A stretch of DNA of 64,000 nucleotides from Octopus vulgaris (Eukaryota), in assembly GCA_951406725.2 (NCBI GenBank), contig OX597833.1:58094001-58158000 (forward strand), given 5' to 3'. The notes beneath the pieces are model-generated. The model was given only the letters and a program-made list of their open reading frames with translations. It was not told the DNA's origin and did no database searches. Positions 1 through 64,000 of the stretch are shown here, piece by piece. Every line of letters starts with the position of its first letter. Within the stretch, counting starts at the first letter, position 1. A program made the position numbers and the translations under genes.

Positions 1-138
1 TGTCTTGGAATTGAAATTATGATGCCATGATCATGCATGCAACACCCTAACCAATTGTGTTTACCCTTTCACAATGTTTGGCTGTATTTTCAGGCACATT
101 TGGCTGCTATTTCTAGTCAGTCAGGCAACCAATTAGAG

Positions 139-438
139 CAGTGGTTCCTTAAAGTAGATATACTGCCCCTCTAAGGGTGGTGGAAAGATCTAAATGGGGT
201 GAGGTACGGGGCTGAAGAAAAGTGGGGACGCTAATGGGGCAGCCAAAAGGGGACGGTGGATGTAAAAAACAACAAAATAAAGGGATGATTAGGTTAAGAT
301 TTATTCGTGAAATACTGTGGTTTTGAATTTGCTTCAGAAAGAGGTCTATGCTTGTGATGGTTAGCTGGGAGGTGGGGTGCTAGGAATGTGGCCTGGGTGC
401 CAAGGGGGTGGCAACCTGAAAAAGTTTGGGAGCCACTG
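139..438. mobile_element. hAT (Charlie/Buster-like) MITE
   Basis: CAGTGGTTCC... / ...GGGAGCCACTG termini; degenerate 8-bp TSD AATTAGAG / ACGTAGAG. Confidence 0.65.
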
Positions 439-554
439 ACGTAGAGGCTTGTTTATAAGGGACCAATTCCAGTTGGCTTCTTACAAACTGGACACATCTT
501 CAAAAGAAATAATTTTCAAACCATATTCGTTTCTTCTTTCTTCTGCCTTTGTAG

Positions 555-1702
<1,148 letters not shown>

Positions 1703-2467
1703 TTTTTTTAGGCCTGTTTAAGTTTCTGGGTCAAACCATTGTACATGCGGATCACTTATTTGTAAATGTTGTTCTGACCAGAGCTGCCAGCCTGAATTGA
1801 AACCTGGACCATTTTGATACCAAATGGTTGTGTAGAGAAGATATTCGCTTCACACTTCACAACCAAGTGGTTTTGGGTTCAGTCCCACTGCATGGCACCT
1901 TAAACAAGTATCTTCTACTGTAGCCATGGGCTGACCAATGAATGCCTTGTGAGTGAATTTGGTAGCCAGAAGCAGCGTGGAAGCCTATAACACACACACA
2001 CACACACGCACACACATACACCCTCCTACCACTGCATTTACTATCATTATTACTACAACCGTGGAGGTGCAATGGCCCAGTGGTTAGGGCAGCGGACTCG
2101 CGGTCGGAGGATCGCGGTTTCGATTCCCAGACCGGGCGTTGTGAGTGTTTATTGAGCAAAAACACCTAAAAAGCTTCACGAGGCTCCAGCAGGGGTGGGT
2201 AGTGAACCCTGTTGTACTCTTTCACCACAACTTTCCCTCTCTCTTTCTTCCTGTTTCTTGAGTAATGCTGCGATGGACTGGCGTCCCATCCAGCTGGGGG
2301 TAACACATATGCCACAGAAACTGGGAAACCAGGCCCCATGAGCATGGCTAGGCTTGAAAAGGGTGAAAAAAAAAATTACTACAACCACCACCACCACCAC
2401 TACTGCCACTTCAAGTACTAAAAAAAAAAAGAAATATTGCATTTTTTTCCTTTCTACCTGCCAACAG

Positions 2468-2616
2468 GTAATCAAGGTCCACCAGGTGAGCGTTGACGCC
2501 TATCTCGAAGATATAATCATGAGTTCCTTAGAAGAAACTGCAGAGATCAAGTCTCGCAAGGAAATACAAGAACTGGCTGAGAAGGTTTGTGACATGGCGT
2601 ATGAAATGGAAGACAA
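2468..2616 (+). CDS. CFAP91: CFAP91 coding exon
   Basis: CAG acceptor at 2465-2467, phase 0, in frame with the previous exon. VIKVHQVSVDAYLEDIIMSSLEETAEIKSRKEIQELAEKVCDMAYEMED; donor AA|GTGAGT (phase 2). Confidence 0.9.
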
Positions 2617-2667
2617 GTGAGTATAGGACGTAGTTGTTGGTGTTTAGCTGTGTTGTTATAGTTGTGT

Positions 2668-3055
2668 GGAGGCGCAATGGCCCAGTGGTTAGGGCAGCGG
2701 ACTCGCGGTCATAGGATCGCGGTTTCGATTCCCAGACCGGGCGTTGTGTGAGTGTTTGTTGAGCGAAAACACCTAAAAAGCTCCACGAGGCTCCGGCAGG
2801 GGATGGTGGTGATCCCTGCTGTACTCTTTCACCACAACTTTCTCTCACTCTTATTTCCTGTTTCTGTTGTATCTGTATTTCAAGGGGCCGGCCTTGTCAC
2901 TCTCTGTGTCATGTTGAATATCCCCGAGAACTACGTTAAGGTTGCACGTGTCTGTGGAGTGCTCAGCCACTTACACGTTAATTTCACGAGCAGGCTGTTC
3001 CGTTGATTCGGATCAACCGGAACCCTCATCGTCGTAACCGACAGAGTGCTTCCAT
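2668..3055 (+). mobile_element. tRNA(Arg)-like SINE family A. Other copies: 2063-2366+, 9470-9777-, 13122-13410+, 25945-26325-, 31469-31851+, 52861-53240+, 53440-53793-, 58930-59314+
   Basis: Head GGAGGCGCAATGGCCCAGTGGTTAGGGCAGCGGACTCGCGG...GGTTTCGATTCCC with A/B boxes. TSDs are seen, e.g. AATTAGAAATT around the 58.9-kb copy and ATAAGAAATAAG around the 31.5-kb copy. Confidence 0.85.
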
Positions 3056-3107
3056 CTATATAGTTATGTAACATAGTTCTATATTTAAGAGAGGAGGAAT
3101 TATGTAC

Positions 3108-3259
3108 ATTATTTACATTATTTACATTTGACGGATATTTGTCCTCATCTTTTCTGTTGTTAACACAACATTTCGGCTGATATACCCTCCAGCCTTCTTC
3201 AGGTGTATTGGGGTAATTTTGAACCTGGTTTCTCATTCCTAAGGTATTTTTTGATGTTG

Positions 3260-3296
<37 letters not shown>

Positions 3297-3373
3297 CATA
3301 TGGCATAGTGTTTACGATTGCGGGGCTACTAAACCCAAGATTCCGAGTTTGATTCCAGGCAGTGACCTGAATG

Positions 3374-3410
<37 letters not shown>

Positions 3411-3557
3411 CATCAAAAAATACCTTAGGAATGAGAACCCAGATTCAAAATTTCCCCAAGACACCTGATGTAGGCTGGAGGGTATATCAGCTGAAACGTG
3501 TTAACAACAAATAAGATGAGGACAAATATCCGTCAAATGTAAATAATGTAAATAATT
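3108..3557. mobile_element. Inverted-repeat element with hammerhead-like motifs (Penelope-like remnant)
   Basis: Arms ~3108-3297 and ~3374-3557 are reverse complements around a ~75-bp tRNA-like spacer; each arm has CTGANG(A/T)-AGGCTG..CAGC(C/T)-GAAA. Confidence 0.6.
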
Positions 3558-3589
3558 GTGTAACAGTTAACATGCACGCGCACATCCAA

Positions 3590-3593
3590 TATG

Positions 3594-3685
<92 letters not shown>

Positions 3686-3824
3686 CATACCATATATATA
3701 TATATATATACATACCATATATATACATATATATATACATACCATATATATACATATATATATACATACCATATATATACATATATATATACATACCATA
3801 TATATACATATATATATACATACC

Positions 3825-3855
<31 letters not shown>

Positions 3856-3896
3856 TATATACATACATATATATATATATATACATATATATATAC

Positions 3897-3943
<47 letters not shown>

Positions 3944-4075
3944 CATACATATATATAAGTAGTTGTGTTGATGTAGTGTGCTGAGGTGTGTAAATATGCT
4001 GAAGTGTGTGCTATATGTATGTATATATGTATGTCTGTATGCATATGCATGTGTGTGTGTGTGTATATATATATA

Positions 4076-4129
<54 letters not shown>

Positions 4130-4133
4130 TATA
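3590..4133. repeat. (TA)n/(TG)n compound microsatellite with a 27-bp ACATACCATATATAT-based unit
   Basis: Direct reading; source of the many IYIY ORFs. Confidence 0.95.
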
Positions 4134-4458
4134 TCTGTAAATCCAGAAAAGATGAAGAACAAACACACAAAAAAAAAACAACAATGTGAGAACGTGGTAC
4201 ATGTAAAGCATTAGCAGATGCTCAGGGAAGGAAAGAAAGATGGTTTAGTGTTTTGAGCGAACGCTCTTCTTCGGAAACAGAGGAAAGTCCAATAGAAAGG
4301 AAGACAGAGGAATAATAATTGCCAACGATTCACATGTGGTTACAATTTGAAAATATCTGTATATATGTATATGTAGGTTTTGTAAATGTATGTATATGAT
4401 ATGTATATATAGTATATGTTATTATGTGCATGTGTATACACACACACACACACACACA

Positions 4459-4850
4459 GATGATGATGATGATGATGATGATGATGAGGAGGAGGAGGAG
4501 GAGGAGGAGTATGATGATGATGATGATGATGAGGATGAGGATGATGATGAGGATGATGATGATGATGAGGATGCTTGCGATGACGATGGTGAAGATGATG
4601 AGGATGATGATGATGATGAGGAGGAGGAGGAGGAGGATGAGTATGAGTATGATGATGATGATGATGATGATGATGAGGATGCTTGCGATGACGATGGTGA
4701 AGATGATGATGATGATGATGATGAGGAGGAGGATAATGATGATGATGAGGAGGAGGATGATGATGATGATGATGATGAGGATGATGATGATGATGATGAT
4801 GATGGGGAAGAGGTGGAGGAAGAGAAGGCGGATGTGGATGATAATGATGT
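4459..4850. repeat. (GAT)n/(GAG)n compound trinucleotide repeat with an internal duplication
   Basis: Direct reading; GAGGATGCTTGCGATGACGATGGTGAAGAT occurs twice (~4567, ~4675). It ends ~30 nt before the CFAP91 acceptor. Confidence 0.95.
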
Positions 4851-4878
4851 TAACAAGAACCATTTCTTATCTCTGCAG

Positions 4879-4970
4879 ACGTACTGAACTTGAAAGTGAA
4901 GAGATAGTCGGAGATTTGATCCATAATTTCCTGCTTCCAGATGTCCAGAAAGAACTCCTTAGAGAAAAAG
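4879..4970 (+). CDS. CFAP91: CFAP91 coding exon
   Basis: CTCTGCAG acceptor with phase-2 entry gives (K)RTELESEEIVGDLIHNFLLPDVQKELLREK; donor G|GT at 4970/4971 (phase 1). Confidence 0.88.
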
Positions 4971-5469
4971 GTTCTGTTCGGTTCCAAGGATTTTTTTTAC
5001 CAAATATTTTTCGTTAAATGTTTTTGATTCATGAATTTTAGCCTTTCAATGGTTTCAGTCCCTGGACCGTGGTCATGCTGGGGCACCACCATCAAAGGCT
5101 TTATAATCGATTATTACCCTGTCCCTAGTTCTTTGTCTGGTTCTTATTTCGTTAACCTCATCATAAGGAGGAAATATGCAAAACTGACCAGCAAAGTCAG
5201 CAGGTGTAAGAACAGTCAAACAGACTACCTTATTGTATTTTTGTTCACTGCACTGATCTGGGAATTGAAACCCTCTTCACCCAATCATGAATGCAACACT
5301 CTAGCCACTAGACCATATGCCTTCACACACACACACACACAGAGCAGTGGCCCTATTGATGATGGTGCTACATAAAAAGCACTTGTGTTGGAGTCACAGA
5401 AAAAGCACCCAGTACATTTTGTAAAGTGGTTGGTGTTAAGAAGGGCACCCAGCTGTAGAATATAAAAAT

Positions 5470-5980
5470 AAATGCGCCCTTTTAAAGCCTAGCCAGGCTC
5501 ATGGGCCCGGTTTTCCAGTTTCAATGGCGTATGTGTTCCCCAGCTGGATGAGACACCAGTCCATCGCAGCGTTACTCATTTTTGCCAGCTGAGTGAACTG
5601 GAGCAACGTGAAATGAAGTGTTTTGCTCAAGAACACAACGCGTCGCCCAGTCCAGGAATCGAAACCACAATCTTACGATCATGATGCTGACACCCTAACC
5701 ACTAAGTCATGTGCCACCACATAAAATAAATGCGCCCTTTTATAAAGCCTAGCCCGGCTCATGGGCCCGGTTCCCAGGTTTCTATGGCATATATGTTCTC
5801 TAGCTCGACGAGACACCAGTCCATCGCATCGTTACTCATTTTTGTCAGCTGAGTGGACTGGAGCAACATGAAATGAAGTGTTTTGCTCAATAACACAACA
5901 CATCGCCCGGTCCAGGAATTGAAACCACAATCTTACGGTCATGATGCTGACACCCTAACCACTAAGCCACGTGCTTCCAC
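5470..5980 (-). mobile_element. Two tandem copies of tRNA-derived SINE family E; a related head lies at 50790-51120 (+)
   Basis: Minus-strand head ...GGCTTAGTGGTTAGGGTGTCAGCATCATG...GGTTTCGATTCC; the 3' tail is shared with the family-A copies at 2063 and 13122. Confidence 0.75.
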
Positions 5981-7748
5981 ACCCAGCTGTAGACACCATG
6001 CTAAAACAGACAATGGAGCCTGGTGTGGTTCTTGGCCTTGCAAGTACCTGTCAAACCATCCAACCCATGCCAGCATGGAAAACAGACATAAAACAACGAT
6101 GATGACGACAATGACGATGGTGAATGACAGACGATGATGACAACGACAGTGTTCTCTGAAGCATAAAGCAATAAAATCCTCCCTGAGGGTCCCTTGTTCT
6201 TAAACATACCATTACAATGGATCAAAAGCTGGACAAAATTTAGTCTACCCAGAAGTGGCTGCTTTTGTGGTCACCTCTTGGACAATTCTAGTTCTGAGGT
6301 TGGTAGAAATGTTAGCACGCCAGGCGAAATGCTTAGCGGTATTTTGGCTACCGTTACGTTCTGAGTTCAAATTCCGCCTTTGCCTTTCATCCTTTCGGGG
6401 TCGATAAATTAAGTACCAGTTACGCACCGGGGTTGATGTAATCGACTTAATACCTATGTCTGTCTTTGCTTATCCCCTCTATGTTTAGCCCCTTGTGGGT
6501 AATAAAGAAATAGGTATACACAGGACTGGCCCTAGGGCTGCTGGTACCCCAGGCAAGCTGACAAGCTGACAGCCATGGAAATTTCCTTGTTTTGTCACAC
6601 CTTCCTTGGTACCCCTAGCACATCGTACCCCAGGTGACTGCTCGAGTTGCTGGTACCTTGAGCTGGCCCTGGGTATACTTTTTGCCTTTTACCTTTTACT
6701 TGTTTCAGTCACTAGACTGCGGCCATGCTGGGGCACCACCTTCAAGAATTTTCAGTTGAATGTGTTGAACTCAGTACTTACTTCTATAAGCCTGCCACTA
6801 ACTCTATCGGTCATTTTTGCTGAACCACTAAGTTACGCAGACACCAGCATCAGTTGTCAAGTGGTAATAGGAGACAAACATAGACACAAAGACACATACA
6901 TATATGCATATATATGATGGGCTTCTTTCAGTTTCTGTTAACCAAATCCACTCACAAGGCCTTGGTCAGCCTGAGACTATAGTAGAAGGTGCCATGTGAA
7001 ACCAGGACCATGTGATTGGGAAGAAAGCTTCATATTTCTTTACTGCCAACAAGGGGCTAAACATAGAGGGGACAAACAAGGACAGACAAACGGAATAAGT
7101 CAATTAGATCGACCCCAGTACGCAACTGGTACTTAATTTATAGACCCCGAAAGGATGAAAGGCAAAGTTGACCTCGGTGGAATTTGAACACAGAATGTAG
7201 CGGCAGACAAAATACCTATTTCTTTACTGCCAACAAGGGGCTAAACATAGAGGGGACAAACAAGGACAGACAAACGGAATAAGTCAATTAGATCGACCCC
7301 AGTACGCAACTGGTACTTAATTTATAGACCCCGAAAGGATGAAAGGCAAAGTTGACCTCGGTGGAATTTGAACACAGAATGTAGCAGCAGACAAAATACC
7401 TATTTCTTTATTACCCACAAGGGGCTAAACATAGAGAGGACAAACAAGGACAGACATAGGTATTAAGTCAATTACATCAAAGCCAGTGTGTAACTGGTAC
7501 TTATTTAATCGACCCTGAAAGGATGAAAGGCAAAGTTGACCTCGGTGGAATTTGAACACAGAATGTAGCGGCAGACGAAATACCGCTAAGCATTTCGTCC
7601 GGCGTGCTAACGTTTCTGCCAGCTTGCTGCCTTTTTACCACACTGCCACACCTACACTTTATTATGCTTTCTTAACGAAATACATCTGTAAAGGGATTAT
7701 TCCCAGATGGAAACCACTGCCTTAATATTCATAAATTGTAAACATATA

Positions 7749-8160
7749 GGCGCAGGAGTGGCTGTGTGGTAAGTAGCTTGTTTACCAACCACATGGTACC
7801 GGGTTCAGTCCCACTGCATGGCACCTTGGGCAAGTGTCTTCTACTATAGCCTCTATTGCCGACCAAACCCTTCTGAGTGGATTTGGTAGATGGAAACTGA
7901 AAGAAGCCCATCGTATATATGTATACACATATATGCGTGTGTGTGTTTGTGTGTCTGTGTTTGTCCCCCTAGCATTGCTTGACAACCGATGCTGGTGTGT
8001 TTACGTCCCCGTCACTTAGTGGTTCGGCAAAAAGAGACCGATAGAATAAGTACTGGGCTTACGAAAAGAATAAGTCCCGGGGTCGAGTTGCTCGACTAAA
8101 GGCGGTGCTCCAGCATGGCCGCAGTTAAATGACTGAAACAAGTAAAAGAGTAAAAGAGAG
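7749..8160 (+). mobile_element. SINE family B with CR1-like 3' tail. Other copies: ~6690-7030-, 8550-8712+, 19797-19950-, 21170-21293+, 22774-23170-, 28657-29070+, 31030-31311-, 57484-57897+
   Basis: Head GGCGCAGGAGTGGCTGTGTGGTAAG...GGTTCAGTCCC, CCTTGGGCAAGTG core, internal (TA/TG)n, tail GGCGGTGCTCCAGCATGGCCGCAG...CTGAAACAAGTAAAAGAG. Confidence 0.85.
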
Positions 8161-8830
8161 AGAGAGAGAGTTGGAATTCAACTTGGGACTGGAACAATAG
8201 AATAATTGCATCACTGAATTAATTCTCATCAGTCCTTAACCTCTGACCAAACACCACCAGGGTATACAGTCATCATAGATGTACTACTGTCATGCTATTT
8301 AGCTCTCTTTATTTTGGGGCCACAGGCTCAATTAGCCCTCTGTAGGAGCTGGCGTAAAAGTCCGCATGGAATGCAGTTTTCAAGTTGGTAAGTAATGAAG
8401 GACACATTCAAGATGTACTAAAGTGTATGGGGACAATGATGAATGATGTAGGTAGTTGATCTTCAAAAAGCAGCAGCCAAATAACTCTTTGATTAGATAA
8501 CACCCTACCGTTTTAAAAGAGGAAGGCCCTCCTTACATAACGCCATCTCAGATGCTGGTGTGTTTATGTCCCCATAACTTAGCGGTTCGGCAAAAGAGAC
8601 CGATAGAATAAGTACTGGGGTTACAAAAGAATAAGTCCCGGGGTCGAGTTGCTCGATTAAAGGCGATGCTCCAGCATGGCCGCAGTCAAATGACTGAAAC
8701 AAGTAAAAGAGTATGTCATATTGGCAGAGTTCCTTGTAGTTTTGTCCAGATCTAGTTTGCCTAAGCGTAATGTTGAGCCTTCACTGAAAAAAAGGCCTGT
8801 CTATATATGTTTGTTCTTATTCTCTTACAG

Positions 8831-8928
8831 TGAAACAGAAGCAGAGCAAATATTTACTGGCTGCCAGCAAAGAGGTACATGAAGGCACTTATAAAGCAAT
8901 AAATAAGGAAAAAGATCCAGAAGAATAA
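8831..8928 (+). CDS. CFAP91: CFAP91 last coding exon
   Basis: TCTCTTACAG acceptor with phase-1 entry gives (V)KQKQSKYLLAASKEVHEGTYKAINKEKDPEE*, TAA at 8926-8928. Resembles the recalled vertebrate V.Q.Q.K.ILAA end. Missed by the ORF track. Confidence 0.85.
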
Positions 8929-9131
8929 TGCACACGCACACATACATATACATATATACACAATCACACATACACACATGTCGATAAATGCATATATATT
9001 TGAACACACGCACACACGCAGACACACATACACACACGCATACATGCATTACATGTAAACATGCACATTCACATGTAGTTATGAATATATTTTTTGCGTA
9101 CATGATCTTTATATACCCTACATTATATGTG

Positions 9132-9137
9132 AATAAA
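9132..9137 (+). promoter_or_regulatory. Candidate polyadenylation signal of CFAP91
   Basis: AATAAA about 200 nt after the stop, followed by GT/T-rich sequence. Confidence 0.45.
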
Positions 9138-9776
9138 AATAATTTCATTGCTAGCTTCGGTGTGTTCAGTTTTTATCTCTCTTCCCCATCCCATATATAT
9201 ATATATATATATATATATATCATCATCATCATCGTTTAGCGTCCGTTTTCCATGCTAGCATGGGTTGGACGGTTCAACTGGGGTCTGTGAAGCCGGAAGG
9301 CTTCATCAGGCCCAGTCAGATCTGGCAGTGTTTCTACGGTTGGATGCCCTTCCTAACGCCAACCACTCCGAGAGTGTAGTGGGTGCTTTTTACGTGCCAC
9401 CCGCACAGGTGCCAGACAGAGATGGCAAACGGCCACGAACGGATGGTGCTTTTTACGTGATATATATATCACGTGATCATGTGACCGACCAGTCCATCAG
9501 ATGTAGTTACACATCGCTGGTCACAATGCGTTTGCATTGTTTTAGCCTTCAAATAACGCCACCCCGCTGGCTAAGCGAGCAGGCCAACAGAAGAAAGAGT
9601 GTGAGAGAAAGTTGCAATGAAAGAGTACAACAGGGGTCGCCATCCCCCCCTGCCGGTGCCTCGTGGGGCTTTAGGTGTTTTCGCTCAATAAACACTCACA
9701 ACGCCCGGTCTGGGAATCGAAACCGCGATCCTATGACCGCGAGTTTGCTGCCCTAACCACTGGGCCATTGTGCCTC

Positions 9777-9806
<30 letters not shown>

Positions 9807-9811
<5 letters not shown>

Positions 9812-10181
9812 TATAATGAGGGTACTACTATTAGTAGATACCAACACGCTAAGAGGGACCAATGCGGTCAAAACTACTAAAAATAAACAAAATATTACTG
9901 AATGCAAAACTTCAAAACACATCATTTTAAAAAGAATTCAGTTACATATCACATGTGATTTCGCATTTAATGCAGAATATGCATTTCATGTTCGAACATG
10001 AAATGCATATTCTGCATTAAATGCGAAATCACATGTGATATGTAACTGAATTCTTTTTTAAAATGATGTGTTTTGAAGTTTTGCATTCAGTAATATTTTG
10101 TTTATTTTTAGTAGTTTTGACCGCATTGGTCCCTCTTAGCGTGTTGGTATCTACTAATAGTAGTACCCTCATTATAATATA
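9807..10181. repeat. ~375-bp perfect palindrome with no spacer
   Basis: Centre CATGTTC|GAACATG at 9993/9994; the arms are identical except for one homopolymer base. Confidence 0.95.
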
Positions 10182-10282
10182 AATGAATAGTTTCAAAGAG
10201 GAAGAATTTACGGATTTTTTCTCTTACGAGGTTTTTCACGCTGACTACTGATAATTTCTTTTAAAGATTTTATCCTCAATTG

Positions 10283-10329
<47 letters not shown>

Positions 10330-10533
10330 CTACTACTGCTGTCCACAGGAATGTATATAAAGGACAAAAGACAGCCAGTCAACCACAGTTGAAATACTCC
10401 TGTCACAACCTGGGACCTTGAAGACTGCTTTAATGCAAGAAAGTATACTAGTCCCTTAATATTTGATATTCAATATTTCATCTATTCAATAAGATAATCA
10501 ATACTTCATTTCATTTTACTATATATACTATAT

Positions 10534-11970
10534 ATGGAACGAATAGTCAGAAGGAAACTAATCACCTTCCTTGAAGAAAATTACTTGCTGCCTGACACCC
10601 AACATGGTTTCCAACCAGGAAGAAGCTGCTTAACTCAGCTCCTACAACACTATGACTGGGTGTTGAAACAACTGCTCAACCACTCAAATGTGGAAGTCAT
10701 ATATCTCGACTTTGCAAAGGCCTTTGATAAAGTCGATCATGGAATGATATGTCACAAACTGCGTGATCTTGGTATAGTTGGAAAATTGGGAGAATGGCTT
10801 CATGACTTTCTAAAGGATAGAAGTCAGGTGGTAGTAGCCAATGGGGCCACTTCCATTAACACGCAAATAGTGAGCGGTGTTCCGCAAGGCACTGGTTTGG
10901 GACCACTACTGTTCATAATGGCCCTCTCAGACATGCCCTCAGCCATGCAGAGAGCCACGATCACAAGTTATGCAGATGATACAAAAGTTTCACAGGCAAT
11001 ACAGAACCCTGGAGACACTAAGCACCTGCAATGTGAGCTGGACAAAATATACAAGTGGGCTGAAAAGAATAGCATGCAGTTCAATGCTGAAAAGTTTCAA
11101 GCTTTATGCTATCAGCATGCAAAACTAAATGCAATACCCAATAAATACACTGGACCTGGAGGGATTGCAATCCCAGAGACACAATCAGTGCACGACCTGG
11201 GTATTTACATGAGTGATGATGCAACCTTTCATGTGCATGTTGCTAAATTGGCAATGAAATGTAGGCGGCTAACTGGATGGATTCTTAGAACCATTAGAAC
11301 AAGAGACCAGGAAACCGTGATGGTCCTCTGGGGGACACTTGTCCTAAGCCACTTTGACTATTGCTCTCAGCTATGGTCACCATCCAGTGTCAAGTTAATC
11401 ACAGAACTTGAGGCGATCCAACGAAGCTACACGAAGAAGATAGCCTCTGTGCAGCATATAAGCTAATGGGAAAGACTCAAAAGATTAAGACTCTATTCCT
11501 TAAAGCGTAGGCGAGAAAGATATGCCATAATATACATCTGGAAGATCCTAGAAGGACTTGTCCCAAACTTTGGCATCGAGAGTTACACAAATGCTAGAAC
11601 TGGGCGCCACTGCATGTTGCCAAGGACTCCAAATTTGCCATCAAGATGTAGGACAAGATACTGTGATAGCCTGGGCTTCCGAGGCCCACAGATCTTCAAT
11701 ATCCTCTCGAAGAACCTGAGAGACCTGCATGGGGTGGATGCAGATGTGTTTAAAATAAAACTGGATCTCTTCCTATCAGGTGTCCCAGATGAACCAACTT
11801 CACGGCAGGAGGTGCAGATGAGGGCAGCTGCATCAAACTCTCTCATGCACTAAATGGCAGTTGATAAAAAGCATTTGTGAAGTAAAATCATGTAGCAACA
11901 CCAAATGGCAGTGCCCCAGCATGGCCACAGTCCGTGAGCTGAAACTAGATAAAATAAAAAAAATAAAAAA
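10534..11970 (+). mobile_element. 5'-truncated CR1-group LINE, ORF2 reverse transcriptase C-half with 3' tail
   Basis: QHGF, LDFAKAFDKV, SGVPQGTGLGPLLF and YADD motifs. One in-frame TAA at 11464-11466, after which the frame continues (WERLKRLRLYSLKRRRERY...) to 11853; A-rich tail to 11970. Confidence 0.9.
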
Positions 11971-12794
11971 TACTATTTATATTATATATTCTGTATTCTA
12001 CACTAATATTATAAAGAATATAAATAAAACATAAAAAACAGACAGAGTTTGAATTCCTTTGAATAATATCATCATCATCATCATTTAGCGTCTGTTTTCC
12101 ATGCTAGCATGGGTTGGACGGTTCAACTGGGGTCTGTGAAGCCAGAAGGCTGCATCAGGCCCAGTCTGATCGGGCAGTGTTTCTACGGCTGGATGCCTTT
12201 CCTAACGCCAACCACTCCGCGAGTGTAGTGGGTGCTTTTTACGTGCCACCCGCACAGGAGCCAGACGGAGCTGGCAAACGGCCACAAACGGATGGTACTT
12301 TTACGTGCCAGGCGAGGCTGGCAACGGACACGAACGGATGGTGCTTTTACGTGCCACCGGCACGGGGGCCAGGCGAGGCTGGCAATGGCCACGAACAGAT
12401 GGTGCTTTTTACGTGTCACCGGCACGGAGGCCAGTCGGGGCGGCGCTGGCAACGGCCACAATCGGATGGTTCGCTTACTTGTCACCGGCACTGGTATCAC
12501 AGCCGCAATTTCCATTGATGTTGATCGACTTCGATTTTGGTTCTGCTTTCTGATATCTGATTTGATTTGGTTTGATTTGATTTTGATTTTGATTTTGATT
12601 TTCACTTGCCTCAACGGGTCTTCACAAGTGGAGTTTTGTGTCCCAAGAAGGAAAGGTACATATAAGTCGACTGGCTACATACCAGGTAGAGGCCACGGGT
12701 TATGGTCTCACTAGTCTTGCCGGGTCTTCTCACGCTCAGCATACTTCCATAGGTCTCGGTCTCTAGTCATTTCCTTGGTGAGACCTAAAGTGCG

Positions 12795-12846
<52 letters not shown>

Positions 12847-13422
12847 TAGTTGATCTAGCAAGTGGGTCCTCATATCAGTGAGTGGGGGGGCAGTGTGCAT
12901 TGATGCCATTGAGAGGTAGGCACCGAAACGGCACGCATTCTCTCCTGATGATCCTATACACTTGCTGGCTTCCAGTATGCCGAGCTCTCGACTGGTAGCA
13001 CTTGCATGTGCAAATAGTTTGCAAAACACACACACGTATATATAAATCCCCAAAAAGGAACAAGAATGCCATAGACGCAAACAACAACAGCAACAGGCAC
13101 AACAACAGTAGTAACAGCAGTGGAGGCGCAATGGCCCAATAGTTAGGGCAGCGGACTCGCAGTCGGAAGATCGCGGTTTCGATTCCCAGACCGGGCGTTG
13201 TGTGTGTTTATTGAGTGAAAGCACCTAAAGCTCCACAAGGCTCTGGCAGGGGGTTGTGGCGACCCCTGTTGTACTCTTTTGCCCCAACTTTCTCTTACTC
13301 TCTCTTCCATCCAGTAACGCTGCGATGGACTGGCATCCCGTCCAGCTGGCGGGGAACATATACGCTACAGAAACTGGGCTCATGAGCCTGGCTAGGCTTG
13401 AAAAGGGCCCAAATATATATAT

Positions 13423-13800
13423 ACTAGCAGTATCGCCCGGCGTTGCTCAGGTTTGTAAGGGAAATAACTATAAAGCATTTTTAGAGAGTTATAGCCAAAA
13501 AATAGCAAAAAAATGGGAAAAAAATGATGGTAAATTTTTTTTTGAGAGTTAAAAAAGGTGGAGTTGCGTCCCCTAGACGGTCTGTGGTTTGGGTTTCTGA
13601 TTCTCGACCCCATGTCGAATTTATCGATTTTTTTCAGAACTGGGGGAACTTTTCAAAATTTTCGCTGCGTTAGTTTTGAATTATGACATTGGGCTATGTG
13701 TGTGTCAAGTTTCATCAGAATCGGTTGAAAGCCGTGGTCAGAGTGAGGGTACGAGAAAACAGACACACAGAAAACGCACAGACAAACTGCCGTTTATATA
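13423..13800 (-). mobile_element. Non-autonomous Helitron-like element
   Basis: On the minus strand it ends in a GC-rich sub-terminal hairpin (CCCGGCGTTGCTCAGG) and CTAGT; the other end has an ACAG-type microsatellite; inserted in TA repeats. Confidence 0.5.
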
Positions 13801-14759
13801 GAGAGAGAAGAGATATATGTGTGTGTGTGTGTGTATCATTTTGTTGTGTGTATGTATGTATGTATGTATGTATTGTTCTGCGTTAATTTGTCCTTTAATC
13901 ACGGCTTAAAGTATTCTTCCATTTACCCTGTCTATTAGCCATAGTGAACTGGGACATCATATATTCAATAACCGTTATGCAAAATTTACGTCTGCATTAT
14001 ATATTCCATGCCAAAAAAAAAAAAAAGAAACACCGTCGTTGTTTTTTATTGTTTTGTCTTTTTAACGGCTATTTTACAATATCTAGCCAAATAAACCTTA
14101 CTTTGGTAAGTTCCACTCGAGCTACGTTCCTTCACACTAAGCTAACTTACTCTTCGATCGGGTTCGATATCGTGGAAATATATTACTAAGTCGTCTTGTT
14201 CAGGGGTGCGGTGAATACAATTGACTGCAAACTCTTGAAAACAACACCTCACTAACTAGCCAACAGGATCTTTCAAAACAATAATTAAAATTAAAAACCC
14301 CGCAATTTTACAATGAACATAACTTTTTTTTAAAATGGCGATCCTTCGGTATAGGTACACACGTGACTTTGTTTACATTTCTGAAGATAAGGGAAACCCT
14401 TTTCTCCACCCCCTAACCCTATCCCCCCCCCCCCATATATTAAAAAAAATCTTTCTTGAAATGTATCCGGTACTTATACCGAAGTTACGCAAAAAAAAAA
14501 AAAAAAAAAAAAAACTTGCGAGCTTTATTGTAATATTTCTTTTAACAAGAGAGACATAAACGAAATAGCTACAACCAAGAATCGAACCTCGTTTGTGGAT
14601 TCAACTGACTGTTTCTTAATTATAATTAATCTCATATATTTTTTATTATTATTTTGCATATCAATGCCAGCATATAGTAGACTTTCGGGTAAAACTGTTT
14701 CCGAAGTAAATTTATGTAATTAATGTCCCCCACTTTTATTTTTGTACACCGCTAATTGT

Positions 14760-16137
14760 GTTATAAATCGCTGACTATAACTGAAATAAGGCTTATGCGG
14801 AAAACCTCGTGTTTGGCGAAGGAAGAGTAGAATTGTCGACTGAGTCAATTATAAAAATTGACCCACTGGGAGTTCTAACGAACGAAGGTAAGAATTGCTT
14901 TCTCACGGTTGTAGCAATAGCAAAAGGGGCAGTATGGAAGACTAGGGTAAAAGGAATTAAGACGGGCAGCTTTATCTCTGGTCACAATTTACGATCCTTT
15001 TTTTTTTTTTTTCTTTTCATTTGAAAAGAAAGCTGTGGCTGGAGAAGTGTCTGTCGGAGTGTACGTTCCAAAAGAGATGGAAGCGTGTTGCACGAGTGTT
15101 GGGCGTGCAAGGAACCGTGTGAATAGACCGGTAAAAAAAAAAAAAAAAAGGTACCAGCGGTAGATTGGGGTTTGTGGGATCGGAGCGTGGCCTGATCATC
15201 GCTTCATTTGTATTGTTTATTCCATTCGATTTTTATATATTGTATTAAATTTCTAAAGCCATATTATACGTAAAACAATATCTATTTCTTTACTACCCAC
15301 AAGGGGCTAAACATAGAGGGGACAAACAAGGACAGACAAAGGGATTAAGTCGATTACATCGACCTCAGTGTGAAACTGGTACTTTATTTATCGACCCCCG
15401 AAAGGACGAAAGGTAAAGTCGACCTCGGCGGAATTTGAACTCGGAACGTAACGGCAGACGAAATACGGATACTCATTTCGCCCGGCGTGCTAACGTTTCT
15501 GCCAGCTCGCCGCCTTTGAACGTAAAACTATATCTATTTCTTTACTACCCACATGGGGCTAAACACAGAGAGGACAAACAAGGACAGACAAAGGGATTAA
15601 GTCGATTACATCGACCCCAGTGCGCAACTGGTACTTACTTTATCGACCCCGAAAGGATGAAAGGCAAAGTCGACCTCGGCGGAATTTGAACTCAGAATGT
15701 AACGGCAGACGAAATACGGCTATGCATTTCGCCCGGCGTGCTAACGTTTCTGCCAGCTCGCCGCCTTTGAACGTAAAATCATATCGTCTCACTGATCCCA
15801 TCAGTTGTCCTGTTTCATTCTATGTTTGCCCCCCCCCCGGTGGGTAATAAAGAAATAGTTATAAATCGCTGACTAAAAACATATCCAAGAATGAATAATG
15901 GAATAAATGTGCTCGGTTAAATAATCTACCAGGTGCCCGTGTGTTAATATGAGTACTGGGAGTTATCTTCCTTTATAAAGCCACGTTATCTGTGTCTCTT
16001 CCACGTGTTTGTCCTGGTTTGGTCATACTTCTATGGTTGGCCTGATCAAGGTGTAGATTAATTGATTAATTGCCAACTGTCCTCGTATTTCTGTTCTAAC
16101 AATACCTGACATTGCCGTACGGTATTGCATGGTAAGT
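14760..16137 (+). promoter_or_regulatory. Candidate promoter / non-coding first exon(s) of RPP25L
   Basis: Locally CpG-richer unique sequence with strong donors GAAG|GTAAGA (14887/14888) and CATG|GTAAGT (16131/16132); the RPP25L ATG exon needs an upstream donor. Confidence 0.35.
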
Positions 16138-16420
16138 ACAGAGTTTTTTTGTTTTTTTTTATCTGAAAGCTATGTCTTTCAACTAAGAAATTAGACAAGT
16201 ATCGCAAATATAACTGCTTACTGCTTTGTTTCTCTCTCTATGTATAATATAATATATTATATATCGGCAATATCCGACCAAAATATTCTGTTTTATTGTT
16301 CAAATCGATTAAATCCCGTCTCTCGCACCCATGCTTCATTGTTATTCTAAAAAAAAATAAGCAAACACCTCGTCAAAATCTCCAAGCAACCAGGCAATGC
16401 ATGGTTAATTCAAACCCATG

Positions 16421-16466
<46 letters not shown>

Positions 16467-16607
16467 GGAGTAAACACATAAATGTGAAACAAGGTGGAAA
16501 AAAGAGTACTCAAATACCAGGGGTAGAGTAATATACTTTATTTAAAAGCAGCAGAAAATTCAACAAACCCTGTTACTCTGAGTTTCACGTTCGCCGGACA
16601 GTTTTTG

Positions 16608-16662
<55 letters not shown>

Positions 16663-16745
16663 AGCAGCTTGAATGCTAAAGGGTTAAACCGTATATTTGT
16701 GACGTCCTACCCGAATACTACCCTAGCATAGATTTACCAAAGTTC

Positions 16746-16835
16746 GGCAGAGGCAAAGAATACGCACTCTACCCGTTTTCGGCGTAAACCTAAACACCAA
16801 ACAAACGGGTGGTGTGCGTATTCTTTACCTTCGCC
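16746..16835. mobile_element. 90-bp mini-MITE (GG termini, 9-bp TSD; Merlin-like)
   Basis: 33-bp imperfect inverted arms around a 24-nt loop; flanks CCAAAGTTC / CAAAAGTTC. Confidence 0.6.
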
Positions 16836-17700
16836 CAAAAGTTCTCGGTTTAGCTTAAGTTGTTGTCTCTGCCATCTTATATCGTTTTGTCGCTCCTTTA
16901 AGTACACAGGACTTCCTGAAATGCCCTTTGCATTCTTTCCTGCTTATCTTGCCCGTTCGTATTGAGAGCAATAAGCTGTCCTACTTGGACACTTAGCTTC
17001 GAAACTCCTCCCCTAGGTACGGTATATAACGCTAAACATTGGGTTCATGTTTGAATTGTCGAAAGAACTATTCAATTTTGTTTTTCTTTTCTGTAATAGA
17101 TACAATAGGCTTTGTCAGTAGTTTGCTTGGGGGAAAAGTCTAACGTTCTGAGTTCAAATTCCGCCGAGGTCGACTTTGCCTTTCACCCTTTCGGGGTCGA
17201 TAAATTAAGTACCAGTTACGCACTGGGGTCGATGTAATCGACTTAATCCCCTTGTCTGTCCTTGTTTGTCCCCTCTATGTTTAGCCCCTTGTGGGCAATA
17301 AAGAAATAAATATTGTTTAGGCTCAAAGAAATGACAACCATACGAGAACTTATTTCATTCGAAACTTGATACTTTGTAGCTACGGAGTAAAGTGAAATAT
17401 CGGCTGTGAACAAACAAAATGGGTAGAAAAAGATAAACTCTATGCTTTTTTTTTTTTTTTGTGTGTGTACTCAGTTTTTTCCTTGTTACAAAACTTTCTG
17501 AAGTTTGACCTTTATCCTTTTATTTCACCCCCACAGACATGTGACGGAAGTAAACTAGAAGTTTTTAAAAACAAGTGGCTTGGTTTTCCTTAAAAGTGTA
17601 TATATCTGTTGAAGAATATGGTAACCACTTGCTCCGACTTGATGGAACGGTGACCACCACTACTATATATTAAGTTTATCTCGGGCTACAGTGTTTTAAG

Positions 17701-17943
17701 GGTACTATTTAAGAAGAGTGGTCCCGGTGCGCGCACTCGCGCATCTGCGCTAGCTAGTCGTGACTAGTTGATCCTTACTTTGTGTTTTATTTACTTTGTT
17801 TAAAAAAATTTACTTTTGTGTTTTTGTTTTATTTACTTTGTTTTAAAAATTATTGGGGATCCTTCGGTATACGCACTGTAAGTGACTTTGTTTACATTTC
17901 TGAAGATAACAGAAACCTTTTTCTTTCACCCCTAACTCCAACT

Positions 17944-17987
<44 letters not shown>

Positions 17988-18573
17988 AAAACTTGGCAAT
18001 CTTTCGTCTCTAGTAGACCTTTCCGTCGATTTCCGTAAAAAAAATTTTTTTTTTTACATATGGGCTTGCGGGAACTTTTGAAGTAATGAGAGCGAAAGAG
18101 ACTAAGAGAAAGCGATTGTATGACGAGGGAAGTTCTTTTGAAGTTACCGTGCACGGGAAACATTGATGTACATGTGTGTGTGTGTTTGATGGGGTGTGGG
18201 AGACAGACAGTATGTTGTGTAAGTGAAGTGCTTCTGTTAGTGTGTGTGAAAGAAAGAGATAACTGAAAATTTTTACTCGGTGTATGTGTATATGTATGTA
18301 TATTACTTCAAAAGTTCCCGCAAGCCCATATGTAAAAAAAAAATTTTTTTACGGAAATCGACGGAAAGGTCTACTAGAGACGAAAGATCGCCAAAAACTT
18401 TCTTGAAATGTATCCGGTACTTCCGGTACGTATACCGAAGTTACGCCAAGTTATTTACTTTGTTTAAAAAAAAATTCACTTTGCTGGGTAGTCGTTGTAG
18501 GATCGACTAGTCACGACTAGCTGGCGCGAGTACGCGAGTGCACGCACCGGGACCACTCTTCTAAAATAGTACC
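17701..18573. mobile_element. 873-bp MITE with long TIRs and internal inverted repeats (Merlin-like)
   Basis: TIR GGTACTATTT(A/T)AGAAGAGTGGTCCCGGTGCG; perfect 9-bp TSD TGTTTTAAG (17692-17700, 18574-18582); inner inverted pair ~17990-18086 / 18302-18398. A related fragment lies at ~14330-14490. Confidence 0.85.
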
Positions 18574-19274
18574 TGTTTTAAGATTATAAAATGTAATCTG
18601 AGGAACATACGGCGGTTTCCTTAGAGGAGGTGGGTGGATCGTGGGGTGAGAATTTTGCTATTGCCTCCTTTTGTTTACTGTTCATCACTCGAACTATTTT
18701 CGCACTTGGTAGACTTTCTTCCTTCAAATTTGATCTTGAATTCATGTATCTGCTGTTTATCGCTTTCTGTTCACTTTCTTAGACAAGCAGATGTTACTTG
18801 TTTAGAGACAGCAAATGATCTTTGATGCTATTTGTTTGCCATGAGTGCTATTCAGCTCTGCTTTAGCGTAATTTGGCGTAACTTCGGTATACGTACCGGA
18901 AGTACTGGATACATTTCAAGAAAGTTTAAAAAATTTTTTTTTATATATGGGGGTTAGGGGTGGGAGAAAAGGGTTTCTGTTATCTTCAGAAATGTAAAGA
19001 AAGCCACTTATGGTACGCATACCGAAGGATCACCAATAATTTTTAAAACAAAGTAAATAAAACAAAAACACAAAGTAAGGATCAACTAGTCACGACTGGC
19101 GCACCGGGACCACTCTTCTTAAATAGTACCCTTAAAACCCTGTAGTCCGAGATAAACTTAATATGTAGTAGTGGTCACCTTTAGCTGTTAGATAAACTGA
19201 TATAGTTACAAGGATATCTGGTCCCGATTTCTAGCAAGTGAAGTGACTACATATTGGGCCTATGGTAAGGAAAA

Positions 19275-19677
19275 GGATCTTTTCGGTTTGAACGGCAGTT
19301 TTTTCTAGCAGTGTCATATGAAATTGTCACCTATAATTATGACCCCAGTATCGATCCATTGCATTTCAATCTGTGTTAGGGGTGGGGGGAAGGGTATCTT
19401 TTTTTTCTTCAGAAATGTAAATAAACCCAATCTGTTTCTTAAACGAGGGACATATTCATACGCTAGAGAATGTTTTTTTTACCTCAATAGACGTCAGTGA
19501 TTGGTTGAAATTGCAGAAATTGAAGAAAAAAAAAATTACAAATATCTCACAAACTATAGAATTTTCTCAATAAAGCCAAGAGAAAAAGATGTTTTATAAA
19601 CACATTCTACCAGTATATGAAGTTTAAAAGTGTTTAGTTATGTGGAAATTATTTTAAAAAACTGCCGTTCAAACCAG
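19275..19677. mobile_element. Second copy of the GGATC MITE, right end truncated
   Basis: Near-identical to 32080-32485; the right TIR is cut at AAACTGCCGTTCAAACC. Confidence 0.8.
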
Positions 19678-20054
19678 TTAACCGCTCTGTCAATGATCAT
19701 GCTCGGGTGGTGCTCTTTGCACCCTGCTAGCATGGACGCCAATCATCGAATTTGAATTTGATTTTGAGTTTTTCATTACCAATATTAGTTTCAGTGCTCA
19801 CACAAACGGGCTTCCACACAGTTTCCATCTACCAAGTTCACTCACCAAGGCATTTGTTGGCTCAGGGCTATCGAAGACACTTGCCAAAGGTGCTGTGTTC
19901 TTAGACTGAACCCAAAATCGCATGCCTGCAAAGCAAGCTGCTTAACCACACGACCAATGTTTGTGCCTATAAAACTGATTTTTTTTTCTCTTTTCTCATT
20001 CAAAACTAAATTTTTGCTTTCCCTATTCTCAACAGCTCTCTTCCATATCAAAAC

Positions 20055-20201
20055 ATGGAAAACTACACTAAAGGAGATGTTGTCACGGTCGAGGAGTCTA
20101 AAGGCCCCCATTTGGAATTACAGAAAGACGATATTGTTATGACTGTCCACTATGGCAGTAAGATACGTAATTTAATTGGACTTGCTTTGAACAAAATGCA
20201 G
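20055..20201 (+). CDS. RPP25L: RNase P/MRP subunit p25-like (Alba domain), coding exon 1
   Basis: MENYTKGDVVTVEESKGPHLELQKDDIVMTVHYGSKIRNLIGLALNKMQ, with MENY.K and GSKIRNLxGxAL typical of RPP25/RPP25L. Donor CAG|GTTTGT. An acceptor at 20034-20035 implies an upstream 5'UTR exon. Confidence 0.92.
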
Positions 20202-20298
20202 GTTTGTAGCTTTCTGTTTTTTCTACTATTATATATTTTACCAAAATCAGTAATATTGTATTTCTAAATACCCCATAGAGATATGTACGGTGGTGGAG

Positions 20299-21435
20299 CG
20301 ATAGAGTGGTTGTATACTGTCAACTTAACGTGACAGTCCCGTAAGGGAATTACACCACCGCTGTTGAGCCCTAAGAAGCACTGAATGCTTCCTGTCGGCC
20401 TCGATACATTTCCTGTGTCCTTATTTATTTACGAAGGGGAGACAAACACCCCCAACAGCTAGGCCTGCATCTAGAGACACGCATGTTTCTGGGTCTTTGC
20501 CCATCATCGGTCTAGAGTAGCAGAGGCCTGCTAGCTGAAGATATCTGTCTAGACTTCATAAATATATATATATATATATATATTGTTATATTTCGGAATG
20601 GTCATATTGCCAGTTTAGCCAATAAAAACACACGCACTATATATTTGGTGTTATTTTGCTTCAGTGATATTTATTTTTTACATTAATCTTAATCTTATTT
20701 CGGCCAAAGTTCTTTCGTCACACTCCTGTGACCGCATCAGTGGTCCTTTTTCTTCTCACTTACTTGTGTCTCTCCTTACTAACCGTCAGCCATTTTATAT
20801 TTCTATTGTATGTCTTCATTTGCGCATGCTTATATCTCTATGTGCGTCTATGTTTATTTAGTGTGTGTGTGGGGGGGATGCCTGTAATATTTGTATCTTC
20901 TGGTTATATACATTCTTGTAATTTGTATTTTGTTTTTGTTGTTGTTGCTTTTGTTCTAATTTTGTTCATGTGTTTACATCCACCCATTATTATCATTACA
21001 TATGCTTGTATGTATGTATAACAACAATATTAGTAATAATAATAATAAATCTAATGGAAAAAATATATATATATATATTTTTTTTCATTTATTTATTTAT
21101 TTTCAGTGAAGTTTATTCACTGATCCCCAAATTAGAAATATTAAATTTCTAAATATCTCAGAGATATGTAAGGCAAAATAGACCGATAGAATAAGTACTG
21201 GGCTTACAAAAGAATAAGTCCCGGGGTCGAGTTGCTCGATTAAAGGCAGTGCTCCAGCATGGCTGCAGTCAAATGACTGAAACAAGTAAAAGAGTGGTGG
21301 AGCGTAAATATATAAGGACACAGGAAATGTGTCAAGGCTGACAGGAAGTGTTGATGCTTCCTAGGGCTAAACAGCGGTGGTGTAATTCCCTTTACGGGAC
21401 TGTCACGTTATGTTGACAGTATACAACCACTCTAT
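20299..21435. mobile_element. Inverted repeat pair (~20299-20430 / ~21310-21435) with an adjacent hammerhead, in RPP25L intron 1
   Basis: ATAGAGTGGTTGTATACTGTCAAC...GTGTCCTTAT is reverse-complemented about 1 kb downstream. Confidence 0.65.
20461..20529 (-). ncRNA. Type I hammerhead ribozyme-like motif
   Basis: Minus strand: TCTAGA-CCGATGA-TGGG(caaaga)CCCA-GAA-ACA(tgcg)TGT-C^TCTAGA. All three stems pair and there is a GUC cleavage triplet; the core reads CCGAUGA instead of CUGAUGA. Confidence 0.6.
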
Positions 21436-23429
21436 ATTTTACCATATTTCTGAAATAAATTTTGAAATTTTTTCAGTCATCTGTATTTTCAAACATGGAA
21501 TTGCCCAGCCTCTACAAAAAAAGTTCATGAGGTGGGGAAATAAACATTTTTGTGAAAGTGTTCTTTCCATTGCTAAAAGTATTGGAATCCAAAGAAATAG
21601 AGCAGGGTGACAGCATTACTTTCACTTTCATTTTGTGATCACAAACTGAAAGAATGCCAAAAATATTTTGGCTACAATCATTGAGTTTGGTTTTCAACAT
21701 GCTGTTAAGTTGGATGTGATTTAAGGAAAACTTGATTGCTATGTCTAGCATATCGAGTAACCATGTAGTTGCTATCAGGTCGACTCTAGTGTTTGTCAAA
21801 TTTCATAAGGTATAAATTGGAAATTGTACTAGTTCTTTCCCTTCAATATACTACCCCTGTCAATTTTCCATCTTTGACCTAATACTTATTGAAGAGCAAT
21901 GGTTTTGTTTCATCATCATCATCGTTTAATGTCCGCTTTCCATGCTAGCATGGGTTGGACGAATGACTGAGGGCTGGCGAACCAGTGAAATGGCAGTTTC
22001 TACAGCTGGATGCCCATCCTAATACCAAACACTCCGAGAGTGTAGCGGGTGCTTTTACGTGCCACCGGCACGGGGCCAGTAAGACGATGCTGGTAATGAT
22101 CACGCTCAAATGGTGCCTTTTAAGTGCTACTGGCATGGAAGCCAGTTAGCCGCTCAGTCAATGATCACACTCGTATGGTGCTCTTTGCACCCCACTAGCA
22201 CGGACGCCAGTCATCGAATTTGATTTTGATTTTTGATTTCAATTTGGAAAATAATGAACTTAGTAAAAATTTGCCATTTATTAAAGTGGCTTGGGACACG
22301 ATTTTATTCATAAGGTTTTTGATTGAAATCCTTTTTTAAAATAGGACTAATTGTTGTCTAGACTTGTTTTAAGATTAATCCTCACTGTTATATTCAGCTG
22401 CTTATTTTAAAATGACTATATTTAAATTAAAGCCTTGCATCATCGTTTAACGTCCGCTTTCCATGCTAGCATGGGTTGGACGAATGACTGAGGGCTGGTG
22501 AACCAGATGGCTGCACCAGGCTTCAATCTTGATCTAGCAGAGTTTCTACAGCTGGATGCCCTTCCTAACGCCAACCACTCCGAGAGTGTAGTGGGTGCCT
22601 TTTATGTGCCACCGGCACAAGGGCCAGTCAGTCGATGCTGGCAACGACCTCGCTCAAATCTTTTACACATGCCACCGGCACAGGTGCCAGTAAGGCGATG
22701 CTGGTAACGATCATGCTCGAATGGTGTCTTTTACATGCCAACCTTACATTATATATCTCTCTCTTTTTACTCTTTTTACTTGTTTCAGTCATTTGACTGC
22801 GGCCATGCTGGAGCACCGCCTTTAGTCGAGCAAATCGACCCCGGGACTTATTCTTTGTAAGCCCAGTACTTATTCTGTCTCTTTTGCCGAACTGCTAAGG
22901 GACGGGGACGTAAACATACCAGCATCGGTTGTCAAGCAATGCTAGGGGGACGAACACACACATTCATATATATAAATATATATATATATATATTATATAC
23001 ATATATACGACGGGCTTCTTTCAGTTTCCGTCTACCAAATCCACTCACAAGGCTTTGGTCGGCCCGAGGCTATAGTAGAAGACACTTGCCCAAGATGCCA
23101 CGAAGTGGGACTGAACCCGGAACCATGTGGTTGGTAAGCAAGCTACTTACCACACAGCCACTCCTGCACCTATATGTAAGAATTTTAAGTGGTATTCCAA
23201 AAGCTATTAATATCAGTTTATGAAATATAAGTATCTTAAATTACTCCCAATTAAGATTAATTGAATCTTAGAATAGTGCATTTCTATAGCAGTGTGGACA
23301 TTGTTGAGGATTTGACATTTAAAGAATTTTTGGAATTGCCTACTTGCATCCTGCTCCCTTAAGTTTTTGTCAAGCATCCTGATGGAACTTGGCTTGCAGT
23401 TCTGTTAATTTCTGTTTTTATCATTGTAG

Positions 23430-23522
23430 AATTCCAATACGAAACGGATAGTTTGGACTGGAAGTGGTCCAGCAATCACGAAGACGATCACCTGTGCCGA
23501 GATTATGAAACACAAGATAGAG
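23430..23522 (+). CDS. RPP25L: RPP25-like coding exon 2
   Basis: TTGTAG acceptor; NSNTKRIVWTGSGPAITKTITCAEIMKHKIE (Alba GSG.A..K.I.CAEI.K motif); GAG|GT donor, phase 0. Confidence 0.92.
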
Positions 23523-23606
23523 GTTGAAAGATTTTAATTTTATAAATGGCAATTTATTAAATTTTTATATTCTTGTTATTAAGGGATCTTTTTAACTTTA
23601 TTTCAG

Positions 23607-23641
23607 GGCCTTCATCAATTGAACAAACTGGCATATGAAAG
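23607..23641 (+). CDS. RPP25L: RPP25-like coding exon 3 (35 nt)
   Basis: TTTCAG acceptor; GLHQLNKLAYE(R), the conserved GLHQ motif; AG|GTAAAT donor, phase 2. Confidence 0.9.
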
Positions 23642-24944
23642 GTAAATTCATGTAATTCATGTTTCTGAAAACCTTAACAATTTTGTTACCATTTCTGCTT
23701 TACTCAATTTTCAATATGAGCTCTTTGAAAAGGTTCAGTTAAAATAGTTTTTATTGGAGCATTAACCTTAGATTGTGTGGAGCCATAACTATATTAGCCA
23801 AGTTAGGTGGTCAGTTGGCAGAAATGTTAGCAAGCCGGACAAAATTTTAAAGGCAGCGAGCCTTTAATCCACTAGTAATCCACTCAGCTTATACAAGCTC
23901 TTTCTGGTATGGGTGGTTTTTGAAAATTGTCTTTTCCTTGTTGGATTAATTTATGATCTACTGTAATCACTGCAGTGGCCAGTATGATCATCAGTTAGAA
24001 TATGCTATTTGTGTGTAACTGAATTGGTTAGTTGTAAAGTTTGTATGGTCAGCAGTGCAATACATTAAAGTAGCTAAACTTCCCCCTCACCATCTCCCTT
24101 ACTTTAATTCCTTCGTTACCTTTTAGCCATGTACAACACACACATAGCCACTCTAATTCTGGCTAGTGTTGAACCACTTTTTTGTGTCTACATTCTTTGG
24201 AAAGCCTTTTATTTACCCATTTCCACAAGGGCTGCAGGCGCTTAATCATAAGGAGTCCCTCCTTTTACTTTGACCATATGTCCCAGCTTTCAAAGAGAAG
24301 GCATAATATAACCCACTATGTACTTTGAGCTGTGTCGGTGGCATCTATAAAAAGATTCGAGCGAGGTCATTGCCAGTCCCGCCTGACTGGCCCCCGTGCC
24401 GGTGGCAAGTAAAAAGCACCCGTTACACTCTCGGAGTGGTTGGCATTAAGAAGGGCATCCAGCTGTAGAAACTCTGCCAAATCAAGACTGGAGCCTAGTG
24501 CAGCCATCTGGTTCGCCTGCCCTCAAGTCAAAACTGTCCAACCCATGCTAGCATGGGAAACGGACGTTAAATGATGATGATGATGATGATGATAATGTAT
24601 ACATTTGTGTGTATTAACAGTGTTATGTAGAGTATTGCGGTTGTTGATCCATTTTTACCGAAATGAGTCTGAAAGTAGGTATTAAGGGATGGACATGTTT
24701 TGGTTCCAAAATAATTTGCATGTAGCACCTTTCACAGGTAAACGGTAGATTCTTTGTTCTATTGGATGTTAATTCTTCCCCTTGTCTCATATTGAGTTGG
24801 GTGAGAAATTCTCAAATAGCTTAGAAACTGACTAGAGCTGTTTCCTGCACTATATGACTTGTAATTCTTCTACATATTCCACTGCCAAATAAGTTTGTAA
24901 TTCTTTGAGTGAGGTTTCAATGTATTTCAAATTCTCATTTTTAG

Positions 24945-24986
24945 AGTCAAAGAATCTTGGCTGCCCAAGATAAAAGGACTTGAAAA
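24945..24986 (+). CDS. RPP25L: RPP25-like coding exon 4 (42 nt)
   Basis: TTTTTAG acceptor; VKESWLPKIKGLE(K), the E.W.P...GL motif; AA|GTAAGT donor. Confidence 0.88.
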
Positions 24987-25160
24987 GTAAGTTAATTGTA
25001 TTTATACTCAGTAACTGTGAGGTTTGTCCAACTAATTGTCTTGCTAGTTCAATCCTTACCTCATTGTTGTACTCTTGGATTAAGGCATCTAACCTCTTCG
25101 TCCGATAATTTAATTTGTAATATTTGTGTTAGATTTAATGCAATTAAAATAGTGTTTTAA

Positions 25161-25626
25161 CCCTTTCATTACTGTATTTATTTTGAGATGCTCTGTGTTT
25201 CTTTTAATTAATTTTAAACATAACAAATAATTTAGAAAAATAACTTGGTTATCATTAAGCTAGAGTTAGGAACATAAATTGTGACTAAGGTTGGTGGAAG
25301 ATTTTTATTCAGAACTTATGACAACAGGACATTTGTACTACAGAGCCAGAAGTGGTTTCAGCTGGGTTGGTATTAAAAGGGTTAAAAATTGTTTTTCTGT
25401 TATGTATTTTAACCCATTTGTTACAGTATTTATTTTGAGATGCTCTGTGTTTCTTTCAATTACTTTAAATATAACAAAGAATTTAGTAAAATAACTTAAT
25501 TATCATTAGGCTAGGAACATAATTCTGACTAAGGTTTAGTGGAAGATTTTAATTCAAAACTTATGAAAACAAGACATTTGTACTATAGAGCCAGAGCTGG
25601 CTTCAGCCAGGTTGGTAATGAAAGGG
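25161..25626. mobile_element. Two tandem piggyBac-type MITEs (25161-25381, 25413-25626)
   Basis: TTAA|CCC...GGG|TTAA ends, ~215-220 bp, same internal sequence. Confidence 0.8.
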
Positions 25627-26442
25627 TTAAATAGTTTTTTTTAAGCTAAATGCAGGCATGACTGCAGCTTACCTGTAAATTCATTACACTACAAGGTCTC
25701 ATCTTACTGAGATGTTCTACCTTAATTATAACTGTTTTTCCACATTACAGCTTGGTTGACTTGGCCTTATGGTGGAGGCAAGCTCTCTTAAATGTTAATG
25801 CACTTGAGTTTTATTCTAGACTTACAAGTTGTTCATAGTTTTTGCAGCTCAGATGAAAAACAAACTCAAAAACAGTTTTATTAGAAACATCAGAACACTT
25901 CAATGTTGGCTCCATTAGTTTCACACAACACATGTAGACAATTGTGGAAGCACTCCATCGGTTACGACGACGCGGGTTCCAGTTGATCCGATCAACGGAA
26001 CAGCCTGCTCGTGAAATTAACATGTAAGTGGCTGAGCACTCCACAGACATGTGTACCCTTAATGTAGTTCTCGGGGATATTCAGCGTGACACAGAGAGTG
26101 ACAAGGCCGGCCCTTTGAAATACAGGTACAACAGAAACAGGAAGTAAGAGTGAGAGAAAGTTGTGGTGAAAGAGTACAGTAGGGATCACTACCATCCCTG
26201 CCGGAGCCTCGTGGAGCTTTAGGTGTTTTCGCTCAATAAACACTCACAATGCCCGGTCTGGGAATCGAAACCACGATCCTATGACCGCGAGTCCGCTACC
26301 CTAACCACTGGGCCATTGCGCCTCCAATATAGACAATTACAATACAACAAACTGAAGTTGTCGTAAAGATAATTTATGAATGCCCTGCATTATATACGTA
26401 GGAAGTTGATCTCTTTCCAACTTGTACGAATTTATTTTACAG

Positions 26443-26517
26443 GTTAATTGTGAACCGTGACATTCCGTGTATCTCGATTTTGTTATCGAAAGACCAGCTT
26501 GATGTCAATGAACCAGG
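26443..26517 (+). CDS. RPP25L: RPP25-like coding exon 5
   Basis: TTTTACAG acceptor; LIVNRDIPCISILLSKDQLDVNEP(G), the L.V.R.IP.I.ILLSKD.LD..EPG motif; GG|GTTTGT donor. Confidence 0.92.
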
Positions 26518-26571
26518 GTTTGTATTTTTAAAGTTCTTCATAAGGTGGTGCTGAGAATTGCCTGGCTTTAA

Positions 26572-26792
26572 CCCTTTCATTACTGTATTTATTTTGAGAT
26601 GCTCTGTGTTTCATTCAATTACTTTAAATGTAACAAAGAATTTAGTAAATGAACTTAGTTATCATTCAGCTAGTGTTAGGAACATAAATTGTGACTAAGG
26701 TTTGGTGGAAGATTTTAATTCAAAACTTTTGAAAATAAGACATTTGTACTACAGAGCCAGAGCCGGTTTCAGCCGGGTTGGTAACAAAAGGG
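26572..26792. mobile_element. Third copy of the piggyBac-type MITE
   Basis: TTAA|CCCTTTCATTAC...GTAACAAAAGGG|TTAA. Confidence 0.8.
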
Positions 26793-27054
26793 TTAAGGGT
26801 ATCTCACAAGGCCTGGTTAGACGCCTAACCTAAGTTCTTACAGAGCTTAGGAAAACTGAGGGACTATTGCAATAAGGGTATGAATCTTCAAGGGGAATAT
26901 GTTGAATAAAATCATTAACTGATCCTCCTTTATATTCTTTTACCCAAAGCCAGGAACTTTTCAGAACCCCTTAGTATATTCTATTGTGGTAAAGTCCAGT
27001 TGTTGCATTTGTCTAAGAGGAAGATATTTCCTTAAGCTATTTTAATTAAAATCA

Positions 27055-27585
27055 CATTCGATGACTGGCATCCATACTAGCGGGGTGCAAAGACCACCAT
27101 ACGAGCGTGATCGTTGACAGAGCGGCTAACCAGCTTCCGTGCCAGTGGCAAATAAAAGGCACCATTCGAGTGTGATCGTTACCAGCGTCACCTTACTGGC
27201 ACTTGTGCGAGTAGGGTGCCAACAGCACCATCCGAGGGTGATTGTTGACAGAGCGGCTAACCGGCTTCAGTGCCGGTGGCATGTAAAAGGGCATCATTCG
27301 AGCATGATCGTTACCAACGTCGCTTTACTGGTACCTGTGCTGGTGGTGTGTGTAAAAAGATTCAAGCGAGGTCGTTGCCAGTACTGCCTGACTGGCCCCC
27401 ATGCCGGTGGCACGTAAAAGCACCCACTACACTCTGAGTGGTTGGTGTTAGGAAGGGCATCCAGCTGTAGAAACTCTGCCAAATCAAGATTGGAGCCTGG
27501 TGCAGCCTCCATGGCTTCCCAGACCCCAGTCGAACCGTCCAACCCATGCTAAAATGAAAAACGGACATTAAACGATGATGATGAT
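27055..27585 (+). mobile_element. Short retroposon family D with (ATG)n tail. Other copies: 9220-9458-, 12068-12790-, 21910-22240-, 22438-22745-, 24330-24595+, 28025-28363+, 32810-32958+, 51697-51981+
   Basis: Shared 3' end GGCGTTAGGAAGGGCATCCAGCTGTAGAAA...CCAACCCATGCTAGCATGGAAAACGGACGTTAAACGATGATGATG with variable internal ~50-60-bp repeats. Confidence 0.8.
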
Positions 27586-29143
27586 AACAAATTTCACCTT
27601 TTCCATGCTGACCTGGATGTTGTTGGCATCACACCAACTGAGAAATGGGTCAGCTCAGTGTTGTGCCACCAGCAGTAGAGGTCCTCCCCCTTTGCAGGAG
27701 AACTAAAGAGCCTTCTCCTACCCTATTTTGTTGGCTAACTCTGCATTACTTTTAATGTGTAGTCCAAATAAAGGCAGCACCACCCTCACCCATTGTGTCC
27801 CACCCACTCCCCACCAACAAGAAAACAGAAAACAAACAATAACACAAAACCCCCACTCTGAAGAATATTGTATAGGTATTATTGACAGCAAACATTTATA
27901 CGAAAGATTGAAAATATGGGGAAAGATAGAAATGCCAGATGGCTGGCATCAGAAAATGGAATTGGTAATGTCAAAAAAAGTCGGGAGAAAGAACTTGAAA
28001 AGCAACTTGAGGATGAATATATGTTCTTCCAGCCTTGTCTGGCACCTGTGTCGGTGGCACATAAAAAAAAAACACCATCCGAGCGTGGCCGTCTGCCAGC
28101 CTCGTCTGGCACCTGTGTCGGTGGCACAAAAAAACACCATCCGAGCGTGGCCGTCTGCCAGCCTCGTCTGGCACCTATGTTGGTGGCACATAAAATCACC
28201 CACTACACTCTTGGAGTGGTTGGCGTTAGGAAGGGCATCCAGCTGTAGAAACACTGCCAGATCTGACTGGCCTGGTGCAGCCTTCGGGCTTGCCAGACCC
28301 CAGTTGAACCATCCAACCCATGCTAGCATGGAAAGCGGTCGTTAAATGATGATGATGATGATGAAAGGGAAGATTGGCACCGGAAGGGAGGGAGGAACTA
28401 GGAGAAATATGAGGTTGAATTTGTGGACTTTGTGGAATTCATGGCAAAATGGAAAGAAAAGGACGATTGATGTTGACTGATGGGGCAGCTAACATCACTT
28501 TCATCTCTCATTTTTCACCCTTTTTCTCATCATATCCTACGACAGTGTATTTTGATGTTTTGTGTCCCCAATGTGTTGTGGTGTCCCCTCTGTGTAAGAC
28601 CTTTAGGGTTAATAAAAAACCAACACCAGTTATAAACTAGCAAAAATGCATCATACAGGCGTAGGAGTGGCAGAAGTGGCTGTGTGGTAAGTAGCTTGCT
28701 TACCAACAACATGGTTCAGGGTTCAGTCCCACTGCGTGGCACCTTGGGCAAGTGTCTTCTACTATAGCCTCGGGTCGAACAATGCCTTGTGAGTGGATTT
28801 GGTAGACGGAAACTGAAAGAAGCCCTTCGTATATATGTATATATATATATATGTATGTGTGTGTTTTTGTGTGTCTGAGTTTGTTCCCCCCAACATCGCT
28901 TGACAACCGATGCTGGTGTGTTTACGTCCTCGTTACTTAGCAGTTTGGCAAAAGAGACCGATAGAATAAGTACTAGGCTTACAAAGAATAAGTCCCGGGG
29001 TCGATTTGCTCGACTAAAGGCGGTGCTCCAGCATGGCCACAGTCAAATGACTGAAACAAGTAAAAGAGTATTTAAAGGTGTTATCCCCCGACTTAAAAGT
29101 TTGGTCTGTTTAGAATTTAGTTTGGTGTTTTCTCTTTTTCTAG

Positions 29144-29297
29144 GTATCAAGCTCCTGGGAAGTGCAGCATCCACGAGGATTCCGAAGATGGAAAATACGA
29201 AGGAAAGCCAGCTTATAAAAAACAAAAGCAGTTTAAATGCAGGAAACGGAAAACCCCTTCAGCTCAGAATAAAAACCTTACTGGAAGAAGTCTCTAA
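29144..29297 (+). CDS. RPP25L: RPP25-like last coding exon
   Basis: TTTTTCTAG acceptor; (G)YQAPGKCSIHEDSEDGKYEGKPAYKKQKQFKCRKRKTPSAQNKNLTGRSL*. The GYQ.PG motif is followed by a basic tail. The six exons sum to 546 nt (181 aa plus stop). Confidence 0.9.
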
Positions 29298-29328
29298 TAT
29301 TAGAGAAAATGGATTTGGCTGTTTTGTG

Positions 29329-29360
<32 letters not shown>

Positions 29361-30546
29361 TACCTCTTCCCCTCTGATTTTTTTTTTTTTTACCATTGCT
29401 ATATGGATTTGTGGCATAAAGTTTACTGCACAGTATGTAATCATCCTCTTTTTTTAGTCACTTAGTACAAAAGTTTTTTTTTTTTCCAGCTCTTTTTTTT
29501 TTTTTTTTTTTTATTTTTTTTTGTTACACAAATTAACTGGAAGCATAATTAAGAGCTTTGAACAAAACACTCTGTACTGTACAGACTCAGTTAAAATACT
29601 AATATTGAATAATTTAGAATTTGCTACATTTTTTAAATCCTGGTTTTTCTCACCCCGAACATTTTCCTTGTGCCAATATTACCAATTCACACTCAAGGTT
29701 CAAAAATGCTTCCTTGGCTAATTTTTCATTTCACCCCCCCCTTTTTTTTTCTTTTCTTTTTTTTTTTTTTTTATTAGCATATCAGTGATATATTGCAAGT
29801 GTTCCCTTGTTTAACCTTGCTGGTTCCATGACTGTCTAAACTTCCCCCTCACCATCTCCCTTACTTTAATTCCTTCGTTACCTTTTAACCATTCTAATTC
29901 TGGCTAGTGTTGAACCACTCTTTGGAAAGCCTTTTATTTACCCATTTCCATAAGGGCTGCGGGCACTTAATCATAAGGAGTCCCTCCTTTTACTTTGACC
30001 ATATGCCCCAGATTTCAAAGAGAAGGCATAATATAACCCACTATGTACTTTGAGCTGTACCTCACCCGTATGTTATATATTTGACTTTATTTCAAGGCGT
30101 CGAGCTGGCAGAAACATTAGCACGCTGGGTGAAATGTTTAGCGGTATTTTGTCTGTTTTTACATTCTGAGTTCAAATTCTACCACGGTCAACTTTGCCTT
30201 TCATCCTTTCAGGGTCAATAAATTACCAGTTGCATACTGGGATCAATCTAATCAATTGGACCCCTCCCGAAAAATTTTGGGCCTTAGAGAAAAGAGTATT
30301 TGGCTTTATTTCTTTTGTAAGGCAGAATTCCCTTCATGACATCAAGTCTTTAAGTTGTCCTATTACAGCACACAGGAACATGTGTATTTGAAGGGTATTA
30401 TAGTTTGCTTGAAGCGTTGTGATACAGTCTTAGAACGTGCCCTTTCTCCCTATGGACTGAATACGTTGTCACATGTCGCAAATCACCAATTAACCCATTT
30501 TAATTTTATAAAAATGCTGTGTTAACTGAACACGGTATTAAGAAAT

Positions 30547-30780
30547 AAGGCGGCGAGCTAGCAGAATCGTTAGCATGTCGGGCGAAATGCTTAGCGGTAT
30601 TTCGGCTGCCGTTAGGTTGTGAGTTCAAATTCTGCCGAGGTCGACTTTGCCTTTCATCCTTTCGGGGGTCGATAAATTAAGTACCAGTTACGCACTGGGG
30701 TCGATGTAATCGACTTAATACCTATGTCTGTCCATGTTTGTCTCCTCTATGTTTAGCCCCTTGTGGGTAATAAAGAAATA
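30547..30780 (+). mobile_element. SINE family C (Meta-domain-like core). Other copies: ~6303-6511+, 7035-7632- (x3), 15283-15765- (x2), 17143-17308+, 30096-30260+, 55046-55460+ (x2), 55987-56226+, 60903-61297+, 63592-63824+
   Basis: GGCGGCGAGCTGGCAGAA...GAGTTCAAATTC B box; core GCCTTTCATCCTTTCGGGGTCGATAAATTAAGTACCAG; tail TGTCCCCTCTATGTTTAGCCCCTTGTGGGTAATAAAGAAATA. This copy has a 13-bp TSD. Confidence 0.85.
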
Positions 30781-32079
30781 GGTATTAAGAAATGCAATGA
30801 TCACTTCGAGAACTAAAAATTATTTGGTTAGAATTTTAATTTACCATTAATTGAAAGTAATAACTGAGGATAGTTGAAAATGTTCGTTATTCAAGGTTAT
30901 TAGAAATAGAACCCTGTACTTTACTGTTGTGTACTCAGACAACTATTTTTATAAATATATTTCTTGTTCCTCTATATCAACATTACGTAGAACTAATAAT
31001 TCATCAAATCATCAGTTAGCCCAATTACTCTTTACTTTTGCCGAACCGCTAAGTAACGGGGACATAAACACACCAGCATCGGTTGTCAAGCAATGCTCGG
31101 AGGACAGACACACAAACACACACACGCATATATATATATATATATACGACGGGCTTCTTTTCAGTTTCCGTCTACCAAATCCACTCACAAGGCTTTGGTC
31201 GGCCCGAGGTTATAGTAGAAGACACTTGCCCAAGGTGCCACACAGTGGGACTGAACCCAGAACCATGTGGTTGGTAAGCAAGCTACTTACCACACAGCCA
31301 CTTCTGCGCCTATTCTATAACTTGAACTGAACATTGCATTAAGAAATACAATGATTGCTTCAAGAACTCTAAAAATTTAACATTTAAATTTCTGTACCAG
31401 TTAATTGAAAGTAATGCAACTGATGGTAGCTGAAAATGCGTTCATTATTGAATGGATTATAAGAAATAAGGCGCAATGGCCCAGTGGTTAGGGCAGCGGA
31501 CTCGCGGTCATACGATCGTGGTTTCGATTCCCAGACCGGGCGTTGTGAGTGTTTATTGAGCGAAAACACCTAAAAGCTCCATGAGGCTCCGGCAGGGGAT
31601 GGTGGTGATCCCTGCTGTACTCTTTCACCACAACTTTCTCTCACTCTCACTTCCTGTTTCTGTTGTACCTGTATTTCAAAGGGCCGGCCTTATCACTCTC
31701 TGTGTCACGCTGAATATCCCTGAGAACTACGTTAAGGATACACGTGTCTGTGGAGTGCTCAGCCATTTGCTCGTTAATTTCACGAGCAGGCTGTTCCGTT
31801 GATTTGGATCAACCGGAACCCTCATCGTCGTAACCGACAGAGTGCTTCCATAAGAAATAAGACTTCATACTTTCCTATGGTGTACATGAAAAAACAAACT
31901 GACTATATTTAACTGTAATACTCAATGTCATTTGAGTAGCATTTTTCTCTGCTTCTCCCTGCAACTTAAAAGTGATACTCTTTGTCCAAGTTTTTGAGCT
32001 GATGTGATTTATTTGGCGTTGATTTGATAGTTATTAACTGAACTCCTCCTATCCCTTAATCTAAATTTTTTCAAGTTTG

Positions 32080-32485
32080 GGATCTTTTCGGTTTGAACGG
32101 CAGTTTTTTTTTCTAGTGGTGTCATATGAAATTGTCACCCATAATTATGACCCTAGTATCTATCTATTGCATTTCAATCTGTTTTAGGGTTAAGGGTGGG
32201 GGAAGGGTATCTTTTTTTTTTCCTTCACAAATGTAAATAAACCCAATCTGTTTCTTAAACTAGGGACATATTCATACGGCACAATGTTTTTACCTCAATA
32301 GACATCATTGATTGGTAGAAACTGAAGAAAAAAAACAACAAATATCTTACAAACTATAGAATTTTCCTAATAAAGCCAAGAGAAAAAGATGTTTTATTAA
32401 CACGTTCTACCAGTATACAAAGTTTAAAAGTGTTTAGCTACGTGGAAATTATTTTCAAAAACTGCCGGTCACACCGAAAAGATCC
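32080..32485. mobile_element. ~405-bp MITE (GGATC termini, 8-bp TSD; Merlin-like)
   Basis: TIR GGATCTTTTCGGTTTGAACGGCAGTTTT; TSD CAAGTTTG / CGAGTTTG; the empty site is visible in the adjacent duplicate at ~32710. Confidence 0.85.
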
Positions 32486-32767
32486 CGAGTTTGTGATTGC
32501 CCACATCATATTTGCTCCAACAATAGGATACTCAATCATTTGTACAACTCATTTGAGTATTTTTCTTTGCCTCTCCCTGTAACTTAAGTGATGCTCCTTG
32601 TCCAAGTTTTGGGCAGATGTGATTTATTTGACGTTAGTTGATTTGATAGTTAACCAAACTCCTCATTCTTAAAACTTATTGTTCTCTTAATCTAAATTTT
32701 TTTTTTCTTCAAGTTTGTGATTGCCTGCTTCATATTTGATCCAACAAAAGGATGCCATTGCTTTAAT

Positions 32768-32808
<41 letters not shown>

Positions 32809-32958
32809 GTGGTTGGTGTTAGGAAGGGCATCCAGCTGTAGAAACATTGCCAGATAAGACCGGAGCCTGGTGCAGCCTTCTGGCTTCCCAGATCCCCGGT
32901 CGAACCGTCCAACCCATGCTAGCATGGAGAATGGACGTTAAATGATGATGATGATGAT

Positions 32959-33533
32959 ATATACATAAATAATTTACAAAATAAGGGCAAAAGAAAAATT
33001 CTAATGCTGAAAAAAAGACAAAATTGTCAACCATTATAATTTATGTATCTCGAAACAAACCGATAGAAATTTCTAAAAAAATCCGTTATTACCGTATTGG
33101 TCCCAATTTCGGGGTTAATTCATAAGAATTTTCCCCTCTTCAGCGATAAATACGTGAGATATAAATGAAATACTTATTCATACCCATGGAAAGAGCAAGC
33201 ACTAAGAGGGGAAAATTCTTATGAATTTTTCAGTTAGAGGGCTCTCACTTTCTGTGGTCATTTAAAACCGTCCAAGGGTGGTCATGCACATCTTTACATT
33301 TCCCCAGTCACCCTGCAAAGCCATTAAAAAATCAATAGAAGTGATTTTTTTTGTGAATTTTCTATCCAAAACCCAGTCAAAATGCCCAAAACTTGATACG
33401 CCAATTGAATGCCAGCTAGCTGTATGTAATTGGTCGGAGATTTGGACAGTACTCGTGTGTATGTGTGCACGCACACAGCTGTATTTGCCTGCACTAGCAC
33501 TATGACCCGGCGTTGCCAGGTCATAGTGCTAGT
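32959..33533 (+). mobile_element. Non-autonomous Helitron-like element with terminal hairpin
   Basis: Ends ACTAGCACTATGACCCGGCGTTGCCAGGTCATAGTGCTAGT (15-bp stem, CTAG end), sharing CCCGGCGTTGC with the 13.4-kb element. Confidence 0.45.
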
Positions 33534-33749
33534 TTGAATATAAATCCAGAACGCCTGTCCTCTTAAAAACTAAACTCTTGTAATGTTAACTGTTTCTTCA
33601 AGGAAGAGCAGTAAAATACTTTCAAACTACTCCATTGTCATTTTATGGGATAATTTCCATATGCTATCTTTTATAACATTTCTAATTATATCAATGAAAT
33701 TTTTTTTTGTTTAATTGCTTGTGCAAAGGTTCATTGTTTCTCGATTCGT

Positions 33750-35500
33750 TATTGCCCACTAGGGTTGGGGGTAACATAGAGGGGACAACACATCACATGT
33801 TGGGGGGGACACACAATGACAAATCAAAAAACAAATGTATGACCAAGATGAATGATAACATGGCAACGAAGAAATGGAATGGAACCACTCAGCCCCACTT
33901 CTGGGTGATCCCATTTCTACCCTTTACCACCTTTTGTATCCCATTCCTTCCAGAATGTCTGTCCCATATAGTTCTAGTATTTCCTCGTACATTGAAAATT
34001 CTGCTAATTCCTCTCTGTCCAACTCTACCTCCCACCACCGGAATGGAGCCACTCAGCCCCACTTCTGGGTGATCCCCACCTTTTGTATCCCATTCCTTCC
34101 AGAATATCTGTCCCATATAGTTCTGGTATTACCTCGTACATTGAAAATTCTGCTAGTTCCTCTCTGTCCAACTCTACCTCCCACCACCACTCATATTCAC
34201 TTTTGTTTCACTATTCTCTCCAAATGTTCTTTCATTGGCAGCACAATAGGTGACGCCTAACATTGTCGGAACCACGGGTTCCTATTTCCTTAAAATCATC
34301 CCATTTCTGCCCTTGGCACAAATCCTCATTTTTGAATCATCAATTATCACTACTGCACATTTCTTTTTTGTCTGTGGGGGAGGGAGTTTGAGATTTCTTG
34401 TGTTTCTTTTGTTTTTGTGTCGGAGGGAATGAGTAGGCTTGGTGCCTGTGGGAGAAGGGTGGGGTCTGAGAGCATATGGGTGGGGTGGGTGTTGATTGGG
34501 GTTCAGAGTTCAAATTACTTTTTTCTTTCTGCCAACCACCTTCCATACCTTTTCTATTATCTCTGAAGGTTCTTCTACTTTTTTTGACTGTTCCACTTTT
34601 TTCCTCCAGCAGTGAAGGGCAGGCCACTCTAATGTGGCCGTTTTAGACCACATTTGTAACATCTTGGGACTCTGCCCTCCACCTTGATCCTCATCTCTGC
34701 TTTGTCAAACAAGACCATCTCTGCTACCTGTCGCAAGGTTTCTGCTGATGCCTGCACTGTCATCTCAAGTGTCTTTCCCCTCCACATCTCACATCTGGTT
34801 CCTGTGGCCTACAGCACCATATCCTCCTCACTTCCTTTTGAGGACTGTGGCCACTACCCAGTCCTCATCTATTTCAGATGGAATACCTTCAACTTTAATC
34901 CTAGTTGTCAATCTGCCCATATAAGTGGGCAACAACACCACTTTGTCTTTGCTGCCTGTTTCTTTGCATTTTGTTCTCACCTCCAATGTATCAAATCTTG
35001 TTCCTCTCTTTAGAAAAACTATATTGTGCCACATGGGCCTGAGCACTTCCCTGTTTGGCTTGTGTGTGTTCTCTATTCTGCCTGCCTTTGTAAAAAATGT
35101 TTTGTATGTAATTGTTCTCCTCCTGATACCTTCCAACAGCTCCTTTGACGGGGCCAATTCCACATCATACCTCTCTACAAATTTTTAAAATTTCTAATTC
35201 TCTTGATGTCAATATCCTCTTGTCTTGTTGCTTCTGCGAAGTTTTTCTTTTCCTCTTGGCTTTTCTATCCATTTTTCTTACTGCTTTATGCAGTTCTTCT
35301 GGTGATAATTCAGACCCACTAAGGTCTGAATAAAATACGAATTTCTTCATTGCTAACTCCTCAAATGAAAGAAAGTACAAACAAATTGCTGCAAAGCTGC
35401 ACAAAAAGTGTTTAAAACACTAACTCAAGGACAAAAGGATGTGAACTCTGAAAAATACAGCCAAAATGACTTGTGTACCTTGCAAAACACTAGAAGAGTG
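33750..35500 (-). mobile_element. Decayed ORF1-only (gag-like/CCHC) non-LTR retroelement, Tx1/L1-ORF1-like
   Basis: Broken minus-strand ORFs (35165-35404, 34828-35163, 34340-34627) plus VEGRVPRCYKCGLK/GHIRVACP zinc knuckle at ~34617-34685. No RT follows; a SINE-like 3' tail lies at ~33750-33790. Confidence 0.7.
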
Positions 35501-35754
35501 CTGGTGTTTCTACCAGCTCACTACAATAAATATATATTGAAATCAAACTATATTTGAACCAACGTTGGTCATTATTGTTTTATTTTACTGTACTATTGTG
35601 CATAGATATATATTTTAGCCAACATGAACAAATGTAAATACCTAATGCCAATACAAAATTTTCAAGAACGGAAAGATGTCTGTGACATCATTAGTAGTGT
35701 ATTTTTTATGAAGATGTTACTTATAAACCTAGAAATCTAAGTAACTTCGAATGG

Positions 35755-38700
35755 CATCAGTCACTACATTATAGTTTTGCAGCTGAACTACCAGCCTCCT
35801 GAATACTTGGACAGCATCTTACACACTGCATCATAGTGTTGCTGCTGAACTGCCAGCCTCCTGAATACTTGGACAGCATTAGACACACCACATTATACTT
35901 TTGCTGGTGAACTACCAGCCTCCTGAATACTTGGACAGCATCTTACACACTGCATCATAGTGTTGCTGCTGAACTGCTAGCCTCCTGAATACTTGGACAG
36001 CATCTTACACACCGCATCATACTGTTGCTGCTGAACTGCCAGCCTCCTGAATTCTTGGACAGCATTAGACACACCACATTATACTTTTGCTGGTGAACTA
36101 CCAGCCTCCTGAATACTTGGACAGCATCTTACACACTGCATCATAGTGTTGCTGCTGAACTGCTAGCCTCCTGAATACTTGGACAGCATCTTACACACCG
36201 CATCATACTGTTGCTGCTGAACTGCCAGCCTCCTGACTACTTGGACAGCATTAGACACACCACATTATACTTTTGCTGGTGAACTACCAGCCTCCTGAAT
36301 ACTTGGACAGCATCTAATCCACTACATCATAGTGTTGATGCTGAACTGCCAGCCTCCTGACTACTTGGACAGCATTAGACACACAACATTATACTTTTGC
36401 TAGTGAACTACCAGCCTCCTGAATACTTGGACAGCATCTTACACACATCATAGTGTTGCTGCTGAACTGCCAGCCTCCTGAATACTTGGACAGCATCTAG
36501 ACACACAACATCATACTGTTGCTGGTGAACTGCCAGCCTCCTGAATACTTGGACAGCATCTTACACACCGCATCATACTGTTGCTGGTGAACTACCAGCC
36601 TCCTGAATACTTGGACAGCATCTTCTTGCTGCTGAACTGCCACACTGCATCATACTTTGCTGCTGAACTGCCAGCCTCCTGAATACTTGGATAGCATCAA
36701 ATCCACTACATCATAGTGTTGCTGCTGAACTGCCAGCCTCCTGAATACTTGGATAGCATCAAATCCACTACATCATAGTGTTGCTGCTGAACTGCCAGCC
36801 TCCTGAATCCTTGGATAGCATCAAATCCACTACATCATAGTGTTGCTGCTGAACTGCCAGCCTCCTGAATCCTTGGATAGCATCAAATCCACATTATACA
36901 TCATAGTGTTGCTGCTGAACTGCCAGCATCAAATCCTCATAGAATCCTTGAATCTTGATAGCATCAAATCCACTACATCATAGTGTCTGCTGCTGAACTG
37001 CCAGCCTCCTGAGTGTTCATACTGTTGCTGCTGAACTGCCAGCCTCCTGAATCCTTGGATAGCATCAAATCCACTACATCATAGTGTTGCTGCTGAACTG
37101 CCAGCCTCCTGAATCACTTGGATTGCATAGCATCAAATCCACTACATCATAGTGTTGCTGCTGAACTGCCAGCCTCCTGAATCCTTGGATTGCATCAAAT
37201 CCACCATCAGTGTTGCTGCTGAACTGCCAGCCTCCTGAATCCTTGGATAGCATCAAATCCACTACATCATAGGTTGATGCTGAACTGCCAGCCTCCTGAA
37301 TCCTTGGATAGCATCAAATCCACTACATCATAGTGTTGCTGCTGAACTGCCAGCCTCCTGAATCCTTGGATAGCATCAAATCCACTACATCATAGTGTTG
37401 CTGCTGAACTGCCAGCCTCCTGAATCCTTGGATAGCATCAAATCCACTACATCATAGTGTTGCTGCTGAACTGCCAGCCTCCTGAATCCTTGGATAGCAT
37501 CAAATCCACTACATCATAGTGTTGCTGCTGAACTGCCAGCCTCCTGAATCCTTGGATAGCATCAAATCCACTACATCATACTGTTGCTGCTGAACTGCCA
37601 GCCTCCTGAATCCTTGGATAGCATCAAATCCACTACATCATAGTGTTGCTGCTGAACTGCCAGCCTCCTGAATCCTTGGATAGCATCAAATCCACTACAT
37701 CATAGTGTTGATGCTGAACTGCCAGCCTCCTGAATCCTTGGATAGCATCAAATCCACTACATCATAGTGTTGCTGCTGAACTGCCAGCCTCCTGAATCCT
37801 TGGATAGCATCAAATCCACTACATCATAGTGTTGCTGCTGAACTGCCAGCCTCCTGAATCCTTGGATAGCATCAAATCCACTACATCATAGTGTTGCTGC
37901 TGAACTGCCAGCCTCCTGAATCCTTGGATAGCATCAAATCCACTACATCATAGTGTTGCTGCTGAACTGCCAGCCTCCTGAATCCTTGGATAGCATCAAA
38001 TCCACTACATCATAGTGTTGCTGCTGAACTGCCAGCCTCCTGAATCCTTGGATAGCATCAAATCCACTACATCATAGTGTTGTGCTGAACTGCCAGCCTC
38101 CTGAATCCTTGGATTGCATCAAATCCACTACATCATAGTGTTGCTGCTGAACTGCCAGCCTCCTGAATCCTTGGATAGCATCAAATCCACTACATCATAG
38201 TGTTGCTGCTGAACTGCCAGCCTCCTGAATCCTTGGATAGCATCAAATCCACTACATCATACTGTTGATGCTGAACTGCCAGCCTCCTGAATACTTGGAT
38301 AGCATCAAATCCACTACATCATAGTGTTGATGCTGAACTGCCAGCCTCCTGAATCCTTGGATAGCATCAAATCCACTACATCATAGTGTTGATGCTGAAC
38401 TGTCATCCTCCTGAATCCTTGGATAGCATCAAATCCACTACATCATAGTGTTGATGCTGAACTGCCAGCCTCCTGAATCCTTGGATAGCATCAAATCCAC
38501 CATCATAGTGTTGCTGCTGAACTGCCAGCCTCCTGAATACTTGGATAGCATCAAATCCACTACATCATAGCGTTGATGCTGAACTGCCAGCCTCCTGAAT
38601 ACTTGGATAGCATCAAATCCACTACATCATAGCGTTGATGCTGAACTGCCAGCCTCCTGAATACTTGGATAGCATCAAATCCACTACATCATAGTGTTGC

Positions 38701-41700
38701 TGCTGAACTGCCAGCCTCCTGAATCCTTGGATAGCATCAAATCCACTACATCATAGTGTTGCTGCTGAACTGCCAGCCTCCTGAATCCTTGGATAGCATC
38801 AAATCCACTACATCATAGTGTTGCTGCTGAACTGCCAGCCTCCTGAATCCTTGGATAGCATCAAATCCACTACATCATAGTGTTGCTGCTGAACTGCCAG
38901 CCTCCTGAATCCTTGGATAGCATCAAATCCACTACATCATAGTGTTGCTGCTGAACTGCCAGCCTCCTGAATCCTTGGATAGCATCAAATCCACTACATC
39001 ATAGTGTTGCTGCTGAACTGCCAGCCTCCTGAATCCTTGGATAGCATCAAATCCACTACATCATAGTGTTGCTGCTGAACTGCCAGCCTCCTGAATCCTT
39101 GGATAGCATCAAATCCACCATCATAGTGTTGCTGCTGAACTGCCAGCCTCCTAAATCCTTGGATAGCATCAAATCCACTACATCATAGCGTTGATGCTGA
39201 ACTGCCAGCCTCCTGAATACTTGGATTGCATCAAATCCACTACATCATAGCGTTGATGCTGAACTGCCAGCCTCCTGAATACTTGGATTGCATCAAATCC
39301 ACTACATCATAGCGTTGATGCTGAACTGCCAGCCTCCTGAATCCTTGGATAGCATCAAATCCACTACATCATAGTGTTGATGCTGAACTGCCAGCCTCCT
39401 GAATCCTTGGATAGCATCAAATCCACTACATCATAGTGTTGATGCTGAACTGCCAGCCTCCTGAATACTTGGATAGCATCAAATCCACTACATCATAGCG
39501 TTGCTGCTGAACTGCCAGCCTCCTGAATCCTTGGATAGCATCAAATCCACTACATCATAGTGTTGCTGCTGAACTGCCAGCCTCCTGAATCCTTGGATAG
39601 CATCAAATCCACTACATCATAGTGTTGATGCTGAACTGCCAGCCTCCTGAATACCTTGGATAGCATCAAATCCACTACATCATAGTGTTGATGCTGAACT
39701 GCCAGCCTCCTGAATCCTTGGATAGCATCAAATCCACTACATCATAGTGTTGCTGCTGAACTGCCAGCCTCCTGAATCCTTGGATAGCATCAAATCCACT
39801 ACATCATAGTGTTGATGCTGAACTGCCAGCCTCCTGAATCCTTGGATAGCATCAAATCCACTACATCATAGTGTTGCTGCTGAACTGCCAGCCTCCTGAA
39901 TCCTTGGATAGCATCAAATCCACTACATCATAGTGTTGATGCTGAACTGTCATCCTCCTGAATCCTTGGATAGCATCAAATCCACTACATCATAGTGTTG
40001 CTGCTGAACTGCCAGCCTCCTGAATCCTTGGATAGCATCAAATCCACTACATCATAGTGTTGCTGCTGAACTGCCAGCCTCCTGAATCCTTGGATAGCAT
40101 CAAATCCACTACATCATAGTGTTGCTGCTGAACTGCCAGCCTCCTGAATCCTTGGATAGCATCAAATCCACTACATCATAGCGTTGATGCTGAACTGCCA
40201 GCCTCCTGAATACTTGGATTGCATCAAATCCACTACATCATAGCGTTGATGCTGAACTGCCAGCCTCCTGAATCCTTGGATTGCATCAAATCCACTACAT
40301 CATAGTGTTGATGCTGAACTGCCAGCCTCCTGAATCCTTGGATAGCATCAAATCCACTACATCATAGCGTTGATGCTGAACTGCCAGCCTCCTGAATACT
40401 TGGATTGCATCAAATCCACTACATCATACGTTGATGCTGAACTGCCAGCCTCCTGAATCCTTGGATAGCATCAAATCCACTACATCATAGGTTGATGCTG
40501 AACTGCCAGCCTCCTGAATCTTGGATAGCATCAAATCCACTACATCATAGTGTTGATGCTGAACTGCCAGCCTCCTGAATACTTGGATAGCATCAAATCC
40601 ACTACATCATAGCGTTGATGCTGAACTGCCAGCCTCCTGAATACTTGGATAGCATCAAATCCACTACATCATACTGTTGATGCTGAACTGCCAGCCTCCT
40701 GAATACTTGGATAGCATCAAATCCACTACATCATAGTGTTGCTGCTGAACTGCCAGCCTCCTGAATACTTGGATAGCATCAAATCCACTACATCATAGTG
40801 TTGCTGCTGAACTGCCAGCCTCCTGAATCCTTGGATAGCATCAAATCCACTACATCATAGTGTTGCTGCTGAACTGCCAGCCTCCTGAATACTTGGATAG
40901 CATCAAATCCACTACATCATAGCGTTGATGCTGAACTGCCAGCCTCCTGAATACTTGGACAGCATCAAACACACCGCATCATAGTGTTGCTGCTGAACTG
41001 CCAGCCTCCTGAATACTTGGACAGCATCAAATCCACTACATCATACTGTTGCTGCTGAACTGCCAGCCTCCTGAATACTTGGATAGCATCAAATCCACTA
41101 CATCATAGTGTTGATGCTGAACTGCCAGCCTCCTGAATACTTGGATTGCATCAAATCCACTACATCATAGTGTTGATGCTGAACTGCCAGCCTCCTGAAT
41201 CCTTGGATAGCATCAAATCCACTACATCATAGTGTTGATGCTGAACTGCCAGCCTCCTGAATCCTTGGATAGCATCAAATCCACTACATCATAGTGTTGA
41301 TGCTGAACTGCCAGCCTCCTGAATCCTTGGACAGCATCTTATCCACTACATCATACTGTTGATGCTGAACTGCCAGCCTCCTGAATCCTTGGATAGCATC
41401 AAATCCACTACATCATAGTGTTGATGCTGAACTGCCAGCCTCCTGAATCCTTGGATAGCATCAAATCCACTACATCATAGTGTTGATGCTGAACTGCCAG
41501 CCTCCTGAATCCTTGGATAGCATCAAATCCACTACATCATAGTGTTGATGCTGAACTGCCAGCCTCCTGAATACTTGGATAGCATCAAATCCACTACATC
41601 ATAGTGTTGATGCTGAACTGCCAGCCTCCTGAATCCTTGGATAGCATCAAATCCACTACATCATAGCGTTGATGCTGAACTGCCAGCCTCCTGAATACTT

Positions 41701-42904
41701 GGATAGCATCAAATCCACTACATCATAGTGTTGATGCTGAACTGCCAGCCTCCTGAATCCTTGGATAGCATCAAATCCACTACATCATAGTGTTGCTGCT
41801 GAACTGCCAGCCTCCTGAATCCTTGGATAGCATCAAATCCACTACATCATAGTGTTGATGCTGAACTGCCAGCCTCCTGAATCCTTGGATAGCATCAAAT
41901 CCACTACATCATAGTGTTGATGCTGAACTGCCAGCCTCCTGAATCCTTGGATAGCATCAAATCCACTACATCATAGTGTTGCTGCTGAACTGCCAGCCTC
42001 CTGAATCCTTGGATAGCATCAAATCCACTACATCATAGTGTTGATGCTGAACTGCCAGCCTCCTGAATCCTTGGATAGCATCAAATCCACTACATCATAG
42101 TGTTGATGCTGAACTGCCAGCCTCCTGAATCCTTGGATAGCATCAAATCCACTACATCATAGTGTTGCTGCTGAACTGCCAGCCTCCTGAATACTTGGAT
42201 AGCATCAAATCCACTACATCATAGTGTTGCTGCTGAACTGCCAGCCTCCTGAATCCTTGGACAGCATCAAACCCACTACATCATAGTGTTGCTTCTGAAC
42301 TGCCAGCCTCTTAAATCCTTGGATAGCATCAAATCCACTACATCATAGTGTTGATGCTGAACTGCCAGCCTCCTGAATCCTTGGATAGCATCAAATCCAC
42401 TACATCATAGTGTTGATGCTGAACTGCCAGCCTCCTGAATACTTGGATAGCATCAAATCCACTACATCATAGTGTTGATGCTGAACTGCCAGCCTCCTGA
42501 ATCCTTGGATAGCATCAAATCCACTACATCATAGTGTTGATGCTGAACTGCCAGCCTCCTGAATCCTTGGATAGCATCAAATCCACTACATCATAGTGTT
42601 GCTGCTGAACTGCCAGCCTCCTGAATCCTTGGATAGCATCAAATCCACTACATCATAGTGTTGATGCTGAACTGCCAGCCTCCTGAATCCTTGGATAGCA
42701 TCAAATCCACTACATCATAGTGTTGCTGCTGAACTGCCAGCCTCCTGAATCCTTGGATAGCATCAAATCCACTACATCATAGTGTTGATGCTGAACTGCC
42801 AGCCTCCTGAATCCTTGGATAGCATCAAACCCACTACATCATAGTGTTGATGCTGAACTGCCAGCCTCCTGAATCCTTGGATAGCATCAAATCCACTACA
42901 TCAT
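35755..42904. repeat. 62-bp tandem satellite, about 7.1 kb (~115 units), running into the assembly gap
   Basis: Unit CACTACATCATAGTGTTG(C/A)TGCTGAACTGCCAGCCTCCTGAAT(C/A)CTTGGATAGCATCAAATC; period measured at 37321/37383/37445. Confidence 0.97.
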
Positions 42905-43004
42905 NNNNNNNNNNNNNNNNNNNNNNNNNNNNNNNNNNNNNNNNNNNNNNNNNNNNNNNNNNNNNNNNNNNNNNNNNNNNNNNNNNNNNNNNNNNNNNNN
43001 NNNN
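42905..43004. other. Assembly gap (100 N)
   Basis: Run of 100 N between the two satellites; the true distance and copy numbers are unknown. Confidence 1.
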
Positions 43005-46000
43005 TTCCAATCTCACCAAATGCAGACCATTCTTTTTATGGATGGCTTGGTGTGAGTATTGCCTCATTGATTGAGTCTATGCATTTGTTGAACATAACCC
43101 AGCGGAGAATACAGAGCTTTATCTTCAAGTGTCTTGTAATGGATTATGCTTTTCCAATCTCACCAAATGCAGACCATTCTTTTTATGGATGGCTTGGTGT
43201 GAGTATTGCCTCATTGATTGAGTCTATGCATTTGTTGAACATAACCCAGCGGAGAATACAGAGCTTTATCTTCAAGTGTCTTGTAATGGATTAAGCTTTT
43301 CCAATCTCACCAAATGCAGACCATTCTTTTTATGGATGGCTTGGTGTGAGTATTGCCTCATTGATTGAGTCTATGCATTTGTTGAACATAACCCAGCGGA
43401 GAATACAGAGCTTTATCTTCAAGTGTCTTGTAATGGATTATGCTTTTCCAATCTCACCAAATGCAGACCATTCTTTTTATGGATGGCTTGGTGTGAGTAT
43501 TGCCTCATTGATTGAGTCTATGCATTTGTTGAACATAACCCAGCGGAGAATACAGAGCTTTATCTTCAAGTGTCTTGTAATGGATTATGCTTTTCCAATC
43601 TCACCAAATGCAGACCATTCTTTTTATGGATGGCTTGGTGTGAGTATTGCCTCATTGATTGAGTCTATGCATTTGTTGAACATAACCCAGCGGAGAATAC
43701 AGAGCTTTATCTTCAAGTGTCTTGTAATGGATTATGCTTTTCCAATCTCACCAAATGCAGACCATTCTTTTTATGGATGGCTTGGTGTGAGTATTGCCTC
43801 ATTGATTGAGTCTATGCATTTGTTGAACATAACCCAGCGGAGAATACAGAGCTTTATCTTCAAGTGTCTTGTAATGGATTATGCTTTTCCAATCTCACCA
43901 AATGCAGACCATTCTTTTTATGGATGGCTTGGTGTGAGTATTGCCTCATTGATTGAGTCTATGCATTTGTTGAACATAACCCAGCGGAGAATACAGAGCT
44001 TTATCTTCAAGTGTCTTGTAATGGATTAAGCTTTTCCAATCTCACCAAATGCAGACCATTCTTTTTATGGATGGCTTGGTGTGAGTATTGCCTCATTGAT
44101 TGAGTCTATGCATTTGTTGAACATAACCCAGCGGAGAATACAGAGCTTTATCTTCAAGTGTCTTGTAATGGATTAAGCTTTTCCAATCTCACCAAATGCA
44201 GACCATTCTTTTTATGGATGGCTTGGTGTGAGTATTGCCTCATTGATTGAGTCTATGCATTTGTTGAACATAACCCAGCGGAGAATACAGAGCTTTATCT
44301 TCAAGTGTCTTGTAATGGATTATGCTTTTCCAATCTCACCAAATGCAGACCATTCTTTTTATGGATGGCTTGGTGTGAGTATTGCCTCATTGATTGAGTC
44401 TATGCATTTGTTGAACATAACCCAGCGGAGAATACAGAGCTTTATCTTCAAGTGTCTTGTAATGGATTAAGCTTTTCCAATCTCACCAAATGCAGACCAT
44501 TCTTTTTATGGATGGCTTGGTGTGAGTATTGCCTCATTGATTGAGTCTATGCATTTGTTGAACATAACCCAGCGGAGAATACAGAGCTTTATCTTCAAGT
44601 GTCTTGTAATGGATTAAGCTTTTCCAATCTCACCAAATGCAGACCATTCTTTTTATGGATGGCTTGGTGTGAGTATTGCCTCATTGATTGAGTCTATGCA
44701 TTTGTTGAACATAACCCAGCGGAGAATACAGAGCTTTATCTTCAAGTGTCTTGTAATGGATTATGCTTTTCCAATCTCACCAAATGCAGACCATTCTTTT
44801 TATGGATGGCTTGGTGTGAGTATTGCCTCATTGATTGAGTCTATGCATTTGTTGAACATAACCCAGCGGAGAATACAGAGCTTTATCTTCAAGTGTCTTG
44901 TAATGGATTAAGCTTTTCCAATCTCACCAAATGCAGACCATTCTTTTTATGGATGGCTTGGTGTGAGTATTGCCTCATTGATTGAGTCTATGCATTTGTT
45001 GAACATAACCCAGCGGAGAATACAGAGCTTTATCTTCAAGTGTCTTGTAATGGATTAAGCTTTTCCAATCTCACCAAATGCAGACCATTCTTTTTATGGA
45101 TGGCTTGGTGTGAGTATTGCCTCATTGATTGAGTCTATGCATTTGTTGAACATAACCCAGCGGAGAATACAGAGCTTTATCTTCAAGTGTCTTGTAATGG
45201 ATTAAGCTTTTCCAATCTCACCAAATGCAGACCATTCTTTTTATGGATGGCTTGGTGTGAGTATTGCCTCATTGATTGAGTCTATGCATTTGTTGAACAT
45301 AACCCAGCGGAGAATACAGAGCTTTATCTTCAAGTGTCTTGTAATGGATTAAGCTTTTCCAATCTCACCAAATGCAGACCATTCTTTTTATGGATGGCTT
45401 GGTGTGAGTATTGCCTCATTGATTGAGTCTATGCATTTGTTGAACATAACCCAGCGGAGAATACAGAGTTTTATCTTCAAGTGTCTTGTAATGGATTATG
45501 CTTTTCCAATCTCACCAAATGCAGACCATTCTTTTTATGGATGGCTTGGTGTGAGTATTGCCTCATTGATTGAGTCTATGCATTTGTTGAACATAACCCA
45601 GCGGAGAATACAGAGCTTTATCTTCAAGTGTCTTGTAATGGATTAAGCTTTTCCAATCTCACCAAATGCAGACCATTCTTTTTATGGATGGCTTGGTGTG
45701 AGTATTGCCTCATTGATTGAGTCTATGCATTTGTTGAACATAACCCAGCGGAGAATACAGAGCTTTATCTTCAAGTGTCTTGTAATGGATTATGCTTTTC
45801 CAATCTCACCAAATGCAGACCATTCTTTTTATGGATGGCTTGGTGTGAGTATTGCCTCATTGATTGAGTCTATGCATTTGTTGAACATAACCCAGCGGAG
45901 AATACAGAGCTTTATCTTCAAGTGTCTTGTAATGGATTAAGCTTTTCCAATCTCACCAAATGCAGACCATTCTTTTTATGGATGGCTTGGTGTGAGTATT

Positions 46001-47307
46001 GCCTCATTGATTGAGTCTATGCATTTGTTGAACATAACCCAGCGGAGAATACAGAGCTTTATCTTCAAGTGTCTTGTAATGGATTATGCTTTTCCAATCT
46101 CACCAAATGCAGACCATTCTTTTTATGGATGGCTTGGTGTGAGTATTGCCTCATTGATTGAGTCTATGCATTTGTTGAACATAACCCAGCCGAGAATACA
46201 GAGCTTTATCTTCAAGTGTCTTGTAATGGATTAAGCTTTTCCAATCTCACCAAATGCAGACCATTCTTTTTATGGATGGCTTGGTGTGAGTATTGCCTCA
46301 TTGATTGAGTCTATGCATTTGTTGAACATAACCCAGCGGAGAATACAGAGCTTTATCTTCAAGTGTCTTGTAATGGATTAAGCTTTTCCAATCTCACCAA
46401 ATGCAGACCATTCTTTTTATGGATGGCTTGGTGTGAGTATTGCCTCATTGATTGAGTCTATGCATTTGTTGAACATAACCCAGCGGAGAATACAGAGCTT
46501 TATCTTCAAGTGTCTTGTAATGGATTAAGCTTTTCCAATCTCACCAAATGCAGACCATTCTTTTTATGGATGGCTTGGTGTGAGTATTGCCTCATTGATT
46601 GAGTCTATGCATTTGTTGAACATAACCCAGCGGAGAATACAGAGCTTTATCTTCAAGTGTCTTGTAATGGATTAAGCTTTTCCAATCTCACCAAATGCAG
46701 ACCATTCTTTTTATGGATGGCTTGGTGTGAGTATTGCCTCATTGATTGAGTCTATGCATTTGTTGAACATAACCCAATGGAGAATACAGAGCTTTATCTT
46801 CAAGTGTCTTGTAATGGATTATGCTTTTCCAATCTCACCAAATGCAGACCATTCTTTTTATGGATGGCTTGGTGTGAGTATTGCCTCATTGATTGAGTCT
46901 ATGCATTTGTTGAACATAACCCAGCGGAGAATACAGAGCTTTATCTTCAAGCGTCTTGTAATGGATTAAGCTTTTCCAATCTCACCAAATGCAGACCATT
47001 CTTTTTATGGATGGCTTGGTGTGAGTATTGCCTCATTGATTGAGTCTATGCATTTGTTGAACATAACCCAGCGGAGAATACAGAGCTTTATCTTCAAGTG
47101 TCTTGTAATGGATTATGCTTTTCCAATCTCACCAAATGCAGACCATTCTTTTTATGGATGGCTTGGTGTGAGTATTGCCTCATTGATTGAGTCTATGCAT
47201 TTGTTGAACATAACCCAATGGAGAATACAGAGCTTTATCTTAAAGTGTCTTGTAATGGATTAAGCTTTTCCAATCCCACCAAATGCAGACCAATGTTTTT
47301 ATGGATG
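43005..47307. repeat. 147-bp tandem satellite (~29 near-identical units), mariner-derived
   Basis: Period 147 (ORF starts recur at multiples of 147). Units differ mainly at GGATTA(T/A)GCTT. The last unit runs directly into the mariner remnant. Confidence 0.97.
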
Positions 47308-47510
47308 CAGCTCCAGCTTGGTTCAAGCTGTTGCTTATTTGTTGTTGGAACTTGGCCATTTTTTTTTTCTGTTTTATATTGATGTGATTACTATTTTTCA
47401 TTATTATCAGTGGTGATGCTTTAGAGATGAGTCCGTGAAGCTGGTATCAAGCGAGCAAACTGATGTAGTACTGGTGTTTGATTTTTTTGTTCAAAGTATG
47501 AAGTACCCAG
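47270..47510 (-). pseudogene. Decayed mariner (DD34D-type) transposase fragment
   Basis: Minus-strand translation with stops and frameshifts: WVLHTL (WVPHEL-like), ITTDNNEK (IVTGDEKW-like), INIKQKKKW, ELHP*K.LVCIWWDWKSLIHY. Confidence 0.8.
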
Positions 47511-49016
47511 GTGGGTACTTTATCAAGGTATGTTATGTAACCCTAGAGCAACCACTCAGATCAGACTTGTCACCATCTGGTGTTTTTGAGGGCTTTTCTT
47601 TTCTTATTTTAAACAGCAGGGTATGATTTTAGGAAGATCTAGCTAGGCCGCTCTCTCTTTCATTTTTTTCTTTTTCTTTCTCGTAATGGTCCAGTATAGG
47701 CCCTTTTGCACACGTGCACATCCTGCAAATGAAAAAAAACCCAGCTACCCTCACTCTCTCAGTACAAGGTTATCTTGAATTTCTTTTTGATAGGATTCCA
47801 GGTGTTTCCTTTCCATATTGTCTTTTGAATTCTGGCTCGGGAATGGGCCCCCAAGTCTCATTGTCTGTGACTATGGTGTCTAATAAAAATGGAACCCTTC
47901 GCCTTCATTGTAGCAGTCTAGTATTGTCAGATCTCCTCGTGATTGACTGTACTCATTGTGTTAAGTGAATCTCTTTCAATTTGCGGAACCCAAATGTCAA
48001 GGTTCTTAATGAATCCAAGACACTGATTTTCGCTTGTCTTGATACATTTTACCTCTCTGCAATCTCTTGCACAGTTATGACAATCGGATTCCATTATGGC
48101 TTTGATTCAGTCATCAACCTCAGTTGGTCATCTATGGTCATTTTTGAGTGAAAAATCTCCAGAACAGAATTTTTAAAACCATTTCTGACATGTACGTTCT
48201 GTTAAGCAATCAACACCCTAAACTTCGCATATCTCTTTGTAAGCCTCAACATTCTTCTTCCCTTTATGGAAATGAAAAAGCAAAATATGGCGAAAATGTT
48301 AGTTTCTGGACTAACAGCCGTAAACAAAATTTGATGCAATTTACCTGTACTATAGCCCAAACTCTACAGCCCTCGTGTTTGGCTTTGAGGTGTTGCTCCA
48401 AGGCTGATCTCGCTGTCAAAACTTGGGATGCGGAGCACGACCTTAACGCATTTCCAAAGTCCTTGACTGGATCCCTTTCTACTCGAGTCAATTAGACTTA
48501 TTCAAAAGCTAAGTTAAGATAGGACTAAAGTCGAATAGCTCATTTGAGGGCAAACAACCACCTGTTATTCAAAACGGGGCTGTTTAATGCCCTCATGACT
48601 AACTCCTTAATGTGACTACGGTATGCTTCACGAGACAAAATAGACAGGGATCTGACTATTGGAAGCTAAACAAGACTGTGTACCTTATCTAAGTTCATCC
48701 TACATGTCACTAACGTGTGATCAGTGTAGGAGACCTGGACAACTAGACTTATCTCTTGTACAAAATATTCTATCTAAATAAGACTTGAACAACCTGTTGC
48801 CATTACTCCAGGTCAACACTGGGATGCTCGGGTGATCAAATCTGTAATGATCTACCAGCTGAAACTGCTAAAGCAGATCGGTGAGGCATAGGTGTTTCTT
48901 AACTGAGCCAACACAATCCTGGTATGCATCCAGGATAGCATTAAAATCTAACACCACTAATGTCTTCTATGTTACCAGAAAATTTTCTAGGCATCAATAG
49001 AAATCGGCCTCTGTTT

Positions 49017-50150
49017 TTAGGACTTGGCACATAAACACCAACGAACCTGAAAGGTAGTGGGTTGGGGACACATTTCTTTTTCCCCGTTTCCGAGAGATAA
49101 TTTGGAATTCCACCTCCTGTTCAACAACCTCCATGTCGTAGCCAGGAGGGGAAATTTTTGTCCACGTTCACTGCATTTTCTTCTGGTTTCTTTGGCATTT
49201 CCTGTTCCTTCACTGGTTTCTTTCCTTTGGCTCCCTCCCCCTTTTTTTTTTTGCTTCTTGTCAAGGTGGGTGGAGGGCCTCCTTGTTAGAAGGGCTGCAT
49301 TCTGCACAAATGTGGCCCTTCTGCCCACACTTGAAATGACATGGCCTCCTTTTCAGGGCACCTTTTTAGGACAACGTTCTCATCTATTATCATTCTATCT
49401 GGAATCTACTCTGATTCTTCCAGTACCGCCTGGATTAATATTTCAATCGTCTGCCCCAGTCAGTTTTTTGGGGACAGAGCGAGTAATCTGTAATAGATTT
49501 TGTCTTCCCTTAAATAACATAGGACTACCACCACCCAGGTGGCGTCGATTTCGCGTGGTACTTTCTGTATCTTAATCCTGAACTTTATATGTCCCAGATA
49601 AGGCAGTTGTACCACTTCTTTGGTTTTTAGTGTGAGTACTGAGTACACCCTTGCCTTTTCGGCTGTTTTAAACCTCACCTCCACTGAGGTGAACTTTCCG
49701 CCTTGGGCCACATAAGCCACATCCTTCCAGACTGGCCTGAGACATTTCTCTATACTCTACTTTTGGTATATTTGAGATTTTTTTTTTTTTTTGTCTCCGG
49801 ATTGAATGTCTTGTATATGATAGATTTGTATAGATTTGTTCTTGGTTTGAATTGTGATCTCACTTGGAGGGACGATTCACACATCTCTCCCATCCAATGA
49901 TAGCACACAGCAGAAGGACTGATATTCTGAGTGCATCATTTCCAGATTTTGTGGACTATAACTGCTGCTGCCAAATTTTTTACTCCATTATTTCTTCAAC
50001 TTCAAGAGCCATTTGCTCCTTTATTGTTTCCATGTCAGGATTTGCCATTTTTAAAATTTTTTTTAAACCATTTCTTCTCAATAAATTTCTTTTTTTTTTT
50101 CTTTAATAATTCTCACAAATGATAACTTTCATTCAAATAAGTTGCAGTTT
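49017..50150 (-). mobile_element. Second decayed ORF1(CCHC) retroelement remnant
   Basis: FTSVEVRF...VVQLPYLGHIKFRIKIQKVPREIDATWVV aligns with FDTLEVR...VVLLPTYMGRLTTRIKVEGIPSEIDEDWVV of the 33.7-35.5 kb element; knuckle CHFKCGQKGHICAEC at ~49295-49340. Confidence 0.65.
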
Positions 50151-52208
50151 ACAAAAACAATGTTCAAATCTTCCCCTGTAGAGGAAAGCACAGAATTTAA
50201 ACAATGTCCTGCGAAGCAGTTAACAAATTTTTTTTTTTTAACAAACAGCAAGTCAACAGTCATCCAACAATACCCTTTGCATTGCTATAACCAGTGATGT
50301 GGGAGAACTCCTCTTGCATTTGCCCTCTTAATTTGCTTCTGTTGATAGATGCCATGATAGAGGCCAAGTTGGGCATTACTGACTAGAACTTTATGGAGTA
50401 TTCATTACAAATTGTGTAATATTTATGACTCTTAAGGAAGTTTGCCTTGAGAATCTTAAAAACTTGGGCAGGTTCCTTACCCTAAGAGAAATTGGGGTGG
50501 AGGCAAACTATATGACTTCTCCTTTATTATAGAAAAGGTTTTTTTATAAACATAAATCTGTCCTCGAATATCTTACTCACCGTGTGTGTGTGTGTGTGTG
50601 TATATGCGCATTGATTTGCGGGGGGGATATAACTGGTGGTTATAAGTTTGAAATGGCCCCATTATTTGTTTGACTCTTTATTTGGTGTAGATATTTTATG
50701 GCTGGATTCCTTTCTTAGTTTCAGTATCCCTGGGAAGGGCTGAGCACTTGAAGTGTTAATGTTTAATACTATGTATAATACAAACTGTGAAGGCGCGTGG
50801 TTAAGTGGTTAGAGCGTCGAGCTTACGATCGTGAGGTTGTGAGCTCGAATCCCGGACTGGGGCTGCGTGTTGTGTTCTTGAGCAAGACACTTTATTTCAT
50901 GTTGCTCCAGTTCACTCAGCTGTAGAAATGAGTTGTGATGTCACAGGTGCCAAGCTGTATCGGCTCCTTTCCCTTGGGCAACATCGGTGACGTGGAGAGG
51001 GGAGGCCGGTATGCATGGGCGACTGCTGGTCTTCCATAAAACAACCTTGCCCAGACTTGTTCCTCAGAGGGTAACTCTAGGTGCAAACCCATGGTCAGTG
51101 TCTGACTGAAGGGGGTCACCACCACCACCAATATTAAACAAGATTTTGTGAACAGATAACCCATCAGTAATAGTTTTTGTCACACTTGCCCCGTGGGTCA
51201 AGCAGTTTTTTTCACTTTTATCTTAACCAAATTACTCTGCTGTTGATATCCCTGCTTCAGCCTACCTTTGACCAACCTTATGTTGGATTACATTGACCAA
51301 GGCAGTGATGTGGCTGACTCGATCATTAGGGCATCATAGCTATTCCTTGCAAGATCTAAGCTTCGAGTGCAGAGAGATGGAATAAGGACTGTATGGTGTT
51401 TTCTATGATCTTTCAATAAACTACCAGTATTTCAGTTAATTTCTCTTGCTGGAAAAAAACCCAGTTGTTTGACCCCATGAACTTTGCTTTTATGGTGGGA
51501 TTTTTTTTAGATTTGATTCTAACAAGAGGTCATGCAGCAGCAGCAGCATAGATGTCTTTTCGGCTTGTGAACTGTTTTGATGACAAAGAATGCAATATTT
51601 GGGGTGAGTCTAAATATTTCTAATTGTTTAATCTGGTTTAAAGTCTTGCATGCATAATCTCCCTCCTGTCAGTGGTCAGATATCAATATTTTTAATACAC
51701 GTAAAAAGCACCATCCGACCGTGGCTGTTGCCAGCCTCGCCTGGCCTCCGTGCCGGTGGCACGTAAAAAGCACCATCCGACCGTGGCCATTGCCAGCTTC
51801 ATCTGGCACGTAAAAAGCACCCACTACACTCACAGAGTGGTTGGCATCAGGAAGGGCATCCAGCTGTAGAAACACTGCCAGATCAGACTGGAGCCTGGTG
51901 CAGCCTTCAGGCTTCCCAGACCCCAGTTGAACCATCCAACCCATGCTAGCATGGAAAGCGGACGATGATGATGATGATGACAACTAACACTGCCTTTAAG
52001 ACTTGTTCCAATACATTAAACTGTAATAATCTGTATACGAATGATTTCCTTCTGATCTCTTAGCTGTAATTTTGATTGTTAGAATTAATTGTTGCTGGTT
52101 TCCTTCAGATAGCAGTTAGTGTCAAGTAACAAACTTGAGTTGTGAAACGGAGGAGGTGGGGGAGAACTTTTGAAGTATGTGTGGTAGCGAGGCAGTGTGG
52201 CCCATTAA

Positions 52209-52793
52209 CCCCTTACCCAACAATTATTTTGAAAATAAATGTATTTTTTCAGACATATTTTTTAATTGTTTTATTTTACTATGTTTTGAATGGTGATTTC
52301 GAGGTATATTTCAAACCTTATTTATTATGAATTTTAATTCAATAATATTGATTTTAAATTACCACTTTGGGCAGAAACGAGTTAACCCGTTTTTTTCATA
52401 AATCATATTACTTTTACAAAAAATCATGTTATTTTATTTGGTTATCGACATGGTGAGGTTATAATATAAAGGTATAAAAAAAAAACAACGTAAAAACAAA
52501 GTGAATACTTCTATTCATAAAATGTGCCTTCCAACCCTTCGACTGTCTCCAGGTGACTAAATCATACTCTGTCTTCAATGCCTTACTCAAGCGAAAGGTG
52601 GCAGAAATCATCACTGTCAGACGTATAAAGTGAGCGAATATACTCATATATGTCAAAAAAGAGTTTATAATAGACAAAGGAACTCGTTTGCTGTCGATTT
52701 TGGCGAGTCTATCTTTTGATGAGTTAACTCGCCAGAGATAGAAAAAAACGATTTCGGTCAAAACGCATATATTCGTTTCTGCCGGGTAAGGGG
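52209..52793. mobile_element. piggyBac-type non-autonomous element
   Basis: TTAA|CCCCTTACCC...GGGTAAGGGG|TTAA. Confidence 0.7.
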
Positions 52794-54269
52794 TTAATAT
52801 GGGCTTGGTGAAAGGCAGCATCCATGACTTGTTCAGTGTATATATACCTGTATAAGGTGTGGAGGCGCAATGGCCCAGTGGTTAGGGCAGCGGACTCGCG
52901 GTCGTAGGATCGCGATTTCGATTCCCAGACCGGGCGTTGTGAGTGTTTATTGAGCGAAAGCACCTAAAGCTCCACGAGGCTCCGGCAGGGGGTGGTGGTG
53001 ATCCCTGCTGTACTCTTTCACCACAACTTTCTCTTACTTCCTGTTTCTGTTGTACCTGTATTTCAAAGAGCCGGCCTTGTCACTCTCTGTGTCACGCTGA
53101 ATATCCCTGAGAACTGCATTAAGGGTACACGTGTCTGTGGAGTGCTCAGCCACTTACACATTAATTTCACGAGCAGGCTGTTCCGTTGATCAGATCAATC
53201 GGAACCCTCGTCGTCGTAACCGACGGAGTGCTTCCATCCATCCACCTGTGTAAGGGAAGAAAAAGATGTATTTTCTGTTGGGTTGCTGTGCTGCTTGGGA
53301 TTTGAGAAAATTGTTGGATTTGGTGGGAGAGGGGGAAAGTTGTGGGCCATAAGTTTATGGTAGACTGAGATGGAAGCTGACAACGGACAAATAGCCAAGT
53401 CATCTGTGGGATGGAAGTTGCTGTTTATTTGTTTGTTTGTTGAGCGAAGCGGTCTTCGTCCCCAAGTGGGAGAAGTCTGAAACATGGTCCTTTGTTATTC
53501 GTAAGACCCGCAGAAGAGAAAGCAGGTCAACCCCCGGCACCGAGAGCATCGACGGATGGATAAATGCGCATCCAGGCTCAGCGGTTGTGTAGGAAGTCAG
53601 GGACAAGAAACAGGAAGAAAGAGTGAGAAAGTTGGGGGCGAAAGAGTACAACAGGGCCGCCACCATCCCCTGCTGGAACCTCGTGGAGCTTTAGGTGTTT
53701 TCGCTCAATAAACACAACACTCGGTCTGGGAATCGAAACTGCGATCCTCCAACTGCGAGTCTGCTACCCTAACCACTGGGCCATTGCGCCTCCACATCAT
53801 CATCATCATTGTTCGACCGTGGTCGACTTTCATAGTCTTTTCAAATGGCTAATAATGTGTGCGCGTGCCACTACTACACACATTGGAAAGCATTGTACAA
53901 CCAAGCACTAAAGATGATCTTTCCTCCTCCATGAAATAAAGCTGTTCCCGCTGGACGTCAACCAGTATTTCTAAGCTACGGACCCAGTGATTTATTGTAA
54001 GGTTATCTCCGTAGATAGATTGCCTTCACTACGGCTAAGGAGCCCTTTCTACCCCATACAGAGGTTGCTGTCTTGTGAGAGGGCATTGATACACTCATCA
54101 ATGGTATGTTCAGGGGATTGGCTCAATAAACAGGGTGAAAATTTGGTCTTCAGTACAGCTTAGGGCTGCACGACCTCTTTTTTTTTTTTTTTTTTTTTTT
54201 CTTAGGGATAATATCCATAAATTTGATAGTCATCGTGAAAAGTTTAGTGAGCACTAAAAGGAATATGTT

Positions 54270-54850
54270 TTTCTTTATTTATTTACCAATAAAGGTATAC
54301 ATAGAGGGGACACTAATATTTTTACAAATGGATGGGTTACAGTGAAATGGAAAAAAATCAAATGTTGAATATAAAGAACGAACTAGTTATAATTAAAGCT
54401 TTGCAATTATAATGTTCCAGGTTCTTTTTCCTAAATTAACCTGCCGGTTTTTATCTCCTTTGGTTTTTTTTTCCGCTTTTTACCTTTTGGCCTTGACCAG
54501 CTGTACTAGCATGGTCCTATTCATCCTCAGCTTCCTTACTACAGACATCCATCTTTCCAGACACAGTTTGCATTTGGCCCCTTTTCTCCTGTGGTGTAGG
54601 GCAGTTCGCTCTTATGCGGCCTTTCTGGCCACATTTAAAACAGCGAGGAATCCTGCCCTCCACCCACACTTTCAGGATCAAATCCCCCAATCCACAGGTT
54701 CTCGGGAAGCACTTCGGGGACCCCCACCTCAGCTTGGATGGTAATTTCGATTTGTCCCTTCCATCACTTCCGCTTGAATTACCTTCACCTCTTTGAGGGT
54801 CAATGTCATCAGCATCCAGGCTGATTGTGGATTGGCATCAGCGTTGAGTA
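54270..54850 (-). mobile_element. Third ORF1(CCHC) remnant, 3' part with tail
   Basis: VEGRIPRCFKCGQKGRIRANC at ~54601-54664; tail ACATAGAGGGGACA plus a TTTATT run at ~54271-54312. Confidence 0.6.
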
Positions 54851-57645
54851 ATTTAGTTGCTTCTATGTATGTTTATAAAAGTGACCATAGCAACCTCCTG
54901 CCGACCTTGAACTTCCTTCTAGGGTCAGTAAGATAAAGCAGCAGATAAGTACCAAGGTTGACCCGTTCCCTCTAAAATTCATGGCTGTGTGCCAAAGTTA
55001 GCTTAATATCGTTAGCAATAGTAGTTTATCAATTAAATACTTTAAGGCGGCGAGCTGGCAGAAACGTTAGCACGCCGGGTGAAATGCTTAGCGGTATTTC
55101 GCCTGTCGTTACGTTCTGAGTTCAAATTCCGCCAAGGTCAACTTAGCCTTTCATCCTTTCGGGGTCGATAAATTAAGTACCAGTTTCGCACTGGAGTCGA
55201 TGTAATCGACTTAATCCCTTTGTCTGTCCTTGTTTGTCCCCTCTATGTTTAGCCCCTTGTGGGTAGTAAAAAAAAAAATAGGTATTTCGCCTGTCGTTAC
55301 GTTCTGAGTTCAAATTCCGCCAAGGTCGACTTTGCCTTTCATCCTTTCGGGGTCGATAAATTAAGTACCAGTTTCGCACTGGAGTCGATGTAATCGACTT
55401 AATCCCTTTGTCTGTCCTTGTTTGTCCCCTCTATGTTTAGCCCCTTGTGGGCAGTAAACAAAAAATATATATAAATATTTTACAGCCTGTTATGTAATCT
55501 ATGACTGGCTTAACTAGGCATAAGGAAGATTTGTTTTGGTTGTACCATGCTTCCCGCTTGCCAAGTTCAACACTAGCCTTTAACATGTATTTTTGACTAG
55601 TATGATTTGGCATTTGTGTTCTGTCTAGATAGATAAGTTGCTTTAGTATTGACTGCTGTAAAAAGCACCTTATACACTCTGTAAAGTGGTTAGTACTAGG
55701 AAAGGCATCAAGTTGTGGAAATCAACGAAGCAGAACTCGTTATAGTCCTTAGGTTTGCCAGCTCGTCAAACTGTCCAACCCATACCAGCATTAAAATGTT
55801 GTAAAATGAGGATGTTTCTATGAGCTTGTCCCCTTTTTCTGCTATGTTCACCTGTGGTAGAATGTGCACTGACATGAGATAGTTACCTGCATAATATGAA
55901 TCTTGTCATTAGGCATACTTCATGTTTGTTTCATGAGTTACACTCTTGCGTGGCTTAGGAGCTGTTGGGAGAGGGTATTAATTTTATTGTAAGGCGGCGA
56001 GCTGGCAGAAACGTTAGCACGCCGGGCGAAATGCTTAGCGGTATTTCGTCTGCCACTATGTTCTGAGTTCAAATTCTGCCGAGGTCGACTTTGCCGTTCA
56101 TCCTTTCGGGGGTCGATAAATTAAGTACCAGTTACGCACTGGGGTCGTCGATGTAATCGACTTAATCCATTTGTCTGTCCTTGTTTGTCCCCTCTGTGTT
56201 TAGCCCTCTTGGGTAATGAAGAAATAGGTATTAATTTTAGCTTATATTTTCCTAGATTGATTACTTTTACTGTAGCTAAGGGGCTCAGTCTACCCTTGCA
56301 AAAATCTATTTAACCCCATAGATGGGACCCTGACTGATACTACTGTTTTGTGTCAAAATGGACCTGTGAGAAATGGTAGCTAAGAGGTGACTCCACACTC
56401 CCCACAACTTCCAAACTGGACCCTTACCACTAGATGCTTCACCATATCCTATATACTTTTATTGGTATTGAATACCTTTTCATTATACTATAACAGAAAT
56501 TCTAATCTCCAGAATAAACCTTGTGATGACACCCCTTACTGTTTGATATCTGAGTATGTCACAACCCTTTGGTTAAAAGCCACTGGTTGTCTATTTCTGG
56601 ATGGCCCTACCTGGGCCAGATTGATTTGGTTTGAGCTTAGTAGTATCTGCTTGACTGCAGATATGTCACAACCCTTTGGTTAAAAGCCACTGGTTGTCTA
56701 TTTCTGGATGGCCCTACCTGGGCCAGATTGATTTGGTTTAAGCTTAGTAGTATGTGCTTGACTGCACTTTAGGTGTGTGTCATGGTATAGTTTCAGTAAC
56801 TAATATGTTGGCTTTTTACAAAAATCTCCATTTTTAGGTAGGGTATTTGAGAACATACTTTGGTACCTCTTATGCTCTCCGTCACCAACCTCACTAATAA
56901 ATCTGTTCCTCTTGTCACACTGTAACTTCTCTCAATTCCGTGTCTAAAGGTGTCACTTTCTCTCCTCTCCATGTCCTTTGATGATGGAGGCTCTTGTGAA
57001 GGTGGCCATCACTAGTGCTGTTAAAAAAAAAAATGAATGCACCCAGTATACTCTGTAAAATGGTTGGCAACTAAAGCAAGCAACAGTTTGAGAGGACCCT
57101 TTAGTGTAGGGTATGGCCAAGACAACCTTCAAAAGTACTGGTGCTATGGTAAACTGTACCCAGTACACACTGTAAAGTGGTTAAGAGCATCCAGCTCTTA
57201 AAACAAAGCAAAAACTGAGAAATTATGTTTGGGATTATTCTAGCCATTATGTTAGGTCATAAAGTATAAAATTTGTAGAAAAGAAAATTTCTTCCTTGTA
57301 TTTATAAAAACATTAGCAAACTTTTTTTATTCATCAAAGTATGCACCCATACTGTCAATACACTTTTGCCATTTCAGTGGTAGCCTTGTCCAGCCAAGAA
57401 CTCTAAAAGCCTGGCAATCTAGATGCAATAAAATCTTGGAAGACCTGTTTCACAGCATCATTTGAGTTAAATGTTTTCCTATGGGCGTAGGAGTGGCTGT
57501 GTGGTAAGTAGCTTGCTTACCAACCACATGGTTCCGGGTTCAGTCCCACTGCGTGGCATCTTGGGCAAGTGTCTTCTGTTATAGCCTCGGGCCGACCAAT
57601 GCCTTGTGAGTGGATTTGGTAGACGGAAACTGAAAGAAGCCTGTC

Positions 57646-57698
<53 letters not shown>

Positions 57699-58154
57699 TG
57701 TGTTTGTCCCCCCTTAGCATTGCTTGACAACCGATGCTGGTGTGTTTACGTCCCCGTCACTTAGCGGTTCGGCAAAAAAGACCGATAGAATAAGTACTGG
57801 GCTTACAAAGAATAGGTCCTGGGGTCGATTTGCTCGACTAAAGGCGGTGCTCCAGCATGGCCGTAAGTCAAATGACTGAAACAAGTAAAGGAGTAAATAT
57901 ACGAGTATCAAGAAGTTATCCAGATTCTGTACAAATTTCCGACTTATAGATCGGATTTTGCTATTTTTGTTTGGAGCTGGATAAATACTTTATAAAGCGC
58001 AAAATGAGTTTGACAGCTGCCCATATTGCACCCATTATTGTATTTTGACAATATTTTTTGTTAGAATTGAGAAAGATGTCAGCTTTCTAAGTTTGATATA
58101 CCTTACTAGAAATTTCATACTTGATGACCTAATATATTCAACCTTTACGTAACG

Positions 58155-58550
58155 AGATTCAGGGAGATTTAGCTGTTCATTGTAATCAATTATATTCCTT
58201 TTTCTTTCAAACCTGAATTCATGTCGAATAAAGTGCTGGCCCCGTATTAGGGTTTGTTTGACTATACCGTTTTCTAAATTTACATAACAAGATTCAGGGA
58301 GATTTAGCTGTTCATTGTAATCAATTATATTCCTTTTTCTTTCAAATCTGAATTCATGTCGAATAAAGTGCTGGCCCCGTATTAGGGTTTGTTTGACTAT
58401 ACCCTTTTCTAAATTTACATAACAAGATTCAGGGAGATTTAGCTGTTCATTGTAATCAATTATTTTCCTTTTTCTTTCAAATCTGAATTCATGTCGAATA
58501 AAGTGCTGGCTCAGTATTGGGGCTTCATTTGACTATACCCTCTTCTAAAA
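58155..58550. repeat. 135-bp tandem repeat x3
   Basis: AGATTCAGGGAG at 58155, 58290 and 58425. Confidence 0.9.
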
Positions 58551-59554
58551 TTTGAGACCCTGTGCTTATGTTATTTACTCTGCCCTTTTTAGTGTGACAG
58601 TGTTGGAATCGGTCCTGTAGTCTGATGTGAGTGCCTAGGCAGCATTTCAGTTGTATCTTGTCACATTCTGCCAATTTTGCCTTTTAATTTTCTGGTGTAA
58701 GTCCAGTACGGTACCAATCAAATGGACCTAAGCCGACTTGATCAACTACTCTACCCTTTGCCAATGCTACATAAATAACCAGGTTAGATATTGAATGAGA
58801 TTTATTCAAACGTCCTTGGTAACCCTTTCATTCAGGATGGTTAATTTATGACCAAAAGTTTCTCGTAGATGAGAATGTCAGCATCAGGACAATGGCCTAC
58901 CATTTAAATTAGTCTACAATTAGAAATTAGGAGGCGCAATGGCCCAGTGGTTAGGGCAGCGGACTCGCGGTCATAGGATCGCGGTTTCGATTCCCAGACC
59001 AGGCGTTGTGAGTGTTTATTGAGCGAAAACACCTCAAAGCTCCACGAGGCTCTGGCAGGGGATGGTGGTGATCCCTGCTGTAATCTTTCACCACAACTTT
59101 CTCTCACTCTTACTTCCTGTTTCTGTTGTACCTGTATTTCAAAGGGCCGGCCTTGTCACTCTCTGTGTCACGCTGAATCTCCCCGAGAACTACGTTAAGG
59201 GTGCACGTGTCTGTGGAGTGCTCAGCCACTTACACGTTAATTTCACGAGCAGGCTGTTCCGTTGATTCGGATCAACCGGAACCCTCATCGTCGTAACCGA
59301 CGGAGTGCTTCCATCATAATTAGAAATTGGCAGCTAATGGTATTCTGTTTCTGTTTTTGAAAGTTAACTTCCCAATGTGGTGTTATTAATTCAGCCATTC
59401 TTATATGCTTTTTCCTGACTTTCTAACAGTAAGAAAATAAATCTTTGAATTTGTTCTAGTTGAAATCAATGCCGATGTCAGTTTTACCTGTCATTCTTCT
59501 TGGCTCTATAAAATAAAATACCAGTTAAGTATTCAAGTCAGTATACTTAACAAT

Positions 59555-60240
59555 ATTTTTACTACAAATGGCATTGTGCTTGTGTTAGAAAACCTGTTTG
59601 TTGCTGGTAGAATTAGAGTACTTGACCTTGCAGTATTTAATTGTAATCTTTTATGTTCTGAGTTCAAATCCTGCTAGAATTAAATTTTTCTTATCCTTCT
59701 GGAACAGAAAACTTCATTTTTTACTACAAATGGCATTGTACTTGCGTTAGAAATCCGGTTTGTTGCAGTAGAAAACCTCATTTTTTACTACAAATGGCAT
59801 TGTGCTTGCGTTAGAAATCCTGTTTGTTGCTGGTAGAATTAGAGTACTTGACCTTGCAGTATTTAATTGTAATCTTTTATGTTCTGAGTTCAAATCCTGC
59901 TGGGATTAAATTTTTCTTATCCTTCTGGAGCAGAAAACTTCATTTTTTACTACAAATGGCATTGTGCTTGCGTTAGAAATCCTGTTTGTTGCTGGTAGAA
60001 TTAGAGTACTTGACCTTGCAGTATTTAATTGTAATCTTTTATGTTCTGAGTTCAAATCCTGCTAGAATTAAATTTTTCTTATCCTTCTGGAGTAGAAAAC
60101 CTCATTTTTTACTACAAATGGCATTGTGCTTGCATTAATTTTGTTGGCAGAATCGCAGCACTAGACTAGGTGCCTTGCAGTTGTATTGCAGTCTTTTATG
60201 TTCTGAGTTCAAAACCTACTGGAATCAAATTTGATTTTTT
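59555..60240. repeat. 162-bp tandem repeat (about 4 units plus a 64-bp partial), SINE-derived
   Basis: ACTACAAATGGC at 59561, 59723, 59787, 59949 and 60111; contains the GTTCTGAGTTCAAATCC B-box-like segment. Confidence 0.85.
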
Positions 60241-60364
60241 TTTTTATCCTTTTGGGACTGATTTAATCAGCTGTATTACTACCACCACTGCAACCAATCT
60301 ATACTTGTGACTTTATGTTCAGACTAGAATTAAATATGGTAGAAAGCATATCAAACTGCTTTAG

Positions 60365-60483
60365 CTATGAAGTCTTCTGTTTCGAGTTCAAATCACGAGT
60401 AGATATCACTATTTTATCCAAAGGATCCTTGACAAGGTCATCCATCTTACTAGATATAGCTACTAGGGCTTTCACATCGTTTC
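60365..60483 (-). CDS. Probable terminal exon of the same minus-strand gene
   Basis: Minus strand TTCTTTCCTATCACAG acceptor, phase-1 entry compatible with exon 63237-63326: (G)NDVKALVAISSKMDDLVKDPLDKIVISTRDLNSKQKTS*. Confidence 0.6.
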
Positions 60484-62027
60484 CTGTGATAGGAAAGAAT
60501 TGAAGCTGAAATGTATCGGATCGTACATGTTTAAGGGTTGAGACCCAAGGCCAGACAATTACCTGGTCACTTTTTTTAAAAGTTGATAAAACATTGATAT
60601 ATTAATAGCTTGTCCCTTTCTCTGCAAAGGCTGTAATGATTTGTCCTTGTGAACAAAATATTTGAATGCTTGCTCTCAAATTTTATGGCTGGGTTGTTTA
60701 GGTTGGAGACTTCCATTATCAGATCTAGGATCAAAAGTATTCTATCTCTGACCCGATCTTTTTTAGAAATATGTCAAGGACTACATCATACAATATCTTG
60801 GTTTTAGAGATATTAGCATATCATTATAGGAAGTGTTGGTCTCTATATCCAGCAGAACAAGCTGCTGCTTTAGTGGGTAAAAAAAAAAAGGCAAAGAAAA
60901 AAGGTGGTGAGCTGGCAGAAGCGTTAGCACGCTGGGCGAAATGCTTAGCGGTATTTCGTCTGCCGTTATGTTCTGAGTTCAAATTCCGCCAAGGTCGACT
61001 TTGCCTTTCATCCTTTCGGGGGTCGATAAATTAAGTACCAGTTACGCACTGGGATCGATGTAATCGACTTAATCCCTTTGTCCTTGTTTGTTTCCTCTAT
61101 GTTTAGCCTCTTGTGGGCAATAAAGAAATAAGAAACATTGGCACGCCGGGCGAAATGCTTAGTGTTACGTTCTGAGTTCAAATTCCGCCGAGGTCGACTT
61201 TGCCTTTCATCCTTTCGGGGTTGATATAATCGACTTAATCCGTTTGTCCTTGTTTGTCCTCTCTGTGTTTGGCCCCTTGTGGGTAGTAAAGAAATAGGTA
61301 CTATCATTTGTAGTTTGCACATGTCTGCCCCAAACATACATGTAGTATGGTGGCCGGAGCAATGGTTTGTCCTTGCATTTAATATTTCATACTGGACTTG
61401 TTGCTGCACCATCATGTAGTTATGCCATGTAGATGCCGTGGCTACTCGTCAAGTCTCGGTCTAATATCTATGAAATGTATCTTAAGCCTGTCAGCTTTGC
61501 TTGAACAGATCTATGGCACAGAAGTGACAGACACTTCAAACTGACCGTCTCAAATGATTGCAGGACAATGGTTTATTTATATCTTGTATTTGTAAAGAGT
61601 AATGTTACTAGTTAGAGGTTTCCGCAAGAGTAATTACTGGTACATTACAGCATCCATATGCTTTGAAAGACAATGGTATGCACTACTATCTAATCAAGAT
61701 TTGAGTCATGCCATCTGCTGTGACAGGTTTTATCTCGTATCTTGTGGCCATTTTTGCAGCTAAAAAAAAAAATTTTCAAATTGTATTTGGCCTTGACATT
61801 GTTTCTGTCACATGGGCTCTCCTGACCTCTGTTCCCCCACCCATCCACCTACTAAACTTTGACTGCACCTTAGCAATGTCTCTTTATGTTGCTCTGATCT
61901 GCAACCAAGTCGGTCTTCATGTTCACTGGCAAGGATGACCCCTGTCAAGTGTTGTTGTTGTTGGCCACTACAGATGGCTAAAAAAGTAGTGAAGTATACA
62001 TTGAATGCTTGTTACTATGTTCTCATT

Positions 62028-63236
62028 CTTAATTTTATCAATCAATTTAGCCTTCCATATCTTAGGCATTGATTAAAATAGTCCCAGTGAAGTATTGGAG
62101 TCAGTCATTGACTTGCCTTCTTACCTCAAAATTTTTGGTCTTAATTTCATCAATCAATTTAGCCTTCCATATCTTAGGCATTGATTAAAATAGTCCCAGT
62201 GAAGTATTGGAGTCAGTCATTGACTTGCCTTCTTACCTCAAAATTTTTGGTCTTAATTTTATCAATCAATTTAGCCTTCCATATCTTAGGCGTTGATTAA
62301 AATAGTCCCAGTGAAGTATTGGAGTCAGTCATTGACTTGCCTTCTTACCTCAAAATTTTTGGTCTTAATTTTATCAATCAATTTAGCCTTCCATATCTTA
62401 GGCGTTGATTAAAATAGTCCCAGTGAAGTATTGGAGTCAGTCATTGACTTGCCTTCTTACCTCAAAATTTTTGGTCTTAATTTTATTAATCAATTTAGCC
62501 TTCCATATCTTAGGCGTTGATTAAAATAGTCCCAGTGAAGTATTGGAGTCAGTCATTGACTTGCCTTCTTACCTCAAAATTTTTGGTCTTAATTTTATCA
62601 ATCAGTTTAGCCTTCCATATCTTAGGCATTGATTAAAATAGTCCCAGTGAAGTATTGGAGTCAGTCATTGACTTGCCTTCTTACCTCAAAATTTTTGGTC
62701 TTAATTTTATCAATCAATTTAGCCTTCCATATCTTAGGCGTTGATTAAAATAGTCCCAGTGAAGTATTGGAGTCAGTCATTGACTTGCCTTCTTACCTCA
62801 AAATTTTTGGTCTTAATTTTATCAATCAATTTAGCCTTCCATATCTTAGGCGTTGATTAAAATAATCCCAGTGAAGTATTGGAGTCAGTCATTGACTTGC
62901 CTTCTTACCTCAAAATTTTTGGTCTTAATTTTATCAATCAATTTAGCCTTCCATATCTTAGGCGTTGATTAAAATAGTCCCAGTGAAGTATTGGAGTCAG
63001 TCATTGACTTGCCTTCTTACCTCAAAATGTTTGGTCTTAATTTTATCAATCAGTTTAGCCTTCCATATCTTAGGCATTGATTAAAATAGTCCCAGTGAAG
63101 TATTGGAGTCAGTCATTGACTTGCCTTCTTACCTCAAAATTTTTGGTCTTAATTTTATCAATCAGTTTAGCCTTCCATATCTTAGGCATTGATTAAAATA
63201 GTCCCAGTGAAGTATTGGAGTCAGTCATTGACTTAC
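62028..63236. repeat. 112-bp tandem repeat (~11 units)
   Basis: ATCAATTTAG at 62041, 62153, 62265...; the unit resembles a decayed family-C core. Confidence 0.92.
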
Positions 63237-63326
63237 CTTCTTTCCCACCATGGGAAAAGTTTTGTTGCAGTGTTAATTTAAATTCGGCTATGGTGGATCG
63301 AATCCTCTTCATGCTAGCAAGATCCA
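63237..63326 (-). CDS. Probable penultimate exon of an unidentified minus-strand gene
   Basis: Minus strand TTTGTAG acceptor, 90 nt open, phase 1/1: (V)DLASMKRIRSTIAEFKLTLQQNFSHGGKE; perfect AAG|GTAAGT donor. Confidence 0.6.
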
Positions 63327-64000
63327 CTACAAACATTTACAGCAAAATCTCTTTTATTTCAACATACCTTGTAGTTATGGCTTCATGCAATGGAAATTTT
63401 CAAGAATCAACTGGGAAATACAAGCAAGAAAAGGAACTTAGTTTCTTTACATAAGCTGAAAGATATGTAAATATTTAAATCTTAAATCAATAATTTAACC
63501 TGAATATCTGCTGATATTTCTGTGACAAATTCCAATAACTTCCCTAGATCTGATCCACTTAGTGGCTTAAATACCAGTATGTGGTATTTATAAAGGCACG
63601 AGCTGGCAGAAACGTTGGCACGCCAGGCGAAATGCTTAGCGGTATTTCGTCTGTCGTTACGTTCTGAGTTCAAATTCCGCCGAGGTCGACTTTGCCTTTC
63701 ATCCTTTCGGGGTCGATTAAATAAGTACTAGTTACGCACTGGGGTCGATGTAATCGACTTAATACCTATGTCTGTCCTTGTTTGTCCCCTCTGTGTTTAG
63801 CCCCTTGTGGGTAATAAAGAAATAGGTATTTATTTTCAACTGTTAACTGAAGTCAGACTAACCACATAGTGGTTTGGTTTGGCTGGTCTGATTTTCCCTA
63901 TAGCATCTGGACTGTTACTCCCTGCAGGGGTTTTGGTTTTATTTGGTCAAACTTGTGGTGGTTCAGTTACACTTACCTGGTTAGCCCCACACAGGGTCTG

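What the first reader, a model, noticed from the sequence alone, without database searches (positions are those of the whole stretch)
43005..47510. 147-bp satellite amplified from a mariner transposase catalytic-domain fragment, still attached to its parent copy
Seen: the minus strand of the unit reads HP*K/MVCIW*DWKSIIHYKTLEDKALYSPLGYVQQMHRLN/EAI. The array ends directly in unique sequence continuing upstream in the same transposase (WVLHTL, ITTDNNEK, INIKQKKKW, ELHP*K.LVCIWWDWKS), with a TTTTTATGGATG microhomology at the unit junction. Known: mariner transposases carry WVPHEL, IVTGDEKW and LHPKKVMLCVWWD..IHYELL...Y.QQL.RL..AI motifs. Inference: an already decayed transposase fragment (its lesions are shared by the units) was recently amplified into a highly homogeneous array. 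The unit equals the nucleosome core length, so this may be a nascent chromatin-positioning satellite.
Basis: partly seen in the sequence, partly recalled or inferred. Interest (0 to 1): 0.8.

Follow-up and report, generated by a model that had tools for sequence, protein, structure and literature searches.

The report
Small repeat array from dead transposon
About 30 near-identical head-to-tail copies of a 147-base scrap of a broken mariner transposon gene sit attached to the rest of that gene; the array is real but small, likely arose by an ordinary local duplication that later expanded, and likely matches the nucleosome core length by coincidence.

Summary
Observation confirmed: 43005-47307 is a 29.3 x 147-bp array, 99% alike, cut on the left by a 100-N gap. 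It runs straight into a decayed mariner transposase (Mos1 E=2e-5; 18 of 18 library hits carry PF01359). It is no assembly artefact: the 147-bp go-back joint stands in 4 of 4 runs laid. But it is small: junction depth over single-copy depth is about 34-35 in two samples of organism A and about 4-6 in organisms B and C. So it is a roughly 5-kb, likely single-locus tandem repeat, founded before A split from B/C and recently expanded or homogenised in A. Corrections: lesions are only partly shared (each side has a stop the other lacks), the unit holds no catalytic aspartate, and the 12-mer is just the unit's end, not a shown microhomology. The length 147 is explained by 47 codons plus small indels already in the terminal copy. 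There is no 10-bp periodicity, and neighbouring tandem periods run from 61 to 260. Verdict: a neat but ordinary transposon-derived tandem repeat; chromatin positioning is not supported.

The parts
43005..47307 (.). Tandem array, 29.3 copies of a 147-bp unit; on the minus strand each unit is the His-Pro (LHPKK motif) to Lys (KRP motif) stretch of a mariner transposase, lying between catalytic Asp1 and Asp2
   Evidence: P0010 residues 184-230; D1 153, D2 245, D3 280
47161..47307 (-). Terminal (parent-side) copy; 4 fixed differences from all 28 inner units, mean 6.5 differences (4.4%) against 0.87 (0.6%) among inner units
47308..47530 (-). Unique remainder of the parent mariner transposase (degenerate WVPHEL-like linker, degenerate Asp1 region, TKLEL), broken by stops and frameshifts; most of it at single-copy depth (47361-47510)
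42905..43004 (.). 100-N assembly gap; hides the far end of the array and whatever followed in the parent
35762..42904 (.). Unrelated 62-bp array (114 copies) on the other side of the gap; true adjacency unproven
47785..48322 (-). A second, separate mariner relic of a high-copy family (HTH_48 E=4.7e-19), same orientation; repeats residues ~112-180 that the parent also has, with no DNA match to the parent flank

Best explanation
This is a small tandem array (29.3 copies assembled, an estimated 34 or so in all) of a 147-bp piece from the middle of a broken mariner transposase gene, still joined to the upstream part of that gene, which likely arose by one local duplication and likely grew by unequal exchange or slippage, with no function of its own. 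Steps: (1, shown) the mariner copy was already broken, because a stop, a 1-nt loss and two micro-duplications are in the terminal copy and the unit consensus alike. (2, inferred) A single tandem duplication joined one base after the Lys of the KRP motif back to the His of the LHPKK motif, probably by replication slippage or end-joining; 46 whole codons + 2 + 4 + 2 + 1 bases give 147. (3, joint shown, timing inferred) This happened before organism A split from B and C, which carry the same joint at about 4-6 copies. (4, inferred) In A the inner units were expanded and homogenised recently, while the edge copy, shielded by unique flank, drifted apart. No transposase activity is needed at any step.
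For: The array and collinear parent are seen directly. Mariner identity. The unit is in register with P0010 residues 184-230 (47 codons); the WWD-to-KRP spacing is 37 residues in 7 of 23 relatives with a WWD motif (no KRP within 50 residues in the other 16) and 39 here, matching the +6 nt of the two micro-duplications. The joint 47307->47161 'goes back 147' is in 4 of 4 runs (4 samples, 4 studies), depth 2337.8, 596.4, 221.9 and 42.5 against single-copy contigs of 65-75, 12-21, 53-59 and 4-10. Ratios: 31-36, 28-50, 3.8-4.2 and 4.4-10.1. Flank divergence of A from B/C is 1.8%; terminal against inner units 2.7% fixed and 4.4% mean; private changes 0.07%. The window is rich in local tandem duplications: 14 periods from 61 to 260 bp, 1 of 14 in 140-155; 7 of the 14 units have long matches to dispersed repeats elsewhere in the window; a 112-bp x 10.9 array at 98% matches the dispersed SINE-like repeat weakly (12.9 bits against at most 0.1 in 200 shuffles). 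The two-stage model (a few copies, then unequal exchange) is reviewed in PMC12628747 (section 4, part 1 read).
Against: Depth ratios come from contig mean depths, which the tool warns are crude, and X1 may be the sample the window came from. The far breakpoint was not seen, so the joining mechanism is inferred. A large ancestral array that shrank in B/C cannot be excluded. Pfam scores of the locus itself are below the curated cut-off, and the word-index search found no hit among 31 candidates. A survey of 325 genomes says centromeric satellite monomers tend toward about 147 bp and can arise from transposon sub-sequences (10.64898/2026.09.17.752431, passages), so the length is not out of range for satellites.
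Confidence: 0.85

Rival explanations
1. A nascent chromatin-positioning or centromere-seeding satellite: the 147-bp unit expanded in organism A because it phases nucleosomes.
For: The length equals the core particle; satellite monomers are enriched at 100-200 bp (128 of 263 families) and tend toward about 147 bp (passages); the copy estimate is 6-8 times higher in A than in B/C; a second, larger array lies across the gap.
Against: No 10-bp periodicity for four dinucleotide sets (P=0.23, 0.61, 0.18, 0.87); only two short T-tracts; best CENP-B-box core match 5 of 9. Nucleosome spacing needs a 10-70 bp linker (PMC4675708 passage), and even S. pombe has a repeat of 154 bp (PMC4081033 passage). The length was fixed at birth (terminal copy also 147, no indels). 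About 5 kb in all. Arrays of 62 and 112 bp expanded in the same window.
Confidence: 0.05
2. Assembly artefact, or the collapsed edge of a much larger satellite block.
For: The array ends at a 100-N gap and units are almost identical.
Against: The joint is in 4 of 4 runs from 4 studies. Contigs of X1 and X2 break 44 bases from the joint, at the A/T site (47263) that splits the assembled inner units 16:12. The depth ratio of about 34 is close to the 29.3 copies assembled, which argues against a large collapsed block.
Confidence: 0.04
3. Transposition-linked amplification: rolling-circle copying or tandem insertion of a non-autonomous element, as for Bari1 clusters or MITE-borne repeats such as miDNA4.
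For: Such routes are described for Tc1/mariner elements (PMC9659126 passages; PMC12628747 section 4); other mariner relics lie nearby.
Against: The unit is an internal coding stretch with no terminal repeat. No candidate terminal inverted repeat in 47161-49000. No copy of the unit elsewhere in the window. The parent flank is at single-copy depth.
Confidence: 0.04
4. A coding repeat read from the plus strand (49 codons per unit; the A/T site toggles Tyr/stop; 244-aa open stretch at 43295-44029).
For: The unit length is a multiple of three and one plus frame is open in T-type units.
Against: 16 of 28 inner units and the terminal copy carry the stop allele. A stop-free frame arises in 19% of shuffles, and a frame with at most one stop in 69%. 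No Pfam hit for plus frames.
Confidence: 0.02

Closest known systems
Transposon-derived tandem repeats and minisatellites (7,276 in the human genome; PMC3389668 section 3.1 read; PMC9659126 passages)
   Same: The unit is a sub-sequence of a transposable element, duplicated in place, with the rest of the element as flank; PMC3389668 (passage) also finds only part of an array in outgroup genomes.
   Different: The cases read come mostly from Alu, LTR and L1 retroelements; here the source is the catalytic-domain coding region of a mariner DNA transposon, and the unit is longer.
Satellites from coding parts of LINEs (PROsat and Pvc 20 from ORF2; HinfI from CR1; table rows in PMC9659126) and from LTR-retrotransposon arrays in Lathyrus (PMC7004042, abstract only)
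   Same: Element-internal or coding sequence turned into head-to-tail monomers; short arrays that occasionally expand.
   Different: Those are described as satellite families; this one is about 34 copies, likely at one locus.
Tc1/mariner-linked tandem repeats: miDNA4 MITE of Xenopus, Bari1 clusters of Drosophila, Mboumar within Messor satellite (passages)
   Same: Tc1/mariner superfamily sequence associated with tandem arrays.
   Different: Those are repeats carried inside MITEs, whole-element clusters or insertions into a satellite; none of these is an array of an internal transposase-coding piece still joined to its parent.
Nucleosome-length centromeric satellites (10.64898/2026.09.17.752431, PMC8122249, PMC4675708; passages)
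   Same: Monomer within the 100-200 bp range; high homogeneity; some such satellites derive from transposon sub-sequences.
   Different: Far lower abundance, no 10-bp periodicity, no sign of higher-order structure (runs test on the A/T site, P=0.86/0.24), no chromatin data.

Membership tests
mariner (Tc1/mariner) transposase relic | Sequence similarity to mariner catalytic domain (PF01359, Mos1) | tested here: met
   Mos1 E=2e-5; 18 of 18 hits carry PF01359; the locus's own Pfam score of 19.1 bits, E=0.0012, is below the cut-off of 24
mariner (Tc1/mariner) transposase relic | Motif order and spacing: WVPHEL-like linker, Asp1 region, LHPKK, WWD, KRP | tested here: met
   Collinear with P0008 residues 112-224 and P0010 residues 184-230
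mariner (Tc1/mariner) transposase relic | Complete DD34D catalytic triad and open reading frame | tested here: not met
   Stops and frameshifts; the unit lies between Asp1 and Asp2; no Asp2/Asp3 region found in 33500-35800 or elsewhere near. A relic, not an active element.
mariner (Tc1/mariner) transposase relic | Terminal inverted repeats and TA target duplication | tested here: inconclusive
   No candidate pair in 47161-49000; the other end is behind the gap
transposon-derived tandem repeat (VNTR/minisatellite type) | Head-to-tail units homologous to part of a transposable element | tested here: met
transposon-derived tandem repeat (VNTR/minisatellite type) | Array continuous with the parent element at its locus | tested here: met
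   contig 47246-47555 bridges array end and flank in 4 of 4 runs
transposon-derived tandem repeat (VNTR/minisatellite type) | Copy number differs between genomes | tested here: met
   About 34, 35, 4 and 6 by depth ratio; an estimate, differing between organism labels; variation within organism A not shown
classical satellite DNA | High abundance in long arrays | tested here: not met
   About 34 units, about 5 kb per haploid genome by depth ratio; relatives under 82% identity would not be counted
classical satellite DNA | Heterochromatic or centromeric location | not testable with these tools
   No genome held, no chromatin data
nucleosome-phasing satellite | Monomer of nucleosomal length | tested here: inconclusive
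   147 bp is within the surveyed range but leaves no linker; 1 of 14 window periods falls in 140-155
nucleosome-phasing satellite | About 10-bp periodic AA/TT/TA signal or phased A-tracts | tested here: not met
   P=0.18-0.87 against 1000 dinucleotide shuffles each
nucleosome-phasing satellite | Phased nucleosomes or CENP-A binding in vivo | not testable with these tools
   Needs MNase-seq or ChIP

The most novel reading that the evidence does not exclude
A satellite caught at the seed stage: a mariner transposase-coding piece that went from about 4 copies in sister taxa to about 34 in organism A because its 147-bp period favours nucleosome packing, beside a larger 62-bp array, and on its way to a heterochromatic or centromeric block. 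With the parent attached and low-copy sister alleles available, the role of monomer length in satellite birth could be tested directly.
Probability: 0.06. Interest if true: 0.6.

Novelty: new member of a known kind. Interest (0 to 1): 0.24.

Why it matters
As found, it is a clean small example of a known process: a dead transposon piece turning into a tandem array. Its modest value is that parent, edge copy, homogenised core and low-copy alleles in related organisms are all in view, so the order of events can be read (decay, one duplication, later expansion), and it could serve as a taxon marker. Two paper searches listed no array built from a mariner transposase-coding stretch, but the library lacks most subscription journals, and I recall (not seen here) a frog tandem repeat from a Tc1-like element. 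It would matter more only if chromatin data showed the 147-bp period to be under selection.

Tried and rejected
No whole genome is held, so no genome-wide search for the unit was possible; read depth was used instead. The word-index protein search with the parent frame found nothing at E<=0.001 among 31 candidates; the full HMMER search did. Rfam: 0 matches in the window. Single-strand folding of the unit is unremarkable (z=-0.78). A bacterial promoter/terminator scan found 0 sites and is not suited to an animal genome. The downstream half of the parent was not found left of the 62-bp array (33500-35800); a C-terminal mariner scrap at 57330-57492 has no shown link to it. The 62-bp unit has no Pfam hit in 6 frames and no match to the 147-bp unit or to dispersed repeats. 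The idea that parent and upstream mariner relic are one element was rejected: they overlap in residues ~112-180, share no DNA match and differ in copy depth. 4 of the 20 holder runs were laid. Earlier scan findings: none. PMC12054243 passages were not relevant. From recall of the dispersed SINE-like repeat I suspect an octopod mollusc; this was not tested, and three paper searches with that word gave nothing on its satellites. Supplements of the bioRxiv survey (its satellite table) were not seen and could hold a comparable family.

Full report
The observation. Tandem Repeats Finder gives 43005-47307, period 147, 29.3 copies, 99% matches and no indels. In the register ending at 47307 there are 29 full units. 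The 28 inner ones fall into 6 sequences (14 and 10 copies of the two commonest) and differ by 0.87 bases on average (0.6%), mostly through one A/T site split 16:12. The terminal copy (47161-47307) differs from them by 6.5 bases on average (4.4%), four of the differences being fixed. Only 3 private changes occur in 28 x 147 bases (0.07%).

The source. On the minus strand the terminal copy and the unique flank to about 47530 read, across three frames, as a decayed mariner transposase. Pfam gives PF01359 at E=0.0012 for copy plus flank and E=0.038 for a unit, both under the curated cut-off. The PDB search gives Mos1 at E=2e-5. A full HMMER search gives 18 hits, best E=1.3e-7, and 18 of 18 carry PF01359. 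A word-index search found none. Against the full-length relative P0010 the unit spans residues 184-230, from the His of LHPKK to the Lys of KRP, between Asp1 (153) and Asp2 (245). It is catalytic-domain sequence but holds no catalytic residue. A second mariner relic of a high-copy family lies upstream at about 47785-48322 and is a separate element.

Why 147. The span is 47 codons in relatives. Reading the unit directly, it has 46 whole codons, one codon short of a base, a 4-nt and a 2-nt micro-duplication and one further base: 138+2+4+2+1 = 147. The WWD-to-KRP distance is 37 residues in 7 of 23 relatives with a WWD motif (the other 16 show no KRP within 50 residues) and 39 here, as the +6 nt predicts. 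Both micro-duplications are in the terminal copy too. The lesions are not all shared: units carry a Trp>stop at 47276 that the terminal copy lacks, and the terminal copy carries a Glu>stop at 47242 that units lack. The 12-mer is simply the unit's own end. To be a microhomology it would have to stand at the far breakpoint as well, where relatives encode Arg-Pro; that breakpoint is hidden by the gap, so microhomology is not shown.

Is it real, and how big? Twenty public runs from 10 studies hold part of 47161-48600; four were laid. The joint 47307->47161 'goes back 147' is in 4 of 4: X1 and X2 (organism A, two samples and studies; X1 may be the window's own source), X5 (organism B) and X6 (organism C). 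A contig 47246-47555 bridges array end and flank in all four. Junction-contig depth over three single-copy flank contigs gives 31-36 (X1), 28-50 (X2), 3.8-4.2 (X5) and 4.4-10.1 (X6). These are estimates from contig mean depths. They fit the 29.3 assembled copies and imply about 5 kb in organism A, most or all at this locus, and under about 1 kb in B and C. Junction contigs of X1 and X2 end 44 bases from the joint, at the A/T site, which supports the assembled variant structure (inference). Flanks of B and C differ from the window by 20 of 1139 and 20 of 1083 bases (1.8%, gaps not counted). The founding duplication therefore predates that split (inference), while the very low private variation says the inner units of A share a much younger ancestor.

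Mechanism. Shown: broken parent, collinear attachment, same joint in three organism labels, diverged edge copy, homogeneous core. Inferred: one local duplication by slippage or end-joining, then expansion and homogenisation by unequal exchange, which spares the copy next to unique DNA (from general knowledge of tandem arrays). This is the two-stage model in PMC12628747 (section 4, part 1 read). The window shows the background rate is high. Fourteen tandem periods of 61-260 bp occur, 1 of 14 in 140-155. Seven of the 14 units have long matches to dispersed repeats in the window. A 112-bp array of 10.9 copies at 98% matches the dispersed SINE-like repeat weakly, and a 62-bp array of 114 copies lies across the gap.

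The nucleosome idea. For it: a survey of 325 genomes reports monomers enriched at 100-200 bp (128 of 263 families), tending toward about 147 bp, with some centromeric arrays built from transposon sub-sequences (10.64898/2026.09.17.752431, passages only, supplements not seen). Against it: no 10-bp periodicity for four dinucleotide sets (P=0.18-0.87), two short T-tracts, CENP-B core match 5 of 9, and no higher-order pattern at the A/T site. Real spacing needs a linker of 10-70 bp (PMC4675708 passage), and S. pombe, with a repeat of 154 bp, still leaves 7 bp (PMC4081033 passage). The length was not tuned after birth, and the array is tiny. I put this at about 5%.

Comparison and verdict. It works like, and meets the tested features of, a transposon-derived tandem repeat, a class with thousands of human members (PMC3389668 section 3.1) and many listed cases (PMC9659126 passages; PMC7004042 abstract). 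It fails the abundance test for a classical satellite. Searches listed no array from a mariner transposase-coding stretch, a small twist on a known kind, and the library is incomplete.

Noticed in passing
window 35762-42904: 62-bp array, 114 copies, diverged and with an alternating variant pattern at its left (flank) end and homogeneous toward the gap; larger than the 147-bp array; origin not found (no Pfam hit, no dispersed match). Two different arrays meet at one 100-N gap.
   Followed up: partly
window 62027-63242: 112-bp array, 10.9 copies, 98% alike, both ends in view; the unit matches the dispersed SINE-like repeat weakly (12.9 bits). A good internal control of non-nucleosomal length.
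   Followed up: partly
window 47785-48322 (minus): Second mariner relic of a high-copy family (summed depth several hundred times single-copy at its peak; 57-70% identical to database transposases), some 250-450 bp upstream of the parent in the same orientation.
   Followed up: partly
window 57330-57492 (minus): Small C-terminal mariner scrap (tblastn E=0.002 with P0008; no Pfam hit).
   Followed up: partly
window 43295-44029 (plus): The A/T site toggles Tyr/stop in a plus-strand frame; a run of T-type units gives a 244-aa open stretch, within chance.
   Followed up: yes
window 10498-11853 (plus): LINE-like reverse transcriptase relic (RVT_1 E=8.5e-24).
   Followed up: no
window 46708-46854: One inner unit, three units from the edge, shares the terminal copy's two-base variant (terminal 47218-47219), suggesting exchange between edge and core copies.
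   Followed up: no
window 5465-60137: Many two- to three-copy tandem duplications of 61-260 bp, over half of them of dispersed repeats: the genome seems prone to local duplication.
   Followed up: partly
window 48700-49900 and 54517-54837 (minus): Broken frames with Cys/His knuckle-like motifs resembling retroelement ORF1 (by recall; no Pfam hit).
   Followed up: no
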